A stretch of 64,000 bases of DNA from Tubulanus polymorphus (Eukaryota; Animalia; Nemertea). Location: positions 9,308,655-9,372,654 of the forward strand of contig NC_134033.1 in assembly GCF_964204645.1 (NCBI RefSeq), in the 5' to 3' direction. Both the position numbers and the translations under genes were made by a program. Below, piece after piece: positions 1-64,000 of the stretch; position 1 is the stretch's first letter, and the number at the start of each line of letters is the position of its first letter. The notes below the pieces were generated by a model. The model had not been told where the DNA came from. It searched no databases and saw nothing but the letters and a program-made list of their open reading frames with translations.

Positions 1-1055
1 AATTGTTCTTTCTTTTGATATCCCTCCCGAGCCGAAATCTTTGACTTATACAGTCAGGGTTCGATACACTGCCCTCCGATACGTCGCCAGACTTGCTTAT
101 CGCCAACAATTTTAAAAATACGGAAGCCTATATCTCTGTTTTACGACAATTCTGATTTACCGCCATCTATCACCTCTGCGTACTGCCACCGCCAATGAAT
201 CTCCTTATATGTACATTCCTATACAAACACAAAGTTAGAATGTTCGATATTGCACCAGTGAAAAAGTGATTGCCCGGTAATCTACCAACGGTCTCTCAGT
301 TTACCGTTTTTGCAAGCATTGCGTCATCATCGTATTGCCGAAATCCCATTGTTTTTCAAACTTACTGGCAACTGTAGTTTGTAAATGATATTGTTGACCA
401 CACAACCACAGAACTGAAAACATTTAACGTTCGATGCTCATTAGACAACTCTGGCTGTTCCTCTGTTACGATTTCAGCTACATTTGGCACTAGACTCCGG
501 CAAAGTTTTGTGACCGCGATAGTATACGAATCACCCCTTGAGTACATGGTGATCAATTTAGATTATTTACCTAAAACGTATGTTAATAGACTGAGCTCTG
601 GGGTCATCTAAAAAAGTACAGGCTAAAGGTTTACATTAACGTCTGACATGATGATTCGGTAACCCCTGTAATTAATACCCCGATACACCGCCACACTATC
701 TATTACACCGTCAGACTCACGAATCCCAGATGCTGGTATATTGAGATATTACTGTGTTCTAATTTACTCACCTTATCTGGTGTGTTCAGTACCCGCTACT
801 CTCTTTCTACTCCATTCTGACCAAATCTAACATTTCCATATAATAAATATATATGTTTTGATAATAGTTACTAACAGTAACTAACAGCTCGTTACTATTA
901 AAAACTAAGGAATGCAATCTATGTCCTGCAGCAAAAAATTCACCATTATAGATTGTGTCATTGATTTTGTCATTGACATGTCCTACGGTATTCGAGGCCC
1001 CACTTTTCACTTTTTTCGGTACTCGTCTCAATTTAGTCAAATCGTATCATTCCAG

Positions 1056-1325
1056 ATAACAGATGTCCGAATTCGGAAAATGTGCACTGGATTATTGCAA
1101 AGGACCATGGTATCTTAGGACATAACGACAAAATATTGAACGGTGTAAGCAATGTTGACGAGTGCCAGCAACTATGCTTGACTGAAAAGTCATTTTATTG
1201 TCGTTCTCTAGAATACTACGTCCCTGGCCACGCCTGTTATTTGTCCAAAAGTAATAAGAAGTCAGCCAGTAAATACTATGAGAAACAGCCCGATCACATA
1301 TACAGCGAATGGAAGTGCTCAAGAG
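1056..1325 (+). CDS. Gene A internal exon: PAN/Apple domain
   Basis: AG|...|GT exon, phase 1 at both ends. Translates to NRCPNSENVHW...VSNVDECQQLCLTEKSFYCRSLEY...CYLS...YSEWKC, a PAN/Apple cysteine pattern. Upstream exons are not identified (probably before the window). Confidence 0.85.
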
Positions 1326-2801
1326 GTAAGGGTTTGTTAGTTACACTTATAAGGGCTTTTCACTTTCGGTTGAAAAAATTCGGGTTAAGAGGGGGTTGGT
1401 TTTTAAGGACTCTCGCCTTAGCGAAGTCTATTTCGCTATCGTGTATGAGACTTTAAATTATTATCATTATTATTATCATTTTCTTCCTTTGTACAAGATA
1501 CATTCTTAACGAGACATTAGTTTCTCTTCGGAACTTTCAAAACATTCAACGCAGTAATAAAATCTCTAACCCTATTGAATTCCACCGGAATGCGTTGCTA
1601 ATTTACCAATTTAGTTATTTATTTGTTGTGTGAAGTACATTTCGTTTTGACTACAAAACTATTCTTTGAAAAAGAAAGAATACAAATCAAATAGATCTTT
1701 ATATGATTTTTCATAAGCAATACTCTTGCTCCAAACAAGCGCCAGTTTTAAAGGTAAATGAATTGGCCAATGTGCGATTTATTATGAGCTGGTGAGAAAA
1801 CTTTGCCACAAAACTTTGTATGCTTTGTATACACTGGCATTTAAACCAGCAAGGCAGAAATCCGTAGTCGCTACTTTGCAGCTATATTTCATATTATTGT
1901 TTTAATTTTGGGATACTCTTCTCAGACTATATATAATTATACATGCATATAGGGGTCGCATACATGCATATATACATGCAAAATAGCGTTAACTGTTACC
2001 GCGTTGGTATAATACAGGGATGACATGCAAGATTCTGAAATTTTCAAATATTAACTTTCTCATCTTCTACTCTTTTCATATTATGACACAAAAACCGGAT
2101 CTCTCACAATTTTTGTACCGACAAGAGAACCCTAAGATCCAAAGAGATATTTTAAATTGACTAGGATGATTTTTTGCCAGTGAAAACAAATTTAGATTTC
2201 TCATTGAATATTTTGTTATACTCCTCACGCCATGTACAGGATTTGTTTTCATTCCATCCGTCAGTCGCCGAGAGTACCATATCGTCGAGTGGCGAAGTTT
2301 GTAATTTTCATTAGAAAACACTCACTCGCACTGTGCTTTCAAAAAATAAAATCCGGGCTGGTTTTTATTTCGAACCCTGTTGTCACAATAATCTACCGGT
2401 ACTCTTCCAACCGGTCTCAACCGCTAACTGCGCAGTGATTGGGTTGAACTATCTACGGTCAAGTAGAGCTCAGAGATAGAAGGAAAAAGGAAAACTACAT
2501 AGAAATTTTCTGACGACGAGATTTTCTATTCTAATTTCACATATTTTCCAAAATATTCACATATTTTCACATTTTCTCCACACAAATATTTTTCTTCAAT
2601 TACTTTTCAAAAATGTTCAGGTTTTTTACATTTTTGACATCCCTGCATAATATGAAATGGTGCGTCATGTGGAGAACCTCTATAGCGGTTTTGTCATGTA
2701 TATTTGCTGTTAAACATTTTAAACATTAAGTTAACCTGTTGAATTTCAATCTAGCAATCTTAAACATAGTGCCTTTGCTTTAATAATGTATTCTTTTCTA
2801 G

Positions 2802-2969
2802 ACAAGATTCAAACTTATGGTGGCGAGGGATCGGGAAATATGTGTGTATTTCCATTCATTTACAAAGGTCGGCAACACAACTCATGTATCATGACTGCTA
2901 CGAGGAAGCAGCCATGGTGCGCGACTTCTCGACACGTTGGGGAAATTTCAAATTGGGGATATTGCTCAG
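2802..2969 (+). CDS. Gene A internal exon: fibronectin type II domain 1
   Basis: tttctag|...|gtagg, phase 1. CVFPFIYKGRQHNSC...PWCATS...WGYC is the FN2 consensus. Confidence 0.9.
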
Positions 2970-5503
2970 GTAGGAACAATTATTTAATTGAAAATGTACT
3001 TTCAGATTGCCAGAAAGTCAGTCTGAGTCCATTTTACATCAAGTACTCACAATATCGACGAACAATAATCAGATTGTGACCAATAAGTTCGTTGAGGGCT
3101 GGGATTTTGTTTTACTAATAGCTTCTATAAGAGAATAACTAAAACTACGTTACAGTATTAAATTAACAAATCAAGTGTTAGGTGGTCTGAGGAAGTAAGG
3201 GGGGTGGGGGAGGGTCGCAAGCAGACAACAACACCCTCTTCGGAAGGGATAATGATAGAAAGAATTCCGTAGGAACTTCTGCCTGAATTCGTTCTGCTAT
3301 CCTCAACTGAAAAGAATAACCAGCAATAGGGAAGTTTCCAGTTTTCAGGCGCCATTTTGAGGCGGTCCCAGAGGTCCCGCATTGTTGGACAGATTCTAAC
3401 ATTTTTCTAAAACCTCTAGCGCGATTAATTGTCGTCGATCCCTCTTTTGGCACAAAATTTAAACGTATGAATCGTTAGAAAGGTGACAATTTCTATTTTC
3501 TGATGGTGTTCATATCATTTTTCGCGGCTGCAACAATCGAACACAGTTACAGTTGAAAAAAGATACGTCACTTTTAGGAAGGCGCCTAAAAAAAATTGAT
3601 GATTTTGTGTCATTTGCTGTAACTTTTTCATTTTTTGAGATACAATTTAGAATTTTTCACAGAAGATAAAGTTTTATCTGTGGATTATGTTGATACTGCA
3701 TTCGCAAAAATATCTTCATAGAAACGCGTGTGGCTACCGATTGAGTCAAGCGCAAAGCGCGCGCGAGTGGTTGACCGTCGATTTTCTGCATACGCAGATT
3801 ACGCTATTTTCATGGAATTTTTCAGAATTTATAAGATTTTTTTAAATTAAAATCATCGTTTGATTGTTTCCATGTAAAATTGAGGGAGTCTCTTCAGGGT
3901 AGAATTCATATAAGCTTAGGGTTCAGTAGAAATTCAAGTTTTTCATTAGCAATAAACATAAAACAAACAAAAAGGTGCATCAGTCAATTTGTTCCGGGTG
4001 GTAGCAAAATATGAACAGTGGAATATTTCATATATTTACAATCAATATGATGGACTCTAAATATTCAATATATTTACAATCGAGATGATACCCACTCGAA
4101 TGGCAATTGCAAAACGGTCTATGTTTATTTTTCCAAAATTTGCCTGAGAGGCAAAATTATATATGGAAGATTAGAGACATTGCATTTACTTATGTAATGT
4201 GTAGCATTACATGTATTGCACAACAAACCAACGATCTATTCAAAAGATGTTTGATGTCTGAAAACATACCAAATGCAGTTAATCGGTTACTTAGCATAGG
4301 GATTGGATCTAGTCCAGAAAAATTCGTTAAAAAAACTTGTCTTATCTGACCAAGAATGATCAAAATCGTCGAACGCTAAACATCGGACCGAGCGCCGAAA
4401 AATGCCATCTGACCTTACAGTTAACAGTTTTTTTTACACTTGATTTACAGTTAATGTTTGAAATCACAACGGCTCCGCAACTCCTTTAAGCTTGGATCAT
4501 GTGAAATCCAATTGTGGTCCAAGTTTATCAAGTTCACAACACTCGGTGTCAACTCCCGGTGTTAAATTATATCGGAACCACTAGCAAAAACATTATAGCG
4601 TTATCTGCAATAAGCGTAAATTTCAAAATGCGCAGTCATATATGTCAATGATAAAAAGTAACGGTTCTCAGACTGAACCTTGAGTCACACAAGTAGATAT
4701 ATTTAAGAGTCGTGATTTACAGTTTTCAATTCGAAAAGTTTTTCGCCTGTTTTCGACTTCAATTCCATTTAAACTGCCTGACCTTTGATTTCATAAATAT
4801 CTAATTTTGCCAATCATATTTCATGATTAACTTTATTTTTTTTAAATTTCTGGGCTCTACCCATCGACCGCTCTACCCATCGAAATGAAATTAAGGGGAT
4901 TTGGTTGCTCTAGGGAGTGCGGCTCATCTTTACCGGGCACTCACGCAAAAATGGTTGATACAAGTAGCTAACATAAATTGAATTGATTGGTGCCCTATAG
5001 ACCGTCGGTAACTGATTAGATTTTTAGTCCTGTTGGTCACACGAAAGCAGATATTTGTTCATTTCCTGTAACTCGTGAACGGGTCGACATATGCCCAGGG
5101 TGTATTTTCAGGCCAATGATGCATTTGATGTGGGGATTTGTCATCTTCAACGACATACTATTAGTTCCTTTAAAAGAAGCTCTACAGAAATGAACACCTC
5201 ACGTCCTCGCCATGGCTATTTTTCCATAAGTTTAAACTTCTATCTGAAGTCATTCTATTTGCTATCAATATTCCTTCGGCAGAGTGTGCCGGTCTTACCT
5301 ACTTACCTCTCTGAACCGTTCCTAACCGTTCCTAGACCTAAGTGTCTATTCATTTTCGATCAATCTCTGTAGATAGATGGCATCTATCCGAAATTTCAGT
5401 GGCGCATGTTCTTGATTATTGTTCGTCAAAATTGTCGATATTTTATAAACCCATAGATCACAACTAGTCTACATTGATTTCGAGCCCATTTTGATTATTT
5501 AAG

Positions 5504-5674
5504 AAACGATCCGCGCATATGGAGGAAACGTACCTCGGGGAAGCTACTGTATATTCCCATGGAAATACCAGGGTGACCTTTATTACAACTGTACTACAAA
5601 ATATTGGAACGGACGTGCCTGGTGCTCTACTACTGATGACTATGATAAAAATAAACTGTGGGGATATTGTGGAG
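5504..5674 (+). CDS. Gene A internal exon: fibronectin type II domain 2
   Basis: tttaag|...|gtaatt. The frame is not in the ORF track and reads TIRAYGGNVPRGSYCIFPWKYQGDLYYNCTTKYWNGRAWCSTTDDYDKNKLWGYCG. Confidence 0.9.
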
Positions 5675-5763
5675 GTAATTAGACAGCGTATTCTATCTTT
5701 ATCTATGGTCTTATTTATTTCTCATTTTTTGTATTCAATATTGTTAAATCGATTCCATTCCAG

Positions 5764-8700
5764 ATCGTGTTTGCGCTGTCGGATACAATCTTCAGAAACA
5801 TAAATGTAAACCAATCACCGAGGGCAGCGTCAAAGTGGACCCGATCTCGAATCTAACCGGAATTCTGACCCCAAGTACAGATAACACAAAGGGAAGAGGT
5901 GGCCTAAATAATACCAAATCGAATAATGACCATAACAATGCCACAAAAAAGGGCGGTTCAAGTAATACCAAGGTAAAAGATGAACACGATAAAACAAAAG
6001 TTAGTCCAGGTGGAACCAAGATTAATGCTGGTCCAAAAATTACCCCCGTAAATGATAGTCTAGTTAATACCACGGGAAAAGAAGGTCCAAATGACACCAC
6101 GACAAAATTTTGCCACGGTAACGTCACGAAACAGGTTGGTCCAGATGATACCAAGATAAATGCTGGTCCAAAAACGACCACGGCAAGAGTTGGTACAGTT
6201 AAATCCACAGAAAATGGTAATCGGAATGATACAATGGCACAAGTTGGTACAAGTAATAACACAGCAACTATTGGCCCAGCTAACACCACGGTGAATTGTG
6301 GTCTGAATGGATCCAAGACGAATGGTGGTCTGAATGATACCACGGCACAAATCGGAACAAGCAATACCACACCAAGGGTTGGTCCAGATAATACTACATT
6401 TACTGTAGACGGTAGTGTGCATGATATAACGGCAGAAGTGGGTTCAAATAATACCGGGGCAAAAGGTAGTCTAAAAAATAGCACGGCTAAAGATGGTCCG
6501 AATTATACCACTGCCCAAAATGAGCTAGCTATCACCACAGCACAAGGGAAAACAAGTCATTCCCATCCAAAAGATGCTCCAGGTATTACTGGTGATCCAA
6601 ATATTTCCACGACAAAAGACGGTTCAGATAACACCATGGCACACGAAGGTCCGAATGAAATTGCACCAAAAGGAGGTCCAATTAATACAACAACAGAAGG
6701 TGGCCCGAATACAATCACAGCAGATGGTATGCAGAAGGCAAAAGGTAGTCTAAGTAATACTACAGTGAACGGCTGCACTAAGAACACGACTGAAAGAGTT
6801 GGTCAAAATAATACAACAGCAAAATTCCGTTATAATAGTACGACTGCGGCAGTTCGTAAAAACAGTATAAGGACGAAAATTGATTCCAAGAATATTACTT
6901 CAACGAGTGAGCCAAACACAAGACCTTCAAAGGTTCACCTAAATAACACAACGGCAAAAGTTGAACCAACCGCTGAACAAAATTATACAACGACCACAGC
7001 TGGATCAAGTAATGTGTCGGATAAACACCCCAACAATGGCGCAGATACAACACCTGAATCCAACCATATAGCAAATGCAAATTCCGCCACAACCACCAAA
7101 GGCAACTTAAACAGTGTAAGTAGTATCATAACCACATCCAATTCAAATAAAACAAATTGTACATCAAATATAAGAATGACAACAAAGAGCGTCCCACGAC
7201 CGATGGCTATGAATTCCGAACTGCGAACAAATACAACGAAAGGCAATGAAATTCCTGTAAATATACGGTTCACGACGGGTCATAGTCAAACAAAAGGGCA
7301 TAAACGACGAATCCATGAAAATACATCCACGATTAAAGATAGAAGTTCTATTGAAGGAAAAGTTCACATAATGAAGCATTCGGGTACGTCAGAGGATATG
7401 AGTAAAACAAAAAATGCGAAGAATGAATCGACTAAAGCATTGAAAGGAAAAACTACGAATGTTATAAAATACACAACAACGAAGAGCGTGCAAATCAAGA
7501 AAAGAACAGTCAATCGTAGACTAGCAGCCGCGTCAAAGAAAACATTTTCTATAAAAGGACTAACGACAACAGTTAAAGCAAGGAAACCTAAAGATAGTGT
7601 AAACAGAAAAGTTGCTTTACTAAAATTAGCCGGAACAAATAATGAACAATATCATTATGGGAAACCGATTACCCCGAAGATTATATTAATTGCTGGTAAC
7701 ATAATGATAACGGTAAGAGCAAAGCAGGATAGAGGGCGATTGGGGAAATCCACTGACCACTATAATGGCATCTCCACCCAGTCACCCAACCACTTGAGTT
7801 CCGATAGAAGAAGCCCTAACCAGAAAAAGGCGCAAGTTCAGCAGAATAATCCAAACGATGTAATAGATACATCTACAAAGAATATGACGGGCAATCCAAC
7901 AGAGAAAATGAAGGGTACAACAACAATGAACACAAAAGGCAAAACATTAAAAAATATAAAAGCCAGAACAACTGTGGGCAGGAATAGCACGACGAAAATA
8001 ACAACACATAGCATAAATAAGCCCGGAGCTAAAAGAAACAAAGTTTTAGGAACAATGAACAAATCAATTATGACAACAAAGCCTAGTCCGACAACGAAGT
8101 CTAAGAGAAAACCGTCGACTAGAATATCGACCGATGTAACAAAATATAACCAACCAAAAATTGCAACAGAGATCAAGATGGGCAAAATAACAAAGGTTTT
8201 GAAAGGAAATAAATATCTATCAACAAAGAGCAAAACAAAGCGTAGTCAAGTACTGGCATCAAAGTTTAGGAGGCGACTGACAACCAAAAAAGCAAAAATT
8301 TTGAAAAAACATAATCAACTAAGGGTGACAACAGAGAACAAGCAGAACATGATTGGCGGACCATCGAATGATAATGAAGGCAACACAAGAGATCAGAAGA
8401 AGGGCCTTGAAAAAAAGAACACAGATAGGATAAACACACCAATGAAAGCAAAAGGAAAGACAGCTCTTAAAACCAGGAATAAACCAATCATGATAACAAA
8501 GCTAAGTAAAGGACTGACAACAAAGTGTAAGGGAGGACACTTTTCTAGAATAACACACATTGTTACAAAATATGGTCAACCAAAAATAACCACCAAGAAC
8601 AAGCAAGCTACCACCAAGAAGGCGTCTACTATAAGAGGCTTATCTTCTGCACTCCCTCCAATGCCCACGAGGAAATCCAATACCGTTCCTGGTATTCGTA

Positions 8701-11315
8701 AATCTGACGGAACTAATAATGACCCATCGCTCATTCGAACATTTGGAGGTGGTGGTTTGCATCATAATGTGAAACCAGTGACTCCAAAAGTCGTTCTGAT
8801 TAATGGCCATATCATGATCGTGGAAACAGAACAAAAAAGTAAACATCCGAGTTTGCCCAATGGCAAAGAATATGAAACAGCTCAAAAGGCTCATGACAAA
8901 GATGACAAACAACGTTTTCCCTATAGACAAGAGGATAAGACACTTGGTAGAAATGAAAATAAGGAAACTACAATGATTTCGATTGCCCGCACAGGTTCGC
9001 CCATTACAAAGGGTATCAAAGTACATTCAAGAGAACCAAATGCCCATCAGACTTTGCATGATAGAGGTGGCAAAAAGCAAACACACGGTCTCGCAAGAAA
9101 TATTCAGAGTACCTCCAATAGAAAAGAAAATGAAAGACTCCGAAGCAGCAGAATGAAAGCGGTGGATTTTTCAAATACCCACCCAACTGATTGGGGAGAC
9201 AAAAAGGCACCTGCAAATACACCAAAAAAGAACGTGAAGTTACCGGATAAAACGGAGAACAGAGCCCCTATTAAGCGACCAAAATATCATCCGAATCTGC
9301 CTGAAAGAAAGTATAAAAAGCCCCCTCTAAGAACACCGAATTCTGCTCTAACTAACACTGACGATAAGACCCCCGTAAAACAATCAGATGAGCGACAGGG
9401 CTTTCCTAGAAGAAAATACAATATGGCACTACAGAATACACCCAATGTCCACCCTAGGTTAGCCGACAAAGAACAACTAATAACTTCAACGGCGCCAAAT
9501 ACCAGCCCACGTTTGCCCAAGAAAGGCGACAGTAGGGGACCCGATGAGACCCCGAATGCTCGATCGCGGTTACCAGATCGACAAGTAAATAAAGGATTCA
9601 AGAGAAACCTTAACAACCAAGCGAGTTTACATGGTCGGAAGGCTATAAAGATGTCTTCTCATAAAGCAAATACCCGCTTTCGTTTGCCCAATATGAAATA
9701 CACAAAGGCTACCACAAATAAACCTAATACAAGTCCAGGATCACCTATCAGAAAAAGCAATGTCGGGACTTCTACGGCTCGCCCGAATAAAAGAACCTTT
9801 ACACCTACGTTTGGGCCACATACTCGCCAAATTTTGCCCAAAAGAAATGGTGGCAATGAAGCAGACGCAAAGGAATCTGATAGACGCCCAGGATTTCGCG
9901 ATTGGAAAATTAAATGGGGTGCCACAGAGGCTTCAAATACTGCTACTCTTAAGTTACGAAAGCCTGCTTCCGAGAGACCTGTACAAGAACCGGGGCTTAA
10001 AAAATCGGCCGCTCACATTCAACATAAGCTAAAACGTAACCAAAAGCCATTAGGCCAAACCACTGGATCAAAAGAAATTGGAACTACCCATGATACACCA
10101 AAGTTAGTAACGTCTCTAACAGACCATAAACAAACGAAAATCACCCATAAAAATATCAAACCAAAAATGGATCCCGAGAGCGCGCTACCGAACGTTGCCC
10201 GCCCATTCTATTTGCCTGCAAAATCAAAAGTCGTGAAGAAGTACAAACCTTTAGTTCGCCATAAAGTGCCTCTCGTCGGTAACACAGGGAACGGTGAAAC
10301 ACTTGAATTACAAACAGAACTGATCCAATCCATAAAAAAAGTTTTGTCACACGTTAGAAACTTTCATACTGGCCTCGTAAAAGCAGTAACTGGTGGAGAT
10401 CTCCTGCACCCATCTGAGAAAGGACATCATCTTGATGATAGGTTACATAAACCACATAACGCTGGCTCGGGACAGAGACCGGAAAATGGTAGCCATAAGG
10501 GACGATTCCTAGGCACGCATAAGAAGCTCAAGAAAGCGAGTGAAAAACCTAAAACGAAGATTGTACGACCAGACAAAATGAAAAAGATAGATACGGTAGT
10601 TGAAAAAGATGTACAACGCAGGTTTACACATTTCCATAAAAAGACATCGAATGAGCGGAAAATCAAAAAACCCAATACGAAACCAAGCATTCTACCAAGC
10701 GAAGTACAGCCGATGGCAGATTTGCGAAAGGTGTTACATCCTCGTTTAGCAGGAAATAGTTCGCCTAAACGTATTGGTGGCAATAGGAAAGAATTGCAAA
10801 TAGTGAAACCTGATGTGAGGTCATCGCCTACAAAATATCCGGTTACCCTTAAACCGATAATAGGAGGGGAGAAAAATATCATTGACAGATTGCAAAAACC
10901 TAAAACATACACTATCAAAACATTAGTGAAACCATTAGTCGAACATCCTCCTGCAAAATCTAAGCATGGAATACAGTTGACAACTTTGCCTCCAAAGATA
11001 CAAGAAAGAATCAGTGAAACGCAGAAGGAAATAAACAGGGATGAATCAAAAGCGCTGTTTGACGTTAAAATGATTCATTCGAAGAAAGCGCACACTGAAA
11101 CGAACAATGACTACAAAAAAAGGAATACGGGGGTGAAATATTCGGAGTTCATAAAACTGAGCAAGGCTGATCTTATTAAACTACTTGAAGGAATGCACGG
11201 AGAATGGAAAAAGAAGAAACGCCACAAATCTGATAAAATACACATAAAAAGACATAAAGACTTTGTTGAAGTAACAGATGCAAACGAAAATGATGGGATA
11301 GAAAAAGATAATTAA
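5764..11315 (+). CDS. Gene A terminal exon: ~1850-aa low-complexity region (Thr/Asn mucin-like repeats, then Lys/Arg/Thr/Pro-rich basic region)
   Basis: Acceptor ccattccag| at 5763 is in frame with ORF 5835-11315 (1826 aa, no stops). Many N-x-T sequons in the first ~450 aa. Joins the FN2 exon in phase 1. Confidence 0.8.
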
Positions 11316-11676
11316 TTGTTTTCCATTCAATAGTATCCTATTTACTATTGAAATGTTTTGCAAACCTTTTCTCAGAACTGTGTTAACAAAAAAAGTACAA
11401 AGACTTCTTGAAGCCATAGATACAAAAGTGAATGATGGGATTTTAATGGACAAATATTCCTTATTGATTCAATATCAATAAATTTATCATTGGAATTTTG
11501 CGCGAACATTTTGCCTGACCCTTGTAAACATGAGTACATTTGCATGAACAGAAAGTACATGTACATCATTCTCGTGATCGAATGCCAATGTAATTCGGCG
11601 TTCTTACACTATCCAACGAAAAATGCAGCATCTAAACGTATAATATTTTGTAATAAATACGGTTATGGTATTCTAA

Positions 11677-14600
11677 CTAGTTGTTAATTTCTATTCTACT
11701 CCAGGCAGATATTCGTTCGTTCGGTCGTTCATCGTCCATTGGTCTCTTAACAGCTATTGTAGCGAGGTTTACTCTGGGAGTCGTAGATCTTACAAGGTTT
11801 CCTTCTGCACCCACCTGTTCAAGGGGCCCCCGCATTGTCTTGAACTTTGAAAGGACCATTCTAGCCATCTACGGAGGTTAGAAATAGGATGGTAAAATGT
11901 GAAAAAAATGTGTTCATAAAGTGGGCAACATTGCACTTTTTACTTACTGTGTCTCGTCTTCTGGTTTTGTATCGGTATATCAATACTTCAATGACTAACG
12001 CCAGAACCCCACCAGCTAACCCAATAGCCATGAAAATGAATACACCACCTAAAGATGCCATGGTGACGCCCGTGCTCGTATTCTCAGTAGGACAGCTCAC
12101 CCTTTCTCGGTTCCACCAATAAGTCTTCGTCGTTTCTAATATTCGCTCTTTTTGTAACGTGAGAATTCTGGTAATAAGAATACATATGATATGGTATTTC
12201 CAAAGCAAAACTCGCTGCATGTAAGGTAAAAAATATTTTGATACATATTGAATCAGCAGATGTTCTATTGCCAACAATACACTCATAATAAGGGCGGCAT
12301 TGCCTTTGTTGCCTTAGCAAGTTAACAAATTTCAATTTTAATTTGATTTAATTTCAAATATATTTTTATCAAATTTGCCATTATGAGGATTTACAGACAG
12401 ATTTTTATACATTCCCAAAGAAAGTCAAAGCAATGCGTTAATTGTATACATAAATTAGTAAACTTACACTTGATTCACCTGTTTAACAAGTGGTGAATTT
12501 TCTTTCATCGCTATTCCATACGGTTTAGAACTGAACGCCTCCCCAATGTGTAACAAATCACAGCTTTTTGATACTGCGTACTTAACTATTGGCGATTCTG
12601 TCAGGAATGCGAACTTTCCTTTACTTTCCTTCACTAAACGCATGCCTTCCTCGGACGATTTTACGAATCCAGTTCGATTCATCACCTTCCATATGTCCGT
12701 ATATTTCTCCCCGAGTGGATATTCCCATACTGCGTACTTAGCTAGCTCACTTGCCGTAGCTTCCTTTCGCAAACTTATCTCCTTCCACATATCGTAGAAA
12801 TTGCTCTCTATCTCCGCCATTTTTTTGAAGTAGGTCTGCATACTGGTGCCATCTAACGTCGTGTATTTGATGATGCTTTGTTTGGTAAGATCCTCCAATG
12901 AATTGACGGTTACGGAGAGACGGGATACGGTATTAAATGCGGCTAAATTGGCCGTGTACATAGACATCATTATAGTTGAGAAGAACCAGAATCCGGCGAC
13001 AAGTAATCGTGCAGAGCTTGCTCGTGGAGCGTAACATTCACCTAGAAATCAATCATGAAATTTAAACTTCAAATAAGGATTTCACTGTAGAGTCAGTATG
13101 GAACATCATTGGCGCCTAATCGTATTCAGGCCACATGAAATCAATACCTTGATCAACGGGAGTAACAACTATTTTAGAACTCACGTGTCAGTGTCACGTA
13201 TCACTATGATTTTCGTCAAACATGAATTCACCTTCAGATGACAGTCTTAGATCTGTTCACAAAGTATTCATTTCATGTGGTACCAAGGATTGTATGTTAA
13301 TTTCATCGTAAGCAAACTACTAGTCTGCAGTATGGAATAACAGCGAAACAATTTATGCTGCCAGTGGTCATTTCGATTATCTAGACTATTGATAGACCTG
13401 ACATTCGAATCGAACTAGAATGGAAGTGAAATATCTAAATCTCTCAATTAGCTCTTCTCCAGTCTATGGTTCTATTTATCCTATTTCGAAACACATCTCG
13501 TAAGAATCGTAGGTTTTGAATATCGAACACGTCTAAACCCTTTCCGTTGAACGTACCAGCAGCAGTGTAAGAGCCCATAACAAACCAGAAACTTTCCTTC
13601 AGAGTAAAAACCTTTCCCCCTTCCGGGTAATCATCGCGTCGGTTCTGGTAACTGAATGGACTGAACTTGTCGAACGTGTAAACCAAGAAACTAACAGCAG
13701 TCAGTACTGCTACGTTGCACAACCAAACCTCCCACGTAAACACTGTCAGAAATTTAAGTAGATTCGAATCTTCTTTTCGCTTCGACATCAGAATCTGTAT
13801 TCCAGCAAATTCGTAGTATGGAATACTGAAATCAACTACCTCCTCTCGCTCTGACGTAACCGATAAAGAAGTAACAGCCAATTCTGCCGTCTAAAATTAA
13901 AAAGGTCGATTAGGAGCTAGAATTCACACAGAAAATGAACGTGGTAAATTGTGACCGTAGCTGAAAGGAAATACTTTTTACATGAAATCCAATCCTCATA
14001 TCTAGTGATCAACATCTAGAAGGATTTAAATGGCATGTCCTTACTTAACCGATGATACGCAACAAAGGAAATGAAGTGTCCGGGTAAGGTTAGGGAATGA
14101 AATCATATTCCTTCACCGATTCTAATTTTCTAAGAACATTTACGTTCATAACGACTGTGTGTTGGATTTTTGTTTGTCTGGCTTTACGTCGCTTGGATCT
14201 TGGTTATTCTCCCCTATTGGATTATTCATTTAACCTCACGACGGGACGGCCTTTGAAGTGTTGCCCGCAAACTGTAAGCAGCCAGTAGGACTCGAATCCA
14301 CTTGTCACTCGGCAATGATAGTGGATGCAACAGCATCACGCCTTATCTCACTGAGCTACTGTGGCATGTGAAAATCCGCTTTGGACGGCCAACCCCGCCA
14401 AACAGACGTTAAAGTCATCATGTGAAGGATAAAGCCATAACGTAAAGTATAATGTAGTAATGTGAAGGACGAACTCATAACGTGAAGGATAATATCATGA
14501 CATGGAGGATCAACTCACGTCATCAAGGATAAATGTCATTTATGTCACCAGATGGCGTACCAGTCGATCGGAAATGAATTCCGTTGTGCACAGGCGTCAA

Positions 14601-17600
14601 GACCTGTGAACTTTAATAAGTTTCTATCAGGTTCGAATCCCAAAAAAAGATTTACCATAAGGCTTGAAGTGTCGCCGGTTAAAATTTGTTTACCACGTAA
14701 AAAGGTTCTTATCTCAAATATGAAATAATAAACTTTGAAAGCCCCAGAATCTTTTTTATGTGCTATTTGGTTTGTATCCAAAATTGTGCAGTAGTAAAAT
14801 AGATAAGGATATATTCATATAACGAAATATATCTCCAATGTTTTGCTTACTGTGGGATTGCATAACCTGTAATCCCCAAAAATACAAAGGATCCTCTTAA
14901 GCAATTATTGACAAAAAAAGAAGAATGCCTGATCAAGGTCCGCAGTTTTCAGCTAAAACGAGTCAAATCAATACTCACATCAACGAATAATTGTTGGGAT
15001 TAGAACCCCTGCGTCACTTATGAAATGAACCAGCAATACTGGTCATAAGATTTGAAATAAGGATCAATATTTGTGGGATTCAGCCCTAATAGAAACTACA
15101 GCGACGCTCCGGCTAGAGTCATCATAGTTCACACGTCAGAGCGCCTGCGCACAACAAAATTAGTTCCGACCGACTGACACGCCATCTGGCGACATAATAG
15201 GTTTAATAGGGTTAAAACGAATTAGACAGTTATTCTAATTGACAAAGCTATTGACATTTTGATATGCTCACCATTAACACATTACTAGGCTTTGCTAGGG
15301 AGAACAATTTTCGGGTTAACGATGACGGTCATAAAATTTCATACGATACAAATTCTGCAAATCTGATAGCAAAAAAAAATGAGTCTACACATATTTTTTC
15401 AGTGGAAAAGAATGAATTTCTATAATAAAAATAGAGAAATACTTTGGGTAAAGTCACCTCAAATCAAAACCCAAAACTACAATCGCGAACCACACGGGTA
15501 TGAACGTTACGTTTAATGTGTTAACATAGGTCAATAACCATCCGCTTGCCGGTTGAAGCGGGTTGGAAGATTGTTAACACGAATGGGATCCGAAATTTCC
15601 AATAGTGATATAGTCCAAAACAAAGCGTTCTGTATATTCGAGTACTGAATAAACTGTACCATGCCTCTATTCGATTTACGATTTCAAAATTAAACCCCCT
15701 GATTCGCTCCGAACAGGTGTGGGGAGTATGTCAGGAACACCTAAGACAATTCAAAACCACCAATTGAGTAAATAAAAGAGACAACCCCTAATGTAAAGAT
15801 AAACAAGGAGCACATCGGCTTATAAAGCTCCGCCTTGTGATTTGAAGAAATAGAAGCTGCATACCTAGGGGTGCCCCCTTGTGGCCAAATCCAAAAAGGG
15901 CTCTGTACTTTGTAGGTATTGGTCCATAGAACATTCATACCAAATTTGGACTTGATCTGATTAAAACTGTAGGACTAATAGAAATAGAAACACCATCTCC
16001 AGGGGCGGCCCTGGAAGACGAATCAAAAAATTGCTCTGGTACATAGGCTGGTCCATTGAACATTCATACCAAATTTGGAATTGATCGGATTAAAACTGTA
16101 GGACTAGTAGCGATTTGAATAAATAGAAACTCCACCCCCAAGGGCACCCCCTGGGGGAAGAATCCAAGAAATGGCCATACAACTTTATAGGCCTTAGTCC
16201 ATAGAACATTCATACTAAATTTGGAATTGATCTGATGAAAACTGTAGGACAAGTAGCGATTTGAAGAAATAGAAATTCCACCCCAGGGATGGGCCCCTGG
16301 GGGACGAATAAAAAATGGCTCTATAACTTTATAGGCCTTTGTCCATAGAACATTCATACTAAATTTGGAATTGATCTGATTAAAACTGTGTAGGACTAGT
16401 AGCGAATTGAAGCAAAAGTTGACGGACGGACGGACAGACGGACAGATAGACGACGACGGATAATCCCCCTAACCCTTCGGTCACAACGGAGCTAACAATT
16501 GGCATTGAAAATATCCAATCGATACGAACAAGGGAGTATTCCAAATTATGCAAAGCTGAAAGATGAAACTTACTCCGGACACTAGTTCTCCGATGAGACC
16601 AGTCCATGATCCATCTGGCCGTCTGGCTCCGAACTGACCATCGTTAGGTTCATAAATATCGTAATCAAACTGTAACCTATTACTGAGCTCTTTCAGTACA
16701 TCCATACTGTATCCGTCCCACCACACTGTACCATTTGGTTCAACATGCTTGTAAACGAATGGTTCCTCCTAAAAAGTGAGGCGAAGTTAACATCGAATCA
16801 AATCATTGTCTGTGTCGTATTCATATCAAAAACCAGTCAATAATTTAAGCCTTTGATTGCATTCTATATGCTAGCGTTGGATTATTCTGTAAACTAGGGA
16901 TGAATGCCCACTTGGTGAAATACTCGATTATGTGGCGATATACTCTACGCCCCATTGTGAGCCAATTCAGTAATCATTGATATTGAAACTCGGCTCGATC
17001 ATTGCAATCAGCTATTTTGCAATTGATTGCGGTTATAAAACAAAATTATTAGGCTACTAGGCCAATACTGTTACATTGATGGGTGGAAAATTTTGTCTGG
17101 GGGAAAACGACACCAAACATTCATGATTTTACCGGTATCGTGTAAACTCTAAGTCTGGCTTTATTCCTGTACTCAAACAACTGTGATCCTGTCGTAAGCA
17201 ACGGTCCGGTTTTCATGTTCCAGGTTCCTATCTACAACCGTAAAGATGTCACTTTGAAAGTTATTCAACATACGTATAATACAGACTGGAGGATTTGTTG
17301 CGCTTACATATTGAATCATGTCCTCCGATTTTGTTACGATTTAATATAAAACTGTATTTAACATGCAACAACATCGTAGAATCTTTTGTTGGCATTATGA
17401 AGATGTGATAATTTTCATTATATCAATTGACGATGCAAGTTTACCGAAGTTATCTAGTTTAGTTTCATTTTAGAGCGTTTCGTATCGTAGGGAACCTCCA
17501 ATTGTTGTCACAAGCTGGGGAAAACCATAAATATTACAAAATTAATTTATGCACCGGGTTGTTATTAGAGTTGCTATGTATTCACGATCCGTTTGTTCTT

Positions 17601-20600
17601 AATTTACCTTTTTTGTGGTTTGTTTTTGATCCCGGATCTGTTCTTAATTTACCTTTTTCGTGGTCTTGTTTTTGATCCCGAAGTCAACTCTATCCACCTG
17701 AAGCTCAGCAAATTGGTTATTTACTGTTCCCAGGAAATCAACCTTTCCGAGTATTCCGTCAAATGTAGAGGTCTGAAAAGAGGTAAATGTATTGATACCG
17801 GGTTCATGATTCGAGAAATCATAACTATCAGCTTAGAGGCGTCAAATACGCATTTCTTCACCCTACCGGATTTTTTATGACGGTTTTAAATGCATTAAAT
17901 CTTTCAGATGATTGATAATGATTCACGGTTCGACAATTCAAACTGTAAACATTATCGTTCCATTGAGCCAATCCCTTCATTTCATCGATCCCTCTGCTGA
18001 TCACTCCTATTGCGTGAAATGCGTAGATTATATCTAACTGTAACAGGTAAATTGAATAAAAAAACATACTAGCTGCAAGCAGTGATAATGGGTTTTCTTA
18101 GTAGCCATGCTATCCGCAATGAGGGAAATTAAAAAAAAATTACTATTCGGAATTGGAGCATGATGTCGCATCATGTTTCATCGGCGATAACAATAGGCCA
18201 TAACAATGAAACTCAAGCCGGTTTTGATACGGATTACCAAACTGGCGGCTGTTTGAATCGCCGATATTAGATGCAAGATGGCGGGACCGGAGGAGCAATT
18301 TATTTCGGAATATGTTTTCTGCGATTCAGTTGACACTCAAGGTGCTCGAGAAAATATGTAGTTATCTCGGGACAATCGCGACGAATACAATCGGGTTTTA
18401 ATTATTTCACGTTTTACTCGATCAATACTAATTCAATACATCGCCTGATTGTCTACCTTGCATTATAGACAATGGGATACTTGCCTTAACATCACCATTA
18501 GTCAAATTCTGCAAATTGTTGTATATTGGCCAATCAGCGATTACTGGGTGTACATGCACTACGCTGCCGTAATGACAAGATGAACACGTTATCGGTTGGA
18601 GATCACGTGACGCCATGAACCAGTGGTACAAGGATGTCATCATATTTAAAGACCATGCCTATCCAAAAGTAAGAAATGCAATGTTTGTTCAGATTCGCGC
18701 GCAGACAAGGTCGTAGATATGTGAACGAGCGCAGGTATTCTTCATACATATACCTCGGATAATACTTGGTCAATGACTGGAGCCTCGGCCAGGATTAGAA
18801 AGTTGCTCGACGTTGTCTGGTTTACGACAGAGCTCAATAGATCGCGAATTCTAGATCTTTCGGATGGAATACGAAATATGATGCTTTCAATGATTCGTTC
18901 ATTTGATTCATTCGGGATCAGGATTCCTGTTTCTAGAAAATAAAGGAAAGATATTGCTTCATGCAATAAACATGTATTTCTATAGATTCATCCATCAAAA
19001 TCAGTTTATTATACAATTTTTAATAGCGAAACTAGGGGTCCAGGGACACCATGCCCACTTGGAAGTAGTTTCCAATGCTCAACTATCTAACAATTTCAAT
19101 ATTCAATGCCCCTATCCAATGACCTTGAAAAAATTCAATGACCTTGAAACTCACCACAATCATAGAACATGTCAGCAGCTACGATTTTGAAATTGATTGT
19201 GGTAACAAAATATGCCAAGTTACCACTATAACATGCAAATACTGCAAGTTAATCTACTATACAATGCCCCCAAGTGACCATATGCAAAGCCCAATGACTT
19301 TGAAACTAACCATTATCATGAGCTACAACTTTTTAATTGATCATGGTGACAAAATATGCCAAGGCGACAATATGATAAGGGAATACTATGTTATTGTATT
19401 GTTCAACGCCCCCTGGTGGTCATATAAAAAACCAATGACCTTGAAACCCACCACAATCATAGAAAATGTCATGAGCTACAACTTTTCAATTGATTGTGGT
19501 AACAAAATATGCATTAGGTACAAGTATAGTATAGCAATACTTAGTTATTGCATTGTTTATTGCCGCCTGGTGGCCATATTCAAAAACTAATGACCTTGAA
19601 ACTCACCACAATCATAGAACACGTTATGAGCTACAACTTTCTAATTGATTGTGGTAACAAAATATGCTGTGTATCAAAATAATGTGGAAATACTTTTTTC
19701 CACCTACGAATGAGTACTGATGATACCAAGATGGCCGCCAATTGCGTCATAATTCGCTGACCAAAATTACCTGTCTCAGGTATAAAAAATCCCTTTACAA
19801 AGAATACCCATCACAAATTGCAATATAAAATGGCGAACCATTAGGAAGTTACAGGACTCAAAAGTCAGGCCAAAATTGATATTTTTGGGCATAAAATTTT
19901 CCTCATACTGATGAGCCTTCAGGGGATACAAATATATCTGAAAGATCAGGGTAAATGCTAAAAACGTCTTCAAAATTTCCCTAGAAAACTAAAATGTGTA
20001 AAAAATGCTGAATTTGGCGAACAACAGTGGCTGCCAGTCGGCCATCTTGAATATGAGAGGGCCAATCTTTGGGCTGAGATGCGTCTAGGGTAGATGCATG
20101 TATAAACGGACGAACGAAATGTGAACGCAATAGCCCGCTGGGACTAAAGTCCCAAGTAAGTTAAAAACACTAGTGATTGCCTGTAAGTACCAGGGGTATT
20201 TTAAAGAGGACCTCTTACAAATGGCAAGTAGATTGGAGATTTTGGCAGATAGGCATACCAGAATGTTTGTGTCGAACGCTTTTATGGAGTTGAGTAATGC
20301 CAGAAAAACTGACCCATTAGGATCATGATAGACACTCTCATCAACAGCACAGCTAGACTAACCAACTGAACCAGAGCTAAAGTAATTTCTTCCATCCGTC
20401 CGCAGCACCACTTAGTGAGATGGGTATGATATTAGCACCATCTGTGTTCTTAGCTCTCCTATGGTGGATGGATAGATAACAGAGAACAACATTGATGCTG
20501 GCCACCAGACCACAGCTCCAACCACCCTACCACTACCACATGAAATAGACAGGCCCTGATAAATCAAACTGAAAAAGTGTGACCGAAGAAAAATCCACAC

Positions 20601-22688
20601 GAACACTTTTCAAAACGAGTATGTTCATTGTTCACTTTGCAGTACCCACTATGACGTTTATATGGGCGTTTATTTAATGGAATGCTGTCTCATATCTACG
20701 CCAACCCTCTGTTTCAATGATCCTTAACACTGTTTGCTTTTACAACCGATCACCGAAATGACACTCGACTGTTTCAGAGACAAGTTCTATTAACCCCCGT
20801 TTGTAAGAAACCTCATTTGCCCAAATTTACTCTCTCATCCTCCGGGGTATTAGATGGTCATTCAGGGGGTTCCATTTCATCGAAAGAAAATGACACCTTG
20901 ACGGCTAGACTAAGTAAAATGTCACTGAAGACGACTGATGCCCCAGATCAGGTGAAAAGCCTGAGTGTAAAATACATCCCGAGCGTATGCTGACCTAATT
21001 ATGAAGGCAGGTAATGAAAAATACAAAACGGCTTCCGGTGACCTTGACCTTTGACCTACAGGACTCGAAATCTAATCACTCACTCACGGTCTCTAGGGTA
21101 ACCCATCCATAGATTTTCCATCAGTTTTCTTTTACCGTTCATGAATTAAGAGCCCAGAAACTAAAAGTACAAAACAGCTCCGGGTGACCTTGACCTTTGA
21201 CCTACAGGACCCGAAATGTAATCAGTTTCTCACAGTCACCCATCCAAAAAATGTACCCAAACATTCTCTTAAACCGTCTTTATACAGTTATTTTAAACCG
21301 TTTTTGGGTGAGAATCAGGAAATGAAATTCACAAAATGGCTTCCCGTGACCTTGACCTTAGACCTACAGGACTCGAAAGGTAACCAGTTACCCACGGTCC
21401 ATTGGACAACCTATCCATAGAATTTCAGTAAGTTATCTTATACCGTTTATGAGTTAGAGCCCGGAAATGAAATTTACAAAATGGCTTCCTTGACCTTAAC
21501 CTTAGACCTACAGGACCCGAAATCTAATCAGTTACTAACCTCATATATTACAACACAACTGCCGAATTTGAAGAACATCTGTTCAATGGTGCTAGGGCAC
21601 GGAAACCACTACGGAAAGACGGACGGACAGGCGAATATAATAGCTCCAAACTCGCCACTGATTTTACTACCAACGGATGATCTCAAACAACTGGACAATT
21701 TCCAAAAAAAAATCATGTTTTCTTTTCTAAAAATAAACACCTGGATGCCCGGTAATTTCAAGGGAATTATCAAATGAGAAACTGTATCATTATTTGTCTC
21801 TCTGAAGAATAAGTTACGAATTTGCGTGGAATCGAGACTGTAGACGCCCACGACATACACTTAATGTATCTAACTAACGTGGTCCATAAACGAAATCACA
21901 TGCCGGTACATAGAACCGAAGAGTAAAACTACCGTTCGGAAATATACCAATCGGAAATGACGTAGATCATGCAAGAAAAGCTATTCTTACGGTGTATACA
22001 TGGCGGAACCAATGGCAATCAATTTCATGCAGGTAATAGTAGGCCTAGGCAGAAAACAATAACTTGACAAACGGAGGTGTCACTGCATCTGTTTCAGTAA
22101 CTGATTCTGTAATTCTTACCGAACGATTTATCGTGAAGTACAACCATTGTATCCCTGGTTCCATTCAGAGTGAAGAAAATGTTCGTAGTTGCCTTCATAA
22201 GAACGCCATAAGGATGATGAACTGAAACAACTGGCTGAGAGCATTGGTCCGGACCAGTAGATACGAAAGGTAAATCAAAATGATGCGCGAGGTCCGAAAA
22301 AATACAGTTTGCATTCGTTCCAGTTACGTCGAGTATAGCAGACCAATTCTGAGTTGCATGGCCACAAGCTAGGAAGAAAAGGATTAAATAATTTAATTTC
22401 AAAATTCACCAAATATGAGGGAGAGGACAGAGAAGTTTTAGCTAATATAGTGCTGATCTTCACCCAAAATAGCCTACTATACCAAAATCCGCATAATTTA
22501 ACCACAGAATACCGTTATCAAGTATAACATACCATAATCAACTACTTGCAAAGAATTCGTAAGGTTTGTTTCAACGATGTCCGCCTCCAATGAAATTTCC
22601 GGGAGAATCGCAGTATTACTGTTGATGTCCTGAATGGCCAGGTTTACAGCATTAATAACATCACTTCTATTTATTGGTGCAATGACCA
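11677..22688 (-). CDS. Gene B: ionotropic receptor, IR25a-like co-receptor (multi-exon, first exon unresolved)
   Basis: Exons approx. 22533-22688, 22120-22368, 18754-18932, 18485-18658, 17867-18037, 17653-17772, 17133-17231, 16574-16768, 13557-13890, 12468-13041, 11948-12167, 11677-11868. Motifs EEPF, GYSMDVL, VTSEREEVVDFSIPYY, FDKFSPFSYQN, MYTANLAAF, FSSKPYGIA, and the IR25a-type S2 insert MAEIESNFYDMWKEISL...AVWEYPLGEKYTDIW. Confidence 0.85.
14230..14366 (-). repeat. tRNA-derived SINE remnant
   Basis: Minus strand shows an A-box-like TAGCTCAGTGAG and B-box-like GATTCGAGTCC; no complete cloverleaf. Confidence 0.4.
15802..16497 (+). mobile_element. Non-autonomous Helentron/DINE-like element with ~144-bp tandem core repeats
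   Basis: Four copies of GTCCATAGAACATTCATAC(T/C)AAATTTGGAATTGATC at ~15922, 16051, 16197, 16341, then a (GACG/GACA)n microsatellite and a short 3' end. Confidence 0.65.
19030..20166 (+). mobile_element. Non-autonomous Helentron/DINE-like element, family 2, copy 1
   Basis: Starts AACTAGGGGTCCAGGGACACCATGCCC. ~150-bp tandem units (AATGACCTTGAAACTCACCACAATCATAG), terminal hairpin TGGGACT-AA-AGTCCCA. Second copy at 32577-33583. Confidence 0.75.
20910..21650 (+). mobile_element. Non-autonomous Helentron/DINE-like element, family 3
   Basis: Four ~150-bp units with GTGACCTTGACCTTTGACCTACAGGAC, followed by GACGGACGGACAG. Confidence 0.65.
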
Positions 22689-24539
22689 CTGTATCCAATA
22701 GAAAGTAGAAATTTTACGTGCCTAGTGACCAATGAAAATAATCTCTAAATTATGCATCTCACTTGAAAAGTCTAGACCAGATGCGTCACGACGAAAATGT
22801 ATCTTTCAACTCGACATTTATAATTTCCTACTCATACAATGTTTTTTCCACAGCCCAATAAGAATACAATGACCTGGAGACTAAGGTCTGCATGACCATG
22901 GATGAGTAAAGTATAAAAGGCTTCTCTTTACTCGGTACCGGTAAAGTCAATAAACCTCTCAATTCGGTAGGTTTCGCCAACCTCTATATGATTAATCACC
23001 CGGTAATCCTTCGATGATTCAAATACCTGCGTATCATTTATTGCTGAAAGCACGCTGGTCGGTTCTGTTAACATTTTACTTTGTTTTGTTTTTCAGATTT
23101 TCGTGTCAAGTCGTCAAACGGATGTACATAACCCGTCGTCTAGACGTAGTTTTTAATCAACTTGATTAAAGCATAGTATATACAGCTATCGTAGGCTACT
23201 TGAGCCTCTAATAAAGCCGAACGTCAGATTCTTTATCAAATGATTCGAGACTTACATATTTTCACACATATCATAAGGATACATACTTAATGAGTACAAC
23301 CGTATTGGAACTGTAAGTCCCTCGTGGTCATGGGATTTACGCGTATCATAAAAACACAGTTCTTGTTCTACACAGGTTGGTATTTGATTAGTTTTGCTTA
23401 AACAGACCTTCGTCTCTAGGAGCGACTGTAATTGGTTTTGCCCTTCACACTGTATTTATCTCGCCTTAAAAAGGTTATGTAAACAAATTTTTACAACTAT
23501 TTGTATAAATCAGTGTTATAATCAAAAAAAATCTGACTTCCACCATATTTGCAAGATATAATATATCCACCAGTGGAATACTTTTTATAATTTTGCGATA
23601 AGCTTTTGTATCTTAACCATAGTTTCAGTCTGTTACTTTCAACTTTGAGGCAAACTGAGGTTGTGTTCAATTGTTTGACCTCACAAAATGACCTGCACAC
23701 GATAGTTTATACTATGGAACCAGCTATCAAAAATAAATCTGACAATAGAAGATTTACTTACAATACGTCGAATTTTTTCCTGCAATCATAGCTTGCGGAA
23801 GTAATAAAACAATCAGACAAACCAACAGCCTGGGAACAATCACCATTTCTTAGCAGTTATGATATCTAATCCTGAAATTTCGATGGTTCTTTCAACGTTT
23901 CGTCCAATTTTTCCTCACAATACCAATAAACTTTAAAATCCAAGCAGACAATAATGATCGATTACATGATACGCCACTGATTCTTTTTTTCAAATTAATA
24001 TCGCTGTTTTTATCATGAATATCAAATTCAAACGGACCCGGTTTAAGTTATTTTACCCACAATCTTCTTACCATTGCTTTAAAACCGTATCCACCCTACT
24101 CCATTCACGCTGCAGGATTGCTCGCGTAATGTTGTTCACAATCCGGTACATTAACATTTTTGCACAATGAATACATTTTCATATTTTCATCTGGCTACCT
24201 GTAGTTAGTCCTCGTTCAATAGCAAATAAAACCCAACATCCATTAAACGGCATACGCCATTCAATAAAACAGGTGAATCGACGATGCAGGAAACAAAGCT
24301 CAGTGTAAATAAAGCGTGAATTATTAACGAACGATTTATTCCACAGAGAGGTCGAAACGGTGGGACTGTTTACGTTAAAATGTATCCTAACGTGGAGTTC
24401 ATAAAAATCAAAGAAAAAACATGTGAAAAGCTTCCACGCATTTTTGCATAAACAATGAAACAAAACGGAACTTTTTGACATTCAAACATCTATTTTACTC
24501 CAGAGAATATTCCAGTAAATTAGTACATGTATAAATGAT

Positions 24540-27500
24540 TTATATGAGAGCGAGGTTATTACTTCTGGTGCGCTCTGAATCGATGACAGAAGATGGGTTT
24601 GGGCTAATTCCATTTGTTGTTCCTGCCTCGTTTGAAGATATTGTTGTCACAACACCGACTGTTGTCAGACTGCGCCGTTTGTAATATATTTCAAAACAAA
24701 GCAGCGCCAATGCAAAACCGGATGCACCAAGAAAAAGAATGAAAGCGCCACCTACACTATCTAAGTCTAACGCCGTCATACCAGAGGTGACTTCATCGAC
24801 GGTACAAACAGAGTCGGAGACTTCCCACCAAATTCTCTTCCAGCGGTTCATCATCCCACTTTCCTGCATCTGAATTATACTGAAATGAAACAAAAACCGT
24901 CTTGATCTTGTTTTAGAAACATCTATATCATGTTCTAAGCAGGTATAGCACTGTTGTCAGGGTAGAGTTCAATTGAAGAGATCTAACGCCACAGGGTATC
25001 AAAAGTACTATTATTCGATTATATTTAGTGAAGAAATTTGGGGAGCGTCCCGGGGACATCATTTTGGAATAATGAAAAATGAATTCATGTCGAGATTATA
25101 ACTCCACAGAAAATCAGGAGAACCTGTGATCAATCGTAAATGAAATTATGTTGAGATAATGACTAGACATAAAATCGGGAAAACTTTTTATCAATCGTAA
25201 ATGAACTTATCATAAAATCTTTTATTAATATTATTTATGTAATATTTAGGAAATCGTGATTTTCCCTTTTTGGGTTTTTTTTGACAATAGTAAACTTTTT
25301 CTGAGTTCATTCAGATTTCTCACGCACAGTATAGCTACGCAAATTACTTTAGCTACGATGAAGCGTCTGAAGCAAGTTTCATACATTACATATAACAGCT
25401 TGACTGGTTGCTAACATTTATCGTCGACAATATTGAGCAATATTACAACAGGGTGTACTGATTGGACTGAGACTCACAGTTCGGAAACTGCAACGACATA
25501 TGGTGCATCCTGAGGCATCACGAATCCTAACCCAGCCGTGTTAAACACCTCAGTTCCAAGCACATATTTCTCACAATTAGTGTTAACTATATATTCTAAC
25601 TGCGTCATATCTGTGAGGAATGCATATTTCCCGGTGTTGTACACGAGATCTAAAGCATCTTGGACTTCTGTAACTTCAGGCATGTCAGCCATCATTCCCC
25701 AAATATTTTGGTAAACGCCAGATTTGGCATCCTGTAGAAATTCAAAATCACATCAGATCATATTCCACTAGCGCCTACAGAAAACATGGCTAAAAATCTT
25801 TTATTACTTGTTATGTTATACATATGTTTAATGTTGTTGGTTCAGATACGATACGTAATTTTAAATAAAGGATATAGCTGTAATTCAAAGCATGCGATGG
25901 AAAATACAGAACATATGAAGATTACATCAAATAAAGAATTTGTTTTGCAGCCGTCTTTTCTGTAATTCCAAGCGAACACATCTAGCATCTTAAAGATCAA
26001 GTAGGTTAACTGAAAACGGTTGATATGCTGCTCAACATGAAATACATATTAAAGGTATAAAATGCAGTAGGGAAAGTTCTTGATGAGGACCTACAACAGT
26101 GGCAATCGAGGATTCTACATCTGGTAAGTGAAGGTGCAGAGTAGTTCGGCGATAATTTTTTTCTAATCTTCAAAATGGACCATGGTCTTAGGTAAATCAA
26201 TTATCAGTGAAAACTGCACCGAGTAGAAATAATAAATCTCTACATGGGCGAAAGTATGTCTTCTATACTTTTTTATTTGAAATTTGTTCCATTTTTCTCA
26301 CATAGTAAGCTGAAGGGTGTATAGAGGATAGATACTTAGAGAGTACTTAATTACTGATTTAGTGTGAGAGTTTACACACCTAACGATGATCTCTAGCGAA
26401 AACCCGAAACGTCGTGTCTTTTGATTTTAATTTTTGATACATAATTCGTTTTAAGTCCTTTTACTTTGTATACTGTGGGTTTTAGCTTATTGCTTATATC
26501 CTTGAATTTAGCAATTAATGATATTCATTGTTTGATTGACAAAGCACGGTACTCGAGTTGGATAATCTATCTCCACCTGTATCGATCATATTTATACTTA
26601 CTGTTCATCTGATTATAATTTGACATCTGGAATCTCTAATCAAAGCGTTACTGACAGCATTTACCCCGTATATGTCCCGACTTAATAAATTGTCATCACC
26701 AAAAATTATCAAACATCGCAATTGACTGATTCTGCTTGTATCGTTTAAGTGTAAATTGATAACCCATGACTGGAGGAGCAGTGTGTATTATCAGAATGAC
26801 AACGACTTAGCATACTCAATACTTAGGAAAGATATAATGATTACTACCGTCAGTCTTCTCATTTGATTGATACTGAGTAGAAAATCCCCATGGGTTTAAA
26901 AAAAAGATCACCAGATTATCTACAGAAAAATTGAAGTGCCTTCAAATCTCAAGTTTATAATGATAGCTTTAGTAGTTAAAAAATGTATACGACATATACG
27001 TGAAAATGCCAAGGGATTGCATTATAAAACGTTATCAAACAATGCAAAGAACCCTAGCAACAGCAGGCGCTGCGCAATATTGAATCATTTTTTTATCGTA
27101 ACCAGGCACCGTCATTTCCTCTATAGTGCAAAAGTTTTAAACTTTTTAAGTTCTAAAGGTTTTGTTAGCATTATCATATGTAACTGAAAATCCACGCAGA
27201 TGAAAATTTATAGCCCTAATTCAGTCATCATCTAAAAACCATCTAAATACATGGCTTTCAGATGAAGTATACGCGATGAAAAATTCCTTCAAGTTTAGAC
27301 TTTCAAATCCATGATATCTCAGTAAACGATACATCATTATGGCTTAACGTTAATTTACAATGCTGATAATCATACGATGTATCCATGTATTACACTGTCT
27401 AAGTTAACGCCAATAATATTCTAACGCTACCTGATCTTTAAGAAGATGTCACCTTGTTGTATACTTACTTCAAACAATGAGTAAAGACTTGTGCCTGCTT

Positions 27501-30500
27501 TAACAAGTGGGTTTATTTCAGATTGATCAGCTATATCGTTCAGGGTTTGTAATGGAGCTGGGACTACTGGTACAGTAAGATACGCCGCCAAATCAGCCGT
27601 GTACATAGCCATTATTATGATAGCAAAAAACCACCAGGATATCACAATTATCTTACCAGACGCAGAAAGAGGAATGAAATCTGCTCCTGGAAAACGAAAA
27701 CAAATGGGTCGGACCAATAGGAAATAATATCTAATAACAGGGATCGACTCTTCTTGGTCAATTGCGAGGTGGTACTTAAATGCTTGATAATCAGAAAACT
27801 AAGATATCAAATGCGCCCAGTGCCCGTAAGGTTACATTGTAAATTGTAAACTGCAAAATGAAACTGCATTCCGTCTACGGTCGGAAAGTGAATACAATGA
27901 CCCGCTAAAACAACTCCATGTGGGCTAAAATCGCCCGACATCCATCTACTTAACTTTCTTCTGGTGGCGAGCTGTTTATGCCTTTTGATTTAACCTCACA
28001 TGTTTTAAATTGAATGTAAATTTAAAAACACATCTTAAATGTACGTAAGTACATCATTAATCGCAGACAGATCAGTTTACCTCGTTCAAGCAACTGTGAA
28101 AACGACATCCACAAAGATTCGTCTAGTGTAAACTTCACAATCTCCGTATCTCCGACTCCTTGACCATACCCATGAATAGGGGATAGTTTATGCACACCGT
28201 ACTGGAACAGTCCTAATGTAAATAAGTATGTATCAGTGTGATTCTCTTGGAATTGCTGGATGGATGATGTGTTCCTATCATCCATCTCTAAAACGACATA
28301 TCGAACGAATACATTACTTTTCATTTCTTAATTATGAATCTAATAAATGACCATCGGTCCTGTGGCTTATACTTCAGATTAAAGGTCAAGTGCCTTCTAA
28401 TTCCTACTTTTTGAGATTTACTTTCCAAATGATGCCTAAGTATATAAATGACGACCTGGGATCAGCCTTATAGAAATAATCACTTACTTGTCTTAAATCA
28501 GTAAAATTAAATGACTGGATCATTGACCTAGCCTATGCATCTCGACTGCAGCCGCGTGTGTGTGAACTCAGTTCTTATAGCCTAATATATAAAATCTATA
28601 AAACAACATCATTCTTTCACTATTCACAGCTCTACTGGCTATACATTGTATGTTTGTTGTGTTATGTATTACAGTATCAAGGCTATACATCAGAAAGAAT
28701 TTAAGAATCTTAAACAACTTCTAAAAGGATTAAATACGCTACGAATGGTGGATGATCATGCGGTGCGGGATTAGAGACTGGAAACTGTTGGATTATTTCA
28801 GACGTACACTGCTTATTTCACCGCGGATTTTTTTAAAATCTATCATCTACACTCTTAGAACAAAGGGTTCTACCGTAGAACCTTTAGGGGTTCTTGGGCT
28901 TGCCTCCCAGGGAGAACCCCTAAAGGTTCTTCAAAGAACCTTTTTTGTAGGGTTCCTTGAAGAACCCCTGGTAAAAGTTCTTTGAAGAACCATTTCGTAT
29001 AAAGGGTTCTTGTTAGAACCCTTTCAATATTATCAAATGGTAAAGCTAAGTTCATTGTTTCAAACCAAATCTATTAGTTTGCCATAGCTTTGGTATTCAT
29101 AAAGCGCACCAAAAGTTTGTTATTCTTCAGTGGTACAACGCGCGTGGAAATGTTTGTCTGACTACTGACGTCTGCGATCGTGGGTTTTTCGCAGCAAACG
29201 CGCACCTGCTGTATACGGCAAACTGGTGAAAATAGCCGACTTTAAAGACTTATTTCTCAGCCATAGCTTTAATAAAATCAAAATTAGTAACAAACTTATC
29301 ATTTATACACATATCACATTTAGAAAATAGGTTTACACAATATTCTATTTAGAGGGCACTTGACCTTTAAATTTAGTCCTTTTTCGATTAACTTTGAGCT
29401 GGATTTTTAGACTCCACAATCCATAGATTATCCCAGCACCCACGAAAATACAATATTTTCATTCTTCTACTCGGATATCGGTTTTCACAAATAATCGATT
29501 CATTCTTGAGAAAAATTCATTCAGATTTGATTGAAAAGTTTAAAATCGAAATAAGACGACCAACTATCAACTAGCGAACCTGGTGGATCCCCACCTGCCA
29601 TACGAGGAATCCTCGGTTGCCACTACCCCGTTATAGGCTTTCAAATTTTATCAGTATTTGTAACGCGGGATTTTCACATTTGGAAACCAGATCATTGGAC
29701 GCAGCGGAGAATCGGCAGTGCCTGGGTGATATCTGTTATGCTAACGGTATTCTCGAATGCAGTGTGTTACATTTTCCGTGCAAGTGAAAAACTCTGGTTT
29801 TACATCTTTTGTGAAGCGACAATAACGATAATGACAGCCGACTTGGATAGATGCCGCATGGGTATAGACTGGTGATATCATATATAGCGCAGCAAGAGCT
29901 TCAGTGATAATACAAATATACATTGAAATCTGAAACCCAAGGCGGTAAACCCTTGTGGGGGTTAAACACCAGGTCTAGCTCACGACTGGTACTGTTACTT
30001 ACTATGAATATTAATACGACTGTTACAGTGCAGTAAAACAAGTGTTTTATGAATTCAGATGTATTTTCGTCTATTTAAGCAGTAAATTAAGTAATGGGAA
30101 AACATTAGTAAGGCCATGGCTCCCACGTGCCTCGGTATCTGGTATCGTTTCTGCTACTACCGGCTTAATAGGTCAACTCCCTATGTTTTCACCATGAGAA
30201 AAATTTTTTCAAAATGTTCTCAGTCTTCAAAAAGTCCTACGCTTCTACTGAGGGCCGGATGGGCAATTTGATCACTAGGGCACCTGCAATTCATTGTGGT
30301 GCCCCTATGAAATGTTGTAGCTTCTTAAATGAATCATGATTACCACCAAATCTGTTGGCAATGAAATGATACATCCTGTCACACCAAGAACTATATTTAG
30401 CCCGTGAACTTGAGACAGGCCCTTTTACTATTCCCGGTCAGTTACGCATGATAAGTTTGTCTGAAGAAAGTAATGTTCTTCTTAATATTTCAATGTCTGA

Positions 30501-33500
30501 TATTTTTGAAACCCATTGAAAGATACCATTTTTATTCGATTTCCATTAAACATCCGAACTTTTCTTGAACACAAAATCATGAAATCAAATAAGTACCATA
30601 AATAAAATTTTCAGCACATTAACGCATTCTTTACTATCAACACTATCGAACGACACATGCCCATGCTTACCAGCTATTAGTAAAGCTAGACCGAGAAAGC
30701 CCCAAACATCTGCATGAAACGGCCGAAACATTCTGAACATTTTATTCATTTCTTTCGGTCGTTTTACGATGAAACTGACTCCATCTTGAACTATAGGATG
30801 AGGAAAATCTATAACTTCTTCTCTTATCGATGTGACCGTAAAAGGTCCAATAGCCATATCGATTTCCTGTTAGATATTTTAAATAGATATTATATATTGC
30901 TGAACGAAGCCTACAATAGGAGATAAACTGGCAGATGACAGTTGTGTGCGATTGCTTACCCCTGCTAACATTTGACCAATCATGCCGTTCCAAGCTGTAG
31001 CGTTATTTATAGGTGCACCGTATTGTCTATCAGGGGGTTCGATTATTTTGTAACTGTAAGAAAAAACATTGAAACCTCTTATACACTATTTTTGAGAAAA
31101 TTGTCCGAATGAACATCCAAATTAACTAGTCTGACCTTATACTCGGATATTAATTTTTAATATCTCATTATGGTTTATCTAGGTGACACAGAAACAAATT
31201 ATTGTAATCAGACGTGTCCAATTGTACGTGGTTGAAAGTAGCAGCATGAGAATCTACTAACGTCATTCCTTACCTGAAGTTAAGTTGTGTAGCCAATTCA
31301 TCAAGTATATCAAAACAGAAGCCTTTATACTGAACATAAGGAAAATCTAAATCTTTCACTTTTATGTTAAACGGCCATGCCTGAAGACAAAAAAAGGAAA
31401 AGTGTTGAGAACTAAAAAACAGTCAATCAAATGATCAAAAACAATAGAATAGGCGTCCGAAAAAAGTTTACATTGGTTATTCCTACAATGACCAGTTTAT
31501 AAAAAATGCTTTGGCGGCCATGTGCATCGTCAGAGGAGGACTTGGGGAAATAGACACATGCACAGAGAACCAGCACTGCGTACTTTGATCCACTCCTCTA
31601 TCGTAGTGTCCATCTCGTTACCTCTTGTAGCATAGCGGGTAATGGAAAATGATTTTGAAATATAATTCATTTACCGCATCTAAATGTTTTGCATAAAACT
31701 TGATAAAGGACCCTGGTCCAGTGGCTCGCCAAACTGGTGAGAAGTAAAAAAATGTGTCATGTATAGGCTACTAATACGCAAAAATTAATTTCATCGAAAA
31801 TGAAAAAAGAAAGAACATATCAAAAAGTACTTTATTTTGGTCAGTGATAACTGAATTTTTAACGAGAATGAAATCTTCGAAAAATTGTTCATGATTTTAA
31901 TACCTGGAATGACATATATAAAACAACTAACACCATGAGTGGCCAAGTTTATGCAAATTTGAGGCCAGTGCCGGTTACTGTCAAGATAAAGTTTTCGACA
32001 TGGTTTTTAATAACATGACGGTAGGATCGCTTTTAGTAGGCAGACAAGCTTACATATTCACTCAGACAAATCGTTGTTATGCGCGACCTACACCGTGGCG
32101 CGCGTACTCTATAACTGATACATACACGCACTGAACACGATATATTGCATACGCGACCTTACACGACTGCTTTCAACTCATCACTGTGCCGCGATTAACA
32201 AACTAATACAAATAATCAGGCCCCAAAACGGATCGTTAATGCGAACGTCAATAATATGACTTCAATTAATGATGATAAAACAATAATTCCAGTCGTGTTG
32301 ATATCTATGGTGGCTGATTTGGGCCATGTAATAAAAAATCACAGACGTTACGAATTTTTTTCACGGACGCTTAAAGGTCGTTTTATTGGCAATGAAACGA
32401 AAATAACCACGTTAAAACGAGACATTACCGCGATAAAACGAACTTTTTCGTTTAATGCCCGCGTTAAAACGAAAAATAGCGCGATAAAACGAATGTTACC
32501 ACGTTGAAACGAGAAAAAGTTCCTCCTTTTATTAGAACGATAACCACACTCACACGTGGTGAACGGATAATAAGATAACTAGGGGTCCAGGGATACCATG
32601 CCCACTTGGGAAATGGTTTCCAATGCTCAACAATCTAACAATTTCAATATTCAACGCCCCCTGGTGACCATATATAAAAACCAATGACCTTGAAACTCGC
32701 CACAATCATAGAATCTGTCAGCAGTTATGATTTTGTAATTGATTGTGATAACAAAATATGCCTTGTTACCACTTTAATATGGAAATACTAAGTAACTCTA
32801 CTATTCAAAGCCCTCTAGTGACCATATGCAAAACCCAATGACCTTGAAACTCACCAAAATCATAGAACATCTTATAAACTACAACTTTCCAATTGATCAT
32901 GGTAACAAAATATGCCTAGGTACCAATCTAATAAGGAAACATAAATTATTCTACTATTCAACGCCCCCTGATGACCATATAGAATTACTAATGTCCTTAA
33001 AACTCACAACAATCATAGACGATGTCATGAGCTACAATTTTGCAATTAATTGTGGTTACAAAATATGCTTAGGTATCAATATAATGTGGAACAACTTTTT
33101 CCCACCTATGAATAGGTATACCTATTCATAGTATATATACTATTGATACCAAGATGGCCGCCAATTGCGCCACATTTGGCCGATCAAAAATACCTGGCTC
33201 AGGTATAAAACATCCATTTCCAAAGAATACCCACACAAATTGCAATGAGAAATGGAAAACCAGTAGGAAGCTACAGGACTCAGAATTTGGGCCAAAATTT
33301 ACATTTCTGGGCACTAAAAAGGTCATAGGACAACCATCTTGAGTCCGATTGACCCAATTTTTCTTATGGTGATGGGCCGTTTGGGGGTTCAAATATATCC
33401 GAAAGATCAAGGTAATTGGTATAAGCGTCTTTCCCTCAAAAAGTGTAATAAGTGCTTTGACGATTTTGACGAACAACAATGGCTGACAGTCGGCCATCTT

Positions 33501-36500
33501 GATTCTGACAGGGCCAGTTTTTGGGCTGATGATGTGTCTAGGGTAGATACATGTATAAACCGAAGTCCCAAGTTGGCTAAAAACCCACTATCTACAGATT
33601 AAAAGATCGAAAATATATGAAGACACGACGTTTCGACCTCACCCTAGAGATCATCGTCAGTTGTGACGATGACGCACCTGACGATGATCTCTAGGGTAAG
33701 ATCGAAACGTCGTGTCTTCATATATTTTAGATTGAATAAATAAATTCTTGTTTTTAATTTCTTTTAATCTGTAGACAGTGGGTTTTTATCTTAGTTCCTT
33801 TTATTGCGCGATAGAACGACTTTTCTCGTTTTACCGTGTGGTAATTTTCGTTTTATTTTCAGTTTTAACGATGTAATTCCTCGTTTTAACGTGGCAATTT
33901 TCGTTTTATTGCCATTGCGCGATAAAATGACTTTAAGGAGTCTGTAAAAAATTTTTTTTCAATATTTGTGATTTTTTTTTTCATGGCCCGAATCAGCCAC
34001 CATAAATATCATCATCATCATCATCTTAAAATTTCGATGCTATCAGCTGATCAGTATCATAGTGTATCAGCCGTGTGGAGAACACGGAAGTATGAATTTG
34101 CGCAATTAGATAGCGTAATTTCGTCAGATATCTTGATGCAACGTTACCTTATGGACGGGATTTCAAAACTTGATGAATCATTGAACACATCGCATACAAT
34201 AAATCGTTATATCATATGCCTTGAGTATCAGATTTCGCGCTAGAAATGATGAATATGAACCTCTTCAATTGTGCCTACATTTTGATTAGCGAAATAGCGC
34301 ACCTGCTCATCCACCACATTTACATATTCAACGAATGCTATGACGTCATGAAGGAGTTCAAAGCTGGTCAACACACATAGCGGGTCATGACATAACAATC
34401 AGATATAACTATCCTCACTACGTGGCGCTGCGGACAGATGGAAGAAATCAGTTTGGCTTTGGTTTTCCTCGCATTCGGACGTTCTTAATATGCGGTTGTG
34501 GTGGTTCACGGCTTGGCTTTGTTCTGTGACCATGTGCCTGTTGAACTGTGTGCGTCTTCCGTTGTGCAGTTTGGAGTCTGTCGTCCGGGATATTCCACTG
34601 TGTGTGGAATATGGGGTAGTCCACTGTGTGTGGTCAGATCCAATGCGTTTGGATAGATTTTTGAAGCCCATTGTGTGCGGGCATCCATTGTGTTTGGGTC
34701 AAAATTTTTAGCGATCAAATGTGTTTGGATAGATTTTTGCAGCCCACTGTGTGGGGCGTCTTATGTGTATGGACCACAATTTTTAGCGATCCAATGTGTT
34801 TTGATAGATTTTGAAGCCAACTGTGTGCGGGCGTCCAATTTGTTTGGACCAAATTTTTAGCGGTCTAATGTATTTGGATAGATTTTGCAGCCCACTGTGT
34901 GCGGGCGTCCAATGTGTTTAGACCCAATTTTAGCGATCCAATGTGTTTGGATGGATTTTGAAGCCCATGTGTTTGGAACAAGTTGCTGTAGCCACTGTGT
35001 GTGGACAAGAGGCTGTGTGCGTCACAGCACTGTGTGTCATGATGCCTGCTGTTTGCGGGTGGAGGGCTGTGTGCCCCAGAGTCCGCTGTGTGTGAGAAAT
35101 GAATGGAAGAATCTTTACGTTTAAAAATAGAGAGTAATAATGAATAAATGAATTTTAGGGCAGAGAAAACTCGAAAGGTCATGGTTGTTGGTTCTCCATA
35201 TTCTAAGTGTGTGTACTACGTTATTCCCACCAGTGAGATTTGTCGGTCAGGGAGTTCGTCTATTATTTCTGTCTTCAGATCCGTTTCGGTGATTTTATTT
35301 AAACGCATTTTCGTTTCCGTGGAGAGTTTAATCGCGCTCATCGCTTGATTTTTTTGACTACTATCTTATTCATTGTTCTTGTTCGTGGCTGGTCAGCTTC
35401 GTGTTGCGTTTGCCTTTGTATTCATCGGGTTTTACTAGATGATCAATTTGTCTTTTATCGTTTTGGAGGTGAAAATAAAATTGCAAAGGATTTGGGCCTG
35501 AAACCTGTTGATTGTTTACGCTGGTAATAAAGTTAGATTGTCGATCAGTTTCAATTTGTTGTTTCATTGCGTCCTGTCATCAATTCTCTAGCCGCGGGCG
35601 TATAAGTGTCCGTTGTCATTGCTTCGGTCGGGTTGGCTGGGGGGTTGATTTAGTATACTCCTTCTAGTTGCCTATAGGATACGGTACGATCTGTTTTGAC
35701 TGGGTGTTGATTCTATTTTCGACGATAGTGGTTACCGTTGGGTAACTATTGCGGGGTTGCTTTTCAGTACCTTTGGTCATGTTACCGCGGCTGATGATGC
35801 CTACAAAATATTATATTTTATCTTTGAGCGATTAGGGAAGTTCGGTCCTGGGGCGTAAGGCTTTTACATATGTTCTCGATATTGCTTATTCGCGCTCGCT
35901 GTTTAACTCCCCTTGAATGTAAGTTATTCTCAAAAATTTTTCGTATCATATTTTCCATCTTAGATGCTTCAGGTTCGCATTCAGTCAAATAAGAAACGTT
36001 AAGTCACGTGAGTGTCCCAACTTTCTGGCTGGCACGACTTGAAGGTGTTTCATCCCTTGTGATTTTATAAAGAGCGTCACGACCGTCTGATAATGATCCT
36101 CAACGACCAATTATTTATCGGAACTTTATAGCGGATATAAACACAAGGATCCAGTTCCACAGTGTGAGTTAGAGTTAACTCTGAGTTACAGTCAGTTCAT
36201 TTTCGATTAGTTAACTCTGAGTTAAATCTTAACTCAGAACTGTGGAACTGGGTCAAGGTATTTCCGTGATATTTTGAATTTATTCGCTGTTCATATTCAG
36301 CGCCATTCTCGCGAGATTATCAACAACCCGGAAATAGATGAATTGGGGCTGCATCAGCAAAGAAGAAATTCAAGATGGCCACCCCAATGGCAACCATATT
36401 TGATCACCAATGACATTTTTTTACAATAGGGGTGGATATCTCGCCAAATCCAATCTTCAAGCTAATTTTCAAAAAGTTTCACTGCAAATTACAGGCGAAT

Positions 36501-39500
36501 TACTGTGTCGAATTCAGTTCAATTCCTGAGGTCCTGGCTTAGACCTATGCAGAAAGGAGTCAATTAAGATTCGGCTTTTTTGAAAAACCAGCACAGATGC
36601 CTATTAAAATCACGTGTAATTAAAAAGTTCAGCGCTTGCTTCTTAGTTTGATGTCCCTGTTTTCACATCCTCCCTCTGCAGGGACTCGAACCAGATGGCA
36701 TCGCTACACTCAGCCACAGCACGAACCCCTGCATCAGTAGACCGGGTGCGCAGGTACATGCGCAGGTACATGCGCAGCTTTGCGAACGAAAACTGGCGGC
36801 ACCAATCAGATTGCTCGTTGTATAATCGTTGAGGCAAATTTCAAGGAAGAACTATAAATGGGAAAACCCGGGCTAAAATAAAACGGGATTTCGGATTGGC
36901 TAAAAATCACATCATCTGCATGTATCTGCGCACACGGTCATTTATGGCAAGGTTTCGTGCCGTGGCAATCTCGATGCCATTAGGTTCGAATCCCTGCCGG
37001 GGAGGATGTGTTTTCGTCGCGCACGTGGTTAAAACTATTGTTACGTCTTCAACAGCTACAACCGCACCCGCGTATGTCAATAATCTTAATTGATTCGATC
37101 ATATACTAAAATGCTCACTATGAAAAAACTATGCGGTGAATCAATCCGGAATTTTTGAGTAGAATGTCAGACACTAGGTACCTTTCTTTAAAGGTTTATT
37201 TGTTGTATGTCATTAACAATCAGTTATATAATACTTTATTCATAACATTGAGGCGGCGCGCCGGCAGCGAATGCTCAAGCAAGGTCAGTCACGTAGGCCA
37301 ACGATAACACGAAACAGACCACGGTTTTGCCGGTTAAGAGCGTCTCTCCACATACATTAGAGGGACTTAATGGACCATTTGTTGACACTAACCTTTAATA
37401 GACTTCGTATGAATTAAATAAAGATAATTCTACCCTGTAATTCCACTATTTAATGATCGACGCGCAGCTCAAACATGGCGCCGCCATTCAATACGCTGGT
37501 CACGATGTATCTCTACACACATCAAAATCACACTTGAAAAGTGTTGAAATCTAGTAATTTGATTGGGAAAATAGCAGCACTATAGTTGAAAAAAGTTGAT
37601 AAACCACCTCCGACTGTCTAATCATTTAAAAGCTTTGCCTTCACATGGAACTATTTCCGCCTTATCACAGGTGCACTCTGCCGATTCAACTATTCGCCCA
37701 TTCAACGATAAAAACTTTCCCACGGTCTTACTATCGGCATTTTCTAATAATTTACTGAAAGATTTATAAAAAGAGAAATGTCACATTCTGCATTAATAAG
37801 ATTAGAGTATTTATTCGTTTGACAAATCTTCCTCTGAACTCCCACCAACAAGTTATAAGTGGCGACACGAAAATGACGTCATCGACTCGACACTACCATC
37901 TGATAACCTTCATGACTACGTCATGAAGGTAAAAATATTAAACCCACGGCTTTCAACTTTGTGCACTATAAAGAAAAACAAATTACGAAATATTTTTGGC
38001 TTAATCCGTTCAATCAATTCGCCCATTGAAATTACAGGCTACTGAAATTGCGTTTGAGTGTGCTAAAAATAGCTTTGAGCGTAGTGTATTAAGCATACGA
38101 ATGATTTTCGGTCGGCCAGACCGTTGACAAACCTGAGATCAAATGATGACAAATATGTGTTTAATTGGTGCCAAAGGCAACTAAACTAATAATCTAATAT
38201 TCTAGGTTGGCCTCTGGGTATCGTAAACAGGGGGGGGGGGGGGGGGCCACGAGACAGATGAATTTAAAGGAAATAAATGAAATGTAGTAAATTCAACTTG
38301 CCGCTGTTTATTGGGGGCATATGATGTTACTGTTGGTCCAACATTTTAAGATCAAAGAAAAACAAAAAGTAACATAGGATAATATAATACATTTTGCCAG
38401 GTATGAACCAAGAAACGATTAGAATTTGATTTGGTGATTGAATACATATAATAAGATGAGCCAATTCTACCTGAAAGATAATCTAAGAGATGCGTACCTC
38501 TCTGGCGCCAATAATCAGCGTCTTGTTGTTAAACTGCCTGAATACATTCGGGAAAATGAATCTGCCTTCTACGACCACCAGACGTTTTAAGAAATCCCAC
38601 CTGGCAACTAGCAATAATGACGTGGAGTTATCCTTATCAGTATTGATACTATGGATAACGAATTCCTGCCGTCCGTCTACATCTCCGATTTCCTATAAAA
38701 CAAGAAAAAAACATAAAGCACGATGCATAGCAGATGACAAGTTTTCTTACGTCTCAAAGCGCAGGTATTAATATGCTGCCTGTACCCCATTCAGATGTGA
38801 TTAAGTCTAGACGATCTGAGTTTCCAGGTGATAAAGTACCTATTTCAGCGATGTAAGGTAAAATGTTGTCTAATGAAAATTTAATTTTAATCTAATGAAA
38901 ATCAAGTCGAAAGTACTGATGAAGGTCAAGGGATCAGATATCTAAGTATTGTCTTGTACAGCCAGCAGTACATTAATCGTATCCATTGGACCTAAGTAGT
39001 TTCAGGACGAATCGCATATCCATATTAATCCGCCCTACAGTATACGCAGCTAACTACTGGTTGACTGGTTGGCTGGATAACTGGCTGACTGTGAACGGAT
39101 GACTGGATGACTTTACAATTGGCCGACTGGATGACTGGGCGACCAGGTGATTGGTCGACTGGATGTCTGGGTGACTGTACGACTGGCCGACTGGTCAACG
39201 GGAAATATTCATGTTTAAGAGAAAACAAATACAAATAAAAGCCTACCTGCCAGGTCATTTTCAGAGATTTTGAAAATGAGAAACAAGGTATGATTTCTGT
39301 TGGCCTAACTCTAAAATTATTGACTTCGGATGGATTGTCCCGGTTCAAATATATCGAATAAACTTTTTGTTTCTATATAAATCGAAACAACACATCGGAG
39401 AAAAGCAATGATTTGTAAAAAGTCCGTTAACTTACCGTTGGATGTATTTCTGTTTGTTTGGTTTGTTGTTTTTTAACTTGTTCCATATCGTTGGAGACAA

Positions 39501-42500
39501 CCATCAATGGTTGAAAAAATTAGCAAAACAATATAGAAAAAGGTTTATTTACCTTAGCAATATCTTTCATCATACGCCGACGAGTAACAGACTTATTGGG
39601 CCTATAGCACATTGAACTTTCATCTACTTTATGGCCTGTATCCGTTCTATCGTTTCTACTGTAAGCTGCAATAATCCTAGATACAACGTCTGTGATTGTG
39701 CTTGTCTCACTCTAAAATCAATTTGTTTACCAACAATAGGTTAAGTGTGTAATCAAATATCGAAACGGGATTGGTAGAAAATGGCGACGAGAATCTTCAT
39801 GACATTGTAAAATTAAACCCTGGATCCCAGGTTGAATTAATCCCCCACCTGGAAGAACTGCGCTTAGAATCGGATTTGACCACCTCAGGAACTGGGGCAT
39901 CAGGTAACACCAAACTCCAAATTGCAGATGGGTTCAAATGAAATAAAAAAAGTGGCTTTAGGGTTATGTTAGACCCGAATTAAAGCCCAAAATATAAATA
40001 AACCAACACGTGTGAAACTGGTAAAAATGTAATTGAACTGGATCCATAGCCAACATATACCGAAACCTGCAGATTAGGATCAAGGGTAAAAACTACATCA
40101 TCTGGAACTGGATCCAGGTTAAAATTAAACCCACAACTTTAAAACTGATATTCAAATATCCGACCTATAACCTATGTCAGATTTCACCCAGTAGTAGAAT
40201 TGGTTCAGGAATGATTAATACTTACACATGTGATAAACCGGTCAATCTGACAAGTTTTGTCACAAACGTCAATCTTCATCGGTGATCCAATAACGGCCAT
40301 GTTAGCCCCTGATAAAGTATCTAGGTTTCCAGTTAAAATTCTCTCTAGATCAACATTGAACCCGAAAACCAGCCATTTGTGCACATGTGAAAGATACGTA
40401 GCTTGCTTAGCCTGGATAAAATAGTCACAGTTATTACCGACAAAGAAACTTAGTAATCACAAAATTAGTAATCATCATTCTCGCTGATTTCAATCGTCCG
40501 GGCATCATCTGTGACTTCAATTCAGACGCGTCAAGAATGAATTCATGAAAAATGAACGTTTGTCAACAAACGAATGAAAGTTTCTAGGCAGCAGACCTAC
40601 ATGTGTTATTAAATTATTTCTAATCATCTAAGCCAGGCGTTTTGATTGCCAGAATGCAAAGAACTCAGATTACGCACATGGAATTTGCAAAACTATGACA
40701 TTCAGTACGATAAACTCTTTAATTGGTACTCACGGCTTTGATCAGACGTTCCAAACGGTCTTCGTTTAAACAGGTTATGAATAGTTTCGTAGGGTCGACA
40801 TGGCGGCTGTGTTTATTGACGGATGCGAATGTCGGCTCCTCGCTATCAATTACTTTTATTGTTGAGATTATTGTTGGTTTATGCGACAAATGAGTTACTA
40901 ACATCTCTATGAAATTCGTATCTAGAATAAAAATAAACAAGATAAACAAACAATTCGAATAGACTGAATCAAACCATTTTTTATCCATTTTACACTTATT
41001 GATGCTTTGCCAAAAACCCTTCAGTAATTAGGAAATGGCGTTTTCATACCAGAGGTCGAGAGGTCGAGACACCTCTCATCACCACAAGTAATTTTTTTTC
41101 CTTATAAATGGGGGATAGAAAAGCATTCTTAGCAACAATAAATAACAAAATAAAACCGGCAAAAAAACAATTTGAAATAAAAAAGTTAGTTGATGTTACA
41201 AAAGAAATTGAACATAAATTATTGAAATTAGAAAAGGTTAAAACTAAATATAGAGATTAAATATCAGCTAATTTAAGCTACTGCAATGTTAGTACATCAC
41301 GAGAATTTAAAGTATTTTTACCTGATAAATGGGTTTCATTGAGTACAGAGGAATTAAAAGATTTAGAAGGATTTAAAATAATCTATCATGGAAAAAATGA
41401 AGATGGTCATCATGATTTAGAAATTGTTGATTAAATTTTTAAAAAATAAATAAATTAAAACAATGAATATCTAGAATCCGAAATGACTTATCTGGACAAT
41501 TTAATTGCTCCGCATAGATAGACAAAAGTAGTGAGATGGTGCCGTATGACACCCACATGGTGATATTCAATTAATTTTTAATTTTTTTGCTTTTTTTCTA
41601 AAATATTAATCCATTTTTTTATTATCAATTTTGGAATTTCAGAAGTATTTTCATTTTTGATAGCAGTTGTTTCAGAATTATCAATATCATAAATTTTATT
41701 TGATTTTTCATACCAACTACATCCAATCAAAATGAATATAATTACAAATCCAGTTATAAAATATAAATATTTATCAAATATTCTATTATTAGAAGTAGCA
41801 GAAATAACAATATTTTCACCATTTTCATAAACATCTTTATTATCTATTTTTTCTTTTTTAGCTTTTTTATATTCTTGTGATTTAATTCCTAATATCCGAG
41901 ACTGTTCAATTTGTTTCGGACTTCTCAGGTTTTTCTTCACAGTTAATTCCTTCACTTCTTCCACTTCGCTCATTTATTGTAGAAAAATTTTTACTTTCAA
42001 TATTCGAAAATGTTATAACTCCAGTTGATAATAATGTCATAAATCCACCTAATTGAAATGATAAATATCCAATCCATTTATTTAATTCAGTCATAACTAA
42101 ATAATCATTTTTTAAATCAGCATATAATCTATTTTCATCTTGAATTGGCAGCATATAATTACATAATTTACTATAACCTTTAACTACATTTTCTGATATC
42201 GCGTCATTAATTCTAGCTGTTCTCGCGGTTTCATGAATCTTAAATAATTTAATAATTTCATCTGATTTCATTGTAATTCATTATAAGTTAAATTTTTACC
42301 AATAAAACTTTTACATTTTCCAGATGCTATTAATATTTCTAATTGTTGTTTACAATAAAGATAATATTCATAATTATTATATGTTGTAACATTATTTAAA
42401 GCACCATCATCAGGAGTTAATTTTGTTTCTGTTATTCCTAAATCATCTAAAGTTTTTTCAATTGGAACATCACCATTTTTAGATTTTATTTTCTTTTCAC

Positions 42501-45500
42501 CTCCCATTTATATAACAAAAAAATTAGTTGTGATGTTGCAACTAGAATTTAACTGAATGTAACTAAAAATCAACTAGATTAACAAACTAGTTGAATTATT
42601 ATTGTTTTTATTTATTTCTTGTTAAATCTAGTTGATTTTTATTCCAACTACCAATAACTAGAATTCAACTAGAGTTTTACTTGATAATTATCCATTCATT
42701 GAATTTATCTGGCCATCCAACCCATTTTACTAAAGAATATTTTTTCTTCTAACAGTTTTTGCTTTTAATACTTTTTCAATTGTATATTCTTGTTCTAGAT
42801 TTTCAGTAGTTAAACTCAATTCTTCTTCATAAAAATACCAATCAACTTCTTCACCATCTAAATCTTCTAATTTATAGACATATGGTTTTGTTATTATTAC
42901 CTTCTTTATTTTATATATTTCTCTCGTAAAATTTCGATCGTATCCCTTGTCAAATATCTTTTTATACTTAGAAATTCTAACATTTTGACCAACTTTAAAT
43001 TTAGGTTCACCAAAATCATCTACAAGAAATGCTCCATATAAATTATTCCAAACAATTTCAGCATTTTCACGTTTTCTAGCACCAATAGGTTTCATTCCAA
43101 TAGAAGAATGATAAGAATTATTATATCCTTCTTTCAATTTTGGTTAAACATCAATCCATTTAAAAGTATTATTTGCTGTAAAATATTTCCACATTCTTGT
43201 TCTTAATGTTCTATTAAATCGTTCAACAACTGCTGCTTTTTTATCCGATTTTGTTGAAAAATATTTAATATTATGATTACCTAAGAGTTCATGAACTAGT
43301 GAATTATCAAATTCTTTTCCATCATCAAATTGTATTTTTTCTGGTTTAAGTTTATCATCCGAAAGAAATTTTCTTAAAACATTTGATGTTTGTACAGCAT
43401 CTTTTCTATAAAGTGGGAAGCTCCATACATAACGACTAAAAATATCAATTATATTCAATAACCACCAATAATCATCATTATCTTTCTTAACATTTTTCAT
43501 ATCAATTAATTCTCCTTGCCACTGTTGATCTACATAACTTACCATAGTTTTACGAGTTTTATATTTTCTAACAATTTTTTTATGTGTTGTATATGTTGGC
43601 TGTTCTAACATAAATTCATTTATATCTTTTTATTTAACTAAATTTTGTGGGATTATCTTATATAATTTATCTTGTTTTACTTGACGCCATATATTTTTGG
43701 TAGAAGAATAAGCAACCGAACTCTCAGGGTTGTAATATAAATTTCTTAAATATTGTTCTTTAGTTTTAGGAGTTTTTTTACCACCCATTTATATATCGTT
43801 AATTTTAACTTTATATTTCTAATATTGAATACTATCTAATTGTGAATTTACAATATTCAATTGTGCGTCAGATGTAATATAAATGTGCATTTTGAAATTT
43901 AAGCTTCCTTTTTTCTTTTTCATGAATAATTGTATTTTACTTTAGTATTTTGTAGTTTTTTCCCAGAACCATGTAGTGAATTATCCTCTGTTGTTCTAAA
44001 ATCTAACCATAATGCATATTTATTGCCGGTATGATAATCAATTTGATTAATATTACAATTTTCAAATGATTTTACCTTTTCATTCATAAAATGTTTTCTA
44101 ATGTCTGGCCATTGATCTATCATTCTCATTCCTTGACAAAATATTTTATTTGCTATTCCTTCGATAGTTATTTCTACTTTTGTTATTTCCGGATTATAAT
44201 AATTATCTACCTTTATTGCGCCATTAGGATATGTTGCAATGGTAAAAAATATTATCTAATTATTTTCATTAGTTACTGTATTATATTCTAAACATATATT
44301 CGATAATTTATATCCCATATCTTTAACAACGCTAGATAATACAATTTCATTTACAGGAGCAAATGTTATTTCGAATATAACATCTTCTTGAATTGCATAT
44401 TTATATAAAGGTGCATTATTATTTATCAATTCAAAGTCTAATGGAATTTTATATTTGCTTCCATAAATCTTTTTTATCTAATTATCTGCGGCACGAGTTA
44501 CTATTGCGTCATTAGCTCCTGATCTTAATTTATTATGGTTTTCCGATTGAATGCCTTAAAATATCATATTATTTCTATTTTTTTTAGTTAACCATAAATC
44601 GTTGTAATGCACAAATAAATTATAATCATCTAATGAGAAAACTGTTTCTGGACCAATCTTTATAGTTAATTTTTTAATCAAATATCTCCCAACATTATCG
44701 ACAACATAATTATTATCATGACCAGTTACTTTTATATCGGCTGATAGATAAATACTATTTGGAACATAGAAGGTATTTTGTGTTAATCGAGGAATTCTAA
44801 CATATAAAGGTTTCATCGGGATTAATATTTGAAGGGTTATGAGTAATTATATGATGTGATATTTCTGCTTTAATAGCATTAGATATTCTAGAAATCTTAG
44901 AAGGACTTATATAACTCCCACTCATTTATTTAACAAAAAAATTAATTATTTATTTTTGATTATGTTTATTTGATATTTTTTGATATCATATTCAAAAATA
45001 ATAGCACTTACAACTGTAATTAAAAATAAAATAATATGTTCAGCAGCAAAGTTAAGAATATTCCCAGCAGATTTCAATATAAAACCAACATCTGATGCAA
45101 TAACTCCGGGTAATGCTGCAGCAGATTTTTTAGATAGTTCCCATAAATATTTTGCTAATTTCTTTAAACCATCCTTAACTTTATCTTGTATAGAACTATT
45201 ATCATTCGGGGGTTTATCCGGTTTATTGGGAGTAGGAGTAGATTTCAGTGAATTTGATATAACTAAACCAATTGTTGTGAATACCATAGTTACAGCTGTT
45301 AGAATTGAAAGAATTTTTATACCTTCTAATTTAAATAATAATTTTATTCTATCTTTTAATGATATTTTAGAATCTGGTTTTATCAACAAATCTTTAAAAA
45401 CATCTTTTAATCTTTTGAAATTATTACCAAATTCTTTTAATAATATATCTTTTTCACCTTTCTGTACTTCTAAATTATCTTTTAAATTATCAATTTCTTC

Positions 45501-48500
45501 TTCTAAACGTAATTCTTTTTGCCTATATTCTATTTCATCAATTACTTGATGATCTAAATCAGACTTTAATTGTTCTATTTCTTCATTTGCATTAGTTAAT
45601 TCTTTTTCCAAATACATAATTTTTTTATCTCTTATACTTTTATCATGCGCAATTTTTTTAGCTGATATTTGTACGCCTTTAATTTCTCTACGCGCTTGTT
45701 CAGGAAATGTTTCTAAATCTTCATCAGTTAAATCAAATAATCCTTTTTCTAGTAAAGATTGCATTTGATTCATTCCAGTTTCAGCACCGGGTGTATCTAA
45801 AGCACTATTCGCCTCTTCTTCAAGTGAATTAGTTGTATCTAACATGCTATCAATTTGTTTTTCTATTTTTTAATTGTAGTTTACTTGAACCAATATAAAT
45901 TTTTTGAATATCTCTTCTCGATGTTTCGGGTGTTGAAGATCTTAATTTATCTAATCGACCTGCATACTCTTCCATTTCTGGATCAAAATCAGTAGGATTT
46001 GGATTTGGATTTTTAAATGGTGAATATTTGTTTATATCAATATTAGGAATTGGTTCTTTTTCATTTATTCTATCGATTGCATTCCATATAATTCTGAGAA
46101 GTTCTCTACCGCCTTTTGAACGTTCAATTGTAGATCTTGCTCGCATTTCTGGACGGAACAGATTTTCTTGTCCCATTTTAGAAAATTGAATTGATACTGT
46201 TTCGTTATTTAATTCATCTTTATAAAACCATGAATCATTTTTAAATTCTAAATTATTCATGAAAAATGGATCATCTTTTCTAATTTGTTCTGTAATATCT
46301 TCTGGTTCAATGTTATCTGTTATATTTTTTGGTAATAATCCTTCAATAACTGTATTTGTTACAATATGTTTCATGTAAAATAATTCTTTTTTCAATGCAG
46401 GGTTTTCTGTTCTTTCTAATTCTTTAAATAATTTTTTTCTTTCTGGTATAGTTTTAATTATTATCTCATCGCGGGTTTTTTAAATAATCTATTAATTTTT
46501 CCCTTTTTTCAGTATTATCTTTAAATTTATCATAATCATATAATATAAGCCCACTAGAATCATCTTCACCTAAATTAGTATTATATGCTGATTCATCATC
46601 ATTATCAATATTAGTTTCTACATCATTATAATCATCATCAATATATCCTTCATTATTATTTTCCATTTCTCCCATTTCATAATCTTCTACACCTTCTAAT
46701 TCCATTTACATAATAGAAAAATTGAAATTTAAAATATAATATTCCTCCTATAACAATTCCTATACAAGCTAATTTAGCATTTTCATGGGATTTATTATCA
46801 TCATTTAGTTTGATTATTTCATGTTGAATATTATCAGTTTTAATATTTTCTGTAGTATTGTAACCTTTTATTTTAGAATCATTATCCAATTTAATATTAT
46901 TAGTTTTAGTTTCTGTTGATTGAATATGTTTTTTATTTTTTTCACCTTCCATTAATTTTGGAGCAGTAATAATCTTTTTATTTATATCATTTAATCCAAA
47001 TGAATTATTTATTGTTGCAGTTTTAATTAGATTATTATAACCAATTATATTTCCCATCTTTAATACTAAATCATTAGAAATGATTAATAGATAAGGGCCT
47101 ATACAATAATTTAATCTAATATGTGATTTATCTAAATAATTTTGATATCTTACAAGGTTTTCTGGAATCGATCTATTTTTATCATTATGAATAGAATCTT
47201 CAAATAATACTTTGAATTGTTTCTGCGCATCAAATGAAGTACTATCATTTCCAACTATTGGTGATCTTGTTTCAACTTGTGCACCTAAAATACAAATTAA
47301 ATAAGTTCTAATTGATTGATTTTATTCTTTGTATACCAGGTTTTGTAAAACCTTCACCATTATCTATAATAAAATTATTCCAACCATCATCAATATCGAT
47401 TTTATAATTATGATAAGCTCCAATTCTATGCATATAATCAATTCATTTTATTTCATACTCTTCACCAATACCTTGCTATTTACCATGCGCTCTAAAATCG
47501 GAATTAATATTTATATTAAATTCATTAGATATTTTATAAAACTTAGATAGATTAATATTATTATCCAATTCTTTAAAATATTTCGATCCAGGTAAAGGAC
47601 ATTCTAATTCATTTAATATAATTCTAATTTGAAAGTATGCATGAAATCTAAATATTGTATGAATGAATTTTAAATCTGAATAAGACAAATTGTTATATAA
47701 ATTGTTCAAGTGATCATTCCAACTTATACCACACCCTGTTGTTGCACAATAAACAGCAAAATTTAATTGATTCTGCCAGTATTTCATATTAGATTTTATT
47801 TTATTATATATATTATATTCATCTCGAGTAAAAGTAACTTCATATGTATTAAATATGTTTTCCATTCTAGAAATGAAAAACTTTGTTTCAGTAACATAAA
47901 TTTCTAAATTAATTAATGAAGGTAAAACTACATTTTGATATGTTATAATACTATTAAAATCTATAGGTGGAATTAAATATCGATATGATTTATTATATTG
48001 GAAAGCTTTTGGAAACCCAATTTATATAATTAAAAAATTAATAATTTATTAATTCTTTTAATAATTTATCTTGTTCTTCAACTGTTATATGGCCATTTAA
48101 ACTTATTATATAATCTAGTGTATTCTTCAATTTATTAATTTCTTTTATATTAGTTTTAATTTTTTCTTTAATACTTTTTATATTCAATTTTGAACTTATA
48201 CCAGTTAAAACACTTGAACTTCAACCTAGCACACCAATTGATATAGCTAAAGGTGTTAATGGTGAGAATATTGCTAGAAATGTTATTACAGAACTAATTG
48301 TAACTGAACCACTAATAATAAGATAATATATAATTTTACTTTTTAAATATTTTTTCTTTTTTATCTTTCACTTTCAAATTCTAATATTTGTTTTTCTAAA
48401 TATATTTTTAATTTAGTTTTATTTATATCATGAGGAATAATATCAAAATTATCAACGTTATCATCCATTTATTTAACAAAAAAATTACTAATTAGTAAAT

Positions 48501-51500
48501 TTATATAAAACAAATATAACAATAACTGTTCCACCTAAAATCCAAATTATTTCATATTTCTGTTGTTCTTTACTTGGGGTATAATAATCTAATAATTTAG
48601 GTTTGTATAACTGTAATTTTTCTTTATTGGTTACCGCGTTATATAAACTCATTGCATCATCAACTGATTGAAAATTAATGTGAAATCTTCTGATCATATA
48701 ATTCTTTGTTAATATAATCCATATAGTTTTGCCTCTTTTCTCTGTATTCTTCTGCTGCTTTATTGTATTTCTCTAATGCTAAGTTATGTCTTTTTTGTTC
48801 TTCTAATGAACTATTTTTATCTATATGCCTAAATAAATAACTACCACCAGTAAATGCTAAAGCGTTAACAATTGCTGTTCCTATAATAGTTAGAATTACA
48901 GAAGCCATTTATTTAGCAAAAAAATTATGTAATTATATAGGAGGAATATATTTTTGTTTTATCCAAATAATCAATAGTTAAATTAGATAAAGTTACTGCT
49001 AATGTTAATTTTAAGATATCATTTATATCAAATCTATCAACATTAACACTTCCCATTTTAAATACTTTTTTTTAATACCATTGAATAACCAATAGTTCCA
49101 ACTGATAGTTATGCTCCATTATATAATCCAGTTATTATCCACTTATTATCACTCATTTATTTATCAAAAAAATTACTATCTTCAAAATATTTAGTTATCT
49201 TAGTGATGATTAATTCAACATTTATTTCATTACTAGTTTCATTTGTATATATTTCAATTATTATTTTTTTGATATCATCGATGATAAAATCTTCATCTAA
49301 TTCGTAAAATCTTAAAGTTTCTCTAATTAAATAAGTAATCTTTTCTACATTTAATGTTTCTTTATTTATTGTTGTTTCATACTCAAATGTTGTTTCATTA
49401 GAAAATGCAATATTTTTGATATGTGTAATTACATCATTAATGTTAAATTTCATTTCTTTCTCACGTTTAAAATCAAACCCAAAACATATACTCGGTCCAA
49501 CAGTTATATTGATTGATATAGTGAAAAAATTACTCTTTACATCTTATAACTAATTCATAAATTACAGGAAAGTTATTCAAATCAATTAAGTATCCATTGT
49601 GATTTCTTACTTCTAATCTGAAATTATTGAAATGTGGTATACAAGGTTTAAAATCACATTCGGCTAAATTATATTTTATTTGCGCTCCAAATTGTTTAAC
49701 ATTCTTCAATGGTAAAATATTTAATATACTAGAATTACATGTTGTATCTTTAGTTGCTTCAAATGTTTTTGTAGGATCAATTAAATTGCAATAAATATAA
49801 AAATGTGTAAAAGGCATTATATTTGAATTACTGTCTACGTTTCCTGTAACAGTTTGTGGTTTAATTCCTAACAGTTTAGCAAAAGGTTTTCTTACCATAA
49901 ATGCATGTTTGCTTTCATCATCTAACTTTATTTTAATTTTATCAGAACTATCACTTTTTATAAATCTAATTGAAAATTTATCTTCACTTCCAAGTTTTAA
50001 TCGTGCTCTTGGGCTAATGTTTCTAAATTATATAACCCTGGTTTTAAAAATAGATGAAACCATTTATTTCTATTTCTAATATGAATTAAAAAGACTCTAT
50101 GTTCAAGAGTTTTATCCGATATATTATAAGAAGAATTACATAAACTTATATTAACTAATTTCAAATCAACACAATTCTTAAATTCTCTACCTAATTGTAT
50201 TAGTAAATTATGTGATTTATAATTTGAAAGTTTTCTAGAATCAACAAATATTCTATATTCTTTTAATTCTACCATTTATTTATAACATAAAAAAATTACC
50301 GCTCATCACTAAAAATTAATTTTAATAAAATTTTTCCTAAATAAATGGATGAGAAGATAGGATGTGAAATTTGTGGTGAACTTATCAGAAAAAGTAATAT
50401 GGCGCGACATATGAAAAAACATGATGAACATTATAAAACCCCTGAAATAAACTGCCCAAAATGTAATAAATTATTCTCAAGAAATTATCTTAAAAAACAT
50501 TTAGAGAAGTGTAAAATTAATGGCGCAACGGCTAATGTTGATAGTAATGAAAGTAATAGTAATTCTGTTGAAGTTGAACCTGAAATTATTTGGAAAAGAC
50601 CTTTCTTATTCTATGATAAGGATAATATAAAAGATCATTTCTGTGAGCCTTGTCGAATGAAATTTAGTCCTGAAAATATAGAAGCTTGGGAGAATCATCA
50701 ATTTCGTAAAGCACATATAGACAAAATTTCTAATAAATTTGAAACTGAATTCAATGAAAGAAAAAATAAAATATTAGAAAAAATGAAATATGAGAAAACG
50801 TTACAAGATAATGAAGAAACAGTTTAAAAGTTAGAAAAACAATATAATGAATTAACAAGAACAACATATTATTGTAAATATTGTAAATTGATTATTACAA
50901 CAAGTAATTCTAATGTACATAATAGAACAATAAAACATAAAGAAAACGTAAGAAAATAAATACCAAGAGCTTAACGAAGATCTATTACTAAGAAATGATA
51001 GACAAAAATGTCCAAAATGTATTTATGAGTACTTAAGACAAGAAGGTTCTGTGATATTTTGTAATGTATGTGGATGGGAAAAAATTCATGGGGTGATTAA
51101 AAAACTAAGAGATTTTCTCATAGAACCAAAATTAAAATATCTAGATGAAATATTTAATATATTTTCTATGGTAGATCATACACCAGAATATAATCAATGG
51201 CTTGAAAAAATGAAAATAATAGAAAATAAAAATGGTGAAATAACTAAAAAAGATATAATAAAAACAATTATTACATCAACATTTAACACACAAGAAAAGA
51301 AAATGTATTTATATTTATTATTTAACGATTATTATAAAAAACCTAAATTAACAGAAACAGATATGGAAAATATAAAAGAAACATTCAAACAAATATTAAG
51401 ATATTATGTGGATAATAGAATAACAGATTCAATTAATTATGAATTCTTTTTAAATAAGATTGTAAATTATTTAAACATCGATATCATAATTCCATTCGAT

Positions 51501-54500
51501 GAATTAACAAACAAACAGAAACAAAGAGAGCGAGATGAAATGTGGAATAATATAGAACTTTATTTAAAAGAGAAAAATGAAATGGAAGAACCTAAACAAA
51601 TTATACAAGAACAATTAAATGAAAAAGAAGAAACCAATAGTGATTTCGAGTTTGATGATATTGATCCATTTTAATAACCATAAGGTAATGTTTTTGTACC
51701 ATCATCTGAAATATGTCTTTTATCATCAAATGGATTAAAACTAGTTTTTTCAACTTCATTAATGTACTCGTGATCTCGTGATCTTCTGATCTTAAAAAAA
51801 TCATTTTGTGTTTCATTACAATTGAGTTATATAAACACTTTATATAATCTTGAAATTCTATATGTTTATCAACCACATGTTTTGTTATTCCTTTTAACTG
51901 TTTAGCTTCATAATCTTTTGTTCTGTAACTATACATTTTACTTGTGATCCCAACAAATTCAATCATTTCATCACCCCCTAATTCATCTTTAAATTTACCA
52001 GGAATCTTTTATTATCATTGCTAAATAGTTCATTATCTTTGGGATAATTGCTAAAATCAAAATGATGTTTTAATGTTTTTAAGTCTTTTGTTATGTCATT
52101 TGTCTTGATTTTTAGTATGTAGGCGTCAGTATTGAGGCAAATTAATGGAAATCCACAGTTAAATGTACCATCTTTAGTTGATAAATCATAATGTTGGGTT
52201 ACATATTTCAAATGGGTTACATATTTCAAATAAATCTTTAACTTCTTCAGTTAAATCTTTTTCTGTGTGGCTTGAATTAAAGCAATTTGGTTTAGATTTA
52301 ATCAATCCAATATTCATATTTAAGCCTAATGAACTGCATAATATATTTAACCCTGATATAGCAACTTTTCCTTTTTGAGCTAAAGATATTGCTGGAGAAC
52401 TCGTAAATTTTTTAGCTTTTCTTTAGTTGAAGTATTACTTTTCACTATTGCATGAATATAGAATTCATCATTATATTTAATTGCAAAATCTTTAGGGTTA
52501 TTTATAAGTATTCTATAAACTGCCGATGATTTCAAATAATCCACGATTCTAAATGTTTTATTTGGATAAACTTCTTCACAGTATTTCTTAATTCTTTCTA
52601 ATAATTTCAAATCTTGATTGCATAAATACCAACAACATTTATTACCACTAACATAATTATACACACCTGCTGAACCATCACCCATGAAAAATCCTTTGAT
52701 AAAATATTCTTTTTTTTTTAATGTTTCGGGTTCTATATTATAAATATTATTAATTATTTCATCAAATGACATATGATTCATTCTTTGGAAAAATCTTTTA
52801 TGTAATAATTCATCTCCAATTTTTATATCAGTTGGTTTTATTTCATCAACATTTTGTTTAATTAAACTATAGTCTTCAGTAACATCTACAAACCCTAATT
52901 TAGTTCTAACTCTATAGATTTTCTTATTTGTTTTATGCCTAATAATATTCTTTAATTTTTTCCATCCATTTCTTGTCCAAACATCCATTAAACCATTTAT
53001 TTGTATTAATTCTTTTTCACCATATGAAATATAACATTCATTTTGTTTTGGAATTATTTCTGAAATTCTTCTGATTAATATTTTGTCATTACATTTTAAT
53101 AATATTAGGGTGTCAGCTGTTACAGAATCAAAATATAATATTTCAATATGCTTTTCCCCAAAAAGTGGTTGTAAAACATTATAATAAAATTCATACATCA
53201 ATAATTTTGATACTTCTAAAACAGTTGAACCAATGAATATAGGTTTATTAAATTTCATTGACGTTCTTTTTAATTTAACTGCTGTTAAATAATCTTCAAA
53301 TCTTTTATTTCCCAAATGTCTAGGACTTGATTGTAAATATCTTAATCTTTCAGAATTATTTACTAATTCAATATCCTTTCTATTTCTAATATTTTCACAT
53401 GTTTTACCATAAAAACTATTATTCATTAATTTGAAGAAATCTTTTTCAAAATCTGTTTTAGATATGGTTCTCTGTTGAGTATTGAAATCTATATATTTTT
53501 CTAACCACTTCGATTGATTAAATTCAATATATCTATGTACTTTCTTTAATTTCATTCCTTGTTTTAGATAAAATTTTAACATTCTATAATGAACAATATA
53601 ATTGTATTTATTATTTTGAGTAAGTATTAATTTTTCTGTAAAAACATGATCTTTCGGTTTTATTTTCTTCTGGTATTCACTTAAATAACTATCATCTACA
53701 GTTAAATGTTCTTGGCAATAAGGTAAGTTTCTTGTTATAAACTTTATTTTTTCAGGATATTCTAAATCAACTACAAAGAAATAACCAATTGGTGCTTCAT
53801 CTTTTAAACTCGCAATTGCGCTTTCCCAATCAGTTTTATCATCATTTTCAACTTCTGTTAATATAAAATTTTATTATGGTTGAGGTTGCATCATTGCCCA
53901 ACCATATAAATTATTGGCGTCAATATATAATAATTTATATTCATCATTTGCTTTAAAATATCTATCTCCCATAACACCACTAATTCCACCTCTAATTGAT
54001 TTTTCAAATAATAAAACCATATCTGGTTCTTTTAATAAATCTAATTCTACATTTGTATATTTTAAACCACATTGCCAGGTTAAACCAGGACTTGAATAAC
54101 AATAACAAGGATCAACATTAAAATGATTTAAATTAACTTCTCTAAATTTTTCAAATATGTCAGCCAATATCATAACATCTGATTTTAAATATAAATCAAC
54201 TAATTCACCATGATTTTTCATCTTAAAATGGTTCCAAATATTTAATGTTCTATTAAACACTTCATCTTTCACATACTCCTCTTTTAATTGATCATAAAAT
54301 TGATCTTTTAATAATTCTGTTACATTAAAATCATTGTGTGTTTTATAAAATGAATAAGGAATTGCGCCTTTATATCTCAATAATTTAAAATCTTGGTCAT
54401 TTGGATAATAATATCGAGTTATAACAAAATCATTATCAACTAAACTTTTTGATAAATTATCTAATGAACTTGCTAGAAATCTATAAGAATCTAAAAATCT

Positions 54501-57500
54501 AATGCAACCAAATTGAAATGAAATGTAATTTTCAGATGTTTTAGCTAATAGTTTAAAATCATATTTTCTTACATTTACACCATTCATAGCATTATATTCT
54601 TCTATTTCTTGATTAATTGAACCCAATTTCCTTGATAATTGTTTTATAAATAGATGGGTATCATAACCTGATAAATTATGAAATAATATTGGCACGAAAT
54701 TAACTTTCTTAGCTTGTAAATTGCAATCTTCATGAGCAGCTCCACGATATTTTGAATTTAAATGATTATGATCTCTAACTTTTTTATAAAATGAATAAAA
54801 ACGTTTTTCACAATAACAACAATGAGTTGAGTAATTAAAATCAACTTCATCTTCTTTGTCATAACTATTCTTTTATTTCTGTTTAATAATTTTGCAAAAT
54901 CACTTTCTAATTCAATTATTTTGTTACAAAAATCATCAACTACATTTTCACCTCTAAAAGAAATATATTGACTTTCATATAATTCGGGATGATTTGATTT
55001 TGATGTAAATTCCATAAGCAGCAGCTCTTTGATGAACTTTTTTAATTGTATTTATAAATGGCGGGTCTTGTGTTGTGTCTTCATTTAATTCATTTCCTTT
55101 ATCCATTGATTTTAATAATTGCTTTTTGTTATATATTTCTTTTCTATCTTGATCAGTTAATTCTTTATTCAACGATTCAAAATCCCCATGAATTACAAAT
55201 GGAACAACATTCTTTAATTTATGATTAGTAAATTTCAATTTATTATCTTTTTCTGTTGGCATTATTAATTTACAAAAATCTTTGTTATCACATAATTCTT
55301 TATGCTTTAGTAACGCATTCTCAGTTCTAAATTTAGATAAACATTTTCTACATAGATAAATTTTATGACTGTTAAAATCACTTTCTGTTCTAAAGAATAA
55401 ATCAATTTGTTTTAACCACATATAATGTTCATTTTCATCTTTTTTGTAATATAATAAATCTATAGCATTTTCATCATCATAATATTCTGTTAAATTTAAA
55501 GCTTCCAATGTATAATCTTTAATATTTCACCTTTTGTCTTTGGTAATTGCATTAATTCGAATACATTTATTTTTAAATTATTATTTTTTTCTATTTTGGG
55601 TATCATTTTTATAGTTACTGGATATTGATCAATTTTATATAATGTTTCATATTTCCGGTAATTTGTTATTCTAAAACTATGCGTAATATCTTCTGTTGGG
55701 TGTAAGCAACTAATAATAGACCATAGAAAACATTTATTATCTTCATTTTGAACATTTATTACTGCTTTTGTTGTAAATGGTAATTTAATATAAGATGATG
55801 CTTTAATATACTTTTCTGTTGTAAAGTTTGAATCATTTTTAAACATTGTTTTACTTTTGATGTTTTATTCCTTTTTGTATTATAAACATTTAAATCTAAA
55901 AATATAATTCCATTCAATGTTAAACCAGAACCCTCAAAATATCTTTCTTCAATATGACGTTTAAATTCATTAAATATTTTTTCTAACTTCTATTTTATTG
56001 CGTTTTTGAAATTATTTTTTCAGAGAGTGTTTGAATATTATAATCCATTTTCTCTTCTGACTTTAAAAAACGTACTTTCCCAGAGATACTAATTTTTGGA
56101 TATTCAACATCTGTTATCAAATCTAGTATTTTTTCTATTATTTCATTAAATTTACTATAATCTTCTATTGTTGTACCTTTAAAAAATCTAAATATAATAG
56201 CTGCAGGACCAATTTTACTACGTAATGTTTCTAATATTTCAATTGTATCTTTTATTTCTAGTGAATCAATATAATTTCTAACATTTTCCATTTAAGGTTT
56301 ATTTGAAATGGATTTAGTTTTTGAAGTTGGTTTTTTTACTTTTTGAGGTTTATCATCGAAATAATCTTTTCCTAAAACATTATTACTCAAATTTTGATGG
56401 TGTTTTTGTGATTCGAGATGTCTATTATAATTCCTTTTTACTATAAATTCATTACAAATTTCACATTTTATTTCATCCACATTCATATTTCCTAATCGTT
56501 CTTTTCTTTCATTTGAATTTTCTGAAGTTTCAAAATCTATAACATTTTTTATATGATTTGAAGATTTTTTATGTCGTGACTTTTGGGATTTATCGATGTA
56601 TTTTTTACAAATTAATATTGAATTACAAATATTGAAACAATTACTAATAGATATGGTAATAAATTAGTTATTCACTTAATGAAGGATTTAAAGGAAATAA
56701 ATATAAATTCGGAACATATTTACCAGATAGATTTCATAGATTATCTACTGAAGATCTAGAAGAAGTGTGTTCTGGTGATTTCCATTCTATACACAAAGGT
56801 AAGAATGAAAAAGGATGTCATGATATAGATTTCGAATAAAAAATACGTAAAATAAATGCAAGATAAATTAAAAGAATATAGATTATTTGTTGATTCAAGT
56901 AGACTTACAAATTATAAATCTCATAATTTATTGATACAACTAGATAGAGAATTTAGAAATTGTGTTGATTTAAAATTAGTAAATATTAGTCTATGTAACT
57001 CATTTTACAATTTATCGGATAAAACTATTGAACAGAGCCTTTTTAATTTTCAATAAAAGTTAAAAAGAAAATGGTATCACCTTTTTCTAAAACCAGGGTT
57101 ATATAACTTAGATACATTGTCTCAAGAAATTGATAGAAAAGCCTGGCACAAATTAGGTAGTGATTCTGGTTTTGGCGTTAGATTTTTAAAAAGTGATAGT
57201 TCCAATAAAATAAAGATTATGGTGAAAAACATCAATTTTCAGTTAAAAAACCTATAGCTAAACTGTTAGGAATTACACCAGATAAATTTTATTCAAATAT
57301 TGATGCTTCACCAAACCTTATACCTTACTCACATTTCCACATTTATTGTAATTTAATTGATCCCACAAAAAAATTCGAAGCAATTGAAGATACAACTTGT
57401 AATTCTAGTATATTAAATATTTTACCATCGAAGAACGTTAAAGAATTTGGAATGCAAATAAATTATAATTTAACAAAATGTGATTTTAAGCCTTGTATTT

Positions 57501-59754
57501 CACAATTTAGTAATTTTAAGTTAGAAATTAGAAATCATAATGGATACTTAATTGATTTGAATAACTTTCCTGTGATATATGAATTAGTTGTAAGATGTAA
57601 AGAATAATTAATAATTATTTCTTTATAATAATAAATGTGAATATAACAGTAGGACCGAGTATATGTTTTGGGTTTGATTTTAAACATGGTAAAGAAATGG
57701 GAATTAAACTAAATGATGTAATTACTGATATTAAAAGTATATCATTAAATAATGCATCAATGATTAATAAAGAAAATTATAATAAAGAAAAAGAAATTGA
57801 TTTAATTAAAACATCTTTAGAATATTATGAATTAAATGAAGATGGAATTATCGATGATATCAAAAATGTATTATCTAGAATATATGATTATCATAAAAGT
57901 AGTAATGAAATAAATGTTGAAATAATTATAAATAAGATAACTAAATATTTTGTAGACATAAATGAGTGATAATAAGTGGATAATAAAAGGTTTATATAAT
58001 GGAGCATTACTATCAGTGGGACCTGTTGGTTATACAATGTTATTGAAGAAAGTATTTAAAATAAAACGAACATATTCGTTTTATTGCCACGTTAAAACGA
58101 AAAATAGCGCGATAGAACGAAAAATTATCGCAATTAAATGATTTTTTTATTCGTTTTACATTGTGATAAAACGAAAGATCAACAAATTCCGTTTTTCTCC
58201 ATTTTAACGCAGCAATAAATCGAGAATAAGTCGTTTCATCGCGTGTTAAAACAAGTTTTTTTTCGTTAAATCGCGCAATAAAATAACTTTTTCTCGTTTA
58301 ACGTGGTAATTTTCGTTTTATCGCGCAATTTTTCGTTTTTAACGCCGCAATAAAACGAGGGAGTTCGTTTTATCACTTGATAAGGCTGGTGAACTTCGTT
58401 TTAATGCGCGATGATACGACTTTTAGGCGTCTGTAAAAAAAAATTGCACCATTTGTGATTTTTTTTACATGGCCTAATTAGCCACCATAGGTTAGGGTAA
58501 GAAAGTGCCTAAACACATTTTTAAAATTGTGCAGCCCCTTTCGCTACGGGGCATTTTTATAGAACTCAGTAAAATTTCCGTGAGTTAGGCGAGGTTTTAC
58601 CGTTGGTACTATTTCGTAGGTCAAATTATGGAATATTGATAATATTGATTGATAAATTAAATGGGATTTATTGAAACTAAATTTATCAATCAATATTGTT
58701 ACTATGAATCGCAGATCCAGCCTACCGCTATTTCCGCTTGAGTGGTACTCAGAATTCCCCCCACGACATATTAACTATAGTCAATATATGCCTATATTTG
58801 ACTTCACACTCGAGCATGTATCATGATTCTCTCTCCGATACATGATACACGATTCTCTCATGATTTTCTCTCTTGTCGCTTATGTGGAACCAACAGTGAA
58901 TCGGTGCAACACAGGAACCCGATGCTTACGGCATGTGGAATTGGTTTTCGTTTTTTTAAGTTGATGAGAGAATCAAACATTTTTAAAATTTCTTTAGGGT
59001 GGTGCTCCAAACGACACCTCGCCCCGCCAGGGCATCGAGCCATCGGCCAGCTATTTGGGGGACTGTAATTTGAGCAGTATTCAGATTTGACCCTAGGATC
59101 CGCCACGACTGAAAACTATTTGAACACGTTACTTCAAATTCTGAGGCTTACAGAGCTGAAATTCAAAACAAGAACCGAACATGATTTAAAATTCTGTATC
59201 CATTAGCTTACTCATTTAAAAACTTACCATATGTTTCATCGTAATAGATGCGCAACGAAGACGACCGCTGACTTTTGACAACGTCTGAAATAATATCGAT
59301 TATTCCTCGCCAGGTAGGGCCGTAGTGCAGATGTTGCTCAGCGATAAAACAAGGCATACTACCGATTGATACCATTGGCATGTCATATTCATCAAATCTA
59401 ACCGCGAGTTGGTCAATCTTCAGACAATCATCGCTGATCACTATTGCAGCTGCGAGATTTGCTTTCATCGCCTCGCAAACTAAATGATATCAAATGTTTT
59501 ATGTTTCACATATTCGATACAAAAAAAAACGTATTTCTCATGATGAAATTTCTAGAATTTTTGATGTAATATGACAAATGTTTTGTTTCACTTACCATAT
59601 TTCGTACTTATCGCAGAAATATTTGATATATCGATTTGAAAATCACCGTTCACAGAAATTCCGCGTTCTATCGACCAGTCATTCACAACGCTTAACGTTT
59701 GATTTATATCTGGTTTCGTGGCAACGGCACCCCCGGATCGATCCATGTAGAACC
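24540..59754 (-). CDS. Gene C: ionotropic glutamate receptor-like / IR with amino-terminal domain (multi-exon, first exon unresolved)
   Basis: Exons 59596-59754, 59228-59479, 40734-40921, 40226-40411, 39553-39711, 38498-38692, 31274-31380, 30960-31053, 30671-30866, 28081-28212, 27469-27686, 25478-25731, 24540-24879 have GT-AG sites and compatible phases. Motifs GFCFDIL, WNGMIG, GPFTVTSIREEVIDF, MFRPF..VW, WWFFAIIIMAMYTADLAAYLT, MQESGMMNRWKRIWW, and M4 LDSVGGAF. Confidence 0.8.
28849..29025. repeat. MITE fragment with AAGGTTCT/AGAACC repeats
   Basis: ACACTCTTAGAACAAAGGGTTC start and internal palindromic GGTTCT/AGAACC units. One end only. Confidence 0.5.
32577..33583 (+). mobile_element. Family 2 element, copy 2 (nested in a MITE)
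   Basis: Collinear similarity with 19030-20166 over its whole length. Confidence 0.75.
33578..33788. ncRNA. Inverted pair of Penelope-like terminal repeats, each with a minimal hammerhead ribozyme motif
   Basis: Plus strand CTGACGA (33678), stem TGATCT/AGATC, GAAAC (33704), GTC. Mirror copy on the minus strand at 33630-33660. A degenerate single copy lies at ~26375-26490. Confidence 0.6.
34620..34990. repeat. Minisatellite, ~74-bp unit, ~5 copies
   Basis: GCGATCCAATGTGTTTGGATAGATTTTG recurs at ~34711, 34786, 34860, 34933. Confidence 0.8.
36148..36254. mobile_element. Short palindromic MITE
   Basis: GATCCAGTTCCACAG...CTGTGGAACTGGGTC TIR with a flanking AAG 3-bp duplication (PIF/Harbinger-like). 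Confidence 0.6.
36660..37016. repeat. Diverged inverted pair of tRNA/SINE-like arms
   Basis: 36660-36762 and 36918-37016 are reverse complements, each with a B-box (GGTTCGAGTCC / GGTTCGAATCC). Confidence 0.55.
41108..41260 (+). CDS. Small basic viral ORF (50 aa, MGDRKAFLATINNK...)
   Basis: Preceded by the element-wide motif TTTTTTTTCCTTATAAATG. Below the ORF-track length cutoff. Confidence 0.35.
   Translation: MGDRKAFLATINNKIKPAKKQFEIKKLVDVTKEIEHKLLKLEKVKTKYRD
41578..41973 (-). CDS. Viral small protein with one transmembrane helix
   Basis: 131-aa ORF with hydrophobic YLYFITGFVIIFILIGCSW. Start preceded by TTTTTCTACAATAAATG. Confidence 0.55.
   Translation of the reverse strand: MSEVEEVKELTVKKNLRSPKQIEQSRILGIKSQEYKKAKKEKIDNKDVYENGENIVISATSNNRIFDKYLYFITGFVIIFILIGCSWYEKSNKIYDIDNSETTAIKNENTSEIPKLIIKKWINILEKKQKN
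41906..42507 (-). pseudogene. Uncharacterised viral protein, split by a frameshift
   Basis: ORFs 42268-42507 and 41906-42271 overlap by 4 nt and read as one protein with a C-terminal hydrophobic segment. Motif-bearing start at 42507. Confidence 0.55.
42677..43788 (-). pseudogene. Polinton-type retroviral-like (rve/DDE) integrase with C-terminal chromodomain
   Basis: LYYNP, WQGELIDM, IIDIFSRYVW, IQFDDGKEF, KAAVVERFNRTL, YNNSYHSSIGMKP, then chromo-like YTIEKVLK...LVKWVGWPDKFNEWI. Contains an internal stop and frameshifts; the first catalytic Asp position reads Glu. Confidence 0.92.
43819..44925 (-). pseudogene. Putative major capsid protein (double jelly-roll), disrupted
   Basis: Fragments ITHNPSNI, LYVRIPRL...NVGRYLIKKLTIKIG...YNDLW, YKIPLDFEL, KYALWLDFRTTEDNSLHGSG, DAQLNI. 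The length, beta-rich pattern and context fit the MCP of invertebrate Polinton-like elements. The fold is not verified. Confidence 0.65.
44946..46705 (-). pseudogene. Large viral protein: acidic N-terminus, coiled coil, C-terminal hydrophobic/amphipathic helices (fragmented)
   Basis: Consecutive ORFs 46466-46705, 45850-46395 and 44946-45845 share one motif-bearing start at 46705. Hydrophobic segments ILSILTAVTMVFTTIGLVI and IILFLITVVSAII. Confidence 0.6.
46677..48021 (-). pseudogene. Uncharacterised viral protein with C-terminal hydrophobic tail (fragmented)
   Basis: Fragments YWQNQLNFAVYCATTGCGISW, IFRFHAYFQIRIILNELECPLP, CILGAQVETRSPIVG, MGNIIGYNN...ACIGIVIGGILYF. A degraded start motif (TATAAATTGGG) lies near 48020. 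Confidence 0.55.
48035..48468 (-). pseudogene. Small two-TM viral protein (disrupted)
   Basis: ATG at 48468 after TAATTTTTTTGTTAAATAA. Hydrophobic IIYYLIISGSVTISSVITFLAIFSPLTPLAISIGVLG, with in-frame stops. Confidence 0.5.
48488..48908 (-). pseudogene. Viral protein with N-terminal hydrophobic helix, coiled coil and C-terminal TM (frameshifted)
   Basis: ORFs 48675-48908 (MASVILTIIGTAIVNALAFTGGSYLF...EQKRHNLALE) and 48488-48697 overlap. Confidence 0.6.
48925..49156 (-). pseudogene. Small hydrophobic viral protein (MSDNKWIITGLYNGA...)
   Basis: Motif-bearing ATG at 49156 and an internal stop. A partial paralog lies at 57962-58045 (+). Confidence 0.5.
49157..49525 (-). CDS. Uncharacterised viral protein, copy 1
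   Basis: ORF 49157-49453 extends upstream (NITVGPSICFGFDFK). Paralog at 57637-57969. Confidence 0.55.
   Translation of the reverse strand, partial: FTISINITVGPSICFGFDFKREKEMKFNINDVITHIKNIAFSNETTFEYETTINKETLNVEKITYLIRETLRFYELDEDFIIDDIKKIIIEIYTNETSNEINVELIITKITKYFEDSNFFDK
49530..50275 (-). pseudogene. Putative minor capsid (penton) protein, copy 1
   Basis: IFVDS...LVNISLCNS.YNI...KPGLYNLETL...FAKLLG...FYIYCNLI...ILNILP...FRLEVRNHNGYLIDLNNFPVIYELVIR is the Polinton penton pattern. Split into ORFs 49997-50275 and 49530-49898. Confidence 0.7.
50345..50827 (+). CDS. Viral C2H2 zinc-finger protein
   Basis: CEICGELIRKSNMARHMKKH, CPKCNKLFSRNYLKKHLEKC, CEPC...HQFRKAH. TAAATG start. Confidence 0.7.
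   Translation: MDEKIGCEICGELIRKSNMARHMKKHDEHYKTPEINCPKCNKLFSRNYLKKHLEKCKINGATANVDSNESNSNSVEVEPEIIWKRPFLFYDKDNIKDHFCEPCRMKFSPENIEAWENHQFRKAHIDKISNKFETEFNERKNKILEKMKYEKTLQDNEETV
50952..51674 (+). CDS. Poxvirus A2 / VLTF3-like late transcription factor homolog (start codon apparently lost)
   Basis: The open frame extends upstream of ORF 51051 to give a CPKC-x13-CNVCG zinc ribbon. C-terminal KLTETDMENIKETFKQIL...SINYEFFLNKI...DEMWNNI matches the A2/VLTF3 signature as I recall it (INYSFFLDKI...W). Confidence 0.7.
   Translation, partial: ENKYQELNEDLLLRNDRQKCPKCIYEYLRQEGSVIFCNVCGWEKIHGVIKKLRDFLIEPKLKYLDEIFNIFSMVDHTPEYNQWLEKMKIIENKNGEITKKDIIKTIITSTFNTQEKKMYLYLLFNDYYKKPKLTETDMENIKETFKQILRYYVDNRITDSINYEFFLNKIVNYLNIDIIIPFDELTNKQKQRERDEMWNNIELYLKEKNEMEEPKQIIQEQLNEKEETNSDFEFDDIDPF
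51671..56600 (-). pseudogene. Protein-primed family B DNA polymerase (pPolB) with N-terminal zinc fingers, RDHxH endonuclease VII-like module and an intein; multiply disrupted
   Basis: INVQNEDNKCFLWSI, IHGDFES, KVRDHNH...YRGAAHEDCNL, FHNLSGYD, FLDSYRFL, YLKSDVMILADIFE, IRGGIS, YIDANNLYGWAM (motif A), KLMNNSFYGK (motif B), YFD/TD (motif C split by the intein), SKMYSY, KGI, FDDKR...TLPYGY stop. Confidence 0.95.
52131..53126 (-). mobile_element. Intein with LAGLIDADG homing endonuclease remnant in pPolB motif C
   Basis: 996-nt insertion between YFD and TDAY. Block A SVTADTLILL, block B DVTEDYSL, LAGLIDADG IKGFFMGDGS, block F YDLSTKDGTFNCG, C-terminal Asn followed by +1 Thr. Confidence 0.92.
56856..57607 (+). 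pseudogene. Putative minor capsid (penton) protein, copy 2
   Basis: Inverted paralog of 49530-50275 (LKEYRLFVDS...HNLLIQLDREFRNCVDLKLVNISLCNS...NFPVIYELVVRCKE), with frameshifts. Confidence 0.7.
57637..58045 (+). pseudogene. Paralogs of 49157-49525 and of the 5' part of 48925-49156, truncated
   Basis: NITVGPSICFGFDFK...SNEINVEIIINKITKYF, then MSDNKWIIKGLYNGALLSVG. Homology stops abruptly at ~58042. Confidence 0.7.
58046..58489. mobile_element. Right half of the same TA-MITE family, fused to the viral element
   Basis: AAAACG/CGTTTT repeats and right TIR CATGGCCTAATTAGCCACCATA. No left TIR. Confidence 0.7.
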
Positions 59755-59884
59755 CTGAAAGCGTAATATCATTCTGAAAGCGTAATATCATTCTTTCAAT
59801 GGCTAGTGTTTTAAATTGTTTTTATCAATTGGATCCATGATTTGGAAATAATCTTGAAATTCCGAGCTCTCAATGACGAATAAT

Positions 59885-60278
59885 TATGGTGGCTGATTCG
59901 GGACATGTAAAAATTTTTTTTTTCGTCCTCCACGAAAACGCGCAAAAACAAATCTGAACGCGCAAAAACAAATATTACCGCGCAAAAATAAACTTTTAAC
60001 CCGCAAAACCAAAAAAATCCGTTTTTGTGCACTAAAAACGGGCGCAAAAACGAATATTACCGCGCAAAAACGGATTATTCTGTTTTTGCGCGCGTTAAAA
60101 AAACAAATATTACCGCACAAAAACAAACTTTTAACGCGCAAAAACAAAATAATCCGTTTTTGCGCGTTAAAAGTTTGTTTTTGTGCGGTAATATTTGTTT
60201 TTGCGCGGTCAGATTTGTTTTTGCGCGTTTTCGTGGAGGACAAAAAATTTTTTTACATGTCCCGATTCAGCCACCATA
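59885..60278. mobile_element. Near-perfect palindromic MITE sharing the TGGTGGCTGA TIR
   Basis: TATGGTGGCTGATTCGGGACATGTAAAA...TTTTACATGTCCCGATTCAGCCACCATA, with long inverted arms. Confidence 0.85.
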
Positions 60279-60841
60279 AATAAGTGTGCCCCGTTCATTG
60301 GATTCTACATGGATGAAACCGACGGGAGTTTTTTATTTGCTATATGTCAATACGACATATGGCAATTTAAATCGAAAGCTCTAGCGGAAACATCTGTTTC
60401 ATATCTTGACAGGTCGAAATGAGCGATGGCACTTTGTCGAGGCACGTTGTAGAAACTAAACATTAGTGAGAGTGATTGATGCATAAAAACTGTCAAAAGC
60501 ACCCTCAAAAACCGGAAAAACAATGGGTGATAATTAACATTTCATCACAAATAAAATCAAACACACGGTATCGCAACAATTTATTAAGTAGCACCTTGCT
60601 TTAAAAAATTCATGTCGAGAAGAGGTGAAAACCTCGAATTCGATTTATTTTAATTGCACCCGGTTCAGTAATAACTTAACTCCATAATCCCTCGCCGATA
60701 GATCATCATGAGCTCCGAAATCCGAGATGACACGAGTGCAGCATGCATTATTTCTTCGTTCGTACTGACAAATGAAAACCCGGCAGCTGCATTGTTCGGG
60801 CGATCTTTTTTCTAATAAGGGAAACTGTGTATGCATTCTTC

Positions 60842-62734
60842 GGTGTGCGTTCAAAATCCCATAGATCAAAATCCCACAAGTCAAAATCCCATAGTCAATA
60901 TCCCATTGTTCATAATCCCACATATTATGATCAAAATCCCATATATTTTTATTATATACTATGGGGTATCTTATTTTTTACTATACAGTGCCGAATACTG
61001 TAGAAATATGTATATGTTAATAGAATATAACCTATATGCTGTATATAGGGCCTAATATAGGCTAATGAATGAATACAGATTGGTCTTTGATCTAGAGGAT
61101 TAGACTAATTATGATATGCTTTGATCAAAGGTGATTAAGTTGAGATTAATCAGTGTTTAGTTAACCATAGCTATAGACAGGAAAAACCATAAGGAAAGGA
61201 AAATTAAAAGAAATGATAAGATAAGAATTACGTATACTCAATTTTCTACTATAAACTTCTAATAATATTCTATTATTCACAGTTTCATTCAGTACAATTC
61301 TGTCTCACATACATTAATCATTCTAAACACTTATTCTAAATCATTCTATATACAAACTTGGAAAAAACGATATATTATCACAAACCAGCACATTTTCTTT
61401 TCAGTATAGCAACATGTGTGCACCCTATTCATGTGGAACAAATTTCGGATAAATTGTGGGATTCATATAATAATTAAGGAGATATAATGTGCCTTTCAAG
61501 AAAAAAAACGACCAACTTTTTCACTATATATAAAATGTGTCCTTTTTCAGAGGCGCCCTTTTCGAGAAATTAAGGACATGATTATCAGATTTTGTGTTAG
61601 ATGTGCCCCTGAATAGCAATCTTGTCATACAAAATTGAGTGTTTAACATGCATTTTAACATGAGGTGACATTCAGTCAGTAATACTAACAACTTAACAAT
61701 TAGTCATCCTTTAATCTAATAATTTGTTTTGTTTGAAATTGGTCAAAGCAGTAACAGCCACTCAATTAATTATTATTAATTATCACTAACTAATTAATTA
61801 TTACACATGAAAGTCATGTTTGAAGTTGTCATGTTCAGCATGTGAACTGAAGTCAATATCAATAGTGTAATTTCCCTTTGTGAAATTATATAATACATAA
61901 ATTAACAACTATCCTTTAATCATTCGCGGGGGATATATTTTTCATTATCCATTCAATCTGGGGGAATTAATTTTTTCTTCATATTTCAATGTAAAGGTCG
62001 ATACATTTCCAGTGTAGAGACCCTCCTAAAACCAATATCTGTTATGAAGCTAATAGGTATCTCTACCAGAAAATGTTAGTTATAAAAAGTTTGGACCTAC
62101 GGGTGCAAGGTAGGACCCCCCAAAACCTGAGGTCAAGTTGAGGTCACGCAACAAAAAAAAGTCGCCGACAACCAGTACATACTGCCTGTGTGTGTAGAGT
62201 ATATACAATCGCTTGTGAGCTCTCTATAGAGCATGCTGACTCAGTGTAAGCAGCCAGACTCGACTAGTTTGCCATCTATCGGGGGTAATAGGAACCGTCA
62301 CTTGAGACGTGACCACGCCCCAGTCTCTTTGTTTTAGCTGTCACCTGAGGCGTGACGACGCCAACCAAATCATGATCCTTTGATCTAATATCCTTTTGTT
62401 TTAAATAGATCAGAGCAGTAAATGATACAATAGATTTAAAAACGGCCAATCAAAGGACAGCATCTGAACTGAAGTCAATTCCCCCTAATCCCTTACCCTT
62501 GGTTTTCTGAACAATACCTACCTAACTTAACTTAAATTTCAGCTGTTAGTGCTTCAACATATGTTTGTGTCTAAGATATCATATCATACATATGATGATA
62601 AGATGGGAAATACAATTTGGTAATACTAATGTATGGGATTTTGATCTTTATCTGTGGGATTTTGAATTATGGGATTTTGATTATGGGTTTTTGACATGTG
62701 GGATTTTGTAACTGTGGGATTATGACAGGGATTC
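60842..62734. mobile_element. Non-autonomous Mutator-like (MULE) element
   Basis: 9-bp TSD GCATTCTTC at 60833-60841 and 62735-62743. Subterminal AAAATCCCA arrays on the left, TGGGATTTT arrays on the right. No transposase. Confidence 0.75.
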
Positions 62735-63676
62735 GCATTCTTCATAATTCCTAACCATATAAGAAAAGGGGGTAGTAGGAAATCATCTTTATTTTAGGAA
62801 TATTATAAAGAAATGACACCTGAGGGAAATTCTGGTGGCAGAGTGGCTTTGGAAAATGAGAAAAAATTCATTTTTTTTACCTTGAATAATATACCCTCGG
62901 TACATATAGTTCGCGAATGATCCTCTACACTACAGTCAATGTATCATTATCATACTAAAATGTTAGTTTTTCTAAACGTAGTGATATTTCTCTTTTTAAA
63001 AATCATTTACGACCTAATCCTTTGTCACTTCACGCATGGTCGCTAGAAATTAAACTATCGGTCACAAAAATGGAGCAGGTCGGAAATTGATCTCATACGA
63101 ACTGGGTAGCCTCTTTAGATTTATTGTCTCTAGATTTCTGCGATATTTTTCCATCCGTCGAACGAACAGAACGAACCAACGTTTAGAAGTTTACCATGAA
63201 TGACGTATTAATTAATGGATTTAAAAAATGTGCTCCGGTGTTATTGACAAGAGGTTGGCATAGCCAGTTCAGATATAAGATGCCGATATAATCTGTTCCA
63301 TACGTACCATTCCTTTGATCAGATTGCTGCTTTGATCCGATTGCTTCTGTACAGGGTGAAAAAGATCGCCTGTCGTTAGCAGCAGTACGATATAAGTAGT
63401 ATCAAAGCAAGTTCATATATCACACCTGTTATTCCGAATGGGAATATTGTAGTGTTGTGATACTGTTTTGAAACTCGTTTGTAGCCATGTGCATGTATCA
63501 CATGACCGGCGAGTAACCAGGTTTTAACACCAACTGCTGCAATAATGATTCTGGTGATTCTTGCAAATTTCTTAAACACTGGATATAACAATAATCATAG
63601 ACAAAAATCATAATCATAGACATGCCAACGATACACGTCGAATCAACAACACATGGGAACCGATAATGTATCTTAC

Positions 63677-63826
63677 CCGAGGAAGCTGCCTATCGGTTGT
63701 TCTACAGTGATCTCCCCGAATCATAACAAAGTTTATTATACTCAATAAACTATATTCTGCATGTGCGTAACTCTGAGAAGATGCAACCACAAAAATAAAA
63801 ATCAATTTAAGAAAGCAGTTACTCAT
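63677..63826 (-). CDS. Candidate signal-peptide first exon (possibly of gene C)
   Basis: MSNCFLKLIFIFVVASSQSYA hydrophobic N-terminus and a CGG|GTAAG donor (phase 0). It is in frame with gene C only via the upstream duplicated acceptor at 59773. Confidence 0.3.
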
Positions 63827-64000
63827 TACATTTATTGCTTACGTACAAGGCAGTCCACCATACTCAGTGAATCACAATTAAATTTGAATTATTTAAAACA
63901 ACTCCAAACTAATGACAGCTGAAATTTACAAAAAAAACTGGGTTAAAGTAAAATTAAACTAACGGAAAATACATCTGGTACCGGTACGTTGCACTTCAAA

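Follow-up and report, generated by a model that had tools for sequence, protein, structure and literature searches.

The window, meaning the whole stretch of 64,000 nucleotides that was analysed, carries an AT-rich island in which nearly all genes start at the motif TAAATG. This gene-start motif is lineage-specific, is kept in intact relatives and is, judged from its letters, shaped like a poxvirus post-replicative initiator. Positions 41052 to ~56660 of the island are read, from sequence, as a dead, truncated Maverick/Polinton to which a piece of a sister element is joined. We put at about even the chance that this Polinton lineage depends for transcription, virophage-style, on the RNA polymerase of a pox-type virus infecting the same cell. 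A sequence-only reading had argued that three independent features (TAAATG and T5NT signals, an A2/VLTF3-like factor and a giant-virus-like PolB intein) bespeak one lifestyle, that of an integrating NCLDV parasite. TAAATG, VLTF3 and the intein all exist, but they do not form one package and T5NT fails. The parasite proposal draws support from the start motif and from the poxviral best VLTF3 matches; the intein and T5NT give it none.

The island and its host flanks

GC content is 24% in the 41052-58062 island and 38% and 36% in its flanks, in agreement with the earlier description of an element far more AT-rich than its host. Flanking exons, which belong to ligand-gated ion channel and PAN-domain genes, point to an animal host, with phylum and habitat beyond their reach; of the marine invertebrate host proposed earlier, the animal part stands and the rest finds no support in the flanks. 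Ionotropic glutamate receptor-like host exons lie at 11861-13890 and 24540-24956 and a PAN-domain exon at 1037-1456. The host DNA also contains a repetitive, Thr/Lys/Asn-rich, single-exon ORF of 1855 aa (5748-11315) and MITE-like inverted repeats at 58061-58373, 59881-60282 and 60851-62708, the first of which starts exactly where the element fragment ends. The stretch is partly present in 4 of the 10 sequencing-run rows listed, all from one study, and there is no RNA run among the matches listed. The features of the island are as follows.

41052..41070, + strand: left terminus, a short tandem 8-mer repeat; terminus and 9 flanking bases common to L028
41108..41431, + strand: terminal gene A, broken; L024 and L027 have a homologue of 121-128 aa next to their polymerase; T-run and TAAATG start
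41578..41973, - strand: 131-aa ORF conserved in L025; TAAATG start
41906..42507, - strand: frameshifted homologue of a 211-aa L025 gene; TAAATG start
42730..43788, - strand: rve integrase with two in-frame stops; PF00665 E 8e-10; 58% identity to the intact L025 integrase; TAAATG start
43920..44925, - strand: major capsid protein, broken; 31% identity to the L087 capsid ORF, tblastn E 5e-43; TAAATG start
44946..46705, - strand: acidic, coiled-coil and hydrophobic ORF pieces; TAAATG at 46705
46677..48021, - strand: ORF pieces; T-run in the 5' region, no intact start codon
48041..49156, - strand: small-gene cluster; TAAATG at the gene starts 48468, 48908 and 49156; L054 has a 138-aa homologue of the 48908 gene
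49157..49543, - strand: gene C, a small helical protein; no intact TAAATG start
49530..50275, - strand: candidate gene for the minor capsid (penton), frameshifted; weakly supported by a profile; TAAATG start
50345..51674, + strand: zinc-finger and VLTF3/A2-like gene in three pieces; a single 697-aa ORF in L028; starts at TAAATG, divergently from the penton gene
51672..56663, - strand: protein-primed family B DNA polymerase (pPolB) with many stops and frameshifts, 5' end missing; PF03175 E 4e-13; 80% identity to L028 over 579 aa
52131..53126, - strand: Pol-c intein with LAGLIDADG block; frameshift near 52380
56660..58062, + strand: reversed sister-element fragment with copies of gene A, penton, gene C and small genes; TAAATG at 56856 and 57962

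The pieces at 44946..46705 are probably one broken gene, to which no homologue was found among the fetched loci. Pfam Capsid_N is reached only below cut-off, in the window capsid and the L087 ORF alike. The penton ORF scores E 1.4e-4 with a profile made from 7 motif-picked putative pentons and is not significant by hhalign. No RNA polymerase subunit gene was found in the island. Comparison of the gene A profile and the 47479-48021 ORF with the PDB, and of the gene C fold with BFVD, gave nothing significant; other ORFs without an assigned function were checked by Pfam scan only. Repeated short palindromic words occupy 42510-42730, between the integrase and the next gene.

The element had been taken as a single unit at 41070..58045. 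Its Polinton part, from 41052 to ~56660, stands, and the remainder is the reversed fragment, a 1.4-kb piece with 76% identity to 49055-50281 in inverted orientation. A 1.2-kb inverted duplicate was considered as a terminal repeat and ruled out by its 76% identity, internal position and coding content. The left terminus is the only one detected: the window holds no detectable right-hand inverted repeat, and the TIR/target-site-duplication signature was not found. In the stretch 41043-41070, the 9 bases that precede the terminal repeat are identical to those of L028 (~176-205) and near-identical to those of L027 (~210-236), and the wider flanks differ, which suggests either a target-site preference or a terminus that lies slightly further out. 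The polymerase adjoins the reversed piece and lacks ~19 first codons relative to L028. Searches with 13 locus ATPases (tblastn and profile) found no match in the window for an A32-like packaging ATPase, so the copy is filed as a truncated remnant rather than a complete member; six motif-picked candidate queries gave no significant match there for a maturation protease. Stops or frameshifts occur in the polymerase, integrase, capsid and VLTF3 genes. Every core gene is thus disrupted and the copy is dead, as had been claimed. The absence of introns, which is usual for Polintons, was rejected as evidence.

Relatives

The polymerase search returned 5064 proteins, with a close group at 57-67% to the intact pPolB P0001 among the 120 matches listed. 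Loci were fetched with an alignment of ten close polymerases (22 IMG/VR loci, 80 of 220 metagenome loci and 18 genome-bin loci); scans of IMG/VR with single polymerase queries and with the terminus gave no match. The 18 genome-bin contigs (L184-L201) carry Polinton polymerases within prokaryotic bins and are probably mis-binned. The nearest relatives, L024-L028, have polymerase identities of 69-80% and form with the window a starred clade in a FastTree of 82 rows, from which alignments of <380 residues and most of P0141-P0245 were excluded; the window polymerase nests among pPolBs. This tree and the intein tree below are quick trees without bootstrap. L024-L028 are partial contigs of 3.8-7.2 kb. 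L024-L026 are near-identical, and the clade therefore represents three independent lineages besides the window. The polymerase of another locus, L009, is placed far from this clade; L009 also has a protease-like N-terminus fused to an integrase and chromodomain.

The gene-start motif

Exact TAAATG occurs at 13 of the 15 assigned starts in the window compared to 54/687 ATGs in the background (p 2e-12, with a 16th, startless gene scored as a miss). The combination of a T-run and a following TAAATG is found 10 times where 1.4 are expected, with a maximum of 5 in 200 shuffles, and the earlier claim that TAAATG marks most gene starts is borne out. Some starts of broken genes in the window were assigned with the motif in view, and the less biased count comes from automatic first-ATG calls in relatives, which have TAAATG at 21/25 starts in seven loci (L009, L024-L028 and L054). 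These divide into 11/14 in L024-L028 and 10/11 in L009 and L054 together, the latter pair having been chosen after their counts were seen. In 113 other pPolB loci the motif stands at 25/538 starts (5%).

Several ordinary causes can be set aside. AT-richness is ruled out because TAAATG is found at 4/64 starts in other pPolB loci with ≤30% GC and at 13/133 where the 30 bases upstream are ≥85% AT, and because L009 has it at 7/7 starts at 38% GC; L054 has it at 3/4, and the pair lies at 35-38% GC. Base -3 is T in 24/25 starts of the relatives and A in 301/538 at other pPolB loci. T at -3 is the opposite of the Kozak preference, and Kozak context is ruled out as the cause. Both the motif and the T-run are present ahead of the terminal gene and of the two divergent starts, positions that rule out stop-start coupling. 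Another explanation would make TAAATG a translational signal, with an in-frame stop guarding start codons in packed genes, or else an inherited relic left over from a helper-dependent ancestor. TAA is indeed a stop codon in frame with ATG, and the genes are tightly packed. However, TAA alone is used, never TAG or TGA; the motif is also found at starts that no other gene precedes, comes with a T-run ahead of it, and is kept in the window clade and in distant L009 but is absent from equally compact Polintons. We regard this explanation as improbable.

T occupies the tenth base upstream at 11/13 TAAATG starts in the window versus 15/41 other TAAATG sites (p 0.004), and in relatives at 4/10 clade starts and 4/10 L009/L054 starts. 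Upstream regions of the relatives are A-rich, like intermediate promoters. The T-run is better read as part of the promoter rather than as a terminator. The sequence-only reading had treated T5NT as a signal, which does not hold: 108 sites were observed versus 145 ± 14 expected, and T5NT lies at only 5/30 gene ends, 2 of which are the upstream T-run of the next gene. T5NT is therefore rejected as a terminator on its lack of enrichment and its scarcity at gene ends. A search of IMG/VR with the long promoter pattern found one locus, a giant-virus bin with TAAATG at 4/11 starts, and no pox-like contig. L008 and L087 have TATA-rich gene starts, L002, L004 and L191 A-rich ones, and L194 and L197 a CATC signature; such differences among Polinton-like loci might reflect different helpers or hosts.

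The VLTF3/A2-like gene

A VLTF3/A2-like C-terminal domain lies in the ORF at 50952-51674. Direct Pfam scanning missed VLTF3 in this ORF and in P0246, P0247 and P0248. A phmmer search of 1.84 billion proteins gave four matches: the L028 protein, two unnamed proteins and P0249 (E 9e-4). P0249, an A2L-type protein of 226 aa (PF04947 E 1e-24), is the sole one with a Pfam VLTF3 label, and hhalign relates the window protein to it at 95.5%. In a Foldseek search of BFVD with a structure model of mean pLDDT 67, VLTF3s occupy the top ranks, led by entomopoxvirus (E 1.8e-5) and cowpox (3.8e-5) proteins, with pandoravirus, mimivirus-like and other non-pox giant viruses following at E 6e-4 to 1e-2. The same model has no significant match in the PDB, where the best hit is a chain of a Pol II initiation complex (E 0.23), which we take to be TFIIB. 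A word-index search with the ORF found 0/178 candidates, and a scan of IMG/VR with the VLTF3 alignment gave no match.

The distribution of the gene is patchy. The zinc-finger fusion is whole in L028 and is convergent with the polymerase there and in the window, and a different gene occupies its position in L024, L025 and L027. Among L001-L102, VLTF3 was found in L028 only, with a narrow profile in which L028 was itself included. L009 has the TAAATG motif and no VLTF3 in its 9 kb; L200 has a weak profile match (E 8e-4) that lacks Pfam support and was excluded from counts. The A2/VLTF3-like factor of the earlier reading is thus confirmed in family and fold but not as a constant part of the lineage. 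A VLTF3 homologue has been recorded in coral polintoviruses, citing Krupovic and Koonin 2016 (PMC11131425), and mriyaviruses, which are considered nuclear, have VLTF3 but no RNA polymerase (PMC11253617). Because of these occurrences VLTF3 on its own does not mark a cytoplasmic lifestyle.

In a rival explanation the element is autonomous and nuclear: a TFIIB-like VLTF3, its own or supplied by a sister element, would direct host Pol II to TAAATG, with motif and factor both captured from a pox-like virus and no present helper. The mriyaviruses lend it weight, as does the Pol II initiation-complex chain as best, non-significant PDB match, and the window element is integrated, as are L027 and L028, judged by their higher-GC flanks. 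Against it, VLTF3 is patchy where the motif is constant, and if Pol II started within TAAATG the leader would measure 2-3 bases. Such a short leader is poorly translated by scanning. Reading the motif as a TATA element would place the start inside the coding region. We consider a nuclear, helper-free element unlikely.

The Pol-c intein

The intein at 52131-53126 has 62% identity to that of P0001. It is inserted between Asp and Thr of motif C, with an N-terminal Ser, a C-terminal Asn and Thr at +1, and the penultimate His is missing in both. Among 120 listed of 137 matches in the intein search, the top two hosts are pPolBs, and the others include 108 RNA-primed PolBs and 9 type II topoisomerases; the insertion site is common to all extracted polymerase inteins. 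The best 80 IMG/VR loci include 26 giant-virus bins by contig name, and the site is YGD in 63/80. P0004, a near intein host, is T4-like, and 1 of 50,697 phage records matches the intein.

Five pPolB inteins form one group (SH-aLRT 99) nested among others in a quick tree of 45 inteins, from which short, long and unextractable inteins were left out. The intein occurs in at least 5 of 120 listed pPolBs and in 0/120 pPolB loci, and the site is empty in the closest polymerases (P0132, P0133, P0135 and L024-L028). The same intein is scattered over the Polinton polymerases P0002, P0140, P0149, P0203 and P0226. The P0002 extein is a clearly different pPolB type, which argues for homing of the intein between Polinton groups. 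The simplest reading of these sequences is that the intein entered Polintons once, long ago, and afterwards spread by homing and was lost in places. What had been called a giant-virus-like PolB intein is LAGLIDADG-type, at the Pol-c site and with giant-virus and phage kin; however, it belongs to a Polinton clade of its own and is lacking in the closest relatives. None of the matches listed in the intein search was identified as having a poxvirus host, and the intein is therefore no corroboration of a pox-type helper.

Co-occurrence of the three features in intact elements had been named in advance as a refutation test, and the intein, absent from the closest relatives, fails it in part. TAAATG is constant, and VLTF3 is present in L028 and replaced in L024, L025 and L027.

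Endonuclease insertions in pPolB have been described as possibly derived from inteins (PMC11071308). The available text of the source paper for these insertions reports HNH and VSR domains and does not use the word intein (PMC10748475), and beyond the remark in PMC11071308 no description of inteins in Polinton polymerases was found in the literature searched, a scope short of supplements and most subscription papers.

With a clade of inteins that moves from one Polinton polymerase to another, inteins come to lie in the nuclear DNA of animals, to our knowledge an unusual location.

Intein kinship also bears on the kind of helper, which could be a large DNA virus other than a poxvirus (asfar-like, egovirus-like or of another kind) whose TAAATG initiator is a coincidence. 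The nearest non-Polinton hosts of the intein are giant-virus and T4-like polymerases, not poxviruses; non-pox VLTF3s match the window protein nearly as well as poxviral ones; and TAAAN initiators are also used by yeast cytoplasmic linear elements (PMC6211774). Yet TAAATG stands at only 57/553 starts (10%) in the 80 intein-bearing viral loci, the top two structural matches of VLTF3 are poxviral, and published late motifs differ, with TATATA in ASFV and TCTA in CroV (PMC5294985). A helper of this kind is, in our estimate, a distinctly improbable one, and a pox-type helper is preferred.

A proposed pox-type helper

Under the preferred explanation, intact members of the lineage would lie silent in a host chromosome until a pox-type virus co-infects the cell. 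Transcription would start within AAA and give nearly leaderless mRNAs, probably with 5'-oligo(A), as in vaccinia. The VLTF3 of the element may help to recruit the helper polymerase, as an optional aid. Replication would proceed by protein priming and packaging would use the element's own capsid, after which the rve integrase could return the genome to the germline. The intein would be an older mark of large-DNA-virus co-infection that has since moved among Polinton polymerases, and it falls outside the pox-type module. The weak step is how machinery of the cytoplasm would first activate a provirus in the nucleus. The trigger proposed for mavirus is a viral late factor that enters the nucleus (10.1101/068312), which also speaks for the autonomous nuclear explanation.

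A wider proposal, which we hold tentatively and with somewhat less conviction, is that several animal Maverick lineages are integrated poxvirus virophages in which TAAATG converged or was exchanged, and that some of them took up the A2 late factor and use it to redirect the polymerase of the helper. If so, TAAATG at Polinton gene starts would be a genomic fossil of pox-type viruses in invertebrate groups without described ones, and each Polinton lineage would reveal its helper through its start motif. If the helper explanation of the present lineage is true, animals carry mavirus-like inducible elements, and pox-type viruses are predicted in their hosts. A lineage-specific poxvirus-type initiator provides a cheap, direct handle on the helper dependence of Mavericks, and the start motif can serve as a sequence marker for sorting Polintons by likely helper.

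Comparison with known systems

The element resembles other Mavericks/Polintons (Polintoviricetes; 'adintoviruses', PMC8502044) in its pPolB, rve integrase, Maverick-type major capsid, probable penton, size of ~16 kb and integration in an animal genome. It differs in its VLTF3, its Pol-c intein and the presence of TAAATG at almost every start, as against 5% in other pPolB loci, and this copy differs from complete Mavericks in lacking a detectable ATPase, protease and right terminus. Animal Mavericks are described as having no observed virions (10.64898/2026.06.19.733378).

The intein resembles the Pol-c inteins of giant-virus and T4-like PolBs in its motif C site, N-terminal block, C-terminal Asn and LAGLIDADG endonuclease. 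In contrast to theirs, its host is a protein-primed Polinton polymerase, and five such inteins form their own clade. Coral polintoviruses likewise have a VLTF3 homologue inside an animal Polinton; the available text of that report (PMC11131425) holds no promoter or intein analysis.

Vaccinia promoters are the closest likeness of the start motif. Late promoters have TAAAT with G over the start codon (PMC11980589, PMC5294985), and the late consensus has a conserved T ten bases upstream (PMC11980589); the vaccinia polymerase slips on AAA to produce 5' poly(A) leaders, and the TAAAN of yeast cytoplasmic linear elements is similar (PMC6211774). The element shares with vaccinia intermediate and late promoters (PMC11980589, PMC5294985) the TAAAT followed by G/A over the start codon, a T-rich upstream region and, in the window copy, T at -10. 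Unlike vaccinia late promoters, the gene starts of the relatives are A-rich upstream and closer to the intermediate class, and one motif, a putative promoter, serves all genes of the element, polymerase and integrase included. No title or abstract on a TAAATG motif in animal Polintons was found in the literature searched, supplements and most subscription papers being outside its scope.

Two systems offer precedents for dependence on a large virus. In mavirus/CroV (10.1101/068312) the small virus also integrates and its gene starts resemble the late promoter of the large virus; there dependence is shown by experiment, with a protist host, a virophage-type capsid and another motif, whereas the present element is known from sequence alone and its capsid matches Polinton-type loci. 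Polinton-like genomes found in entomopoxvirus occlusion bodies (AHEV_PLV1/2 and CBEV_PLV1) are likewise animal Polinton-related elements and have been proposed as poxvirus hyperparasites (PMC11296320). They were found physically in the occlusion bodies and lack an rve integrase, whereas the link of the window element to poxviruses is promoter-like sequence alone; the main text of that paper does not contain 'promoter', 'motif' or 'VLTF'. The general idea of poxvirus-parasitic Polintons therefore has precedent, and to it the present lineage adds a promoter signal that is strong, lineage-specific and directly testable.

Follow-up and report, generated by a model that had tools for sequence, protein, structure and literature searches.

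A decayed LAGLIDADG intein in the catalytic motif of a Polinton polymerase: likely homing between Polintons and probable descent from giant-virus PolB

The window analysed here (i.e., the whole stretch of 64,000 nucleotides of Tubulanus polymorphus DNA) contains a decayed LAGLIDADG intein in the catalytic motif of a Polinton polymerase, and taken as a whole the evidence makes it likely that this intein spread by homing between Polintons, with probable descent from a giant-virus PolB. The first-pass annotation had described a true intein with a homing endonuclease, at the known YGD/TDS site, in the protein-primed PolB (pPolB) of a Polinton-like element within an animal genome, and that description is borne out. 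It places a known type of intein in a new class of host and a new kingdom.

The 996-nt insert (52131..53126, minus strand) was found to lie exactly between the Y-F-D and the T-D of pPolB motif C, at the coordinates first proposed for it. In the minus-strand frame, IEILYFD/SVTADTLILL is read at position 53126 and GTFNCGFPLICLN/TDAY at position 52131 (with the slash marking the junction), and the motifs quoted earlier (i.e., VWTRNGW, IRHKTNKKIYRV, DVTED, GFFMGDGS, NQDL, KSSAVY, QKGK, and SLG) were all recovered within the insert. Intein block names and class 1 splicing chemistry are used here in their textbook sense, and the features of the split polymerase are as follows, with P0001 being an intact intein-bearing relative.

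52131..53126, minus strand: intein coding sequence of class 1 type (Ser1...Asn, Thr+1), pseudogenised (from frame, alignment, TIGR01445, and intein-free reads)
52383..53126, minus strand: open N-terminal part of the intein with blocks A and B, the first LAGLIDADG motif, and block D (62% identity to the P0001 intein over 238 aa)
52869..52889, minus strand: block B (VDVTEDY), with Tyr instead of the catalytic His of other pPolB inteins (motif comparison)
52671..52694, minus strand: first LAGLIDADG motif (GFFMGDGS; from the motif)
52216..52416, minus strand: second half of the endonuclease domain, out of frame, after a deletion of ~26 codons (60% identity to residues 263-329 of the P0001 intein; 237-262 unmatched)
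52131..52190, minus strand: blocks F and G (YDL...GTFNCGFPLICLN) with the FN[CST]G[FTSY][PA]L signature (alignment and signature scan)
53127..56663, minus strand: pPolB N-extein (PF03175) with stops and frameshifts (69-72% identity to the intein-free P0133-P0135)
51674..52130, minus strand: pPolB C-extein from Thr+1, frameshifted (alignment)

The window copy is a pseudogene of its intein family. Its 996 nt form no open frame and, when aligned to the intact P0001 intein, fall into three pieces (53126-52416, 52416-52216 in another frame, and 52190-52131), with two frameshifts, a deletion at ~52416 of ~26 residues that include the second LAGLIDADG motif, and a short tandem duplication near 52190-52216. 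The Hint blocks A, B, F, and G, the LAGLIDADG motif, and the Thr at +1 that had been reported are indeed present, but block B carries a Tyr for His and the second LAGLIDADG motif is gone, so that the window copy lacks an open frame with all catalytic motifs. Stops and frameshifts are also found in the window's polymerase, integrase, and capsid-like genes.

That the insert is a real intein can nevertheless be taken as practically certain. The TIGR01445 profile scored 27.0 bits against a cut-off of 24.5 bits over the 248 codons of the open N-terminal part, and 1651 cluster representatives match this part at E<=0.001, which together rule out a chance ORF. A predicted model of the P0001 intein (pLDDT 83, pTM 0.86, from a 21-row alignment) showed a Hint fold with a nested two-motif LAGLIDADG domain, and its Foldseek matches, all of them homing-endonuclease inteins of archaea or yeast, were the TliVMA intein (E=2e-16, TM 0.68) as well as PI-PkoII, PI-PfuI, and PI-SceI. 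A PDB sequence search with the window intein piece returned no match below E=0.4, and one with the intact P0001 intein returned PI-PkoII at 1e-7. Removal of the insert leaves a contiguous YFDTD, as in intein-free relatives, which keep an uninterrupted motif C. Two further candidates were rejected: a spliceosomal intron, since the insert is protein-coding, intein-like, and missing from DNA reads, and a Hint domain of the hedgehog or BIL type, since a LAGLIDADG domain is present and motif C is split.

Among the 120 pPolB relatives listed (out of 2892 matches and 3350 candidates), motif C is uninterrupted in 109, 3 carry an intein of the window type, and 8 end before the site; the nearest listed relatives of the window polymerase (P0133-P0135, 69-72% identity) are intein-free. 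The best matches to the window intein itself reside in two full-length pPolBs, i.e., P0001 (62%) and P0002 (49%), and P0001, P0002, and P0180 each combine PF03175 with intact intein domains. Further pPolB carriers are P0180, L017, P0450-P0454, P0483, P0488, and P0584, and with identities of 48-62% such Polinton pPolB inteins are the closest relatives of the window intein. P0180 represents a cluster of 136 members, of which those listed lie on contigs between 57 kb and 1 Mb in length; among 120 listed short matches to the P0180 intein, the extein is that of a pPolB in 44, of giant-virus type in 26, and of neither kind in 50. In a 77-row tree (built from 115 dereplicated full-length inteins by taking the 45 with the highest scores and every fifth of the rest, with pPolB, split-PolB, and topoisomerase rows added and mini-inteins and fragments left out), 11 pPolB inteins formed one clade (100/100) with a stem length of 0.44, in which the window intein was sister to that of P0001 (100/97).

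Blocks A, B, C, E, F, and G are kept by pattern in six complete pPolB inteins; the P0450 intein keeps every block pattern except block B, and P0488 and P0584 gave no match to the endonuclease motif patterns. Complete relatives keep Ser/Cys1, the block-B TxxH, the block-F Asp, the terminal Asn, and a Ser, Thr, or Cys at +1, with a variable penultimate His. A scan with the pPolB-specific block-B motif pattern yielded 1 match in JGI metagenomes (L017), 0 in IMG/VR, and 0 in GTDB. Related-locus searches yielded one weak match with the window intein and nothing with those of P0453, P0001, and P0180.

An intein family across Polintons that appears to be still mobile had been overlooked in the first-pass annotation. 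Separate intein and extein trees, which that annotation had recommended, placed the inteins in one clade and left their host polymerases scattered: on a 34-row extein tree drawn from 118 usable rows, the 5 intein-bearing exteins required five changes, and their monophyly was rejected (p=1.8e-35). The P0002 extein could not be matched significantly to P0133 (lowest E=0.40), though the P0002 intein is 49% identical to that of the window; the pPolB types of the window and of P0002 may correspond to the two classes of adintovirus PolB. Within the first pPolB class, the intein tree largely agrees with the extein tree.

A search for intein-plus and intein-minus pPolB alleles, likewise suggested at first pass, revealed that both coexist in the P0180 cluster, where the 15 listed of the 136 members comprise 7 intein-plus copies, 6 intein-minus copies, and 2 that do not reach the site. 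Plus and minus copies are 98-100% identical over the 10-80 residues upstream of the site and 58-60% identical within 10 residues of it, and over the first 10 residues downstream, plus copies in the P0180 family share 95% identity with the intein-plus members of a ~74%-identical family (with flank windows being ungapped and one control row, P0152, mis-parsed). In another pair (P0570 vs. P0573) the intein is the sole difference, the exteins being 99.5% and 100% identical. Co-conversion of short flanks is an established footprint of homing, and the foreign flanks close to the site in otherwise near-identical copies are, at the protein level, the footprint expected of it. Homing of the intein among Polintons is therefore highly probable as judged from sequence. 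A patchy distribution could also arise through repeated precise loss; such loss, however, accounts for the patchiness yet not for the foreign flanks.

The closest inteins outside Polintons are found at the identical position in giant-virus PolBs, with 38-45% identity to those of Imitervirales type, so that the best matches are not confined to cellular or phage inteins. By best extein match, 106 of 120 and 130 of 150 listed matches are giant-virus-type PolBs, 2 and 5 are phage-type, and 9 and 1 are topoisomerases, with these labels resting on the references P0005 and P0009, the latter's intein matching the giant-virus MAG contig L014. The D/S...N/TD arrangement occurs in 99 of the 132 proteins scanned. 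The C-terminal signature FN[CST]G[FTSY][PA]L was found in 23 of 75 full-length rows (9 pPolB, 11 giant-virus-type, and 3 phage), a number inflated by the fact that 8 of the 14 non-pPolB rows were retrieved by the signature pattern itself. In the maximum likelihood tree, with topoisomerase II inteins of the same broad family as outgroup, the pPolB clade was sister to these 14 giant-virus and phage signature rows, with a support of <80%. Four of six GVMAG names were found in PMC8575486, all of them Imitervirales (three IM_01, i.e., Mesomimiviridae, and one IM_07). The viral fold matches were, from the top, one unnamed entry, a phycodnavirus PolB fragment, and the PolBs of Pandoravirus, Marseillevirus, and Megavirus.

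A giant-virus origin of the Polinton intein is thus suggested as the probable one. The likeness to the Mimivirus PolB intein that had been proposed at first pass holds as far as giant-virus PolB kinship goes; the closest inteins, however, are those of other Polintons, and the best named matches, in a comparison made without Mimivirus, belong to Imitervirales IM_01 and IM_07. Similarly, the proposed direction of homing (i.e., out of an NCLDV PolB) is favoured, with the alternative retaining an AU p of 0.13, but the immediate donor was likely a different one: since other Polinton inteins are closest (48-62%), the window element most likely received its intein from another Polinton, with the jump from a giant virus further back. 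A direct Mimivirus donor was rejected in view of these closer Polinton inteins.

According to an alternative that we consider unlikely, the intein is old in Polintons, i.e., it entered them once (or passed from Polintons to giant viruses) and was then inherited vertically, with many precise losses and little current homing. Compatible with such a history are a tree in which the pPolB inteins branch outside every intein of RNA-primed PolBs, which was not rejected (dlnL 27, p-AU 0.13; p=0.46 against a weaker quick tree), the rough congruence of intein and extein trees within one pPolB class and the long stem of the pPolB clade (0.44). Nevertheless, it leaves unexplained why foreign flanks are limited to ~10 residues around the site in 98-100% identical copies and why a 49%-identical intein sits in an unalignable second pPolB class; moreover, 109 of the 120 listed relatives are empty, and NCLDV inteins are far more diverse than pPolB inteins.

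A second alternative, which appears improbable, makes a T4-like phage PolB, instead of a giant virus, the source of the Polinton intein. The intein and its C-terminal signature also occur in three PolBs of phage type (phrog_262, with E as low as 1e-163), and P0004 is the fourth-best match among those listed. However, these phage inteins nest within the Imitervirales group (96/91), a pPolB clade sister to phage received p=0.03 (without re-optimising), and 50,697 phage records contained one weak match to the intein (31%), with no window-type intein found in plasmids or in GTDB prokaryote genomes.

The polymerase is part of an island of 23-25% GC (~41.0-58.1 kb) inside DNA of 36-42% GC, and the element and its surroundings comprise the following features.

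41040..58060, no strand assigned: AT-rich Polinton-like element, decayed, with approximate ends (from GC and genes; no matching terminal repeats)
42733..43629, minus strand: rve (retroviral-type) integrase with one stop inside (PF00665, E=8e-10)
43923..44846, minus strand: probable double-jelly-roll major capsid gene, in fragments (PF16903, E=0.0012, below cut-off)
24543..31085, minus strand: host glutamate-receptor-like gene, exons for the ligand-binding and channel part (domain matches)
59211..59489, minus strand: exon that probably belongs upstream in the glutamate-receptor-like gene (weak match to the paralogous exon 22097-22405, E=1e-4; no Pfam match)

The protein-primed PolB of the element is recognized by PF03175 (E=4e-13). 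A packaging ATPase and a cysteine protease gave neither a Pfam match nor a convincing motif in six frames of the element, and neither terminal repeats nor a target duplication were found between its two ends; the element was therefore classed as a Polinton-like remnant rather than a complete member, and the window copy may be truncated. The ORF at 47479-48021 had no usable match in the ESM Atlas.

The flanks of the element contain PAN, fibronectin type II, and intron-split glutamate-receptor exons, identifying the host as an animal, in agreement with the animal context first proposed. In the PDB, the receptor exons matched vertebrate GluA chains, and they resemble what we take to be IR25a/IR8a-type genes. 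Since exon 59211-59489 weakly matches the paralogous exon 22097-22405, and the GTAAG donor that ends each of them is identically placed, the element probably resides in an intron of the glutamate-receptor gene. It is very likely that the element is chromosomal in the animal, and its integration would have occurred in the germline.

Raw reads were examined in the whole-genome run X6 (from a related animal sample, labelled organism A), of which 9439 reads out of a total of 1934 Mb aligned to the locus. In 45 of these reads, with 28 start places, position 52121 is joined to 53127 with 9 other letters in between, so that a net 996 nt are absent. Median depth was 225 over the intein and 339 over the exteins, and read identities ranged from >99% down to <90%. 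X6 may hold ~35-350 intein copies if the genome measures 0.3-3 Gb, to which free viral DNA may contribute. Contigs of organism A have loose ends at the position of the window's intein deletion, indicating that this lesion is not family-wide. An intact intein of the window type probably exists in an animal chromosome. None of the runs listed as containing the insert was an RNA run, and the 11 short contigs of the marine-metagenome run X5 were left out of the analysis.

It could still be argued that the element is a free virus or protist element mis-joined in the assembly, with no intein in an animal genome at all. This would fit the lack of junction-spanning reads, terminal repeats, and a target duplication, the fact that no listed run contains half of the insert's words (highest share 0.37), and the location of several close relatives on short metagenome contigs. 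We give it little credence, as the stops and frameshifts in the polymerase, integrase, and capsid genes fit neutral chromosomal decay, probable exons of a single host gene flank the element, and a run labelled as one organism (X6) has the element at high depth and with a wide spread of identities, both with and without the intein.

Finally, although the Pfam Intein_splicing and LAGLIDADG_3 profiles score weakly on the insert (both below cut-off) and the penultimate His is absent in the window intein, P0001, P0002, and P0483, the idea that a Hint or nuclease domain without splicing activity was inserted here, as with the HNH/VSR inserts of pPolBs, can be dismissed almost outright, since the insert splits the catalytic motif and, by established PolB chemistry, an unspliced motif-C insert makes a dead enzyme, while intact copies keep all splice residues, many giant-virus relatives likewise end in KN, SN, or LN, and the predicted fold is Hint plus LAGLIDADG.

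In the mechanism we propose, the Hint domain of intact copies would splice itself out via the class 1 route (using Ser1, the block-B His, the terminal Asn, and Thr+1), restoring the YxD-TD metal-binding loop so that the element can still replicate. Because the insertion lies in this loop, an element that lost the intein imprecisely would not survive. Copies free of the intein would be cut by the endonuclease at the motif-C site, whether during co-infection of a cell or between copies in the chromosomes, and an intein-plus copy serving as repair template would pass on the intein together with a few flanking codons. One early jump likely led from an RNA-primed Imitervirales-type PolB to a protein-primed PolB, aided by the common D/TD site; as only the YxD/TD codons were shared at that point, this would have been a rare non-allelic event. 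Movement between Polinton families would have followed, including into the second, barely alignable pPolB class, and the window element would have brought the intein into an animal chromosome, probably into the glutamate-receptor intron, where both element and intein decayed. Somewhat better than even, in our judgement, are the chances that the giant-virus intein acts as a natural gene drive in animal genomes, i.e., that it converts empty Polintons, crosses pPolB classes, and may favour escape through changes in the motif codons. If so, protein splicing would be needed for Polinton replication in animal cells, as a first case in Metazoa.

Inteins have been stated to be absent from metazoan genomes (in the available text of PMC5784728 and PMC8529194), and searches of open-access PMC and bioRxiv yielded no earlier description of an intein in any pPolB or Polinton. 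The intein family contradicts the former statement and fills the latter gap, with the caveat that its carrier is a virus-like element and not a host gene. It also provides sequence evidence that Polintons and giant viruses were once in one cell exchanging DNA, and evidence for recombination between different Polinton families at a single site, which bears on the question of an infectious phase of animal Polintons. Splicing and nuclease domains evidently persist in eukaryotic elements, and the natural plus/minus allele pairs are material for testing homing across non-orthologous targets.

Compared with known systems, the window element resembles Polintons/Mavericks and animal adintoviruses (Starrett 2021, PMC8502044, as far as its text was available) in combining a pPolB, an rve integrase, and a probable capsid gene within a ~17-kb AT-rich element, but the window copy is without terminal repeats, ATPase, and protease. 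The word "intein" is absent from the available text of this study, of PMC10748475, and of the coral polintovirus survey PMC11131425, and no intein in a Polinton or pPolB is reported in the accessible parts of PMC12220804, PMC5718144, PMC4104785, PMC3671162, PMC13768754, PMC2924276, and 10.1101/299784. HNH and VSR nuclease inserts have been described in Polinton pPolB2 (Jeong 2023, PMC10748475; Krupovic 2024, PMC11071308; both in part), and a single sentence in the available text of the latter supposes them to stem from intein invasions; Hint and LAGLIDADG occur 0 times in that of the former. Those inserts likewise place a nuclease domain in a Polinton pPolB, whereas here a complete intein sits in the active-site motif. 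The archaeal inteins TliVMA (7qsu), PI-PkoII (2cw7), and PI-PfuI (1dq3) are alike in their Hint plus LAGLIDADG fold, as predicted here, with an identity of only 12-18%.

Viral inteins are known from four NCLDV families, with DdDP inteins in Phycodna-, Irido-, and Mimiviridae (Green 2018, PMC5784728, available text). The giant-virus PolB motif-C inteins (Mimivirus R322 site III, Ogata 2005, PMC549080; Green 2018; both in part) share with the present family the D/T site, the Ser...Asn/Thr+1 ends, a length of ~350 aa, and LAGLIDADG, but their host is the RNA-primed PolB of an NCLDV, as opposed to the protein-primed PolB of an integrating Polinton with its own intein clade. PMC10710043 and bioRxiv 10.1101/299784 discuss a relaxed specificity of the endonucleases in giant-virus inteins. 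The former (Gallot-Lavallee 2023), whose available text does not contain the words "polinton", "animal", or "metazoa", describes viral-like DNA polymerase inteins on nuclear scaffolds of Klebsormidium, Tetrabaena, and a labyrinthulid, next to inteins of Anaeramoeba. It thereby comes close to the present case in having a virus-borne intein in a eukaryotic nucleus, viruses as carriers, and non-allelic spread; its hosts, however, are algae and protists, not an animal as in the present case, where a multi-copy Polinton acts as carrier.

The surroundings of the intein, both within the decayed Polinton-like element and elsewhere in the window, contained the following further features:

5748-11315, single open frame of 1855 codons, Thr/Asn/Lys-rich, outside the element
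42481, 43762, 44899, 48020, 48458, 48907, 49130 and 50253, common AT-rich motif (families D2, D4 and D5)
49055-50281 and 56850-58062, 1.2-kb inverted duplication, 76% identity between the arms
58061-58373, 59881-60282 and 60851-62708, small MITE-like inverted-repeat elements adjoining the element's right end

The inverted duplication is internal to the element, with its arms flanking the polymerase region and two or three ORFs being doubled as a result. Many of the element's ORFs have the AT-rich motif immediately before their start codon, where it likely serves as a promoter or start signal peculiar to the element. Outside the element, a Pfam search of the 1855-codon frame yielded no match; following PAN and fn2 exons, this frame was interpreted as a mucin-like exon.

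Among empty alleles (i.e., pPolBs with an uninterrupted motif C), one 98%-identical family (P0258-P0265, P0144 and P0155) varied among its members in the catalytic site itself (i.e., YTD|CDS, YFD|TDA or YGD|TDA), and DCD was found in 27 of the 109 empty pPolB relatives listed. Such variation could be a putative escape from the endonuclease.

An intein-bearing pPolB fragment (P0488) was deposited under the bacterial bin of a clam symbiont, where it likely represents host DNA. Moreover, the cluster of P0453 comprised 55 members (including P0610, P0611 and P0613), whose ORFs of 362-365 aa are nearly all intein, with ~11 residues N-terminal and 4-7 residues C-terminal of it. This cluster is possibly an intein-only derivative, or else a decayed Polinton family in many copies.

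The same intein was also present in proteins of ~680 aa (P0532-P0566) that correspond to a giant-virus-type PolB lacking its N-terminal half, probably the product of a split PolB gene. It further occurred in T4-like phage PolBs (P0004, P0323 and P0326), whose nesting among Imitervirales inteins suggests giant-virus-to-phage transfer. Finally, close kin of this intein resided in topoisomerase II proteins (P0062, P0072, P0087, P0089, P0094, P0095 and P0104) at DQD|TDG, a further D|TD target that provides a precedent for non-allelic jumps.
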